Positions 1 through 35,209 of a stretch of 35,209 nucleotides of DNA are shown here, one piece after another. Location: the IMG/VR virus record IMGVR_UViG_3300032087_003848; one strand, given 5' to 3'. Origin of the DNA: an uncultured virus (IMG/VR IMGVR_UViG_3300032087_003848) (taxonomy: Duplodnaviria; Heunggongvirae; Uroviricota; Caudoviricetes). The notes under the pieces are model-generated. The model was not told where the DNA came from and did no database searches. It worked only from the letters and a program-made list of their open reading frames with translations. Made by a program: the position numbers and the translations under genes. Position 1 is the stretch's first letter. Every line of letters starts with the position of its first letter.

Positions 1-1
1 G

Positions 2-52
2 CATTGTGAAATAACCCACGAATTATGCATGTCAGCAAAAGATGAGGTGTAA
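2..52 (+). CDS. 3' end of a CDS entering from the left edge (HCEITHELCMSAKDEV*)
   Basis: Open frame from the edge to TAA at 50-52; contains the SD of the next gene. Confidence 0.35.
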   Translation, partial: HCEITHELCMSAKDEV

Positions 53-55
53 ATA

Positions 56-193
56 ATGAAATGTAAATTATGTAAAGCGGAAATAGAGGGCTACGGTCAT
101 ATGTTAACAAAAGGTAATGGTGAATGGTATTGTTGTGATGCTTGTAATTACGCAATAGTATTGCCTGCAAGATTAAGGGGGGTTCATTATTGA
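56..193 (+). CDS. 45-aa putative Zn-binding protein (not in ORF track)
   Basis: GAGGTG at 44-49, ATG 56; MKCKLCKAEIEGYGHMLTKGNGEWYCCDACNYAIVLPARLRGVHY with CxxC...CCxxC; stop overlaps the next TTG start. Confidence 0.75.
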   Translation: MKCKLCKAEIEGYGHMLTKGNGEWYCCDACNYAIVLPARLRGVHY

Positions 194-561
194 AAGAATT
201 AATTAAAAAGAAAGTATTGGCTAAAAGTTGGACATTCAATGAAATATCTGATTTGACTGTAACAATAAAGGTTCTGTCTGAGGAAGTATGGTCGGAAATG
301 ACTCTTCTTGAAAGAATTGATTTAGTAAGAGATATTAGAATAAATGAAAACTTAGTAGGGTGGGATTTTGAACATGCTATTAGGGAAGTAGTGCTAACTT
401 CTCTTAAAGGAGAAATAGCAGAAGTGATTAAGAATATGCTAAGTAAAGCAACAATAAATTTTGGAGGGAATAATAATGAAATATCCGAGAGAAGTATGGG
501 CGGGAAGTCACATCAAGAACGCACCTCAGATGAAGAGGAAAATAGCGTGGTCGAGGAATGA
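190..561 (+). CDS. Hypothetical protein, 123 aa
   Basis: TTG start overlapping upstream TGA, G-rich SD; helical-looking sequence; 3' end overlaps the primase gene. Confidence 0.7.
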   Translation: MKELIKKKVLAKSWTFNEISDLTVTIKVLSEEVWSEMTLLERIDLVRDIRINENLVGWDFEHAIREVVLTSLKGEIAEVIKNMLSKATINFGGNNNEISERSMGGKSHQERTSDEEENSVVEE

Positions 562-1504
562 ATATGTTGAGTTTGTTAATGCTCAAAATAATAAAACCAA
601 TGTTTATACAACTGTATATGACTTTGAACATTTTTCAGAAAAAGCGAAAATAGAATCTTCTGTTGTTCTAGATAGAGTGTTTTTGGATTTTGACGGTCAT
701 GATAATGATTTAGATAGAGCGTGGAGAGATGTTAAAATGGTAATGCAAAAGGTTCTTGAGAATAATTGGGAATATACTCTTTTCTTTTCGGGAAGAGGAT
801 TCCATCTTTTCTTATTCGGTGAAAGAACAGATAACATAAGAAACATACAGGTTTTCTTTAGAGAAATTAAAAAGACTCTTGATGCTAACTTTTATCCTAA
901 TACTTTAGATGAAAGAGTGGGACAAACAACAAGATTGCGAAGAGTGCCAAATACAGTAAATATGTCATCCTCTGATGGTAAAGGTAATCCGTATTATTGT
1001 ATTCCTTTGACGAAAAATGAACTATCATTTACATTAGATGGTATTCTCGATTTAGCCTCAAAGCCTAGACATATTCCCTTCAAAAAAGGTGGTTCGGTTA
1101 AGGTAGTATTTCCTAAAGCACCCCCTCTTGAAGCGATAGGGGGTGAGGTTTCTGTGCCCGATACAATAGGAAAACTTCCTATACTACCGTGTTTACATAA
1201 TGCCATTATGGTTGAAAACCCCTCGCATATTGCTAGAGCATACCTAGTTTCTTGGTATCGAGATTTGCTTTCGGGATATAGAGATTTAACTTCACATTCG
1301 GATAAAAAGAAAGTTTTGGATTTAGTTGTTGAAGAATTAGAAAGAGTCTTTGCTGATTCCGATTCTGTTTGGTTAGATTGGGATAAAGATACTACCCGCA
1401 AACATTCTAAGTTTACTGTCTTTAATAATTACAATACACCTCATTGTGACAAACTAATTGGTGAAGGTTTCTGTATAGGAAAATGTTGGAGGTTTCCACA
1501 ATGA
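476..1504 (+). CDS. Archaeo-eukaryotic primase: PriS catalytic domain fused to a PriL-like Fe-S C-terminal domain
   Basis: Motifs FLDFD, FSGRGFH, D...RLRRVPNTVN; C-terminal LPC...H.AR.YL...PHCDKL...FC..KC. Start moved to ATG 476 behind GGAGG (463-467). Confidence 0.9.
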   Translation: MKYPREVWAGSHIKNAPQMKRKIAWSRNEYVEFVNAQNNKTNVYTTVYDFEHFSEKAKIESSVVLDRVFLDFDGHDNDLDRAWRDVKMVMQKVLENNWEYTLFFSGRGFHLFLFGERTDNIRNIQVFFREIKKTLDANFYPNTLDERVGQTTRLRRVPNTVNMSSSDGKGNPYYCIPLTKNELSFTLDGILDLASKPRHIPFKKGGSVKVVFPKAPPLEAIGGEVSVPDTIGKLPILPCLHNAIMVENPSHIARAYLVSWYRDLLSGYRDLTSHSDKKKVLDLVVEELERVFADSDSVWLDWDKDTTRKHSKFTVFNNYNTPHCDKLIGEGFCIGKCWRFPQ

Positions 1505-1824
1505 GAAAAAAACTAGATATGGAATTACTTAGGCAAATAACACAAGAAGAGTTAGAAAAAATTTCTGAAAATGAAATTTGGTTAAGTGAATTAGTTGAAG
1601 AGGTGGCTAACAGATATGCAAAACATACTCGTAATTATTATCCTCTCCATACTCTTACTTTTAGAAAAATAAAACAATCTGAATGTGTTGTTCGTAACAT
1701 AGCACAAAATTTTGGTTGGGTGGCTAAAAGAAAAAATCTTCAGGAGAGTTTTTTTATTAATGGAAAATTTTTTAGGAAACAAAAATACTTGTGCCGATTG
1801 TATAGATTACAGGAGGAAGAGTAA
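1501..1824 (+). CDS. Hypothetical basic protein, possibly nucleic-acid binding
   Basis: GGAGG at 1488-1492, ATGA overlap with the primase stop; K/R-rich. Confidence 0.7.
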   Translation: MRKKLDMELLRQITQEELEKISENEIWLSELVEEVANRYAKHTRNYYPLHTLTFRKIKQSECVVRNIAQNFGWVAKRKNLQESFFINGKFFRKQKYLCRLYRLQEEE

Positions 1825-2513
1825 TGTTAGTAATTGATTCAAGAGAAAACTCCAAACTATCTAAGTTGGTAATTCAAAAAGCGGAAGCAATAAGAATACC
1901 TTATGATAAAAAATGGATTGAGGTAGGAGACTATGTTTTTGATGATGTTTGTTTTGAAGCCAAATCAACAACAGATTTCTTAGGTTCAGTAATGACAAAG
2001 AGACTTTGGACTCAATTAGATAACATGGATAGACATTACAATACAAATGTTGTAATTATCTATGGAGATATGCAGGAAGCCATTCTAAATGTAATTCAGC
2101 ATTCTCCTAGTAAAATGCCTATTTCAACTAGAACAATTATGTTAAACAATAAGTTTCTAGGTGCAATAGGAAGAATTGTATTAGATACAGACATAAAGCC
2201 CTTTTGGGTTCAGACAGAAGAAGAAGCAGCATTAATAATAACCGCAGTAAGTAAAATGAAACCAATAACAAGAGACACAATAGCACCACAATTGTTTAAA
2301 AGAATTACAACAGATGATTTAAGAATAGATTTGTTAAGTAGCATAAAAGGCGTATCAATTAAAAAAGCAAAAGAATTAGTAAATAAATTCGGCTCTATTA
2401 TGGAAATAGGCGAGTGTTCAACATTTGAATTACAAGCCATTGAAGGTATTGGAGAAACCTTAGCCAAAAGAATAATCTCCACCTTAAATTCAGAAGAGAA
2501 GGTGAAAATATGA
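1824..2513 (+). CDS. XPF/Mus81/Hef-family (ERCC4) structure-specific endonuclease with tandem HhH
   Basis: IDSRE, GDY, EAKSTTDF (variant of ERKxxxD), RLWTQL; HhH motifs IKGVSIKKA and IEGIGETLA. Confidence 0.9.
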   Translation: MLVIDSRENSKLSKLVIQKAEAIRIPYDKKWIEVGDYVFDDVCFEAKSTTDFLGSVMTKRLWTQLDNMDRHYNTNVVIIYGDMQEAILNVIQHSPSKMPISTRTIMLNNKFLGAIGRIVLDTDIKPFWVQTEEEAALIITAVSKMKPITRDTIAPQLFKRITTDDLRIDLLSSIKGVSIKKAKELVNKFGSIMEIGECSTFELQAIEGIGETLAKRIISTLNSEEKVKI

Positions 2514-4045
2514 ATAATAATATGACAGACGAAGAAAAGGCAAACATCCTGTATGAGGATGTGGATGAATGGGAGAATTACGAAGAAACGCTAAATATGA
2601 ATGCAGCAGCATTTAGTGAAGCACTTCCGGCAGTAGTTAGAGAGTTTCAGAAATCAGCAATAGAAGTATCGCATTATAACGATATTCCTGCGGGCATTTC
2701 ATTCTTTAATATCTTAGGACAGGTTGTAAAAGATTTCGTTATTATCCCCAATGGAAGAAATCATGAAGATACAAGAATACATTTTTGTTGGGTTCAAACA
2801 AGTGGAACGGGTAAATCAACACTATGGAATTTCGTTGGACCGGTTGCTAATAAGACCTTTGAATTAATCAATAAAAGAGGCAAGCACCCTCCGTTCTTGA
2901 CAACTGATGAAAACAATTTACCCATGCCCATGCCAAGAATATTTGATACATTTGGTGTAACTGATTATACAGATGCGGTTCTTATTGGTGGGTATGAAAG
3001 CGTTCAACAGAAAGATGAAGTTGGTAATCTTCTTCCACAATGGGAACAAGAAAGAAGACCCGGTATCTTAGAAGGTAATGGATTAGCCCATTGGGATGAA
3101 TTTGAATACTCCGGTATATTCTCAACTAGCGCACATAAAGAAAATGCAATTGTATATCTAAACACATTGATGAATTCTTTAGCAGGTGAATCTTGGATTA
3201 TATCTAAGGCTCTTAGAGAATACAGTGGTAAAGTAATGGAGTGTTACTGTGAACGTTCAGTATTGGCTATGACTTACCCTCCAAGTAACTTGAATGATGT
3301 TATGGCTCAAAAAGGTGTATTACAGAGAATGTTATTGTATGTTTGGGAAGTCCCCGAATTTATTCAGCATCAAATGAGACTTAAGCAAATAGAAAAAGCA
3401 GGAACAGTCGAAGAAGTAAATCAACCAATTGATAGATTCGCAGAGGCTCTATTTTCTCTTTATGAATTAACAAGAGAAAGATTCAATGAAGTAGGCGGCG
3501 ACCCTCTTAAAACTATTAGTTACACTAAAGACTTCAATCAAGTATTAGCACTAGAATACAACAGTATGAGAAATTATCTCATGAATACTAGAAAAGATGT
3601 GGCTAAGATTGCAGGTAACTTCACTACTAGACTAATGAAGATATTATACAAGATGTCGGTTCTTTGTTCAATTGCTTCTGCTCCTTCAATTAAGGATAAG
3701 GATAAGCGATTTATTGTTACGGGTTTGAATGTTAGACAAGCGGCTACCATCGTGCGACACAGTTATATGACACTTGTGGATTGGTTAGAACGAAGCCTAA
3801 GAGTTAAGAGAAGGGGCCAAGCGATTGATGCACAAGAAGATGTATTTACTCAAGTGTTTGATAAAATGGCGGCAACTTCCAAAGATGGTTTAGTAAACAA
3901 AGCGGCATATCTCAAAGAAGTGATGAAGAAACTTAAAAAATCACAGGCACAGGTGTATAGGCAGTATAATCACATTAAGCACAATTTTGAAGAAGAGAAG
4001 CATGGTCGCAGCAATTACATAAGAAAGAAAGAGGTTGAGGAATAA
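2510..4045 (+). CDS. MCM-like AAA+ helicase lacking the canonical N-terminal domain
   Basis: Walker A QTSGTGKS; PGILEGNGLAHWDEF resembles the MCM Walker B region; GVLQR arginine finger; TRL sensor-2-like; likely C-terminal winged helix. Confidence 0.75.
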   Translation: MNNNMTDEEKANILYEDVDEWENYEETLNMNAAAFSEALPAVVREFQKSAIEVSHYNDIPAGISFFNILGQVVKDFVIIPNGRNHEDTRIHFCWVQTSGTGKSTLWNFVGPVANKTFELINKRGKHPPFLTTDENNLPMPMPRIFDTFGVTDYTDAVLIGGYESVQQKDEVGNLLPQWEQERRPGILEGNGLAHWDEFEYSGIFSTSAHKENAIVYLNTLMNSLAGESWIISKALREYSGKVMECYCERSVLAMTYPPSNLNDVMAQKGVLQRMLLYVWEVPEFIQHQMRLKQIEKAGTVEEVNQPIDRFAEALFSLYELTRERFNEVGGDPLKTISYTKDFNQVLALEYNSMRNYLMNTRKDVAKIAGNFTTRLMKILYKMSVLCSIASAPSIKDKDKRFIVTGLNVRQAATIVRHSYMTLVDWLERSLRVKRRGQAIDAQEDVFTQVFDKMAATSKDGLVNKAAYLKEVMKKLKKSQAQVYRQYNHIKHNFEEEKHGRSNYIRKKEVEE

Positions 4046-4266
4046 TGAAGTGGGAAAACACATATTTAGTTTTTGAAGTAGCAAAAGGACCAAAGGTAAT
4101 CATTGAAACTTTGAATACCTATGGTGATGATGGTTGGGAATGTTGTTCTCAACTAATTGTCGCAGGTTCTCAAATAGTCTGTTTCTTGAAAAGAAGACTT
4201 GATGCACCGGAACCGGTAAACAAGGAAGAAGAAAAGATTAGCAAACTTTGGTCTAATAAGGAATGA
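4045..4266 (+). CDS. DUF4177-like small protein
   Basis: MKWE...LNTYGDDGWE...FLKR pattern. Confidence 0.7.
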   Translation: MKWENTYLVFEVAKGPKVIIETLNTYGDDGWECCSQLIVAGSQIVCFLKRRLDAPEPVNKEEEKISKLWSNKE

Positions 4267-4270
4267 TAAT

Positions 4271-4864
4271 ATGTCTGTATTAGCATTAGATATTGAAACA
4301 AAAAATATGTCGCATGAAATAGGCGGCTTTGGTAATACCCATATGTTTCAAGTATCAACAGTCGCTACATGGGATGGCAATAACGGAACGGTTTATGTTG
4401 ATGAGCCTGTTGATAACTTTGCTAAATCCGGCCACACTATCAAAAGCCTTAGACAATTAAAGTATGACTTAGATGACCATTTACAGAAAGGTGGAGTTTT
4501 GCTAGGGCATAATATAGCAGCATTTGATTTACCTATTCTTAGAGATTCTTTAGATATTTATTGTGTTAGAAAATACTTATCTGAAAAGAAGTATATTGAT
4601 ACTAGCAAAATATTATTGAAAGAACATGGAGAAAGATTTCAACTCAAGAATTTAGTAAAATGCACTATGAATGATTCTAAATTAATGGATAGTGCTGATG
4701 CGCCTAAATTGTGGAAAATGGGTAAATTTGATGAAGTGGTGGATTATTGTATGAAAGATACACAGTTAGTATATGATTTGTGGAAATATGGTAAAGATAA
4801 TGGAATAGTGAAGGCTTTTTCATTAGAACAATCAGAACATAAAGACTTGGAGGTGAATTGGTAA
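4271..4864 (+). CDS. Stand-alone DEDDy 3'-5' exonuclease (DnaQ/RNase H fold)
   Basis: ExoI LDIET, ExoII GHNIAAFD, ExoIII YCMKD. Confidence 0.88.
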   Translation: MSVLALDIETKNMSHEIGGFGNTHMFQVSTVATWDGNNGTVYVDEPVDNFAKSGHTIKSLRQLKYDLDDHLQKGGVLLGHNIAAFDLPILRDSLDIYCVRKYLSEKKYIDTSKILLKEHGERFQLKNLVKCTMNDSKLMDSADAPKLWKMGKFDEVVDYCMKDTQLVYDLWKYGKDNGIVKAFSLEQSEHKDLEVNW

Positions 4865-5016
4865 TGAACGGTTGGGAATGGTTTGGCCTAATTGTTTTCG
4901 TTATTGTTCTTCTTTTGTTGTTCTTTGCTGCTTTTGGTGGTAGTAATATTACTGATGAAAGCGTTGAAGATTACATGAGAAGATTAATGCGAAATGATAA
5001 AGGCGGTCAAAGATGA
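4864..5016 (+). CDS. 50-aa single-pass membrane protein (not in ORF track)
   Basis: GGAGGTGA SD, TAATG overlap; MNGWEWFGLIVFVIVLLLLFFAAFGGSNITDESVEDYMRRLMRNDKGGQR. Confidence 0.8.
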   Translation: MNGWEWFGLIVFVIVLLLLFFAAFGGSNITDESVEDYMRRLMRNDKGGQR

Positions 5017-5171
5017 CTTTAAAACAAAAATGTATTTTTTGTGGAGAATCAACTATTGCTAAAAGAATTTCTGGTTTTTATTTAGGTTCTAGCGAACAAA
5101 TAAAATTATGGGAATGTCGTAGTTGTAAAGGCATTTGGTCTAACAAAACAAAACTTGGAGGGGAGGCTTAA
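5013..5171 (+). CDS. 52-aa zinc-ribbon protein with TFIIS/TFS-like spacing (not in ORF track)
   Basis: ATGA overlap; MTLKQKCIFCGESTIAKRISGFYLGSSEQIKLWECRSCKGIWSNKTKLGGEA = CxxC-x24-CxxC-xxx-W. Confidence 0.75.
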   Translation: MTLKQKCIFCGESTIAKRISGFYLGSSEQIKLWECRSCKGIWSNKTKLGGEA

Positions 5172-5193
5172 CGGCTTCCCCTCCATTTTTTTT
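5156..5193 (+). terminator. Hairpin plus T8 terminator at the convergence of the replication and structural operons
   Basis: TGGAGGGGAGGC-TTAACG-GCTTCCCCTCCA (12-bp stem with one G-U pair) then TTTTTTTT; A-rich run upstream could serve the minus strand. Confidence 0.8.
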
Positions 5194-5237
5194 GGCTTTT
5201 TGAATTCTGATAATCGGTTTCGTTAAAGTCCCTATTA

Positions 5238-6686
5238 TCAGTTTCCTATAATGTAATAGCCTGTTTGAAGTGGAACTACACTATCTGTAACTGCTTGAAC
5301 AGTAACATGTTGTCCAACAGGTAAATCAATTTGAGTGGCAGTAGTAACTAAAGCATGTGTAGTTAACCCTCCATCAAAAGGATGACCTCCTTGAATAGTA
5401 ATATCAATTGGATTTGAACCCACATTACGAATTGTAAATACTGCATGATTAACAGTAATAGGGTCGGGTAATTCAACAATATTACTATTTCCGGGAGGAC
5501 TTGCTGAAGGTGCATTACTAATATCAAAAACATAAACAATGCTATTTACTCCTGACATTGTAACTTGACCGGTTGTAGTTTGGTCTAACGCTTCGGGAAC
5601 TTGAAACATTAGTCCTTGTGTGGTTAAAGACGCTTGACCGATAGTATTAGCACCCGTTAAAGTAGTAGTAGCAGTTATTGTTGTTGAAGCGGTTATTGCG
5701 CCTGTAACTGCTAATGTGGAACCATCAAAAGTAGCGTTTGCTTCAGCATTCATTCCATCTGTGCCGGTAGCCGTAACTACTCTATTATTAGCACCATTAG
5801 TCATAAAATCTGAAACATCAACTGCAATAGTAGCAGTTGAACCTTCAGCCGGAGTATGTGTTACATCTATTCCTGTTCCGGCAGAAACATCTGTCATATA
5901 ATTTCCAACAGTATCTGTTCCTAATGTAACACTATTTGCTTGTATAGTTGCTGCTCCACCCGCCGCTATTGCTATATCTCCTGAAACGTTTCCAAATATT
6001 GCGTCTTCTAAATTAGTAAAACTAATTTTCTTTTCAGTCCCATTATCTGAAAATACAAAATGGTCTTCTGTTTGATGTAGTCCTGTGCCACCTAATGCAG
6101 AATATCCATCAATATCTAAACCTATTCCATCTGTTGCAGAACTTGTTAGATACTGAATATGTCTTGTTGCCTTTGCTTCTCCCCTTTGCATTCTTAATAC
6201 TGCAATAGGAATATCTCCGTCATTTAAATCTGCTACTTTATCCACACCGGGAGATTGTCTGATTTTAACTGCGTTTGTTGAATCAACTACAATAAGATGA
6301 TAGCGATTAGCACCGGAAGAATCAGCAGTTACTTCTTGAAATTGAATAGAAGTATCAGTCATACTACCACTATGAATTATTTCTGTAATTGTTGCTTCAG
6401 TAGTTGCATTCATTAAAACTCCGCCTCTAATTACTTTACCTGTTCTAACTGTAATTACAGTTAGACCCGATGAATCATTCATTTGCATATTGAAGTTTTT
6501 AGAACCTGTTCCTACACTAGCAGTTAAACCTGCATAGCCTGTTGTAGCCATAGCGTTTAATGCTTTAATTAGACCGGAATGTGGAAAATCAACTCCATCA
6601 ACCGGTTGTCCTGCTGAACCTTGATGCGTAAGATTATCTCCCATTTTTGTTATATATCCACTATTTATGTATTCATTATCTGCCAT
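5238..6686 (-). CDS. Tail fibre / receptor-binding protein
   Basis: Last gene of the tail module; T/G/A-rich beta repeats (GTDTVGNY, NNRVVTATG...AEANATFDGSTL); start at ATG 6686 behind GAGGTTG. Confidence 0.7.
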   Translation of the reverse strand: MADNEYINSGYITKMGDNLTHQGSAGQPVDGVDFPHSGLIKALNAMATTGYAGLTASVGTGSKNFNMQMNDSSGLTVITVRTGKVIRGGVLMNATTEATITEIIHSGSMTDTSIQFQEVTADSSGANRYHLIVVDSTNAVKIRQSPGVDKVADLNDGDIPIAVLRMQRGEAKATRHIQYLTSSATDGIGLDIDGYSALGGTGLHQTEDHFVFSDNGTEKKISFTNLEDAIFGNVSGDIAIAAGGAATIQANSVTLGTDTVGNYMTDVSAGTGIDVTHTPAEGSTATIAVDVSDFMTNGANNRVVTATGTDGMNAEANATFDGSTLAVTGAITASTTITATTTLTGANTIGQASLTTQGLMFQVPEALDQTTTGQVTMSGVNSIVYVFDISNAPSASPPGNSNIVELPDPITVNHAVFTIRNVGSNPIDITIQGGHPFDGGLTTHALVTTATQIDLPVGQHVTVQAVTDSVVPLQTGYYIIGN

Positions 6687-6687
6687 A

Positions 6688-7056
6688 TTAATCAACCTCG
6701 ACTGCTATAAAAAATTCTATTTCTTCACTTGCACTAAACGGGCCTATTCCTTCAAATGGTATTCTTAACAAAAGATTGTTGTCTGATGTTTCATCAGTTA
6801 TGCAAATTTCTCTTAGAGTCCTTTGTGTAATATTAGAATCACTTCCTTGAATAGTTATTTTGAAATCAACTACGTTCTCTCCCGATTTTACCGATGAAAT
6901 AGATACGCCATGTGCCGCACCGGAACCTCCCAATAAAGGAACATCTAAAGTAGTTTGAGAAGGACTTGAGCCATCCCCACCTGTTCCTACATTTCCTCTA
7001 GTAAAAGTGCTAACTAAATGTTGTGCTAAAATAGACTTTGCTGCATCTGTAATCAT
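6688..7056 (-). CDS. Small baseplate/fibre-attachment protein
   Basis: MITDAAK...VGTG...TTL...LREI resembles fibre N-terminal attachment modules; lies between hub and fibre. Confidence 0.55.
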   Translation of the reverse strand: MITDAAKSILAQHLVSTFTRGNVGTGGDGSSPSQTTLDVPLLGGSGAAHGVSISSVKSGENVVDFKITIQGSDSNITQRTLREICITDETSDNNLLLRIPFEGIGPFSASEEIEFFIAVEVD

Positions 7057-10000
7057 AATTGTTCCTCCAACAAATCAGAATAGACAATAGTAGTGCCTGC
7101 CGTGAATCCCATTGTAGCGGCAGCAGTATTTAACGGTGTGGAGAAACCTAATGTAAACGCAGTGCCACTTGTTGTTCTCTTTCTTACCTTAATTCTAATC
7201 GGCTTGATTTTAATTTCTTCAAAGAAATCAGATGATTTACTTGGCTCCTTGAAGGTTTTAGTTCTTCTTAATCCTCTAATATTTTTATTTTCTAGAAGCA
7301 ATTCACCAAATCTATCTTCTAAGCCCTTATTATTTTCTCCTAATTTTAGTTTAGTCAATCCTGTTATAGAATATTCTTTTTCGACTATAATAAATTCGCC
7401 ACGTCTTTTGTTTGTTTCTGCTAATAAGAATGAGCCTTCTAATTCTATTACATCACCCGGCTTCAAAACAAATAGTCCTCTTCCACTGACTTCAACTTCA
7501 ATTGTTTCTCCTATTTTACTATGCACTTTTAGTAAATTACTTGCTCTTATATCGGCTTCTTCTTGAGTATATATGTCTTCATCTGTAATTTCTAAAGTCT
7601 TTTTGCCATTTTCCTTTATGCTTCTAATATCTTTACGAACAGATTTTATGTTTCTTCCATACACAATAACTTCATTAAAACTGTCAAATAATTTTTTTCC
7701 GTTTTTTACACTTCTGATATTATATTTTGAGTCTCTATCAGAAATTTTTATTTTAGGTCTATTTAGTGCTGAATTGTTATCTCTAAGAATAAATTTTTTG
7801 TCATATGATATTCTTCTATCTTTTCGGCTAAGTAATGAATTTGCAGCAGTTAATAAACTAACTCCCCTAAACTCAGGAGAAACAAACACAGGATATTCCG
7901 TTAAATTTTGTTTGGTGAATTCTAATCCTTCATCTTCAAATATATCATTAAGTAAGTCATCAGTCTCAAAACAAACATTTGCACCGCAACCTATTGTTGC
8001 GATATCATAATCACCTTTTATATTTTCAAGTATTTTTAATGAAAATATTTCTCCTATTGAAACTGCTCCAACCATCTCTGCCATTTTAGTAAATGTTAAT
8101 TGATGAGTATTGAAACTAGAAATAGAAACTACGTTAATATCAGTTTTTAATTTATTTTCGCCATCTGTCATTCCCGCAGTAAAATTATCTCCATTGTCTA
8201 GTAGGCCGCTAATATCAGTTTGATTTCTATATACTAAGTGCGAACCACTGCCTTTATTGCTTGGGTCGGCAATAATATACATTGATAATACTCCTTCACC
8301 GTGACCTGTATTTTCATAAGTTTTACTACCATTTCCTCTATCTTCAGTTTCTGTTTTCGGTCCTTTCGTATTTCTGTATTTATAGGATTTGATTTCAGAG
8401 TAACATTCCTCATCATATGGCTTCTTTGTAAATGTTGGTGACAAACAGTATGTCTTGATAGTCTTAGGACTAAAATTATAAAATGTATTTTCTGCAACTC
8501 TCATGATTTTATACGCACTACTAACAGATGCAGCATTATCTATTACTATTTCGTGCCTAGTATCAGTAGCCGTTCTTGTGATTGTATGTGAAATAACATA
8601 ATGTATTCTTTGTGGGATGGATTCACCCGTTCCTCTTAATGATTTTTCACCTGCTGCTGAATCAGTGCTTTCAAAATCATCTTCGTTACTAGCGTTTTGT
8701 CCATAAGCCTTTCCACTAAAACTAACTAGATAACAGCCTGTTAGATTAGGCGCAAAATTAAGCCATATGTTTTTAAGTTGGCCTCCCGAACCATCAGGAT
8801 TAACTGTAAATGAGTATTTTTTACAGTTAGTGCTATCTCCCACTGCTTTTACAGTATGAGAACCTGTAAACATATTAGTTCCATCCTGCGTTGTAAATAA
8901 TAAATACGGTTTGAATAACATGTATGCTCCATCTGCTTGAAATGGTGTTTCCCCGTCTTTGGAAACCTTACCACTTCCTGTATAATGAGCGAACCCTTGT
9001 TGCGATTTTCTTCCTAGCATTAATTTATGAGGGTGTGTAGCACTTACATTACTTTCAGCATGAAAGTTATTTAGTAAAGGAGCATGGTCAACAATCATTG
9101 AAGAAGTCATACCTGCACTAACAGAGGCTTGCCCTCCATCTTCAATATCATATCTATCTAAAAATACAGGAAGTGTTTGGGCGTATGTATTTCTTTCTTG
9201 TAACCTAGATATTGACTTAAGCACTTCAGACTTGTGAGTATTTCCATCTGTGCGAATTAAAGATTCATCTCCGACTTCAGCATATTGAACATTTCTCATA
9301 GGATTGATGGCTTTTCCACTTGCGGTTGCGGTTTGTAATTTATCAAACAAAAATAATCTTTCCATAACAACAGTGCTACTGCTATACGTCTGACTTGTTG
9401 TTCTTCCTAAATAATGACCTGCTTCGGTAAATAGATGATACTGTTCATTTGCCGTCAAAACAGGAGTTCCTGTTAAAACTAAATTTACATTATTACCATT
9501 GTTTACTGCTTGTCCGGTATCAATTTTTAGTTGCGTTCCCCCGCTATCCACTAAATTAGCCCTTGTTGGTAACGATGTTGGAACACTAAATACAGGCGGT
9601 AAAGCAATATCAAATAATTCGGCTTCTGCCGACGCTATGTTATCAGTAAGACTAAAAGTATGGGCCGTTGTTGCCGACCCGCCTGTTATATTATTCGGCA
9701 AAAAGTCTTCATGATACTCATCATCATCATCTTCAGCATATCCATCCATACCATTTCTTCTTCCAAATAACTCATTTTGGAACACTGCTCCTTTTATCAT
9801 GTGTAAAGGCTGATTAAACATATCAACAAATGTATCTTTGCTACCATGTCCTTGAATATACAAACCCGGAGCATTCGCATCAATAGCATATATTACAGTT
9901 AAACTTCCCTTTATGTTATCATCATTAGCATACGGACCTTCTCCGCCCGATGCGGAATCAAAATCAATTGTAGCACCATATGTTTGAGCAAAAGAAGTGC

Positions 10001-13000
10001 CAATCCAATTTCCGTTATCAGTATAAAATCTATACCCTTTTGAATTGTCTAAATTATTTGGGGCAGCATTCAGTGTTATTGAATCAGCACCGTAGTCTGA
10101 ACTCGCTAAAGTAACATCTGAACCTCCCGAATCCACAACTTTGAAAAGATTACCCATAGTATTTTCTCGTTGTAAATCAATAGTTTTTTCTTTATCGGGT
10201 AAATTTTCAGCATCAACTGAATTAAAATGCCAATCTAATGTCATTTCAACTAATCTTAGCATTGTAAATTTTTTAAGATTGTTAATACTAGGTCCACTTA
10301 AAATCTGAGCCAATTGTGTTTCATCATCTGTATTAGATATAGATGAGCCTCCCCCTAAAGATTTAGTGTGTGAAGAAGAAACTTCTGATTCGTTTCCATT
10401 TCTTTGTAATAAAATACTAAAATCACTTAAGTCTCTAGAACCATAATATAGGCTTGTTTTTCTTAAATCAGATTCCGGTAATAAATCACAGGTAGTAAAC
10501 AAAAAATTGCGGGAAACTTTAGAATCAAATTGTTGTAAATTTCTTTCCCAATTTCTTTCTCCCCCAACATATTCATTAGACATATATCTTCTTTTAGGAG
10601 AAGTATTTCCTGTTAGATAGTAGTCCCAAAAATTAGTTCCTCTTGATGGGAAATTTCCTCTTTTCTCAAACATACCTTGCTTTGCATGTAAATCAGTAAA
10701 GTCATCCTTTCGAGAATTAGTTATTGTTGGAACGCTAGTAACATATCCATTTTTAAATCTATAAGCAGAAGCATAGTAATTGGTTTTACTAGATAAATCA
10801 TAATATGCACCTACTTCCTTTTGATTTGTAGTATTGAGTTTCTTTATTGGATATTCATTAAAGACATTGTAGTTTCCTTTCTCTAAATCTAAGAATCTAT
10901 AATATGGTGGCCCATATCTAGTTATGTAATCAGTAGTTACCGTTGATGAAAGAGTATCGTGTATGTGGATATTAAAAGGAAGCAATCCCTTTGTGTTACT
11001 TATTATAGGACTAGCCTTTTGAATTAAAGAAGAAGGTTTATTGATAAAATACATATCAGTAGTATCTTTATCAGTAAGTGCCCATATTTGGTGACTACTA
11101 GAACTTGAAGCACTTATTGTTATTTCTCTATCTAACACCAAATAATGATGAGTTCCGCCCAAATCAGAAACAGACCTAATAAAATAGCCCATAAATGTAA
11201 ATTCACCTGTGGAAACTTCCTTAACGAATACAGGGTCATTTCTTTTAAAGACTCCATCTATTCCTGCGCCTGTGGTTAAATAGGGTCTGTTTGTAAGATA
11301 GTGAGGATAAGATGAACCTGTTATAGTAAGACTTGTATTTGCTAGAGTCATATTATCTGCATCATAAGTATCGTTTTCATCAACCCTTCCTAGATATAGT
11401 CCTACTCTTGGTGCTAATTGAAAAACGGTATTTTTATCCTCAGTTTTTTTAGACATAATTACAAAGTCACTCAAGCCGTTTACTACATCGTCTTCCAAAT
11501 AGTTTCCACTAACGTCATCCTTTAATCTAGATTGAAATGCTCTATCCTTTTTGATATTTGTAATTCCTTCAAAGTTATACCCTATTGCTCCCGTTGTAGT
11601 ATTTTTTGATGAGCCTGCTAATATTCCGCTTTTTGCACCCGAAGAATCAACAGTTATTCCCCCGTTAAAGAACACTCCTTTGTTTGATGCCCCATGTAAT
11701 GAACTAACACTTTCTGAATTTTTAGTGCTAGCCTGTAATGCCTTCTTAAAAGTAAATGGTTTTTTATCTTGTATGTATAATGCTGAAGATGAAGCCAATT
11801 TAACACAACTTCCAAATTCTAAAGTTAATGTGGTGCTATCATGACCACTTTGTATTATACCTATGAAGTTTTTATTTGTGTCAAATATAGCGTCCCCTAC
11901 TGATAGTGATGCTATAACTCCACTAATTGATATGCTTGTGCTATTAATATCCTTATCAGACGATACTGTAACAGAAACACCCCCGCTTGTTTCTGCTGCT
12001 TTAATATTCTGTAAAGGAGAAATAGATGAATGTATTATATCCTGTGTAAATAAAGTATTTTTATTTATTATAGGAGAAACTAATTTGCGTATATCATCTC
12101 TCCCCACTACTTCTATTACGGGTTGACCATTATCAAAATCTTTACTTATTTCCTCAACTGCCCCATTAAATAATTCCAACTCCACTGAACATTTACCAAA
12201 CGCATAGTCTAAACTTGTAAAAGAGTTTACTGTATTTTCCCTATAATGTGTTTTTTCAGGTTCTAATCTAAAACAACTATGAACCCTATCTCCAAATAAA
12301 ACTCTTACAGTTCTGCTAGTATAATTTACATCATTAAATAAAACAACTGCATTATTATACCTAGAATCTGTATAAGAAGATAAAGTAACCCCGTTTATTT
12401 TATATGTAAAAGAATCAACATCAAGAGGTAAAATGTGGCTTGTTAATGCACTTAATCCTGTGTAAGTAACATCAGTATCTAATTCTAAATTTGTCATCAA
12501 AGTTTTTGTTATAGGCGACCACTTTCTTCGATATATTTTATCTCCGGCTGAGAAAGGTGCTGAAGACCTAACCGAAAAAAAAGTTTCACTTTCTAAACGC
12601 CATTTATTATTACAAACTACCGTGTGTAAATTACTAGACGGGGCAGAAATACTATCAACGAAACCTATGTAATTACCTATTTTTATTTCTTCATTTTGTC
12701 CCCATAATACTCTAGCATCATAATCGCCTTGAGTTTTAAACTTTAGATTAGTGCTTCCGCTAGTAATCGAATCTAAAACCAAATCGGTTTCAAACCAACC
12801 ACTCAAATTTATTTCTTCTATTTGTTCTCTAATTACTAAATCGTCTTGAACATTATTTTTTAAAGAAAATACATTTTTTATGTCTAATACTTTACATTCT
12901 GCAATACCCGATTTATCAGAAAGAGAATTAAAAATAACACTCTCAAATACATTGTTTTCTCTATTTAAAATATTAGGCGAATCTTCATAATGAAGGTAGG

Positions 13001-13949
13001 TTGTTGGTCCTGTAAAATCATCTAAGGGTGTATTATCATCTGATTGTCTTCTAGCGTTTAATGCCCAAGTATTGTAACTATTAGGATTAGGTGTAATAGA
13101 ACCCACATCGTAATACAAATTAGTATCTGTCTGATTATCTGCCGTAGGAGTGTCCATTAATTTTCTATTATCTATTATTTCTGCATTTAAAGTAAACTTA
13201 CTTTTATCTATGACTCTAAATTTTGCGCTTTGCTTAGTAGTAAAGGTTGAAATTGTGTTTAAAGTGATAGAAGTAGTAGTAGTCCCTCTAGCATAACATA
13301 ATTTGTATTTTGTATTGTGGTCTAGTTGATTCTTTTTATCTAGCCTGTCATTGTAAAAATGAAATAGAGGTTTAGAAACCATAAGATTGTCATTATGTCT
13401 TGTATCTGCACTTGCGCCTTTTAACAATAAACCGGCAGTTACGGCAACTACTGAAGTATCAGTTATAGTTGGTCCTCTAAATACAATAAATTTAGTGCCT
13501 TTTGGTATTTCATTACCTAACTTAGGAGTAAATTCTAACGCATCACCTAATACATCATCCGTAACTACTTCAGTAATTTTAGCAAAATGATGTTGTTTTA
13601 TTTCATCAGCATAGATTAAAATAAAGTAATCATAAGTAGTTAAGTCCACTGTGTTGAATTGTTGGCCTTCATTATTTTGTTTTCTAAATGCTTTTACTCT
13701 ATAACCGGGCGTATTTTCTAAATTTTCATTATAGTTATCATATGTCCCCGTTGTAATTTTTTCCATAGTGGTAGGTGTGCTATTATCGTTTCTTATTTCA
13801 GCACATATATATTCGTTGCCGGGAGAAACATTGTATCTAATTACGGGATTAGTAGGGCAGTCATGATTAATATTGTTGCCTGTATCTCCCCAAGTAGTAT
13901 TTATTCCTGTGCCGCTATGCACACCCTCTTTCATAACATATAATGACAT
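7053..13949 (-). CDS. Giant (2298 aa) tail tip / baseplate hub protein
   Basis: Hub-like FNGAVEEI...IEVVGRD and C-terminal NEVIVYG...SIKENGKKTLEITD...LKPGDVIEL; downstream of TMP and Dit-like genes. Confidence 0.7.
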   Translation of the reverse strand: MSLYVMKEGVHSGTGINTTWGDTGNNINHDCPTNPVIRYNVSPGNEYICAEIRNDNSTPTTMEKITTGTYDNYNENLENTPGYRVKAFRKQNNEGQQFNTVDLTTYDYFILIYADEIKQHHFAKITEVVTDDVLGDALEFTPKLGNEIPKGTKFIVFRGPTITDTSVVAVTAGLLLKGASADTRHNDNLMVSKPLFHFYNDRLDKKNQLDHNTKYKLCYARGTTTTSITLNTISTFTTKQSAKFRVIDKSKFTLNAEIIDNRKLMDTPTADNQTDTNLYYDVGSITPNPNSYNTWALNARRQSDDNTPLDDFTGPTTYLHYEDSPNILNRENNVFESVIFNSLSDKSGIAECKVLDIKNVFSLKNNVQDDLVIREQIEEINLSGWFETDLVLDSITSGSTNLKFKTQGDYDARVLWGQNEEIKIGNYIGFVDSISAPSSNLHTVVCNNKWRLESETFFSVRSSAPFSAGDKIYRRKWSPITKTLMTNLELDTDVTYTGLSALTSHILPLDVDSFTYKINGVTLSSYTDSRYNNAVVLFNDVNYTSRTVRVLFGDRVHSCFRLEPEKTHYRENTVNSFTSLDYAFGKCSVELELFNGAVEEISKDFDNGQPVIEVVGRDDIRKLVSPIINKNTLFTQDIIHSSISPLQNIKAAETSGGVSVTVSSDKDINSTSISISGVIASLSVGDAIFDTNKNFIGIIQSGHDSTTLTLEFGSCVKLASSSALYIQDKKPFTFKKALQASTKNSESVSSLHGASNKGVFFNGGITVDSSGAKSGILAGSSKNTTTGAIGYNFEGITNIKKDRAFQSRLKDDVSGNYLEDDVVNGLSDFVIMSKKTEDKNTVFQLAPRVGLYLGRVDENDTYDADNMTLANTSLTITGSSYPHYLTNRPYLTTGAGIDGVFKRNDPVFVKEVSTGEFTFMGYFIRSVSDLGGTHHYLVLDREITISASSSSSHQIWALTDKDTTDMYFINKPSSLIQKASPIISNTKGLLPFNIHIHDTLSSTVTTDYITRYGPPYYRFLDLEKGNYNVFNEYPIKKLNTTNQKEVGAYYDLSSKTNYYASAYRFKNGYVTSVPTITNSRKDDFTDLHAKQGMFEKRGNFPSRGTNFWDYYLTGNTSPKRRYMSNEYVGGERNWERNLQQFDSKVSRNFLFTTCDLLPESDLRKTSLYYGSRDLSDFSILLQRNGNESEVSSSHTKSLGGGSSISNTDDETQLAQILSGPSINNLKKFTMLRLVEMTLDWHFNSVDAENLPDKEKTIDLQRENTMGNLFKVVDSGGSDVTLASSDYGADSITLNAAPNNLDNSKGYRFYTDNGNWIGTSFAQTYGATIDFDSASGGEGPYANDDNIKGSLTVIYAIDANAPGLYIQGHGSKDTFVDMFNQPLHMIKGAVFQNELFGRRNGMDGYAEDDDDEYHEDFLPNNITGGSATTAHTFSLTDNIASAEAELFDIALPPVFSVPTSLPTRANLVDSGGTQLKIDTGQAVNNGNNVNLVLTGTPVLTANEQYHLFTEAGHYLGRTTSQTYSSSTVVMERLFLFDKLQTATASGKAINPMRNVQYAEVGDESLIRTDGNTHKSEVLKSISRLQERNTYAQTLPVFLDRYDIEDGGQASVSAGMTSSMIVDHAPLLNNFHAESNVSATHPHKLMLGRKSQQGFAHYTGSGKVSKDGETPFQADGAYMLFKPYLLFTTQDGTNMFTGSHTVKAVGDSTNCKKYSFTVNPDGSGGQLKNIWLNFAPNLTGCYLVSFSGKAYGQNASNEDDFESTDSAAGEKSLRGTGESIPQRIHYVISHTITRTATDTRHEIVIDNAASVSSAYKIMRVAENTFYNFSPKTIKTYCLSPTFTKKPYDEECYSEIKSYKYRNTKGPKTETEDRGNGSKTYENTGHGEGVLSMYIIADPSNKGSGSHLVYRNQTDISGLLDNGDNFTAGMTDGENKLKTDINVVSISSFNTHQLTFTKMAEMVGAVSIGEIFSLKILENIKGDYDIATIGCGANVCFETDDLLNDIFEDEGLEFTKQNLTEYPVFVSPEFRGVSLLTAANSLLSRKDRRISYDKKFILRDNNSALNRPKIKISDRDSKYNIRSVKNGKKLFDSFNEVIVYGRNIKSVRKDIRSIKENGKKTLEITDEDIYTQEEADIRASNLLKVHSKIGETIEVEVSGRGLFVLKPGDVIELEGSFLLAETNKRRGEFIIVEKEYSITGLTKLKLGENNKGLEDRFGELLLENKNIRGLRRTKTFKEPSKSSDFFEEIKIKPIRIKVRKRTTSGTAFTLGFSTPLNTAAATMGFTAGTTIVYSDLLEEQL

Positions 13950-15061
13950 TACAAATCCACCTCTTCAAATGTTAAGAACATTAAATTGTTTTCAGCAGTG
14001 GGTTTCAAAACGCCGGAATCAAAAGACGATATCGTTCCTTTTGAATAAGACATTTCATGAAATACGCCATAAAATTGTTTATTACTAACTGCCATGTTAG
14101 TGGGTATTCCCGATTGTCTTGGAAAAACATTAGCCCCATTTGCCCCTAAAAATAAATCTTCTGCATCTAATTGAAAATCAGTAGTTTCTGTTCTATCAAC
14201 TGATTTAATTATTCGCCCGTTGTATAATATGCTGAGAGTCCTTCTTACATTATTGTATGTTACTCCTATATGACACACGTCATTAACATAGGTTGCTTCT
14301 TTTAGTGCTTCTCTATATATGCGTTGACTATTAAGAGAAGAAGGAGTCTTACTCAATGTAACCGTTGTTCCGCTTAAATTAGTAATTCTTCCTATATTTA
14401 CTGAATTAAATCCATTTCTAGTAAACAGTAATTCTCCTAAATTATACACACTAGAGGCGGGTGAAAATCCCGAAGTAAATGTATTACCTCCACCATGAGC
14501 CGAACTTCCTAAAGACTCTATAGATTTATGAGTTAATCTTCCATCCGTATTGAATATACCCAAAGAATCTGATAGTGTAATAGGTTGAGTTACTGAAGGA
14601 TTAATTATTGTGTCGCTAGTTAAAGTAGTTGTAGTTGAACCTGTTGTTAATTCAACTTTAATTTTATATGTGGCGGGATTATTGTAATTCAAAGTATCAG
14701 TATAATTTGAACCTGTGGTATAAGAATCATTTACTAAGAAAATTTTCAATTTAGTGCTATGAAATATAGTCATTTCATGACCCGCACCCACATAACTCTT
14801 CACGGAAAAGTGACCTGCATTAGGCATGGTCTTCTTTGAAGTAGTGACATCCAAACCGCTACCATTTGTTTCATAAGGAGTAATTAAAGCATCAAATGTA
14901 AATGAACCTTGATGACCCCATATTCCGTAAGGTTGGTCTGTTGTTGTTAAAGAATCACCTTCAATATCCGGTATATTATCGGAGTAATCTATTTTAACAC
15001 AACCATTACACATTATAGGAAACACTAATCCTTTTTTATTTCCTATTGTTAATGTCTGCAT
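13949..15061 (-). CDS. Virion protein with LamG/concanavalin-A-like domain
   Basis: FTFDALITP, HIGVTYN...ILYNG, LFLGANG, FYGVFHEM. Confidence 0.75.
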   Translation of the reverse strand: MQTLTIGNKKGLVFPIMCNGCVKIDYSDNIPDIEGDSLTTTDQPYGIWGHQGSFTFDALITPYETNGSGLDVTTSKKTMPNAGHFSVKSYVGAGHEMTIFHSTKLKIFLVNDSYTTGSNYTDTLNYNNPATYKIKVELTTGSTTTTLTSDTIINPSVTQPITLSDSLGIFNTDGRLTHKSIESLGSSAHGGGNTFTSGFSPASSVYNLGELLFTRNGFNSVNIGRITNLSGTTVTLSKTPSSLNSQRIYREALKEATYVNDVCHIGVTYNNVRRTLSILYNGRIIKSVDRTETTDFQLDAEDLFLGANGANVFPRQSGIPTNMAVSNKQFYGVFHEMSYSKGTISSFDSGVLKPTAENNLMFLTFEEVDL

Positions 15062-15065
15062 ATTA

Positions 15066-15797
15066 TCACACCGTAAATGCTATTTCAAATTCTAAAGTAA
15101 AACTTATGCTACTTGGGTCTGCCGCAGCAAAATCTGTTGAAAAACTTCTAACAAATCCTTTTAGTCCCGTAGCGGTTTGTGAATCAGGAAAATCAGTAAC
15201 TAATAAAATAGCACCTTGATTATCTAAAGTATTATCATATCCTCTAGCAGCATATGTAAATGGAATTAAATTAGAAGACCTATCCGAGTTTCTATATTGA
15301 TATCTGCTATTCACTTTAGAGTCCATCAGAAAAATCAACTCATTCATATTTTGCATATCTTGAAATGTAGTCCCATCTGTATTAGAGTGTATTAATTGAG
15401 CAACTTCTTCCTTTGTCATATCTATTGTTAATACCTCATCCACAAGTTGAGGATTCATGTCACTTTCAGCAAATGTTCCTGCTGCTCTTGAAGCAGTAGG
15501 CGTATTTTCTGAGGCATCATAAAACTCCGGTCCTGTATCGTCAAATTTTCTTTTGATAGTTTGGTCAACTATAATTCCTGTAACGGAAACAGTCTTACTA
15601 GCCATACCTAAATTTAACGCCACTGTTCTAGATTCACCACTAAACATACCGGATAAAGGAACGTCAAAAGATGGAACTGTCTTAGTGGTTGATACACTAA
15701 TGCTTTCTGCTTTTAGTGCAACAGTATTTATTCCTAAGTTATCACTATCATAAGAACCTAGTTTTAGATATACATAGTGCGTTCCATCTGCCGTCAT
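15066..15797 (-). CDS. Distal tail (Dit-like) protein
   Basis: Immediately after TMP; beta-rich, ends GFVRSFS...ISFTLEFEI. Confidence 0.55.
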   Translation of the reverse strand: MTADGTHYVYLKLGSYDSDNLGINTVALKAESISVSTTKTVPSFDVPLSGMFSGESRTVALNLGMASKTVSVTGIIVDQTIKRKFDDTGPEFYDASENTPTASRAAGTFAESDMNPQLVDEVLTIDMTKEEVAQLIHSNTDGTTFQDMQNMNELIFLMDSKVNSRYQYRNSDRSSNLIPFTYAARGYDNTLDNQGAILLVTDFPDSQTATGLKGFVRSFSTDFAAADPSSISFTLEFEIAFTV

Positions 15798-15801
15798 ATA
15801 A

Positions 15802-17688
15802 TCACCTGCTCATGCTTGAAGATGTGTTTCTATTAATTTCTCTATTGATAATGTTCGCAACCTTTTGGGCTATCTTTCTTATTTCTCCGTCGCTAGTGCC
15901 ACTTGCATTTACTGTTACATTGATGACATTACCGCCGCCCCTATTTTGATTCACCATTTTTTGCGAATCTTCATTACTATGAACTCTAGAACCCTTTGGA
16001 AGACTGACTATTTCCGGCCCTTTCTCTCCAACAACCTGTAATGGAGTAGTTACAGGACCACCTTCAGCAAGGAAATCAAAATATTTAGCGATAGCATAGA
16101 TAATATATCCTGCTAAAGCCATCATGTATGCAGGAGTCCCTTTCAATTTATCTATGTAACTCCATGCTACCCATAAACCAAGAAAAATACCAAATAATGC
16201 TAGTGCTTTTGCTACATTTTTACTTGCCCAATTAAATCCGGCAGTGAATAATTCGTTTGCTAAAGATAATGCTAAACCAAGCGAGGCCGTCAATAGAATA
16301 CCAAGACCGGTTGCTACTGTTAAGGCAAGAGTCCCCATAAACATTAAACCATGCATAAGAATTTTTTCTAAGTCGCCTTTCATTAACGCATTAATAAATT
16401 CAATAAACTGTTCATACATTTCCACTATTACTGTTCCAAAAAAATCTCGGAGTGTTTCTATTATAGGATAAATAGCGTCATATGCATCTTCAAGATACGG
16501 CTTAATGAAATTAAATACTGCCATCGCTATGCCTATAAATAGAGTAGCCATAAAGATAAATTTCAATGCAAGTCCTGTAAATTTAACAACTGAGAACAAT
16601 CCCTGCCCTACTGCTTTAAATCCTTCAGCAAAAATGTTCTTATGTATTTTTAACTGCTTAATTTGTTTTTCAGCATTATCTCTTACTTCATTAGCAGCCT
16701 CTTCATTTTTTATTGCATAATCTAATTGACTTTCTAGTATTCTTCTTCTTTTTTGAAAATCTTCTTGGCTTTCTTGAACAGTAATTTCAAATGTTTTATT
16801 ACTCTGAATCTGCCTTTGCATTTCTTCTTCAAATCTATATGCATCAGTTAATTGCTTTTGCATATCTTCTATTCTTTTAGCAAACTTTGCAGGGGATTCT
16901 CCTGCAAGTGCCTTTCCTCCTTTTCTCTTCTTTGACGATTTTTTTGGGCCTGCTGCCTTCGCCTTTTCTAATTTCTTTTCCAATTCTTCTCTTGCTTTCA
17001 GTGCGTCTTCTTGTTGTTTATAGAAAACTTGCATTTCGGATGCGGCTCTTTGTTGTGTTTTAATTAAGTTTTTTGGACCTTGTTCTTGTAACTCTTGTAA
17101 TTGTCTTTCTCTATGTATTCTTTCCTCTGTTGCTACCTTTACTTGATGAACAAGCCCGTCTTCTTGGAGCATCAATTCTTTTAATTCTTTTCTTTTTTGT
17201 CTTCTCATAACTGCTTCTTCTCGAGTATAACCTAAAGTGGTTTTATATCCTCTAATTAAAGTAGTGAATATATTGTTTTGAACTTCAGCATCTTCTCCCG
17301 ACTTTCCCGAAACTGCAAGCATGGCTTGATTTACTGCTAGAATAGATGTCGAAAATTTATTTACTAATCGGAAAGCACCCGGAGGGAGAAAACCATATAC
17401 AATTTTTCTAGCGGTTTTTGCTCTTAAGCCGAAAACTTTAGTTTCATCTGAGGTTGAAGTTAAAACATCATAAAACCTTGCCATCTTTTTACTAGCAAAT
17501 TCAGTGTTATCAGCAGATTGAATCACTGCCTTAGCATTTTTCTTTTCGGCTTTTTCATTTAATTTCTTAAGTTTAGTTTGACGTTCCTCTAATTTATTGA
17601 GGCCTTCCATCGCTTTAATCTGCTTTTCAAGAGCAATAGTCAATTTGTTAATTGATTCCTCCATCTGCGCGATTTTACCCATAAACAT
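15802..17688 (-). CDS. Tape measure protein
   Basis: Follows the tail chaperone; coiled-coil plus hydrophobic helices; C-terminal LAEGGPV...VVGEKGPEIV motif; start probably ATG 17688 (TGATG overlap). Confidence 0.8.
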   Translation of the reverse strand: MFMGKIAQMEESINKLTIALEKQIKAMEGLNKLEERQTKLKKLNEKAEKKNAKAVIQSADNTEFASKKMARFYDVLTSTSDETKVFGLRAKTARKIVYGFLPPGAFRLVNKFSTSILAVNQAMLAVSGKSGEDAEVQNNIFTTLIRGYKTTLGYTREEAVMRRQKRKELKELMLQEDGLVHQVKVATEERIHRERQLQELQEQGPKNLIKTQQRAASEMQVFYKQQEDALKAREELEKKLEKAKAAGPKKSSKKRKGGKALAGESPAKFAKRIEDMQKQLTDAYRFEEEMQRQIQSNKTFEITVQESQEDFQKRRRILESQLDYAIKNEEAANEVRDNAEKQIKQLKIHKNIFAEGFKAVGQGLFSVVKFTGLALKFIFMATLFIGIAMAVFNFIKPYLEDAYDAIYPIIETLRDFFGTVIVEMYEQFIEFINALMKGDLEKILMHGLMFMGTLALTVATGLGILLTASLGLALSLANELFTAGFNWASKNVAKALALFGIFLGLWVAWSYIDKLKGTPAYMMALAGYIIYAIAKYFDFLAEGGPVTTPLQVVGEKGPEIVSLPKGSRVHSNEDSQKMVNQNRGGGNVINVTVNASGTSDGEIRKIAQKVANIINREINRNTSSSMSR

Positions 17689-17900
17689 CACTTTACCTTT
17701 TTAGTAGCCTTGTCAATTTCTTCTGCTTCTAATTTTTTGTATTCCATATGTATATTTAACATATCCGATACTAATGATGCGGGCATCCTATACACTTCTA
17801 ACGGGCTTATGTGAAAAGCCTGTGCTATTGTATAAACGATAAATTTGGAGGTATCTTCCGGTTCTATTTTACCGGTTCTAACGGCCCTCCTTATTCTTCG
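17688..17900 (-). CDS. -1 frameshift extension (gpT-like, 70 aa) of the tail assembly chaperone
   Basis: Open -1 frame RRIRRAVRTGKIEPEDTSKFIVYTIAQAFHISPLEVYRMPASLVSDMLNIHMEYKKLEAEEIDKATKKVK* fills the chaperone-TMP gap; no start codon near its 5' end. Confidence 0.85.
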   Translation of the reverse strand, partial: RRIRRAVRTGKIEPEDTSKFIVYTIAQAFHISPLEVYRMPASLVSDMLNIHMEYKKLEAEEIDKATKKVK

Positions 17901-18256
17901 TTTTTTTCCTTGTCCTCCCCGATATCTAGAGGATTAGGAAGTATTTCTTTTAATTGGTTTCCTACGAATGGAGACAATTTTAGCATATCAATTGCTGATA
18001 AGTTTGGTTCAGTTTTAACAATAAAGTTTTCCATCATGTATTTGAACATGGCATTCATGTCCATTTTCATGTCTTGGCTCTTTACATCAATCTTCATTAA
18101 AGAATTTATGGCTTTATCAACTTCAAGCCATGTAGGTTCTTTAATCCATACCTTAAGGTATTCATCACTTTCGGGTGCTACTTTAACATAATGTAGCACG
18201 GGTTCTGCTAGCGCAAATAGCGCATTCTTATCTGTTACAATTTTTCTCTCTAACAT
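17891..18256 (-). CDS. Tail assembly chaperone (gpG-like)
   Basis: Between tail tube and TMP; slippery site at the 3' end; ATG 18256 behind AGGTGG. Confidence 0.85.
   Translation of the reverse strand: MLERKIVTDKNALFALAEPVLHYVKVAPESDEYLKVWIKEPTWLEVDKAINSLMKIDVKSQDMKMDMNAMFKYMMENFIVKTEPNLSAIDMLKLSPFVGNQLKEILPNPLDIGEDKEKNEE
17900..17906 (-). other. Slippery heptamer A-AAA-AAC for programmed -1 ribosomal frameshift
   Basis: Minus strand GAA AAA AAC GAA GAA TAA; in-frame X XXY YYZ two codons before the stop. Confidence 0.85.
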
Positions 18257-18304
18257 TTTCTCCACCTTCTAACCAACAAACAAACAAACGGTGTTGGTGG
18301 AATA

Positions 18305-18427
18305 TTATTCTGTTTTAGATTTAGGGGTTTCCTTTTTTTCTTCTTTAACGGCTTTCTTTTCAGCCTTGATTTCTTTCTTAGTCTTATTGCGAGCAATAAT
18401 TCTTGCTCTCTTTGCATACTTATCCAA
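18305..18427 (-). CDS. 40-aa Lys-rich protein (different frame from the track's 18250..18432 ORF)
   Basis: GGGGTGA SD then TTG; MDKYAKRARIIARNKTKKEIKAEKKAVKEEKKETPKSKTE; no overlap with neighbours. Confidence 0.6.
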   Translation of the reverse strand: MDKYAKRARIIARNKTKKEIKAEKKAVKEEKKETPKSKTE

Positions 18428-18432
18428 ATCAA

Positions 18433-20067
18433 TCACCCCTGTAAAATCCAATGTGTTTTAACTTTGCATAGGCTTAGGTTTCTAGGCATAACTGTTGCTT
18501 CAACAACAATTGGTCCTTTGTCTTCCTGTATTGGGAAATTATTAGCCGAGATAAAGTAATCTGTAAAGTTTAGAGTAATACTTTCTCCATCAGGCTTTGT
18601 AAATACTAACTCAATAGTCTGTGTTTGATTCTCATCATCATTTCTAAGAGCATTATACAGTGCATTATCAGTAACGTGACCTGTAAATTGAATCTCATAT
18701 GTTCTTTGTGCCGGAAGAGAAACCTGCACTTCTTTAGATGCAACTCCTAAGAATCTTCTATCTTGTAAAGTATTATTCATTGTCAATGTCAAAGTATTTA
18801 TCTTTAAGAAAGTTTGACCTAATACCTTGAATGTTCCATCAGAAAAGAAGAACGGCTCTCTAAATTCTTGTGCTGAGTTAGCAGTATTCGTTGAACCATC
18901 TTCAAAGTTAAAGAATTCTTTTTCATCTGTTACACCTCTTCGAGCATCATACTTCTCATCCTGTTGTAATTGATGAACATTTCTAGTATTCAAACTCATG
19001 GTCATCTTAACTTCTTCATTTTCATTAGCAGTCATAGTTAAAGTATTAACTCGGCAACCCCTTGCTATTTGAACGAAGTTTAGGTCTTCATCAGCAGAAG
19101 CATTATTTGTTCTATAAATATTAGTCCCTGTTAATTTAGAATGATTGTATTCTAAAGCAAAAGAAGGTAACAGGTCACTGTTTTGTTCTTCAAATGTGTA
19201 TTCAATATGTCTTGTAATATTTCCGCTTGAAATAGCAGGTCTATTTAATTTCTTAACATCATTTTGAGTCTCAACCTGTTGGGGGTTTAAAGGAGGACAA
19301 ATATCGTTTCCAATAACTCTATAAAAAATCGGTCCTGTTTCAACAAAACCATTAATTAAATTCTGTCCTGTTGGAATAGCAACCGGTGGGTCAGCATCAT
19401 TCAAAGCCTCAATTAAAACAACATTGGCATCCCCGGATTCAAATCTTGTTGAAGGGCTTGTCGCAGTCGCTAAAGTGCAAGTCAATTCTGTGCATTTACC
19501 TAAGAAATAATACAACCATGCACCATGATTCGCTACTATGTTTAAATCAGCAGTGCCAAAATTAGTAATTCCTTTGTATTGATAAGTATAGTTTCTTGAA
19601 CCGCCTAGACTTAGATTTACTTGTTTCATTTCGGGTTCAACAGTAGGAAATGTTGCACTTTCAAGAATACCTAGCCATTGGTCAGAAAGCAGTTTTTTTA
19701 CATCATTATCAATGCTATCAAAAGGTGCAGGAACAGGTGCGCCATATGACTTGATAACGAAGTAATCTGTTGAGGCAGGTGTAACTGTATCTGTAATAGT
19801 TACACTATCAGCATTATTAGATTTAATTATATGAGAAGAAGCAAGACTTCCGCCCGTAGTATATCTTTCTAGAGTGCATCCGATATAAAGGTCATTTAAT
19901 AATTTAAAATTAGCAGTAAATCCTGTTGCTGCTTGAATAACACTTACAGTTTCACTACCTGTAAATGCACTTCCTCCGTCTTGAACTCCTACTCCTAAAT
20001 ACAAATCACATTCCGGTATGAATGTTAAACTTGTTCCTGCTCCCAAAAATATCTCTTCATTTGCCAT
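18433..20067 (-). CDS. Major tail tube protein with accessory insertions
   Basis: GCRVNTLTMTA...VKMTMSL, NTLQDRRFLG...QRTYEIQFT; upstream of chaperone and TMP. Confidence 0.8.
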   Translation of the reverse strand: MANEEIFLGAGTSLTFIPECDLYLGVGVQDGGSAFTGSETVSVIQAATGFTANFKLLNDLYIGCTLERYTTGGSLASSHIIKSNNADSVTITDTVTPASTDYFVIKSYGAPVPAPFDSIDNDVKKLLSDQWLGILESATFPTVEPEMKQVNLSLGGSRNYTYQYKGITNFGTADLNIVANHGAWLYYFLGKCTELTCTLATATSPSTRFESGDANVVLIEALNDADPPVAIPTGQNLINGFVETGPIFYRVIGNDICPPLNPQQVETQNDVKKLNRPAISSGNITRHIEYTFEEQNSDLLPSFALEYNHSKLTGTNIYRTNNASADEDLNFVQIARGCRVNTLTMTANENEEVKMTMSLNTRNVHQLQQDEKYDARRGVTDEKEFFNFEDGSTNTANSAQEFREPFFFSDGTFKVLGQTFLKINTLTLTMNNTLQDRRFLGVASKEVQVSLPAQRTYEIQFTGHVTDNALYNALRNDDENQTQTIELVFTKPDGESITLNFTDYFISANNFPIQEDKGPIVVEATVMPRNLSLCKVKTHWILQG

Positions 20068-20094
20068 ATTAAACTCCCCCTTCCTACTAACTTA

Positions 20095-20607
20095 CTAGGG
20101 AATACTTCGTGCGAATCTTTTTGCTTCTGTTGTGACTTTATATCCGAATAAACGTTTTGCTCTATCATTACTTTCTGTTCTGCTTCCTAAAAATAATTGG
20201 TCAAATTTAGAACCATCACTTGCAGTATAGCCTTTCCGCTTACTCTCAATTACACGACGAAGTATCAAGTATATAGCCCTTAGCCTATCTTTGCCATAAG
20301 AGGCATCTATTCCGCCTCTTTCGTCATGTAATACTCTAATATGAATAGTAAATGTATAACTCTCATTTCTTATATCGTAATGAATAGTATTGTATTCTAT
20401 GTTTTGACTATCTTCAAAAACAACAATTGTAGCAGGTGAACGACTTAAATCAACTCTAACTCCCTTGTGTTTAGTAGTATTTCTAACATCTAAAAAGTCC
20501 GGGGTAACTGCATGACTAGCAGAAATAGTTCCTGCACTAACTAAAGCCGTAGCATTACTACTCCAATTATTAGACAATAAATCTAAGAGTAAACTGACTT
20601 CATCCAT
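20095..20607 (-). CDS. Tail terminator / neck protein
   Basis: Size, alpha/beta pattern and position directly upstream of the tube gene. Confidence 0.6.
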   Translation of the reverse strand: MDEVSLLLDLLSNNWSSNATALVSAGTISASHAVTPDFLDVRNTTKHKGVRVDLSRSPATIVVFEDSQNIEYNTIHYDIRNESYTFTIHIRVLHDERGGIDASYGKDRLRAIYLILRRVIESKRKGYTASDGSKFDQLFLGSRTESNDRAKRLFGYKVTTEAKRFARSIP

Positions 20608-20780
20608 GTTTCTATTCCCTCGATTATTGCTTTTTCATAGGCTTCTTCTGCAAATTGTAAAACTTCTTCATCACTAAATGAAATGTCATATCCTAATATT
20701 TCTGATAATTCCTGTAACGCTAGTTGTCTCTCTTTTTGAATTGATAATAATTCATTAAACAATTGTAAATTTACTTTCAT
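20583..20780 (-). CDS. Small acidic hypothetical protein
   Basis: Fills the gap between adaptor and terminator genes. Confidence 0.6.
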   Translation of the reverse strand: MKVNLQLFNELLSIQKERQLALQELSEILGYDISFSDEEVLQFAEEAYEKAIIEGIETWMKSVYS

Positions 20781-20781
20781 A

Positions 20782-22101
20782 CTAACCGAGGAAATATACT
20801 AAGTCTCCCTTCCCCTTGAGAATATCCATAGCCTCTTGCTTTAAAATATCATACTTTTCTTTAGTTGTAATATTAGCACCTGTTTCAGCAATTAATACAC
20901 TTTGGTCATCATGTCTTAGTATTTCTGCTGCTGCTAATTTAGTTGCTGCTTCATGTATAGCAGCAGGGACTCTCCCATTACCTGCTAGATAAGTAACTAT
21001 TACTGAATTCTTTTCATGGTAAGGATAGTCTCTTAAGAAGAATATTCTTCCTTCTGATTTGATAGTCCAATAGGAACCTAGCCTTCTTAGGTCTTCTTTA
21101 TCAGTAAAGTTAGTTAAATCACAAACTGTTGGTATTTTGTCATCAGTTGTAAATGTAGCAGTTCCCGAACCTGTATTTGTTGCTGATGCAGACATAGTAA
21201 CATTAGTCGAATCAACAATAGCAGTAATTGTAGTTCCACTAGGAATATGATTACCTTGTTCTGCTATTTCCATACCTACAATTAATTTAGACGAATCCGC
21301 CACAACAAGATTAGTGCTGCCGTTTGTATGTGTTACTGATTGTTTTATGGTTGCTTTGAGAACACATTCTGCCCCGTCATCACCGGAAAGTAGGGATGAA
21401 ATGAGGACTCTCTTGCCGTTTGCTCTGTCCTTTGCAGCATAGAAAAAATCAGAAATTGACAAACTATTCGGTGTTGATGACAATGATTTCAAAGCCGTAG
21501 CACCTGTAAAGTTAGATGTGCTAGACGGAAATTGTTCATTAACTAGAGAGACTATTTCATCATTCGTAGTTTTAATTCCAAACGTGTTACAGAATTCATC
21601 ATTTCCTAAATCGGAAATGTTATTCTCAGCAACCATTTCAAATGAATCTCCGCTATTAGGTAATTCTAAAATTATAGAATTTAAATCTCTAAAGTTTTCT
21701 TGAAGTAGTATCTTGGCTTGTGCCGATGCTAATTCTTCATATTCGCTACCTTGCCAAACTTGTAAAGATATTACCTTTCTCAATCTTAGTTGGGATAGTT
21801 GAATAAAACCAACATATCCTCCATAATAAGAATGCATTGGTAGTGTCTTGAATTGAAAATCATGGAATTCATTCTTAGTAATAATAGGCCTAAAAGAACG
21901 CTTTACTTTATCATCAATAAGTCCCTCGACTCTTTTGATAATTGCACCGACTTGTGCTAAAGTAGGATAAGTAGTGCTAGCAGTAAAAACAGGAACCTGT
22001 AATAGATTAGCAACTTCAGTTGCATTAGTATAGAATCCTCTTCCGTCTGTATAACTAGGATTTATTTCTGTAAAATCACTTGGCGATACTGTTACTGACA
22101 T
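20782..22101 (-). CDS. Head-tail adaptor (HK97 gp6/SPP1 gp15-like) with large insertion
   Basis: YTNATEVANLL...IKRVEGLIDD at the N-terminus; VIVTYLAG..RVPAAIHEAATKLAA at the C-terminus. Confidence 0.75.
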   Translation of the reverse strand: MSVTVSPSDFTEINPSYTDGRGFYTNATEVANLLQVPVFTASTTYPTLAQVGAIIKRVEGLIDDKVKRSFRPIITKNEFHDFQFKTLPMHSYYGGYVGFIQLSQLRLRKVISLQVWQGSEYEELASAQAKILLQENFRDLNSIILELPNSGDSFEMVAENNISDLGNDEFCNTFGIKTTNDEIVSLVNEQFPSSTSNFTGATALKSLSSTPNSLSISDFFYAAKDRANGKRVLISSLLSGDDGAECVLKATIKQSVTHTNGSTNLVVADSSKLIVGMEIAEQGNHIPSGTTITAIVDSTNVTMSASATNTGSGTATFTTDDKIPTVCDLTNFTDKEDLRRLGSYWTIKSEGRIFFLRDYPYHEKNSVIVTYLAGNGRVPAAIHEAATKLAAAEILRHDDQSVLIAETGANITTKEKYDILKQEAMDILKGKGDLVYFLG

Positions 22102-24233
22102 TATTCAAGTCCTCCTATTAGTCTCTTAATTTTTCTAATGACTTTTCTATATCCACCAATTGTTCTATTTAATTCCCTATTTCTTCTAGGCCTAAGTTGA
22201 ACTGAAGGTATTTCATATGCCTGCATAAGATAGCCTTTAATTGAGATATTAGTATCTTTGAATGATTCATTTATTTCGTCTATTGGAACTTGTCCTGTTT
22301 TATAAGTTATTTTTCCAAACTCGGAAGTGATATCTTCTCCGGTATTTGCATCCAATACTTCTTTTGCCCCTTCTCTTTTAATTCTAGCAATATCTTCTGC
22401 TTGTGTTTCTCGGTAAACTCTTTCGTATTCTTGTTTTTTCTTGGGGGAGAGTTTATCGTATTCCTTATCAGTAATTTGTTTTACTTCAATTCTTTGATAT
22501 TCTTCCTTTTCCTCAGAAGAGAGTTTATCATATTCTCTGTTAGTAATTCGCACACCTTCTCCGTTTTTCCAACCCTCTTTGGTTTTCCAACCTTCGCTTA
22601 CTTCATAGACATCTGCATCTTCATCTGTTATTCCTTGTTCAAATGCGTCTTTCATACTAGAATATAATTCCTTAGTTTTGCCCTTTTTGACTTTAAAAGT
22701 GACATATACTCTTATTCCCATAACTCTATTATATTCTTTAAGTAAATCAGAATCCTTTGCTTCCTTCTTTACCATTTCAGTAATCTTTTTTACTAAAGTT
22801 TCGATTTGGTCATCATTCTCATATGACATGGAAATAGGAGTGCTTTCACCACCTTTTATTGTATATTCAATTGGCTCATCAACTTCTTCCCATTTTTTAT
22901 TGAAATTGTTGTATTTATAATTTAATTTAGCCTTATTTTTTCCTTGCGCTACTTCTTCAAAAGCGGCTGCAATAAAGCCATCAACAGGATATGCTATGGT
23001 GGTAGCAGGTATTCCTACAGCAGTCTCATATTCTTCGTAAGTTAATTTTCTTTCAATTAGTTTTCTTTTATATTTATCTTTTTCTTTGTTAGATAATTTA
23101 TCATAATCTTCATTACTAATTGTTATACTATTATTTTTCTTACTTATCCACATTGTTTCATCTTCTTCTTGCTCAATAAAACCATCAAAAACATCGCTAA
23201 CTTTTTTGTTCTCTGATTTGGCTTGCTTTTCTGCGCCGTCATATTCTTTAGAATATTTATCAAACATTTCTTTAATTCTTCTATTTTTTTCGCTTTCGGA
23301 AACCTTCTCTCTTTCTCCTGCCATTTGACCTAGTTTACCCATTTCAAAAACTTTGGTTTGAATCGTTCTTTTAGATAATTCATCATTCAATTCTTCTATG
23401 AAATCTTCATCTAAACTGAGGTCATATCTCTCTAATGTATCTTCTAATAAATCGAAAGATTGATTTTTAGCCACAGGCTTTACTATATTACCTGACATAT
23501 TAGATAATACAGATGCTCTTTTTTTGCTTATATCTTCTAATTCATCAGTTAAAGGTCTATCCGAACCTAATTGATTTGGATAGTCAATAATTAAATGTGC
23601 TTTATCTTTCAGATTTTTATCCGTCAAAACACTTGTTCCTGTATTTATTTTACCGGTAGGTTCTCCGCCTCTTGTTGATTCTTCTAAAACCAATTCATAA
23701 TCAAACTTAGGAGAGCGAACAATTTTATCAATTTCTTCTTCGCTTAGTTTCTTTTCTAAGTTTTCTTCTTGGCTTCTTAGATAATTTAATCCCTTAAGTC
23801 TTCTAATAACTTCGGGTTTCATTAAATCTTTTAATTTTTTATTTTCAATATATTTTTTATTGGCTTCGTTTTCAACTTGAACATCCTTTGTTTCAAATAC
23901 ATCAACTTCTTTGCCATCAACTTCTTTTGTTCCTGTTTTTGTTGTTTTAGAAGTTCTTCTTCTTTTGATAAAATTACTCCATCCGGGTGATTTTTTTAGC
24001 CATTCTGATAAGTCTTCATCAAGGACTTCGCCTATTACTTGTTTTAAAACCGAGGAAAACTCATCCATTTCTTCATCATCATCTTCTAAAGCATATTGAA
24101 CTGCTAAAATTTTCTTATAGAAAGTGTCATCACTTGGATTACTTAATGCATTTCTAAATTCTATTTTGAAATCGTCTTTGGTTGATGTATCTTCAGTATC
24201 AACATAATTGTCTCCCCATAAAAAATCAACCAT
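22101..24233 (-). CDS. Large charged (E/K/D-rich) hypothetical protein with internal repeats
   Basis: 710-aa ORF, GGTGA SD; three YDKLS repeats. Confidence 0.8.
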   Translation of the reverse strand: MVDFLWGDNYVDTEDTSTKDDFKIEFRNALSNPSDDTFYKKILAVQYALEDDDEEMDEFSSVLKQVIGEVLDEDLSEWLKKSPGWSNFIKRRRTSKTTKTGTKEVDGKEVDVFETKDVQVENEANKKYIENKKLKDLMKPEVIRRLKGLNYLRSQEENLEKKLSEEEIDKIVRSPKFDYELVLEESTRGGEPTGKINTGTSVLTDKNLKDKAHLIIDYPNQLGSDRPLTDELEDISKKRASVLSNMSGNIVKPVAKNQSFDLLEDTLERYDLSLDEDFIEELNDELSKRTIQTKVFEMGKLGQMAGEREKVSESEKNRRIKEMFDKYSKEYDGAEKQAKSENKKVSDVFDGFIEQEEDETMWISKKNNSITISNEDYDKLSNKEKDKYKRKLIERKLTYEEYETAVGIPATTIAYPVDGFIAAAFEEVAQGKNKAKLNYKYNNFNKKWEEVDEPIEYTIKGGESTPISMSYENDDQIETLVKKITEMVKKEAKDSDLLKEYNRVMGIRVYVTFKVKKGKTKELYSSMKDAFEQGITDEDADVYEVSEGWKTKEGWKNGEGVRITNREYDKLSSEEKEEYQRIEVKQITDKEYDKLSPKKKQEYERVYRETQAEDIARIKREGAKEVLDANTGEDITSEFGKITYKTGQVPIDEINESFKDTNISIKGYLMQAYEIPSVQLRPRRNRELNRTIGGYRKVIRKIKRLIGGLE
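22419..23127 (-). repeat. Three protein-level repeats I[ST]xx[ED]YDKLSxxxKxxYxR
   Basis: ISNEDYDKLSNKEKDKYKR, ITNREYDKLSSEEKEEYQR, ITDKEYDKLSPKKKQEYER. Confidence 0.8.
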
Positions 24234-24244
24234 TTAGGCTCACC

Positions 24245-24898
24245 TCACATTAACCATTTAGCCCATGCAGCACCTTTTTGTATCGCTGAACCTAAACCTA
24301 AGCCTGCTTTTGGTGGCTCATAACTCATTTGTCCTGTTTGTGGGTCTATCCAATATGGCCTACCATATCCATCTGTTCCATTAGGAGGAACAGGATAACC
24401 TGTGCCATTATTCATAGCACCCTGCATTTGATTATATTGTTGCATATTACCTGTTACTCCTGCAATAGCAGCACCGGCAGCAATTTGTTGTGTCTGTCCT
24501 CCACCAAATCCTTGAGATTCTAGATATTGTTGCTTTGCCATCTTTCTTTGATTTACTACTTCTGCATTAATAGCGGATTGAAGTAGCCTTTGAATATCCA
24601 AATCAATATTCTCTTGAGTAATTCTTTCGTATTCTCTCATAGCGTCAGCATCAATTTGTATTGAATTTCCTGTCATTGTAAATTTTAATTTACTTAGCAT
24701 TTGGGAAACAACTCTCTCAATTACATCTTCCATTAGTTTTTCCAAAGCAGTTAAGAAATGTTCTCCATGATACTGAAAGAATTCCTCAACATGATTATCT
24801 TGTAGTGATAACAGATTATTCATTGATTTGAATTGTTGGTCCCCTTGTGCTTGCACTGCTCCTAAAACAGTGCCGTTACTTGTTCCTAATAATCCCAT
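24245..24898 (-). CDS. Helical, Q/G-rich protein with WW-like motif and C-terminal amphipathic helix
   Basis: DGYGRPYWIDPQTGQMSYEPP; ends LGSAIQKGAAWAKWLM. Confidence 0.8.
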   Translation of the reverse strand: MGLLGTSNGTVLGAVQAQGDQQFKSMNNLLSLQDNHVEEFFQYHGEHFLTALEKLMEDVIERVVSQMLSKLKFTMTGNSIQIDADAMREYERITQENIDLDIQRLLQSAINAEVVNQRKMAKQQYLESQGFGGGQTQQIAAGAAIAGVTGNMQQYNQMQGAMNNGTGYPVPPNGTDGYGRPYWIDPQTGQMSYEPPKAGLGLGSAIQKGAAWAKWLM

Positions 24899-24900
24899 AA

Positions 24901-25560
24901 TTATTCCTCTTTAGTTTCTTCTCTAGTAGGTATCTTTACTCCTTCGTTAATCATTAAGTAATTTAGCCTATCAGTGAGTATATTTATCTCACCAACAATC
25001 TCAATTACTTCGTTAGTAGCACTCCTATTATCTCCTAATGAGGGTGGCTTTATTAAATAACCGCTTGCAGTAAGTGTTGCTATATTCTCTTTAGTTAAAT
25101 GGGTCAAAGGACCACTTTTCAGAACCTTTGGCATCTTAGGAATATATTTAGCAAACTCTAAGCCATGCTTATCCGCAAGTATTGTCTGTTGTAGCATTTC
25201 TAATTGCATAAACATAGCAGCATGTTTAGGACAATATGTTCCTGCTAATGGCCTACCTTTCACTACATTATCTAGTGGGATAGGAGGTCTTAATGAATCT
25301 CCGGGTTCCCATATATGATGAAAACCACAAACTACGCATCTATCTTTTAAATTAAATTTTTTACCATATTTTAATCCCAAAAATTTCTTTGGTTCGGGCT
25401 TTAAAACGGCAACTAATTCTTTTAATTGTTTTTTAGGTTTAATTGCTACAAACTTGTATTCCATTATAGAACCGCTTGCTCTTGCTGCTCTCAACGGAGA
25501 TAAGAATGCAGTTGGTAACATATTTGGATTCTGTCCTATAATATTTGGTTGCTGATACAT
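24901..25560 (-). CDS. Putative Zn-finger protein
   Basis: RCVVCG...TYCPKH (CxxC/CxxH); C-terminal heptad-like helix. Confidence 0.75.
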   Translation of the reverse strand: MYQQPNIIGQNPNMLPTAFLSPLRAARASGSIMEYKFVAIKPKKQLKELVAVLKPEPKKFLGLKYGKKFNLKDRCVVCGFHHIWEPGDSLRPPIPLDNVVKGRPLAGTYCPKHAAMFMQLEMLQQTILADKHGLEFAKYIPKMPKVLKSGPLTHLTKENIATLTASGYLIKPPSLGDNRSATNEVIEIVGEINILTDRLNYLMINEGVKIPTREETKEE

Positions 25561-25590
25561 CTTTTATTCCTCAGTTTTGTTTTATTTTTC

Positions 25591-25926
25591 TTAGATAAAA
25601 TGATACTCATTTACTCCTTTCGTTCCAAGACGGTTTCCTTTATTATCAAAAATAATTTTGTTTTTTCTTTTCACTTCTAATAAATTATTTTCTCTTAATA
25701 TTTTAGTGGTAACATTTTTAATACGGTTCAAGTCCACTTTTCCCCCGCCCTGATTTGCATGAGAAGTATGTTTTTTGGCATAAGACTGATTTATTTCTTC
25801 TAGTAGTTGTAAGTATTCATCTGCACTTAAAACCTCACCTTTCATTTCTTTACCTTTGGTTAAAACAATCTCTTTAAGAAAATCATAATTTAATCTCTTT
25901 GCTGCTTTTAATACTTCTTCCCACAT
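25591..25926 (-). CDS. Basic hypothetical protein starting MWEEVLKA
   Basis: ATG 25926 just after the GTPase stop; K-rich. Confidence 0.65.
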   Translation of the reverse strand: MWEEVLKAAKRLNYDFLKEIVLTKGKEMKGEVLSADEYLQLLEEINQSYAKKHTSHANQGGGKVDLNRIKNVTTKILRENNLLEVKRKNKIIFDNKGNRLGTKGVNEYHFI

Positions 25927-25931
25927 AGTAA

Positions 25932-26600
25932 TCAATAATCCTTTATCATCGTCATTACGCCTCTATAAACCATTTCGGGTTCTGATTTTGCTGAAACTAT
26001 ATACTTAAAACAAGGTATTCCTTTATCGTTTAATTGTCTCATTCCATACTTAAACGGTTCAAAAATTTCATGTTTGTCTATTGTTTGTCCTTCTTTTAGT
26101 GGATATTTTTCTCCCCATATGTCATATTTATTTGCCCATATGCCCACTGCAATAGGATAATCTGAATCTCTTTTTTTTCTGTTAGTGGGCCAAGTATTTG
26201 CACATATTGTATCAACTAAAAACTTCCATGCTACTTGATGGTCTAAGTTAGAAGAATTATCTAAGTGCCTATGGTCTATCATAAAAATCACATACTTTAC
26301 TCTTCTTTTTTGCATGTCTTTAACCCATTCTTTCCAATAGATTGCTTCTCCGCCAACGTCTGCACTTCTAACAGTATGTGAGTCTCCGTCTATTTTAACT
26401 GTTTTTCTAGAGGCCCTATGTAATCCTACTGTTCTTTCATTTATTTGAGGCACTTCTCCCCTTGTTCTTAACTGATTACTTAACGTTGTTTTACCAACCA
26501 TTGTTGCACCATACACACCAAAATTAATTGCATGAACCTTTCTATAAAAACTAATGAATGCTTCTCCTACCAAAATGGCAAAGCCTGTCATCATTGACAA
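25932..26600 (-). CDS. Arf/Sar1-like small GTPase with N-terminal hydrophobic helix
   Basis: G1 GATMVGKT, G2 RTVG, G3 DVGGE, G4 NKYD, G5 SAK; TTG 26600 six nt after GGAGGT. Confidence 0.9.
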   Translation of the reverse strand: MSMMTGFAILVGEAFISFYRKVHAINFGVYGATMVGKTTLSNQLRTRGEVPQINERTVGLHRASRKTVKIDGDSHTVRSADVGGEAIYWKEWVKDMQKRRVKYVIFMIDHRHLDNSSNLDHQVAWKFLVDTICANTWPTNRKKRDSDYPIAVGIWANKYDIWGEKYPLKEGQTIDKHEIFEPFKYGMRQLNDKGIPCFKYIVSAKSEPEMVYRGVMTMIKDY

Positions 26601-26602
26601 GA

Positions 26603-26818
26603 CTATACCTCCCAACTGTGCCAAAAGGTATCTAATATCCAACCTAGAATATTAATATCGAAGACACCCATAATGTTTCCAATAAAGAAAGAGGATATGG
26701 CAGCACAAGTGCCCCAAAACCATGCTCTCATTTTTAGAAATAAAATATCTGCTGAATGCGCTCTTTGCTGATTATATGCATAATCAGAATCAGAAAACCC
26801 TAGAAAATCAGAAAACAT
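26603..26818 (-). CDS. Small membrane protein, 71 aa
   Basis: Hydrophobic AWFWGTCAAISSFFIGNIMGVF and INILGWIL. Confidence 0.8.
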   Translation of the reverse strand: MFSDFLGFSDSDYAYNQQRAHSADILFLKMRAWFWGTCAAISSFFIGNIMGVFDINILGWILDTFWHSWEV

Positions 26819-26827
26819 TTAACCGCC

Positions 26828-27223
26828 TCACTGAAGAGTAGCGGCTAAAAATTCACTTCCAACAGTGTTATCATCAGTTGTCTCAATGTTAGAATACTGC
26901 GGGAAAGTCATTCCGCCATATTGCTTTGCGCTTTCCTGCATCTTTCTCAACTGTTGCTCATCTCTTGCTTTCCTTTCCCAATAGGCCGCAATCTTTCTAT
27001 CAAGTAGCCACATCTCTATTTTATCATTTAGTGCTAAATCAAATAGGGCTTTCATTACCATAATAGCACCTATCGTTCCTAAACCAAATAATACGGAGTG
27101 TGCTAAAGGACCATATGGAAATCCTAAACCTATCTGTGCATAAACCATAACGTTAGCACCACTTAATGCACCAACGAAAAGTATAGTCATAACTAATCTA
27201 GTATCTTGATTCAATGCAGGCAT
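26828..27223 (-). CDS. Two-TM membrane protein with charged C-terminal tail
   Basis: GAGGTGA SD; LVMTILFVGALSGANVMVYA and SVLFGLGTIGAIMVMKALF. Confidence 0.85.
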   Translation of the reverse strand: MPALNQDTRLVMTILFVGALSGANVMVYAQIGLGFPYGPLAHSVLFGLGTIGAIMVMKALFDLALNDKIEMWLLDRKIAAYWERKARDEQQLRKMQESAKQYGGMTFPQYSNIETTDDNTVGSEFLAATLQ

Positions 27224-27233
27224 TTAATTCACC

Positions 27234-27521
27234 TCAAGCAAATTCAACAGAAACTGCTGCGCCTTCGTCTGTTCCACTACTAATATCCAAATAAAGGCCG
27301 TTAGTTGCAATTACACCATGCATATCAAACTCAAGGTTTTCAGTTTGACCTAGAGTAATTCTAGCCAATTCTTTACCCGAAGCAGCCGAAGCATTATCCC
27401 ATACCTTAATTGTTGTCGGATTTAATCCTGTTAGTGTAGCGTGTATTGAAATAAGTTTACACCTATCACCACTAACAGTTTGACTCGAAGTTAAAACTCC
27501 ACTACTTCTGCAACTCGACAT
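27234..27521 (-). CDS. Small beta-rich, probably virion-associated protein
   Basis: IKVWDNAS.ASG...GVIATNGLYL pattern; ATG 27521 behind GGTGG. Confidence 0.6.
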   Translation of the reverse strand: MSSCRSSGVLTSSQTVSGDRCKLISIHATLTGLNPTTIKVWDNASAASGKELARITLGQTENLEFDMHGVIATNGLYLDISSGTDEGAAVSVEFA

Positions 27522-27543
27522 ATGTTTCCACCATTCAACTTTA

Positions 27544-27570
27544 GGGATAACTCCCACTTAAACCTTATTG
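27544..27570 (-). promoter_or_regulatory. Putative archaeal TATA-type promoter with a small inverted repeat
   Basis: Intergenic AATAAGG-TTTAAG (box at 27557-27562) 35 nt before ATG 27521; GGGA-GTTA-TCCC at 27544-27555. Confidence 0.4.
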
Positions 27571-27573
27571 GAA

Positions 27574-27909
27574 TTATTCGGACTCTTCGGCCTTTTCAAC
27601 TACCGGAACAGTTTCTTTTTTGGCCTTAGATTTCCTAGTCTTCTTTGGCAAAAGAAGCGCACACAATTCTTCATGAGTTGTAATATCAGTGCCTAATTCT
27701 CTAGAAAGGACTTCAAACATCTCAGTATCTAATTGCATCATTTCTTCTCTATCAGATTCTTCATAGATAAAATCTAGACTAGGATGACTATTACGAACCA
27801 AAGCCCCAACTAAGGTTGGGAATGTGACGGGTTCAGAACCTTTTACTAATTCTAAACCCATCACATTCAAAGTAAACGGAGACTCGCTACTCAGTTTTAC
27901 TTTAACCAA
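27574..27909 (-). CDS. Hypothetical protein with K-rich tail
   Basis: TTG start behind GAGGGG; head gene cluster. Confidence 0.7.
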   Translation of the reverse strand: MVKVKLSSESPFTLNVMGLELVKGSEPVTFPTLVGALVRNSHPSLDFIYEESDREEMMQLDTEMFEVLSRELGTDITTHEELCALLLPKKTRKSKAKKETVPVVEKAEESE

Positions 27910-27919
27910 TCAAATCCCC

Positions 27920-28285
27920 TCAGATTTGTCCCCAAACTCTAACTCTAATTTCACCGATATTATCAGTGTTAGAAGCCGCAGGTGCATGTATTTGGAATCT
28001 ATCTTGAGTGTCGGTATTTACATACTTTCCTCCATTAGCAGAACCGGATAGGATTTCCGGTGCAATCATGGAAACTGCATATCCTCCGCTAATTGTATCA
28101 ACAGAAATACCTGTTACTGCTACACAAGTTATAGTGCTTAGACCAAACTTACTTGCTAGTATTTCTTCTCCATTAGCAGTGTATGAGGTTATGTCAATAA
28201 AAGCATCAACCACATATTCGTCACCAACCACTTTGGGCTTTGTAAAGCCCTTGTGGTCAGCAATCAATGTTACTGTATGTGTCAA
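27920..28285 (-). CDS. Capsid decoration / cement-like protein
   Basis: Directly after MCP, GAGGTG SD; SYTANGE..ASKFGLSTI...EIRVRVWG. Confidence 0.6.
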   Translation of the reverse strand: MTHTVTLIADHKGFTKPKVVGDEYVVDAFIDITSYTANGEEILASKFGLSTITCVAVTGISVDTISGGYAVSMIAPEILSGSANGGKYVNTDTQDRFQIHAPAASNTDNIGEIRVRVWGQI

Positions 28286-28295
28286 TTAAAACACC

Positions 28296-29651
28296 TCACA
28301 GAAGGTTTGTGACTTTGCCTTGTCCTTTCCAATACGAGCAACCCAATTCACCAATTGTTCGGTAAAGAGCCTTGTTTCCGAGGGTTCCGACACCGAATGG
28401 GTTTCCGTTGCTAATACCATCCTCAAAGTATTGAGTTGGTTTCATAACAGATAGCCATAGATGGTCTGTATCTAGGAACAACATATCGCTAATACAATCG
28501 GCATTTGCACCTGTGGAAGCCATAGCAGCAACAGGAATTAGAGGAATATCGTAGTAAGTTGATACTCTAAATCCTACTTCTTGACCTTTAACACCACGAA
28601 CACCATTTACAGTTGGAACAATTTCTTTTCTATCCATAAATCTCTCTTGTGCTTGTAGCAAATCAGAGATAGTTTGTAGTGTATCATATCCTGTTAGAAT
28701 AACCTTTGGTGAACCACCCGCAACACGAATTAGTCTTAGCATTTCATTAAGAACAGTTAGTGTTAGTTGGCGAGCATCTCCACTAGCATAAGTATCACCA
28801 AAAGTAACCTGCGAATCTAGGAAAGAAGCAGAATTTCGGTTTGATGAAAACAAATTAGTTACTTCAGCAGCAGTCGCACTTGATATTAGATTTGCAGCAG
28901 CCATAGCATCTAATTCTCCTTTAGAAGAAACAATCTTGTTTAGAGATGTATAGTTTCTCTCAATTGTATCAACAGTGACTGAACTTGAAACTGTTGAACC
29001 TGCTGAATAGAATTCTAGAGGCATAACTAGCATAGCATTCTGAACCTCAGCATGGTGCTTACCCATATCTTCACGCATTTGCGCTCTAATATCGCCAATT
29101 CCATCATCAATTTGTGCCATTTCCATAGCCAATTCGCTGAATTCAAATTGATGTGCAATAATTTTAGGACTTGTGAACAATTGCTCATACTTTGGCGCAA
29201 TAGAAGCCAAACCATCAGCAACAGTATCTAGACCTGCATTTTCAGGAACACCACCAATAATATCTGCTCTAGGAGAAGTTGAACCAATGTTTGCAGCATC
29301 TTTTGTTCCTTCAACATCCAATGCTAGGAAGTTACCACTACCACCGGCAGGTCTTTCTGACAATACTCTCCAACCGCTAGAAGTATATGGCCTCTTAGCA
29401 ATTACTGAAAGAGCATTACATTCACGGTTTAGCATAGACCAAACTTTTTGTCCGTAAACTTGATTGTATAATGCTCCTAGAGAAGAAGCAGCAGTAGTCC
29501 CACTACCAACTCCTAGAGAAACATCATGGCCTGTATGAATACCTGCCACTGCACCAACTTGCTTAAGCAATTGGTTGTTTAGTCCCGCATTTGCGCCCAT
29601 TCCGTAAGTATTAGCCTCTAAATCTGCAATTGTGTTAATATATCCACTCAT
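28296..29651 (-). CDS. Major capsid protein (HK97 fold)
   Basis: 451 aa after protease-scaffold; GGSPKVILTG, YYDIPLIP, MLFLDTDHL, YRTIGEL. Confidence 0.9.
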   Translation of the reverse strand: MSGYINTIADLEANTYGMGANAGLNNQLLKQVGAVAGIHTGHDVSLGVGSGTTAASSLGALYNQVYGQKVWSMLNRECNALSVIAKRPYTSSGWRVLSERPAGGSGNFLALDVEGTKDAANIGSTSPRADIIGGVPENAGLDTVADGLASIAPKYEQLFTSPKIIAHQFEFSELAMEMAQIDDGIGDIRAQMREDMGKHHAEVQNAMLVMPLEFYSAGSTVSSSVTVDTIERNYTSLNKIVSSKGELDAMAAANLISSATAAEVTNLFSSNRNSASFLDSQVTFGDTYASGDARQLTLTVLNEMLRLIRVAGGSPKVILTGYDTLQTISDLLQAQERFMDRKEIVPTVNGVRGVKGQEVGFRVSTYYDIPLIPVAAMASTGANADCISDMLFLDTDHLWLSVMKPTQYFEDGISNGNPFGVGTLGNKALYRTIGELGCSYWKGQGKVTNLL

Positions 29652-29652
29652 C

Positions 29653-30849
29653 TTAAATTCCTCCTACCATCTTGTGAATGTCGTTCCAATCCATTTGTGC
29701 AACTTCATCCAATGAAGGGAGTTTAATTTCAGACTCTTCTTGAGCCTTTAGAATAGTCTCTTTCTCAGCAGTTAGAGACTTTCTTAGTTGTGTAAATTCT
29801 TCCTTTAGGGAAGCAATTTCTGACTTTGCATCGTAATTTGCTTTAGCGATTGCATCTGTTCTTGTTGTTGTTTCAGCCTTAAATCGGGCTTCAAACTGCT
29901 TTTGAAGATTATCGTAAGCCAACTTTTCTAGTTGTTCTTGACGGAATGCTTCGTAAGCCTTCTCAATGTTTCCTACTGACAAATCAAGTGTTTCTAATTC
30001 TTCGTTGTTAAATGCCTTAACAACCGGCAAATCAGAAGCCTTTGGGTTTCCGTTGTCAATTACAACTCTATCCGCAGGTTCGCCGATTTCAACGCCTGCG
30101 CCATCTAGAGTTGAAAGTAAAGCCTTTGCTTCTCTTTCTCTATCGTCGGACATATCCATCATTTCCTCTTCGTCATCTTTCATTTCCATAGTATCGGCTC
30201 TTTCCATTTCATCCATGTATTCACCCATACCTTTCTCTTCTTCTTCTTCTTCTTTTCTTAGCATATTGACTTCCTCCATTAGAGTGTCCAATTCTGCTAA
30301 TGCTTTTTCTAGTTTACTCATTTTTTTTGCCTCCTTATCTTGCTTTAAAATATCAAATTTCGCTTCCGGGTTTATTCCTTTTTCACATATTGTTACTTCA
30401 TGCAATTCTAGTTTGCTTATTTCATTGTAATCTCCTAACTCCGGGTGATTTTTCTTTACTTTATGTATTGCTTGCCCCCCAATGCTAAATGACCTCAATG
30501 AACCTTTTCTTATGCCTCGATTTATTTCTTTGGCTTTTTCTATATCATCCCTTAATTTAATCACTACAAAAAATCCTACATCATCAACTTCAGTTTTCCA
30601 TAGTTTTCCGTTCTTATCTCGATACGATTTAATTACCTCTCCGACTTGAACATTTGAATGGTTTGTCATTACATTCCTAAATTTGGGATTCTCCATGTAT
30701 TTTTCGACTGCATCTTCTAATGCTTTGAGTGTAATTAAATCATTTTGCTTATCAACGATTTCGATGCTTGCATATCCTCCAATCATTAAATCGTCACTTT
30801 TGAGTATTCTGAAATCATCATTATGATTAGCCATAATAGCAGATGCCAT
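29653..30849 (-). CDS. Prohead maturation protease fused to an acidic coiled-coil scaffold
   Basis: GYAS..VDKQND, catalytic NHS, SFSIGG, HEVTIC..GINPEA; C-terminal half is an E/K coiled coil. Confidence 0.9.
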   Translation of the reverse strand: MASAIMANHNDDFRILKSDDLMIGGYASIEIVDKQNDLITLKALEDAVEKYMENPKFRNVMTNHSNVQVGEVIKSYRDKNGKLWKTEVDDVGFFVVIKLRDDIEKAKEINRGIRKGSLRSFSIGGQAIHKVKKNHPELGDYNEISKLELHEVTICEKGINPEAKFDILKQDKEAKKMSKLEKALAELDTLMEEVNMLRKEEEEEEKGMGEYMDEMERADTMEMKDDEEEMMDMSDDREREAKALLSTLDGAGVEIGEPADRVVIDNGNPKASDLPVVKAFNNEELETLDLSVGNIEKAYEAFRQEQLEKLAYDNLQKQFEARFKAETTTRTDAIAKANYDAKSEIASLKEEFTQLRKSLTAEKETILKAQEESEIKLPSLDEVAQMDWNDIHKMVGGI

Positions 30850-30855
30850 TCTTCC

Positions 30856-30889
30856 TCACCCCTGTTTATTTCCTTTCACTATATTAAGT
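30856..30889 (-). promoter_or_regulatory. Putative TATA box and SD for the capsid genes
   Basis: TTAATATA at 30880-30887 and GGGGTGA at 30856-30862 in the 40-nt intergenic gap. Confidence 0.45.
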
Positions 30890-33388
30890 TCACTGTGGAA
30901 TTTTAATTTTTGCATACTTATCTTCGTAAATATCCCAAATACCATCATCTGTTTTACTATCCACAGGTTCCTGTTCATATCCTGTCCACGCCAACCACAT
31001 CTTTTTACCCTTTACAGGCAAATATCTAATATGGAGTTTAGTCTCAAACTTGTTTCCATCTAAGAAATATTCATGATATCCATCCCTCTGAACACCTAAT
31101 TCAACAGTCCCACTATCAATTACCTTTTCTTTTTCTATATTAGTTGCCACTTGTGCAGGATATTTTCCCGCAGCACCAAACAAATCAAACAATTCTTCTT
31201 CGTTTTCTAAATCAATAGTCCAATTAATAGTATCTTCACCTAATTTAATTGATAGAGTAATGTTGTCGTCTTCTCTAGCATATATTTTGAAAGGACCGCT
31301 TCTTTTTTCTTCGGGAGTTTTATACTCTTTTTTAATTTCTTCAGTCTCTTTTTGGACTTTATCATAACTCATGAAGAGTTTTTTAGTTTGAGGATTGTAA
31401 TCTATACCATCTCTATTATCAGCCCATTCAACCAAACCATCTTTTCCATCTTTTACAATGTCTTTATACTCAGCAACATTTTCTTTCACTAGATAGTCAT
31501 GCACTTCTTTTAATGTTCTAGGCCCATTATCTGTCAAATAACGAATAATTGCATTTGCCAAAACACCCTGTTTAGTTTTCATTATCTCTTGCACTTGTTC
31601 TTTCCAAATGTCAATATCCAACATAGCATTCTTAGACATCAAATTGTGTTCTTCAAAGAAAGTAAAACCACTTACGTCGAACTTTAGTATCGCTTCACCG
31701 TGAATATGGTCCGTTATTTTGAATCCTTTTGTTAACGCAGTCACATCATAATTTAGAGACTTCTTAGTATCTTGGGCTAAGAATTCTAAAGTAACCACTT
31801 TATCAGGCATTTCGACTTCCGGTATTTCTATTACCTTTGCAGAATATAGAGTAAATCTTTCACCGGATTGCTTTACTTCATCAACCTTTACTCTAACTAT
31901 ATCTCCTACATTTGCTGAAGTTTTAGTATTAAGAGTCTTACCGACGTTCATGTATTTTTTACCGTCAATTTCTTCTATAAATTTACTTTCCTCATCAGTC
32001 GGACCAACATCAACACCAACAGTATAAGAATATAAATTGCTTTTTGTTTTCTTTTTATCCAAAACAATAACATCTAAATCAACAAATTTTTTCCATTTAA
32101 TCCACTTAGGGTTCTTTCTTGTTCCTAAATAATAAGTTGAAGTAGCATCTTTAATTACTACTCCTTCAGCAGTAGGCATATTCATAATTGTCTTAGAATA
32201 TTCTTCTATATCTTTTAGACTATCTGCCATTCTAGTATCTCTTTTAGATGGGAATACTAAATACTCAGAAGAATGAGATGAATAGTTGTTGAATAAGGTA
32301 GTAATTCTATTAGACAATTCTTCATCAAGAAGAGTTTGTTCTTCGTGTCGCATAATATCAAAAACATGGCATTTTAATTTAGCATCTTTGTATTTTCCTT
32401 TGAATACATGAGCAATAGTATCTGCCCTATGTAAAGAATCTTCACCACTAAATAGAATCAATTCAGCATCTAAAATACAGTCGCCAAAGTGTTTTTTCTT
32501 TAATTCATCAACTATGTCAGAACATTTATCTGTTATATTCTTTTTGTTATAGGAATAAACTTTAACTGATTTATCAAACTTATGAAGTTGCACTCTCATG
32601 CCATCATATTTTTCTTGAACAACCCAATCACCACTGAAACCCTTTAATTCATTGATATCTTCAATATCAAATATTCTATACATCGGTTTGTTAGGAATAA
32701 TGAAATCACTAATTGACTTCTCTTCTTCTGATTTTTTCATATCAATATCAACCAATTCTTCCCATTCTTTTTCTTCATGTTGGGAAAAGAAGACTAACTG
32801 CAATAGGTCTAAGGCTGCCTTTACTTTAGATTCCACTTTCTTTGAATCTTTTCCATCCCCATAATGCTCAATAATATACAGTGCTATGTCGTCTTCCTCT
32901 AGGTCAAGACCCATAAGACCCTCGGTAATTGAGTCCGGTTCCATGTCTTTTATTGATAATGTTTCAGCAGTTAGAGCATTGTTGTGATTCCTTAGAGCAT
33001 AATGAACAAATTTAACCATAGATTCGGGATTTGTCATTAACTCTTCAAGAACATTACCTTTGAATCTTTTAGCGAACGGGTCTTCGACTAATTTAGAATT
33101 ATATCTTAGAAGTTTTATTTTTTCAAATAAGTTTTTTGCTTCGGTTGTCTTAACATCATTAACGCTATTATTTTCTAAATCATCTTCATCAATGAAATTT
33201 TTCATTTCTTTTCCGGCAGCATCTAATTCTTCGTATGATTCTTTAATTAATTTAACTGCTGCTCTCCAACGACTCCCATATTCTTTCGGGTCATGTCGTG
33301 CGGATAAATAGGCAACCCTTGTCTTTTCAAAAAGACGCATTATTTCAACTGATGGTTGTCTATCTTTTTCGATAGAACCTAATTTCAT
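30890..33388 (-). CDS. lig: ATP-dependent DNA ligase with long N- and C-terminal extensions
   Basis: Motif I EKYDGMR, III LDAEL, IIIa FDIM, IV EGVVIK, V WIKWK, then OB fold. Confidence 0.92.
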   Translation of the reverse strand: MKLGSIEKDRQPSVEIMRLFEKTRVAYLSARHDPKEYGSRWRAAVKLIKESYEELDAAGKEMKNFIDEDDLENNSVNDVKTTEAKNLFEKIKLLRYNSKLVEDPFAKRFKGNVLEELMTNPESMVKFVHYALRNHNNALTAETLSIKDMEPDSITEGLMGLDLEEDDIALYIIEHYGDGKDSKKVESKVKAALDLLQLVFFSQHEEKEWEELVDIDMKKSEEEKSISDFIIPNKPMYRIFDIEDINELKGFSGDWVVQEKYDGMRVQLHKFDKSVKVYSYNKKNITDKCSDIVDELKKKHFGDCILDAELILFSGEDSLHRADTIAHVFKGKYKDAKLKCHVFDIMRHEEQTLLDEELSNRITTLFNNYSSHSSEYLVFPSKRDTRMADSLKDIEEYSKTIMNMPTAEGVVIKDATSTYYLGTRKNPKWIKWKKFVDLDVIVLDKKKTKSNLYSYTVGVDVGPTDEESKFIEEIDGKKYMNVGKTLNTKTSANVGDIVRVKVDEVKQSGERFTLYSAKVIEIPEVEMPDKVVTLEFLAQDTKKSLNYDVTALTKGFKITDHIHGEAILKFDVSGFTFFEEHNLMSKNAMLDIDIWKEQVQEIMKTKQGVLANAIIRYLTDNGPRTLKEVHDYLVKENVAEYKDIVKDGKDGLVEWADNRDGIDYNPQTKKLFMSYDKVQKETEEIKKEYKTPEEKRSGPFKIYAREDDNITLSIKLGEDTINWTIDLENEEELFDLFGAAGKYPAQVATNIEKEKVIDSGTVELGVQRDGYHEYFLDGNKFETKLHIRYLPVKGKKMWLAWTGYEQEPVDSKTDDGIWDIYEDKYAKIKIPQ

Positions 33389-33399
33389 TGTATCACTTC

Positions 33400-33639
33400 T
33401 TAATACTTAGATTCTTGACCTGCTAAACCATATCCATCAGTTTTTCTATTTTTAGGAATTAATTCACTATCTTTAACTTCTTCTGCCTTTGGTCTTTTTA
33501 CTTTGACTACTTCAGCATCATCCTTTTCGGGACTTCTGTTATTATCATTAAGAGACAATTCTAATTCTTTTTTGGCACTTCTAGCCTTTTCAATAGCAAG
33601 ACTGACAATTCTTTCTTCTTTAGTTACTCTTTCCGGCAT
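33400..33639 (-). CDS. Small charged hypothetical protein
   Basis: GGTGG SD, TAATG coupling to the upstream gene. Confidence 0.75.
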   Translation of the reverse strand: MPERVTKEERIVSLAIEKARSAKKELELSLNDNNRSPEKDDAEVVKVKRPKAEEVKDSELIPKNRKTDGYGLAGQESKY

Positions 33640-33890
33640 TAATTTCCACCCGCCTTTTCGACCATTTTATGAATCTCGGACCAATCCATAGTTGAAATAT
33701 CTTTTGGCATTCCCATTGGAGAACCAATTGAATTATCCATAGCAGGAGTTGGACTATTAGTTACTACAAAACCCGCTTTCATAAGTATGCTATCTTTAGC
33801 ATAAATTGTCTTTTCTAAGTCTTCAACCTTTGAGGCTAATGCTTTAATTATCTCCAATAATTCTTGATTAATTGTGTTTTCTTCTGTCAT
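33639..33890 (-). CDS. Small coiled-coil protein ending in a scaffold-like MDWSEIHKMV motif
   Basis: ATG 33890 follows the upstream stop; motif shared with the protease-scaffold C-terminus. Confidence 0.8.
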   Translation of the reverse strand: MTEENTINQELLEIIKALASKVEDLEKTIYAKDSILMKAGFVVTNSPTPAMDNSIGSPMGMPKDISTMDWSEIHKMVEKAGGN

Positions 33891-33894
33891 AATA

Positions 33895-34251
33895 TCACTT
33901 CTTTTTTGTCCTGCCATAGATTAAATCATCGAGTTGTCTATACAGTAATTCGTATTCTTTACGCAACTTCGTAGCAGTAGCAACAATATCAAGGTTCCTG
34001 TCATCCATTGATTTCATTTTCTTACTAAGTTTCTTATCAGATTTAGTTAAATCCAATTCTTTAAGAGTATCAATTAATTCACCTAATTTAGTAAAATCTT
34101 GACCGAAAAATTCAGTAGGAGAAGCCGCTTGAATGGTCTTTTTTAGTCTCTTTCTAGCCTTCGGGTCTAACGAATCAAGTATGCTTTTAGCCTCAGTCTT
34201 TTCCTTTTTTATGATAATCTCTTTTCCATCATTATAATAATCCCATGTCAT
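33895..34251 (-). CDS. Hypothetical helical protein, 118 aa
   Basis: GGAGG SD, ATGA overlap. Confidence 0.8.
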   Translation of the reverse strand: MTWDYYNDGKEIIIKKEKTEAKSILDSLDPKARKRLKKTIQAASPTEFFGQDFTKLGELIDTLKELDLTKSDKKLSKKMKSMDDRNLDIVATATKLRKEYELLYRQLDDLIYGRTKKK

Positions 34252-35207
34252 TCAAAACCCTCCTTGTATTTTTTACCACCCATTTGTCTTTCGGGGTCAA
34301 AGTCTTCTTCAATCCAAGATGGTATGTCATAGTCAAATGGAATCTCAGCAACTACTTCTTGTTCTGCATCTTTGTCCTTTCTTCTTTCGATATCACTATT
34401 TATTTCTGCTATATCGCTATTAATGTCTTGTATCATTTCTTCTATTTCAGATACAGGGACATTTATATTTTGAACATTTTTAAAATCTATACCTAACTCC
34501 GTGAACTTATTTTTTGCTTGGTCTTCACTTACTTCCATAAGTATTCGCATAGTCCTATCTATTCTATAACCTACGCTACTTGCTAGATTTTCTCCTTTCT
34601 TTCTCTTTTTGGGTTTATCTGCTTCTAAGTCTTTAAGACTTTCAGAATCTGCTTTTAAGAATTCTTTCCATTTTTCCTTTGTCTCATCATCTAATTCATC
34701 TAGTGCTTTTGTCAAAGAATTAATTTTAGAAAACAATTTTCTAATGGGTCTTCTAATCTGTCTTATTTTTTTACTTAACTCTTTACTAGGGTCTTTAATT
34801 TCCTCAGCAGAAGATATTGTTTGTTTTATTAGATTAACCTCTGTAATTAATCTCTTCATAAATCTCATATTAAATTTATTGTAAATTTTTTCATAATCTT
34901 CTTTTACTTCGACCCATTGGTTTGCTAAATCCATTCTTAGGTCATCTAATTTTTCTTCAGGATTTTCCCTTAGAGTTTTTATTTCTTCTCTTAAATCTCT
35001 TATATATTCCGGCATTTCATTTGAGCCTTCTTTAACAGTAAATACCTTTAGTGAAACTGCTAACTCCCTAGCCTTATCTGTTACTAAATCCTCTGCATAT
35101 TCTAAAAGATAATCATCATCAACGTTTTCAAACTCTTCCAAAGTATTCTTCAAAGAAGAATTTGAATCATTTAAGTATTTAATATGATTCTCAATGTTTT
35201 GTAATGT
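34248..35207 (-). CDS. Large E/K-rich coiled-coil protein, 5'-truncated by the window edge
   Basis: Frame stays open from 35153 to the edge (TLQNIENHIKYLNDSNSSLK...). Confidence 0.8.
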   Translation of the reverse strand, partial: TLQNIENHIKYLNDSNSSLKNTLEEFENVDDDYLLEYAEDLVTDKARELAVSLKVFTVKEGSNEMPEYIRDLREEIKTLRENPEEKLDDLRMDLANQWVEVKEDYEKIYNKFNMRFMKRLITEVNLIKQTISSAEEIKDPSKELSKKIRQIRRPIRKLFSKINSLTKALDELDDETKEKWKEFLKADSESLKDLEADKPKKRKKGENLASSVGYRIDRTMRILMEVSEDQAKNKFTELGIDFKNVQNINVPVSEIEEMIQDINSDIAEINSDIERRKDKDAEQEVVAEIPFDYDIPSWIEEDFDPERQMGGKKYKEGFE

Positions 35208-35209
35208 TT

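Follow-up and report, generated by a model that had tools for sequence, protein, structure and literature searches.

A conserved five-gene unit with a predicted Arf-like small GTPase in the late gene region of magroviruses

Small GTPases encoded by viruses include the Rab, Ras and Ran proteins of giant eukaryotic viruses, which are recent captures from eukaryotic hosts and which, to our knowledge, have neither an N-terminal membrane helix nor conserved membrane-protein neighbours. Small membrane proteins of one or two transmembrane segments with charged C-termini are found among the late genes of tailed phages, in the holin cassettes. An archaeal membrane GTPase encoded with partners is known from the ArvA-ArvB-ArvC (OapA/B/C) operon of Euryarchaeota, where the Arf-like protein, which carries a membrane helix at its N terminus, has a Cys-rich (zinc) neighbour and a further partner and acts on the archaeal cytoplasmic membrane (PMC10927574). 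Vesicle formation in Euryarchaeota is reported to be under the control of Arf-like GTPases, and in Haloferax ArvA and its Zn-ribbon partner cause membranes to vesiculate (PMC10927574). For tailed viruses of archaea, the machinery of egress has been termed 'completely uncharacterized' (PMC10791045), and magroviruses are reported to rank with the most abundant viruses found in surface ocean waters (PMC11706807). The combination of an Arf-like GTPase with membrane proteins has not been described in tailed viruses: the literature searched contained no mention of a magrovirus GTPase unit, nor, by title or abstract, of viral GTPases in a Poseidoniales context, and no GTPase terms occur in the supplement files searched of PMC5434244 and PMC11706807.

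The window surveyed in this study is a stretch of 35,209 nucleotides from a magrovirus (Magrovirales; IMG/VR record IMGVR_UViG_3300032087_003848) whose host is uncultured and which is long-tailed and encodes tube-like and tape-measure-like proteins. Positions 24245 to 27223 are occupied by six co-oriented genes, nearly abutting on the minus strand:

A, 26828-27223, minus strand: 131-aa membrane protein, first gene of the conserved unit
B, 26603-26818, minus strand: 71-aa single-pass membrane protein
C, 25932-26600, minus strand: putative Arf-like small GTPase, 222 aa from a TTG at 26600 (the longest ORF reaches 26642)
D, 25591-25926, minus strand: basic ORF of 111 aa, a variable cassette starting MWEEVLK
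E, 24901-25560, minus strand: 219-aa soluble protein with CxxC ... GR...TYCPxH
F, 24245-24898, minus strand: 217-aa helical, Q-rich protein

The tight packing and common orientation claimed for these genes in the preliminary description are borne out, the gaps or overlaps between successive ORFs being -4 to +30 nt. Their placement between head and neck genes holds for one side: the region directly upstream holds the protease gene, the capsid gene and three small unassigned genes, but the genes downstream (710, 439 and 170 aa, followed by a tail-tube-like gene) carry no assigned role. Because the minus-strand genes follow one another almost without gaps, from the capsid gene through to the tail genes, late co-expression with the virion genes appears likely. 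The runs listed as containing this DNA include none of RNA. The reported lack of an endolysin was also confirmed, as none of the 33 window ORFs scanned matched a holin or endolysin family, and lysozyme, amidase and peptidase families were absent from them except for the prohead protease. Likewise, the neighbours of the GTPase had been judged unlike standard head or tail parts, and no known head or tail family was matched, the sole hint being a weak PHROG match of F.

Genes A, B, C, E and F constitute one conserved, virus-specific unit of magroviruses, whereas D lies outside it. Amongst 80 viral loci of lineage 1, the GTPase gene was present in all, A and B in 79 each, E in 77 and F in 73, and every absence is accounted for by a locus that ends before the gene in question: the single miss of A and B is a locus starting at the GTPase, and the three misses of E and seven of F are loci ending ahead of the gene. 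For lineages 2 and 3 together (84 loci), the order A-B-C-E-F was recovered by HMM in 74 of the 78 loci with enough flank. All four misses are lineage-3 loci, and in L161 and L164, whose ORFs were read, ORFs of the same size and kind are in place. The same order is found in lineage 4, and lineages 2 and 4 have an additional 2-TM gene. GTPase identity between the four lineages is 29-36%, and hhalign probabilities across lineages were 99.9% for C, 94% for E and 43.7% for F, with all 25 off-diagonal pairs at or below 11%. The flanks vary by lineage, comprising head genes and the 710-aa protein in one, a protein of about 2300 aa in another and, in lineage 3, a chaperonin-like protein that was named by eye without a family scan; BLASTP between the flank proteins of different lineages found nothing similar at E<=0.01. 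Since the order of the five genes is kept while their flanking genes differ, they travel together. Within lineage 1, the median identity of the GTPase (85.5%) is the highest of 15 genes compared, against 80.2% for F, 77.3% for A and 70.9% for the capsid protein. Synteny across magroviruses had been proposed as a check on the six-gene cluster, and the outcome strongly favours five of the genes and excludes the sixth.

That sixth gene, D, is basic as had been stated (K+R 21 vs D+E 15) and starts at an ATG at 25926. Only two of the 80 related loci contain it, these coming from a single virus and being identical to the window, and it reaches the cut-off of no family in Pfam, PHROG or NCBIfam. The GTPase gene is flanked by two insertion hot spots, one of which has received D, a variable cassette unrelated to the unit; such cassettes insert at the junctions on both sides of this gene and leave the set unbroken. 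Twenty-seven cassette ORFs starting MWxxILK were found in related loci, and D is the sole match to MWxx[IVL]LK in the window. The idea that the MWxxILK cassettes are tied specifically to the GTPase was rejected, as most matches to the pattern lie elsewhere in complete genomes.

The description of C as a complete Arf/Sar-like GTPase is well founded. The G1 (GATMVGKT), G3 (DVGGE), G4 (NKYD) and G5 (SAK) motifs are all present along with the switch-I/G2 threonine T71. Residues G45, G50 and K51 of the P-loop (GxxxxGK[ST]) are invariant in alignments of 22 and of 18 members, as are T71, D95, G98, N171, K172 and D174 in 18 magrovirus GTPases. The AlphaFold (AF2) model of C (pLDDT 92.6) has the order b1-a1-b2-b3-a2-b4-a3-b5-a4-b6-a5, that is, a G domain with a six-stranded sheet and five helices, and it gave at least 500 PDB matches at E<=0.001. 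The top matches by VIA-align were Arf6 (Z 18.3), SRbeta (17.8) and Sar1 (17.7), with which Mimivirus Rab (17.9) and a Rag-like protein (17.9) are tied within 1 Z unit. A profile built from magrovirus GTPases only, searched against the PDB, placed 8oun first (E 6.1e-6; taken as an Asgard Arf from its paper listing), followed by Arl8A (5e-4) and Rab33B (1.7e-3). Over the profile searches, the best matches among solved structures are an Asgard Arf and Arl8/Arl3. On the basis of its motifs and modelled fold, C is assigned to the small GTPases that make up the Ras superfamily (TRAFAC class), with Arf/Sar/SRbeta-like affinity by profile and fold, and is predicted to bind and hydrolyse GTP.

The window GTPase nevertheless falls below the Pfam Arf cut-off, in contrast to eukaryotic and Asgard Arf, Arl and Sar1. 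No match to PF00025 was obtained for it even at E<=1, and none of five magrovirus GTPases matched at E<=0.001; the cut-off (22.3 bits) was passed by six of 12 more distant members of the family, with 24.5-57.2 bits. The switch-II signature of the Arf family is taken here to be D-[VIL]-G-G-[Q/H] with a catalytic Gln or His and a Trp 11 residues further on. The motif reads DVGGE in the window and DIGGQ, DIGGH, DVPGQ or DLGGA in other lineages, the catalytic position thus being E, Q, H or A depending on lineage, while the Trp 11 residues past the motif (W106) is invariant. The window protein further differs from Arf proteins in having no Gly2 for myristoylation. It shares with Arf, Arl, Sar1 and SRbeta, besides the closest fold and profile and, arguably, a switch II of the form D-x-G-G-[Q/H/E] with Trp, an N-terminal membrane helix: the N terminus is hydrophobic and a helix spanning residues 3-36 precedes the G domain in the model. 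A hydrophobic or amphipathic stretch of 22-35 residues is found at this end in all 18 GTPases (KD18 0.80-2.03, hydrophobic moment up to 0.56), and attachment of C to the membrane by this helix is predicted. The likeliest start of the gene is the TTG at 26600, which fits the homologues and has GGGAGG just upstream, unlike the alternative start at 26642.

The GTPase family numbers 78 members at E<=0.001 among 1.84 billion representative proteins. No match was found by tblastn against 50,697 phage records, and a scan of 185,579 species genomes gave two loci, each on a short contig of viral appearance, within a single MAG that bears the label Maricaulis. A recent host origin of the GTPase is therefore not visible, given that these genomes hold no close relative apart from the two viral contigs. 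Fused, longer forms of the GTPase were absent at E<=1e-5, which is weak evidence. The distant relatives P0159, P0132 and P0138 were not found in viral contigs, and a cluster look-up of distant relatives returned short contigs only.

The two membrane proteins agree with their earlier characterization as a 2-TM and a small TM protein. In A, two segments are hydrophobic (means of 1.88 and 1.85 over 19 residues on the Kyte-Doolittle scale) and the C terminus is a charged, coiled-coil-like tail; B has a single such segment (mean 1.68) and a conserved N-terminal stretch, SD.DYAYN.QRAHS. Proteins of like kind, with one or two TM segments and a Q/K-rich tail, occupy the position of A in lineages 2-4, and a TM protein of 69-100 aa that of B in the other lineages. 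The hhalign probabilities between these counterparts are 3.5% for A and 1.5% for B, values at which homology is not demonstrated. Neither A nor B matched a holin or endolysin family in Pfam, PHROGs or NCBIfam.

Protein E carries the Cys/His residues that had been noted (C75-x-x-C78 and C110-P-K-H113), which probably form a metal site, together with an invariant Gly-Arg. The gene that follows the GTPase in lineage 2 is homologous to E (hhalign E 1.4e-7, at the probability given above). As lineage 4 no longer has the Cys/His site (YAPDF there) and one lineage-3 virus lacks its His, a catalytic zinc-finger role for E is doubtful. There are 974 relatives of E, and all of the 120 listed are unnamed or 'hypothetical'; E matched no Pfam family at E<=0.1 and no PDB entry at E<=10 in a profile search. 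Atlas look-ups of E and F yielded solely unnamed viral clusters with scores of 0.80-0.84. The AF2 model of E, made from 31 sequences, had a pLDDT of 50.6, too poor for a fold search. A modelled complex of E with residues 15-236 of the GTPase, GTP and Mg scored 0.00, which counts neither for nor against binding.

Protein F has a helical core at about residues 27-126, with the motif ITQENID, a middle part rich in Q and G, a stretch resembling WW and, at the C terminus, an amphipathic tail (AIQKGAAWAKWLM). Its helical, Q-rich nature and amphipathic tail were thus described correctly, but the proposed WW motif does not stand as such: it scored 14.8 bits against the Pfam WW cut-off of 26.9, covers profile positions 10-31 only and, while conserved in lineage 1, is absent from lineages 2-3. 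The lineage-2 counterpart was matched with an hhalign E of 2.4e-4, and the ITQENID motif is common to lineage 3. A profile search of F against the PDB gave three matches at chance level. F weakly matches phrog_14074 ('virion structural protein'; E 6.9e-4), a similarity seen in four of 18 members (best E 6.5e-4) that would suit a structural role.

Compared with the ArvA-ArvB-ArvC operon, which resembles the viral unit in its membrane-helix GTPase, its Cys-rich neighbour and its proposed site of action, the unit further contains two integral membrane proteins and a helical protein rich in Q, and sits in a late operon. At E<=1, none of the region's 12 ORFs matched the OapB (PF09846)/DUF2073 family, and no window protein matched DUF2072 (ArvC) in Pfam; PF09846 was also absent from the nearest virus record, with a positive Haloferax control, and none of the five unit proteins matched OapB or OapC families in Pfam, PHROG or NCBIfam. 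The nearest viral structures in BFVD are the small GTPases of giant viruses, and no tailed virus is named among the 50 matches listed. As for the holin cassettes, they have no counterpart of the GTPase and the two soluble partners, and A and B are highly conserved rather than fast-evolving; holins are usually far less conserved than these two proteins.

A role in lysis, budding or assembly is suggested by the predicted membrane anchoring together with the late-operon position. The receptor, GAP/GEF and effector roles proposed for the neighbours in the preliminary description are conjectural. The reading we favour, with a probability of about 40%, is that A, B, C, E and F form a late GTP-switch complex on the host membrane, most likely for virion release. 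The five proteins would act together on the inner face of this membrane late in infection. The Arf/Sar/SRbeta-like C would sit on the membrane by its hydrophobic N-terminal helix, with A and B beside it in the membrane, their tails predicted to be cytoplasmic, and with E (usually bearing the putative metal site and the invariant Gly-Arg) and the helical F as soluble partners. The likeliest job of such a complex would be to time or drive the disruption or remodelling of the host membrane, so letting the finished virions out. The unit, compact and sharply conserved around a recognizable switch, supplies a concrete candidate for the exit of archaeal tailed viruses. It also places Arf-like membrane GTPases, which are characteristic of membrane traffic in eukaryotes and Asgard archaea, among the core genes of tailed viruses that infect prokaryotes.

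A stronger form of the release reading is a good deal more tentative. The five genes might be a dedicated exit machine of archaeal tailed viruses, in which a GTP timer, held at the membrane by A and B and controlled by the two soluble partners, vesiculates or ruptures the membrane once the virions are ready. If so, it would represent a lysis principle unrelated to holin-endolysin and akin to eukaryotic coat-driven budding and to ArvA vesiculation.

The location of the unit within a morphogenetic operon, between capsid and tail genes in the window, would equally fit a part in virion assembly rather than exit, as a membrane-tethered platform or a GTP-dependent chaperone for the head, the tail or head-tail joining. 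The chaperonin-like gene adjoining the lineage-3 unit (named by eye), the weak 'virion structural protein' match of F and a very high conservation, similar to that of core morphogenesis genes, point in the same direction. This reading is nonetheless unlikely in our estimate: we know of no tailed virus that needs a membrane GTPase for assembly, no similarity to head, tail or scaffold families was seen at cut-off, and the order of the unit is kept while its structural neighbours change between lineages.

A manipulation of the host, whether by superinfection exclusion, by blocking or hijacking an ArvA-like pathway or by altering cell division or envelope traffic, is decidedly unlikely. Host-takeover genes are usually early and outside the structural operon. 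A membrane switch of host type, copied by a virus, would be a textbook case of mimicry, and the strong conservation would suit a conserved host target, but the species genomes contain no close relative of the GTPase beyond the two viral contigs in one MAG. In favour of this reading, the variable accessory cassettes are clustered at either side of the GTPase gene, although they are found elsewhere in the genome too. The control of euryarchaeal vesicle formation by Arf-like GTPases would also be in keeping with a host target (PMC10927574). Whatever the role, assembly and host manipulation included, the unit serves as a marker of Magrovirales, and its GTPase adds a new branch to the Arf-like proteins.

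It is highly improbable that virions carry the five proteins and deliver them at infection, with the membrane proteins as a channel and the GTPase using host GTP for DNA entry. In some podoviruses, such as P22 and T7, hydrophobic products of genes lying between head and tail genes act as ejection proteins, and the weak PHROG match of F would agree with a packaged role. In a long-tailed virus, however, DNA entry is normally the task of the products of tube-like and tape-measure-like genes, no similarity to ejection-protein families was found, and we know of no packaged small GTPase.

That the five genes are mere neighbours with unrelated functions, kept together by operon inertia, is scarcely credible, as their order is maintained in four lineages with GTPases 29-36% identical, all of the flanking genes examined have changed between lineages, and cassettes have repeatedly entered the GTPase junctions without breaking the set.

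All six open reading frames of the cluster at 24245-27223 are present, neighbouring frames being spaced by -4 to +30 nt, which bears out the tightly packed, co-oriented arrangement of the preliminary description. The gene order of the window (GC about 30-40%) is as follows.

30890-33388, minus: DNA-ligase-domain protein, first in the minus-strand gene order
29653-30849, minus: prohead protease
28296-29651, minus: HK97-type capsid protein (SU10_MCP 28.6 bits; phrog_24667, E 3.6e-20)
After the capsid gene, minus: three small genes
24245-27223, minus, after the three small head-side genes: A (26828-27223), B (26603-26818), C, the GTPase (25932-26600), D (25591-25926), E (24901-25560) and F (24245-24898)
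After F, minus: proteins of 710 aa (22101-24233), 439 aa and 170 aa
End of the minus-strand series: tail-tube-like protein, tape-measure-like protein and 2298-aa tail protein (7053-13949)
Plus-strand side: ERCC4 nuclease and RNase H-like gene

Two hydrophobic segments in A and one in B agree with the 2-TM and small TM proteins first described, D is confirmed as basic, and E carries the CVVC and YCPKH of a CxxC/CxxH protein. The motifs of C are G1 GATMVGKT, T71, G3 DVGGE, G4 NKYD and G5 SAK. For F, the helical core, Q-rich middle and tail (AIQKGAAWAKWLM) stand, and the WW-like stretch, similar to the latter half of a WW domain, scores 14.8 bits against a cut-off of 26.9. The GTPase start was corrected to what is most likely a TTG at 26600, 2 bases past the stop of B and with GGGAGG upstream, and that of D to an ATG at 25926, 5 bases past the GTPase stop; GTPase homologues are 217-226 aa long with the N-terminus MS(V/L)MTGF.

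The ligase domain sits inside the structural operon, matching the report for magrovirus groups A and B, where the ligase lies within the structural block (PMC5434244, available text). In the 832-aa ligase protein the ATP-dependent DNA ligase domain spans residues 248-433, with about 250 aa before it and 400 aa after. The window GTPase shares 76% identity with gp088 from Poseidoniales virus YSH_150918, a virus given in the available text of PMC10768690 as exemplar of the Aoguangviridae, order Magrovirales. The 710-aa protein is Lys/Glu-rich with internal repeats (…EYDKLS..EK.EYQR…) and highly variable (21-34% identity in most relatives' loci where detected); neither it nor the giant 2298-aa tail-associated protein had a family match above threshold.

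A close GTPase relative is encoded on 258 viral contigs, 80 of which (lineage 1) were compared. The gene order was constant: tblastn recovered C in all 80 loci, A and B in 79 each, E in 77 and F in 73, and every miss falls where a locus ends short of the gene: L047 begins at the GTPase, L002, L012 and L032 stop after it, and L046, L052, L057 and L079 stop in or after E. The proposed six-gene system is thereby reduced to five genes co-occurring in order across these loci, D being detected in only 2 of 80 loci, both identical to the window. Over loci other than L001 and L002, median identity was 85.5% for the GTPase, 80.2% for F, 77.3% for A, 71.4% for B and 67.2% for E; among the neighbours it was 81.2% for the 170-aa protein, 76.9% for the protease and 70.9% for the capsid protein, with the three small head-side genes (38-56%) and the 710-aa protein (28.6%) at the low end.

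P0133, a distant relative sharing 31-37% identity with the GTPase of the window, led to 80 more loci on contigs of up to 118 kb, in which tblastn of 16 window proteins found the GTPase, E once and no others. The lineage-2 ORFs, when read, repeat the layout of the window unit. In order they encode a protein of 170-220 aa that has hydrophobic helices plus a Q/K-rich tail, a TM protein of 78-100 aa, the GTPase, at times an insert of 56-73 aa, a YCPxH-bearing protein of 293-347 aa, a Q-rich one of 190-227 aa and a 2-TM protein of 77-90 aa. Profile-profile comparison of lineages 1 and 2 gave 99.9% for C, 94% for E (E 1.4e-7) and 43.7% for F (2.4e-4), with the membrane proteins A and B at 3.5% and 1.5% and all 25 off-diagonal pairs at or below 11%. 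Of the 78 loci with sufficient flanking sequence, 74 yielded all five genes in order with lineage-2 HMMs; the other four are the loci of lineage 3. In the two of these whose ORFs were read (L161 and L164), the set adjoins a 511-553 aa protein, chaperonin-like by eye; lineage-3 A matches the lineage-2 HMM (E 3.6e-13 to 1.2e-16), and lineage-3 F shares the ITQENID motif of the window F. In lineage 4, from metagenome contigs, the five genes again stand in this order, an acidic insert separating B from the GTPase and a 2-TM gene following F. Since the set is kept in order while none of the flank proteins compared is similar between lineages, the five genes move as a block, and this is the strongest argument for a joint function.

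The Cys/His motif YCPxH of E becomes YAPDF in lineage 4 (L176:6802-7533) and YCPQA in one lineage-3 virus (L164:6714-7490), so that not every E keeps the presumed metal site. An extra gene of 77-103 aa with two hydrophobic helices lies directly after F in lineages 2 and 4 (L084:10214-10456; L176:8221-8532); by HMM it occurs in 80 of the 84 lineage-2 and lineage-3 loci, each of the 80 belonging to lineage 2, and it is absent from the window lineage. Between GTPase and E, lineage 2 has inserted ORFs of 60-66 aa with an AbrB/SpoVT-type DNA-binding look by eye (L129:7536-7718; L141:8740-8940). Two magrovirus-like contigs of 12.2 and 28.9 kb (L165, L166) lie in a MAG labelled Maricaulis sp., which probably reflects mis-binning and not a bacterial host.

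In single-sequence searches the window GTPase barely registered: it reached 20.9 bits for MMR_HSR1 (cut-off 21.9) and 21 bits for TIGR00231 (cut-off 42.5), fell below the Pfam Arf cut-off, and its close-relative profile found Ras in the PDB at E 0.15. HMMER against 1.84 billion representatives gave 78 family proteins at E<=0.001, mostly fragments with a handful of full-length distant relatives. An AF2 model built on 22 family sequences (pLDDT 92.6) predicts a long N-terminal helix followed by the canonical G-domain order, and Rab, Arf1 and G-alpha chains were among the Foldseek matches listed. An independent fold search placed Arf6 first (Z 18.3, rmsd 2.5, 162 aligned), followed by a Loki Rag-like GTPase (17.9), mimivirus Rab (17.9), SRbeta (17.8), Sar1 (17.7) and Gi-alpha (17.2), with the caveat that all named top matches lie within one Z unit. 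The whole-family profile found 8oun (E 8.5e-14) and then Arl3 (2.6e-11) in the PDB. Six of the 17 members scanned, all distant ones, pass Pfam Arf, and because that profile includes them the search was redone with 18 magrovirus sequences only, giving 8oun (6.1e-6), Arl8A/Arl10 (5e-4 to 8e-4), Rab33B (1.7e-3) and SRbeta (7.7e-3); six matches to RecA concatemers, aligned by the P-loop alone, were discarded. Two papers on Asgard Arf GTPases contain the codes 8OUN and 8OUM. Given these fold and profile rankings, the Arf/Sar-like label first given to the complete GTPase is the best one.

At the catalytic switch-II position most of lineage 1 has Glu, lineages 2 and 4 have Gln and lineage 3 has His; the Trp at +11 is invariant. 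The N-termini of all 18 members are hydrophobic or amphipathic, those of lineage 1 resembling a TM segment (KD18 1.5-2.0) and those of the other lineages being more amphipathic.

The unit thus comprises an Arf-like switch, three proteins with membrane segments and two soluble partners, placed without gaps in the late operon and conserved as a block. We favour the inference that its proteins would form a complex switched by GTP, seated on the cytoplasmic side of the host membrane and serving the release of virions, because the unit is membrane-bound and late, because these viruses are thought to be lytic (PMC10768690, available text) yet no endolysin or other lysis gene is visible in the window, and because archaeal membranes are deformed by ArvA and its zinc partner, the nearest functioning analogue (PMC10927574, available text). 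Counted against release are that the five proteins are linked by gene order rather than physically, that none of them matched a holin-like family, that some lineages do without the metal site of E, and that F faintly resembles a family of virion proteins. The less favoured rivals would have the same proteins act in virion assembly at the membrane, in host manipulation or, lastly, as ejection proteins.

A GTPase was not mentioned in the magrovirus literature searched, in the supplements searched (one file aside) or in an archaeal tailed-virus survey, nor GTP in the main text of any magrovirus paper that was checked. Among the best 50 viral structures nearest the GTPase in BFVD, all were from giant eukaryotic viruses apart from one row without a name. 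The magrovirus GTPase forms a branch of the Arf-like GTPases that is new, narrow and carried by viruses, and the five-gene set has no described equivalent; it is rated as belonging with Arf-like membrane switch modules and not as a new category, since its function is inferred.

Two hot spots for insertion flank the GTPase gene, one in the B-C interval and the other in the C-E interval. In lineage-1 loci 27 ORFs of at least 50 aa begin with MWxx(I/V/L)LK (17 distinct junctions, about ten unrelated bodies), 12 of them between B and C, 14 following C and a single one behind the 439-aa gene; D is the sole match in the window. Examples of these cassette ORFs are:

L015:6687-7247
L026:5445-5996
L046:6702-7160
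L066:3814-4317 and 4994-5533
L072:5465-6001 and 6675-7241
L074:5056-5691 and 5706-5999

The N-terminal heptapeptide is the sole feature common to these variable accessory genes, for which Pfam gave nothing above cut-offs. Codons 5-7 vary synonymously, and the constraint is therefore on the peptide and not on a DNA site. Across five near-complete genomes the tag DNA pattern had 12 gene-strand matches and the reversed control 2, and since most lie far from the GTPase the tag was rejected as a mark of the unit and is regarded as genome-wide. T4 internal proteins carry a capsid-targeting sequence, and by analogy the heptapeptide could be a targeting or processing tag.

Follow-up and report, generated by a model that had tools for sequence, protein, structure and literature searches.

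What is a small GTPase doing among the late genes of a tailed virus of ocean archaea, and to which branch of the GTPases does it belong? The window, i.e. the whole stretch of 35,209 nucleotides analysed here, comes from a magrovirus, one of the tailed viruses infecting Poseidoniales, the abundant Marine Group II archaea of the ocean. The first-pass annotation had described one of its minus-strand open reading frames, which translates to 222 aa (Table 1), as an Arf-like GTPase starting at 26600. This start was upheld by comparison with the homologous codon in 80 window-type loci, which is ATG in 63 and TTG in 16 of them, one locus lacking the motif. Just 5' of it, several loci show a stop codon or unrelated, non-hydrophobic residues. 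A longer frame reaching back to TTG 26642 (236 aa), as called mechanically, was rejected, since the locus comparison favours the start at 26600. Hereby, the apparent conservation of 'LGG' upstream of the start is due to the Shine-Dalgarno-like word GGAGGT at this place; such a word is found near the start in only 28 of 79 loci.

All five G motifs reported at first reading could be located in the translation, as could the individual signatures named with them: TVG in switch I, DVGGE (D81-E85) followed by the tryptophans W89 and W92, VIFMID (residues 104-109), NKYD and SAK. For G4 the raw sequence was checked as well, positions 26121-26132 being the reverse complement of AATAAATATGAC. No substitution is seen at G31, G36, K37, D81, G84, W92, D109, N157, K158 and D160 across 44 sequences, the most distant of which retain 27% identity. 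In all 80 window-type loci G4 reads NKYD or NKFD, against NKAD in the other lineages, and an Arg-Thr pair in switch I is present in nine of the ten magrovirus-lineage rows of a wide alignment. As far as its sequence goes, the frame is thus confirmed as a genuine small GTPase whose nucleotide-binding site is intact and whose switch II is of the Arf type. The first-pass annotation had also pointed to a Glu in place of the catalytic Gln of switch II, an exchange which holds throughout the window-type loci (E85 in all 80). Outside these loci, position 85 is Q, E, D or H, with Gln in 50 of 76 loci of another lineage and His in four of four loci of one further lineage. A polar residue able to hold water occupies this position in all 156 ORFs in which G3 was matched; one relative outside these 156 (P0145) carries Ala.

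Table 1. Position of the GTPase gene, its motifs and the neighbouring genes in the window.
Feature	Position	Strand	Remarks
131-aa membrane protein	26828..27223	-	two predicted TM segments and a charged C-terminal helix; TM scan (Kyte-Doolittle) on the 98%-identical copy in L003
71-aa small protein	26603..26818	-	one predicted TM segment; stop 2 nt before GTPase start
GGAGGT, Shine-Dalgarno-like	26607..26612	-	6 nt 5' of TTG start; read from sequence
Small GTPase	25932..26600	-	222 aa, start TTG 26600; 80-locus start comparison; 324 homologues at E<=0.01; GTPase fold in AF2 model
N-terminal hydrophobic helix, residues 2-21	26538..26597	-	invariant Glu13, ends FYRK; low-confidence helix 3-21 in AF2 model
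G1 / P-loop GATMVGKT, residues 31-38	26487..26510	-	G31, G36, K37 invariant in 44 sequences
Switch I ERTVG (G2), Thr57, residues 55-59	26424..26438	-	R56 and T57 invariant in 17 close homologues
G3 / switch II DVGGEAIYWKEW, residues 81-92	26325..26360	-	D81, G84, W92 invariant in 44 sequences
G4 NKYD, residues 157-160	26121..26132	-	N157, K158, D160 invariant (44 sequences)
G5 SAK, residues 203-205	25986..25994	-	invariant in 17 close homologues
114-aa ORF	25591..25935	-	4-nt overlap with GTPase stop; variable slot
219-aa Cys/His protein (family A4)	24901..25560	-	conserved downstream partner gene
217-aa Gln/Gly/Asn/Pro-rich protein	24245..24898	-	conserved cassette member; BLAST matches in L164 and L161

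To which GTPases is the protein most closely related? Pfam Arf (PF00025) gives no match to the window protein at E<=1, its cut-off of 22.3 bits being unmet. Neither Ras/Rab (PF00071; 12.3 bits against a cut-off of 21.6 bits) nor SRPRB (PF09439; 12.2 bits against 25) is passed, and the best Pfam score, 20.9 bits for MMR_HSR1, lies under the cut-off too. For a relative with 60% identity to the window protein (P0121), Pfam Arf reaches 16.8 bits, below the cut-off, and among more distant relatives, the nearest non-viral (metagenomic) ones, five of the 18 scanned pass it with 27.2-57.2 bits. The viral family aligns with this metagenomic Arf-passing group over the full length (hhalign probability 99.95, E 1.7e-37, 205 columns), and the group itself matches Arl3, Arl2, Arl1 and Arf1 in the PDB at 6e-16 to 1e-10. 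Searched against the PDB as a single sequence (phmmer), the GTPase yielded nothing relevant, and as a 17-row profile only Ras at E 0.12; an exhaustive profile search (1.84 billion) returned no canonical GTPase at E<=1e-3. With the profile of the viral family, the best real match in the PDB is the Asgard ArfR structure 8OUN (E 7.7e-6), followed by Arl10C (6e-4) and Arl8, with further matches to Rab33B (E 7.5e-4), Chaetomium SR-beta (3e-3) and KRas (8.5e-3). RecA concatemers at the top of this search were dismissed as repeated 17-residue P-loop matches, not homology. Switch II of the viral protein aligns with DLGGQLHFRNLW of 8OUN and DIGGQPRFRSMW of Arl10C, whereby W92 (+11 from the G3 Asp) falls on the conserved Trp of both and the Gln position is taken by Glu. 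In the HMMER alignment to 8OUN, about 17 extra columns separate switch I from G3 in the viral protein, thus an Arf-style interswitch cannot be assumed. In a tree of 47 rows, viral, bridging and Arf-like rows fall into one group (SH-aLRT 97), outside of which lie ArvA and Era; the references of this tree are Arf-like, ArvA and Era only, i.e. no Ras, Rab, Rag, Sar1, SR-beta or MglA, and its Arf-like rows were taken from a bridging-profile protein search that was capped at 8000 candidates and dominated by two-domain Der GTPases.

The AF2 model of the GTPase adopts a small-GTPase fold with moderate confidence (pLDDT 70), which is weakest at the N-terminal helix and switch I. According to VIA structural re-ranking of this model, rows 1-29 of 50 are Arf, Arl or ArfR structures with Z 15.2-16.5, the chains in rows 1 and 4 having been identified by title and length; the margin of the Arf-type matches over Rab amounts to 1-2 Z. 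A wide structural search places a Lokiarchaeal Rag-like protein (Z 16.2), SR-beta (2fh5, 15.9) and a mimivirus Rab (15.2) in a tie with Arf6 (16.2), all within 1 Z. Taken together, the designation as Arf-like stands in part: Arf-passing non-viral relatives, the best PDB sequence match and the predicted structure are three routes by which the closest kin would be Arf-type, while the missing Pfam Arf match and the small margins count against it. By the tests run, the viral GTPase does not appear to be a member of ArvA, SR-beta or Ras.

A further Arf-like trait proposed at first reading, the N-terminal helix, also fared unevenly. The N-terminal segment (MSMMTGFAILVGEAFISFYRK) carries residues S2, G6, F7, A8, E13 and A14 that are invariant in 17 close homologues, and the AF2 model and the hydropathy (KD18 1.56) support a hydrophobic helix. 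A clear amphipathic helix is not supported, the hydrophobic moment being low (uH 0.26-0.32). In other lineages KD18 is 1.0-1.3, i.e. under the standard TM threshold, and together with the low moment this leaves the mode of membrane binding putative.

The family is narrow, with 77 clusters at E<=1e-3 among 1.84 billion, and it is present in several deeply diverged magrovirus lineages. Queries from three lineages retrieved 265, 127 and 4 stretches of viral contigs carrying the GTPase; for the P0132-type lineage a viral contig was sought and none was found, and tblastn against the 'phages' collection gave no match. The record nearest to the window, a fragment of 17.6 kb, does not include the gene. 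One sequencing run, of DNA or unspecified type, contains the stretch, and no RNA run is listed for it. Only one of 201 genomes of the order Poseidoniales matches the family, the match being a 106-kb viral contig within a single-cell genome, and Pfam Arf finds no match in the Poseidoniales genomes searched. These data are best explained by a virus-specific family that, judged from sequence, is conserved throughout the magroviruses. The suggestion that the gene bears on the origin of Arf-family proteins loses most of its weight: the family is virus-restricted and absent from the host genomes searched, and it is too divergent to say much about the origin of eukaryotic Arf, absent a much better phylogeny. 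The words GTPase, GTP and Arf are absent from the main texts of the main magrovirus papers, whose figures could still label the gene, and GTPase, GTP-binding, Ras-like and Arf are all absent from the supplementary texts examined, whereas further supplements might name it. A literature search for virus-encoded Arf-like GTPases in archaea found nothing, and one combining Poseidoniales, GTPase and virus gave only Asgard papers which, judged by listing, are unrelated.

Which process the protein serves may be approached through its surroundings. The gene sits in the late capsid-to-tail block, with the major capsid protein (28296-29651) encoded on one side and the genes for neck and tail on the other, within a cassette flanked by prohead protease, major capsid protein and tail tube. 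In six loci from three locus sets the cassette runs in the order TM protein, small ORF, GTPase, Cys/His protein and Gln/Gly-rich protein. The slot of the 131-aa protein, which matches nothing in Pfam or PHROG, holds a TM protein of 131-272 aa in five of the six loci and in L155 a 218-aa ORF with no TM segment scored. That of the 71-aa protein holds an ORF of 71-95 aa in five of six loci (none is listed in L084), two of these five with a TM segment. Downstream of the GTPase, the 114-aa ORF is replaced in the close locus L003 by a 99-aa ORF, with no BLAST match between the two. The Cys/His protein has BLAST matches at the same position in the distant lineages L084 and L164, and its residues C75, G79, W84, G102, R103, T108, Y109, C110, P111 and H113 are near-invariant in 44 sequences; it matches nothing in Pfam, PHROG or the PDB sequences, and its AF2 model gives no fold match (best Z 4.3). 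An ORF of 193-272 aa rich in Gln, Gly, Asn and Pro occupies the last slot in all six loci, the 217-aa protein of the window showing a weak match to phrog_14074, 'virion structural protein' (E 7e-4). The GTPase itself matches no PHROG family of any kind. Among the 12 ORFs from 22101 to 28285, no Pfam family is found at E<=0.01, hence no roadblock/LC7 protein either, in agreement with the initial remark that a roadblock/MglB partner is missing nearby.

We therefore read the gene as encoding a functional, membrane-tethered GTPase of the Arf-like branch, virus-specific and conserved across magroviruses, which would serve as the switch for a late membrane event; we assign this explanation as a whole a probability of roughly 0.7. 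Its parts differ in strength. That the protein works as a GTPase in association with the membrane and belongs to the Arf-like branch is very probable. Kept beside small membrane proteins, it may have the host membrane as its target at a late stage of infection, its most likely role being the control of egress, membrane disruption or local remodelling. That the controlled event is specifically egress or membrane remodelling is proposed from gene position and neighbours, tentatively and with the odds somewhat against it. Mechanistically, the N-terminal helix would hold the GTPase on the cytoplasmic face of the host membrane, and this anchoring is probably constitutive, like that of SR-beta, rather than mediated by an amphipathic helix that is released on GTP binding, as happens in Arf1 and Sar1. 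GTP binding would then set the switch regions, upon which the GTPase could recruit or gate its cassette partners, and residue 85 (Glu here; Gln, His or Asp elsewhere) might support hydrolysis and thereby reset the switch.

Going further, one could see in the cassette of two small membrane proteins, GTPase, Cys/His and Gln/Gly-rich proteins the missing release machinery of archaeal tailed viruses, a speculative and rather unlikely extension, in which the GTP switch would either control holin-like membrane proteins, as their timer or gate, or bud the membrane. If so, the virus would bring this cassette into a host order with neither an Arf Pfam match nor ArvC in the genomes searched. A 2024 review (PMC10791045) describes the egress players of archaeal tailed viruses as uncharacterised, and in surface ocean waters magroviruses rank with the most abundant viruses (Philosof et al. 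2017, PMC5434244). An anchored, virus-specific GTPase that stays beside membrane proteins through deep divergence would be a tangible candidate, open to cloning, for a step of infection directed at the membrane.

Among the alternatives, the one that fares best, improbable as it is, treats the locus as an analogue of ArvABC, whereby a helix-anchored GTPase and a downstream zinc-binding regulator would drive budding or vesicle formation for release or membrane supply. As described by Mills et al. 2024 (PMC10927574), ArvA bears the Pfam label MMR_HSR1, has Arf as its closest HHpred match and possesses an N-terminal amphipathic helix; arvB lies directly downstream of arvA, and no more than two genes away is arvC, whose product is a Zn-ribbon protein put forward as a GAP. 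MMR_HSR1 is also the best-scoring Pfam family of the viral GTPase, and a Cys/His gene is found one or two genes downstream of it. The viral family matches 12 Thermoplasmatota ArvA proteins (hhalign probability 96.1, E 3.4e-9), and ArvC is found in none of the 121 host-order genomes searched compared to 73 of 151 in a sample of the phylum, so that the virus would supply what its host lacks. However, the hhalign match spans 71 columns only, from the end of the N-terminal helix to G3, and in ArvA the motif reads DTPG, followed by no polar residue, and the middle part of the protein differs. The viral Cys/His protein resembles neither ArvC (probability 0.4) nor ArvB (0.07), OapC (PF09845) and DUF2073 Pfam domains are found neither in the neighbours in the window nor in four other loci, and ArvA forms a separate group in the 47-row tree (SH-aLRT 98). 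The short match, the DTPG motif, the unrelated partners and the separate clade thus argue for a resemblance in layout, not for membership.

Less probable still is an SR-beta-like receptor, i.e. an anchored Arf-like GTPase docking a cytosolic partner as SR-beta docks SR-alpha, which would bring ribosomes or the synthesis of viral membrane proteins to the membrane and would itself remodel none. The architecture of an N-terminal hydrophobic anchor followed by a GTPase fits, as do the structural tie of 2fh5 with Arf6, the Chaetomium SR-beta among the profile matches and the His found at the switch II position of one lineage. SRPRB is moreover the second most consistent Pfam family among the relatives, of which P0196 reaches 26.2 bits, above the cut-off of 25, with one source naming 'signal recognition particle receptor subunit beta', and P0186 24.7 bits. 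Nevertheless, the window protein stays far under this cut-off, Arf outscores SRPRB in every relative that matches both, and the genes alongside encode no partner with a recognisable Pfam domain, SRX/longin included, the model of the Cys/His protein being without a fold match. Equally slim are the chances of a virion-assembly factor acting in head, neck or tail morphogenesis or in the particle, whose N-terminus would bind protein instead of membrane: the position between the major capsid gene and the neck and tail genes and the weak structural-protein match of the neighbouring 217-aa protein would suit it, but small TM-containing proteins accompany the GTPase in the six compared loci, the GTPase finds no counterpart in PHROG, and we know of no tailed-virus assembly pathway that needs an Arf-like GTPase. 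Little credence is finally due to a pseudo-GTPase, permanently 'on' and serving only as a membrane adaptor after loss of hydrolysis through the Gln-to-Glu exchange, since the fixed Glu of the window-type loci and the variation of position 85 elsewhere are met by invariant nucleotide-binding motifs and by a water-holding residue in every matched ORF (P0145, with its Ala, lying outside these), and both Gln (Arf, G-alpha) and His (Sar1, SR-beta) are catalytic residues.

The preferred reading, a membrane-tethered Arf-like GTPase specific to magroviruses, can be set beside several known systems. The mimivirus Rab GTPase (5XC5), which we take to be a clear Rab-family member, is also a virus-encoded small GTPase and the first non-Arf structural match (Z 15.2), but it belongs to a eukaryotic giant virus, whereas the magrovirus family has no cellular counterpart in the host-order genomes searched. 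With the ArvA/ArvB/ArvC operon (PMC10927574) of Euryarchaeota the viral locus shares the N-terminal membrane helix on a small GTPase, the nominal Pfam family MMR_HSR1, a zinc-binding (in the virus Cys/His) protein one or two genes downstream and a proposed role in deforming the cell membrane; it differs in having DVGGE instead of DTPG, in partners, in clade and in the limited reach of the profile match. SR-beta has the same succession of membrane anchor and Arf-like GTPase, a close Z score (15.9) and SRPRB matches in relatives of the viral protein, which itself falls under the SRPRB cut-off and has no recognised SR-alpha-like partner among its neighbours. Eukaryotic Arf and Arl proteins (Arf1, Arf6, Arl1/2/3/8/10) take the top structural ranks (Z 15.6-16.5, rmsd 2.4-2.9 over 156-164 residues); Arl10C and Arl8A align from the switch II signature to beta-4, and TVG of the viral switch I resembles PT[IV]G of the bridging relatives. 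Unlike them, the viral GTPase has Glu for Gln and Ala for Trp before the G3 Asp, a more hydrophobic N-terminal helix of low moment and no Gly2 for myristoylation, and it shares only about 17-21% identity with them and lacks a Pfam Arf match. In the Asgard ArfR proteins (GerdArfR1, 8OUN/8OUM; HodArfR1, 8OUK) DLGG is followed by Gln and fewer residues separate switch I from G3, and they are cellular, whereas the magrovirus protein is viral and fails Pfam Arf. Yet 8OUN is the best sequence match of the viral profile among solved structures, aligning at the end of the N-terminal helix, G1 and DxGG...W, the structural Z scores are 15.7 and 15.2, and ArfR is, as the viral GTPase, of prokaryote type and not lipidated. 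The magrovirus family would thus add a viral branch to the prokaryotic Arf-like GTPases.

The viral GTPase carries an intact G domain of the Arf-like type and a hydrophobic N-terminus, and all features named for it by the first-pass annotation, including the five G motifs, are present in the translated ORF. The start at position 26600, as first read, is borne out by a comparison of loci. Among 80 loci of the window type the homologous codon is ATG in 63 and TTG in 16, with the motif missing in one, and in several related loci a stop codon or unrelated residues lie immediately upstream. In the window, GGAGGT is found 6 nt 5' of the TTG start. The longer ORF from TTG 26642, a mechanical call, was rejected on this comparison.

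Features of the window encoded on the strand of the GTPase gene; GTPase motifs were read from the translation
Feature	Position	Strand	Residues or remarks
2298-aa tail protein	7053-13949	-	sole match: tail-protein PHROG near C-terminus, E 7e-6
Tail tube protein	18433-20067	-	
Lys/Glu-rich protein, 710 aa	22101-24233	-	3 copies of motif type 'I[ST]N.[ED]YDKLS..EK[ED].Y.R'; no family match
Small GTPase ORF, 222 aa	25932-26600	-	translation
GTPase, hydrophobic N-terminal stretch		-	MSMMTGFAILVGEAFISFYRK
GTPase, P-loop		-	G31-ATMVGKT38
GTPase, switch I		-	E55-RTVG59
GTPase, Arg before switch I Thr	26430-26435	-	R56-T57
GTPase, switch II		-	D81-VGGE85, then W89 and W92
GTPase, VIFMID		-	104-109
GTPase, G4		-	N157-KYD160
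GTPase, G5		-	S203-AK205
SU10/HK97-type major capsid protein	28296-29651	-	
S78 prohead protease	29653-30849	-	
ATP-dependent DNA ligase, 832 aa	30890-33388	-	ligase domain only residues 248-433; large flanks without domain assignment

At E ≤ 0.01 the GTPase has 324 close homologues, the 120 listed being 68-100% identical. These 120 stem from marine metagenomes, and a hypothetical protein of 'Poseidoniales virus YSH_150918' is among them; the tailed archaeal virus to which the window belongs is therefore a magrovirus. Scoring 1.84 billion cluster representatives with a profile built from 17 close sequences gave only 77 proteins at E ≤ 1e-3, with canonical Ras, Arf or Rab absent among them. Full-length family members at ~30% identity are carried by contigs of 60-105 kb; the window-type query yielded 265 viral-contig stretches with the family, queries from two other lineages 127 and 4. 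Invariant across 44 sequences from all lineages are G31, G36, K37, T39, L40, G48, D81, G84, W92, R99, D109, R111, P149, N157, K158, D160, H177 and V211. The proposed replacement of the catalytic Gln of Arf DVGGQ by Glu is real and fixed in the window lineage, because all 80 window-type loci carry Glu after DxGG. Of 164 ORFs, 160 fit the P-loop pattern and were counted; among them this residue is Gln in 50, Glu in 15, Asp in 6 and His in 1 of 76 loci of the lineage named after the relative P0133 (4 unmatched), and His in all 4 P0136-type loci. The position is polar in every matched locus of the tally and Ala in the relative P0145, outside it. The residue just before the switch I Thr is Arg in 9 of 10 magrovirus-lineage rows of the wide GTPase alignment A2, but not in the Arf-passing relatives; as judged from sequence, R56 may be a built-in catalytic Arg.

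The Arf-like identity put forward in the first-pass annotation stands in part. Pfam Arf gives no match at E ≤ 1 in a direct scan of the window GTPase, and the families that do score (MMR_HSR1 20.9, Roc 17, Ras 12.3, SRPRB 12.2 and G-alpha 12.0 bits) all stay under their cut-offs; yet three indirect lines, namely non-viral relatives, the PDB profile search and structure, agree on the Arf-like branch. The nearest non-viral relatives are short metagenomic sequences reached with E values of 1e-11 to 7e-4 in the viral-profile search, of which 5 of the 18 scanned pass Pfam Arf (27-57 bits), mostly with SRPRB second. As a profile they align with the viral family over 205 columns (E 1.7e-37) and match Arl3, Arl2, Arl1 and Arf1 in the PDB at 6e-16 to 1e-10. 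For the 44-row viral profile itself the best PDB match is GerdArfR1 (8OUN, E 7.7e-6), an Asgard Arf-related GTPase (ArfR), followed by Arl10C (6e-4), Rab33B (7.5e-4), Arl8A (8.5e-4), SR-beta (3e-3) and KRas (8.5e-3); concatenated-RecA matches atop this search were discarded as P-loop artefacts. The alignment covers the end of the N-terminal helix and the P-loop and pairs 'DigGeerywklW' with 'DLGGQLHFRNLW', whereas the stretch from switch I to G3 is ~17 columns longer in the viral GTPase than in ArfR. An AF2 model (pLDDT 70, pTM 0.73), compared with 48,161 representative chains, is closest to a Lokiarchaeal Rag-like protein and Arf6 (both Z 16.2) and SR-beta (15.9), ahead of mimivirus Rab (15.2), Sar1 and Gs-alpha (both 14.9). 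On re-ranking Foldseek's 1000 best, rows 1-29 are Arf, Arl or ArfR (Z 15.2-16.5), with Rab5, Rab8 and Rab3 below (14.0-14.7); margins between Arf and other GTPase families are small. A tree of 47 rows, built on limited references that lack Ras, Rab, Rag and MglA, unites the viral rows with the bridging and Arf-like ones (SH-aLRT 97), while ArvA (98) and Era fall outside this group. In conclusion, we take the viral GTPase for a strongly diverged side line of the Arf-like branch that is specific to viruses, and not for a bona fide Arf-family member.

The N-terminal helix had likewise been counted as an Arf-like feature. A hydrophobic segment is indeed present (first 18 residues: Kyte-Doolittle mean 1.56), with an invariant Glu13 in its middle and FYRK at its end, but with a hydrophobic moment of 0.26 it resembles, by sequence, a short anchor or an interfacial helix more than the amphipathic helix of Arf1/Sar1. 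Outside the window lineage the mean drops to 1.0-1.3; the segment there is rich in Gly, Ala, Trp and Tyr, and Lys or Arg comes after it.

GC content across the AT-rich window is 30-40%. A primase-like protein, an ERCC4-HhH nuclease and an exonuclease are encoded on the strand opposite to the GTPase, and the 2298-aa ORF probably represents a giant tail fibre or adhesin. The GTPase gene occupies a late-operon position in a conserved membrane-protein neighbourhood. In six loci from three fetched locus sets, gene order runs from a TM protein (131-272 aa; 5/6 loci, the ORF in locus L155 being without a scored TM segment) and a small ORF (71-95 aa; 5/6, none listed in L084) through the GTPase and, in some loci, a variable small ORF to a protein of 219-339 aa and a Gln/Gly/Asn/Pro-rich protein of 193-272 aa. 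The 131-aa neighbour in the window, with its two predicted TM segments and charged C-terminal helix, fits the generic holin description cited in PMC10791045, a description that is itself weak and unspecific. The 219-aa Cys/His protein found neither a sequence nor a fold match in Pfam, PHROG, PDB and predicted-structure searches; near-invariant in 44 rows of its family are C75, G79, W84, G102, R103, T108, Y109, C110, P111 and H113. As first noticed, no roadblock/MglB partner is recognisable, a Pfam scan of the neighbours finding no such domain. Genes upstream of the cassette vary by lineage. Two distant magrovirus lineages (L164:2820-4481 and L161:3250-4785) carry, a few genes upstream, a gene for a full-length thermosome (Cpn60/TCP-1; E 1e-133 to 1e-140), which is absent at the equivalent place in the window lineage.

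The viral family profile matched 1 of 201 genomes of the host order Poseidoniales, on a viral contig in a single-cell genome. This 106-kb contig (L168; GTPase at G002:C2:102125-102835), from the genome titled 'uncultured Candidatus Poseidoniales archaeon AG-422-I20', has the look of a complete viral genome within a host cell and, if so, would be direct host evidence. Further contigs with the viral GTPase (loci L165, L166, L167 and L169; one contig of 101 kb) sit in three bacterial MAGs (by title Maricaulis sp., Flavobacteriales bacterium and Parvibaculum sp.); these are probably magrovirus contigs mis-binned into species-representative genomes.

From gene position and neighbours we infer a role in late membrane remodelling or egress. 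Hereby, the N-terminal helix would tether the GTPase to the host membrane on its cytoplasmic side, its GTP state would govern binding of the cassette partners, and residue 85 would support hydrolysis. In G-alpha a switch I Arg assists catalysis, and by analogy the Arg just before the switch I Thr could do the same here. The gene was found nowhere described in the literature searched on magroviruses, Poseidoniales and archaeal-virus GTPases; figures or supplements outside the text covered might carry a label for it.

According to the accessible text of PMC10927574, haloarchaeal vesicle formation is driven by the small GTPase ArvA, which has an N-terminal helix, is labelled MMR_HSR1 by Pfam and comes closest to Arf in HHpred; arvB and the Zn-ribbon gene arvC follow downstream. 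Operons of arvA-arvB-arvC are common in a phylum sample of Thermoplasmatota (loci L175-L186). OapC, the Pfam family of ArvC, occurs in 73 of 151 genomes of that sample versus 0 of 121 in Poseidoniales, a difference that points to the vesiculation system being absent from the host order or lost specifically in it; Pfam Arf (E ≤ 1e-5) was likewise found in 0 of 81 Poseidoniales genomes (controls positive 9/14), both zeros meaning not found in the genomes searched, many of them incomplete. The viral cassette is laid out like ArvABC, and membership was therefore tested against 12 operons taken from Thermoplasmatota genomes by OapC. It was rejected, since the match of the GTPase family to ArvA spans no more than 71 columns (probability 96.1), ArvA has DTPG where the viral GTPase has DxGG and a polar residue, and profile comparison finds no relationship between the viral Cys/His protein and ArvC (0.4) or ArvB (0.07). 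The resemblance to ArvABC is thus an analogy of layout.
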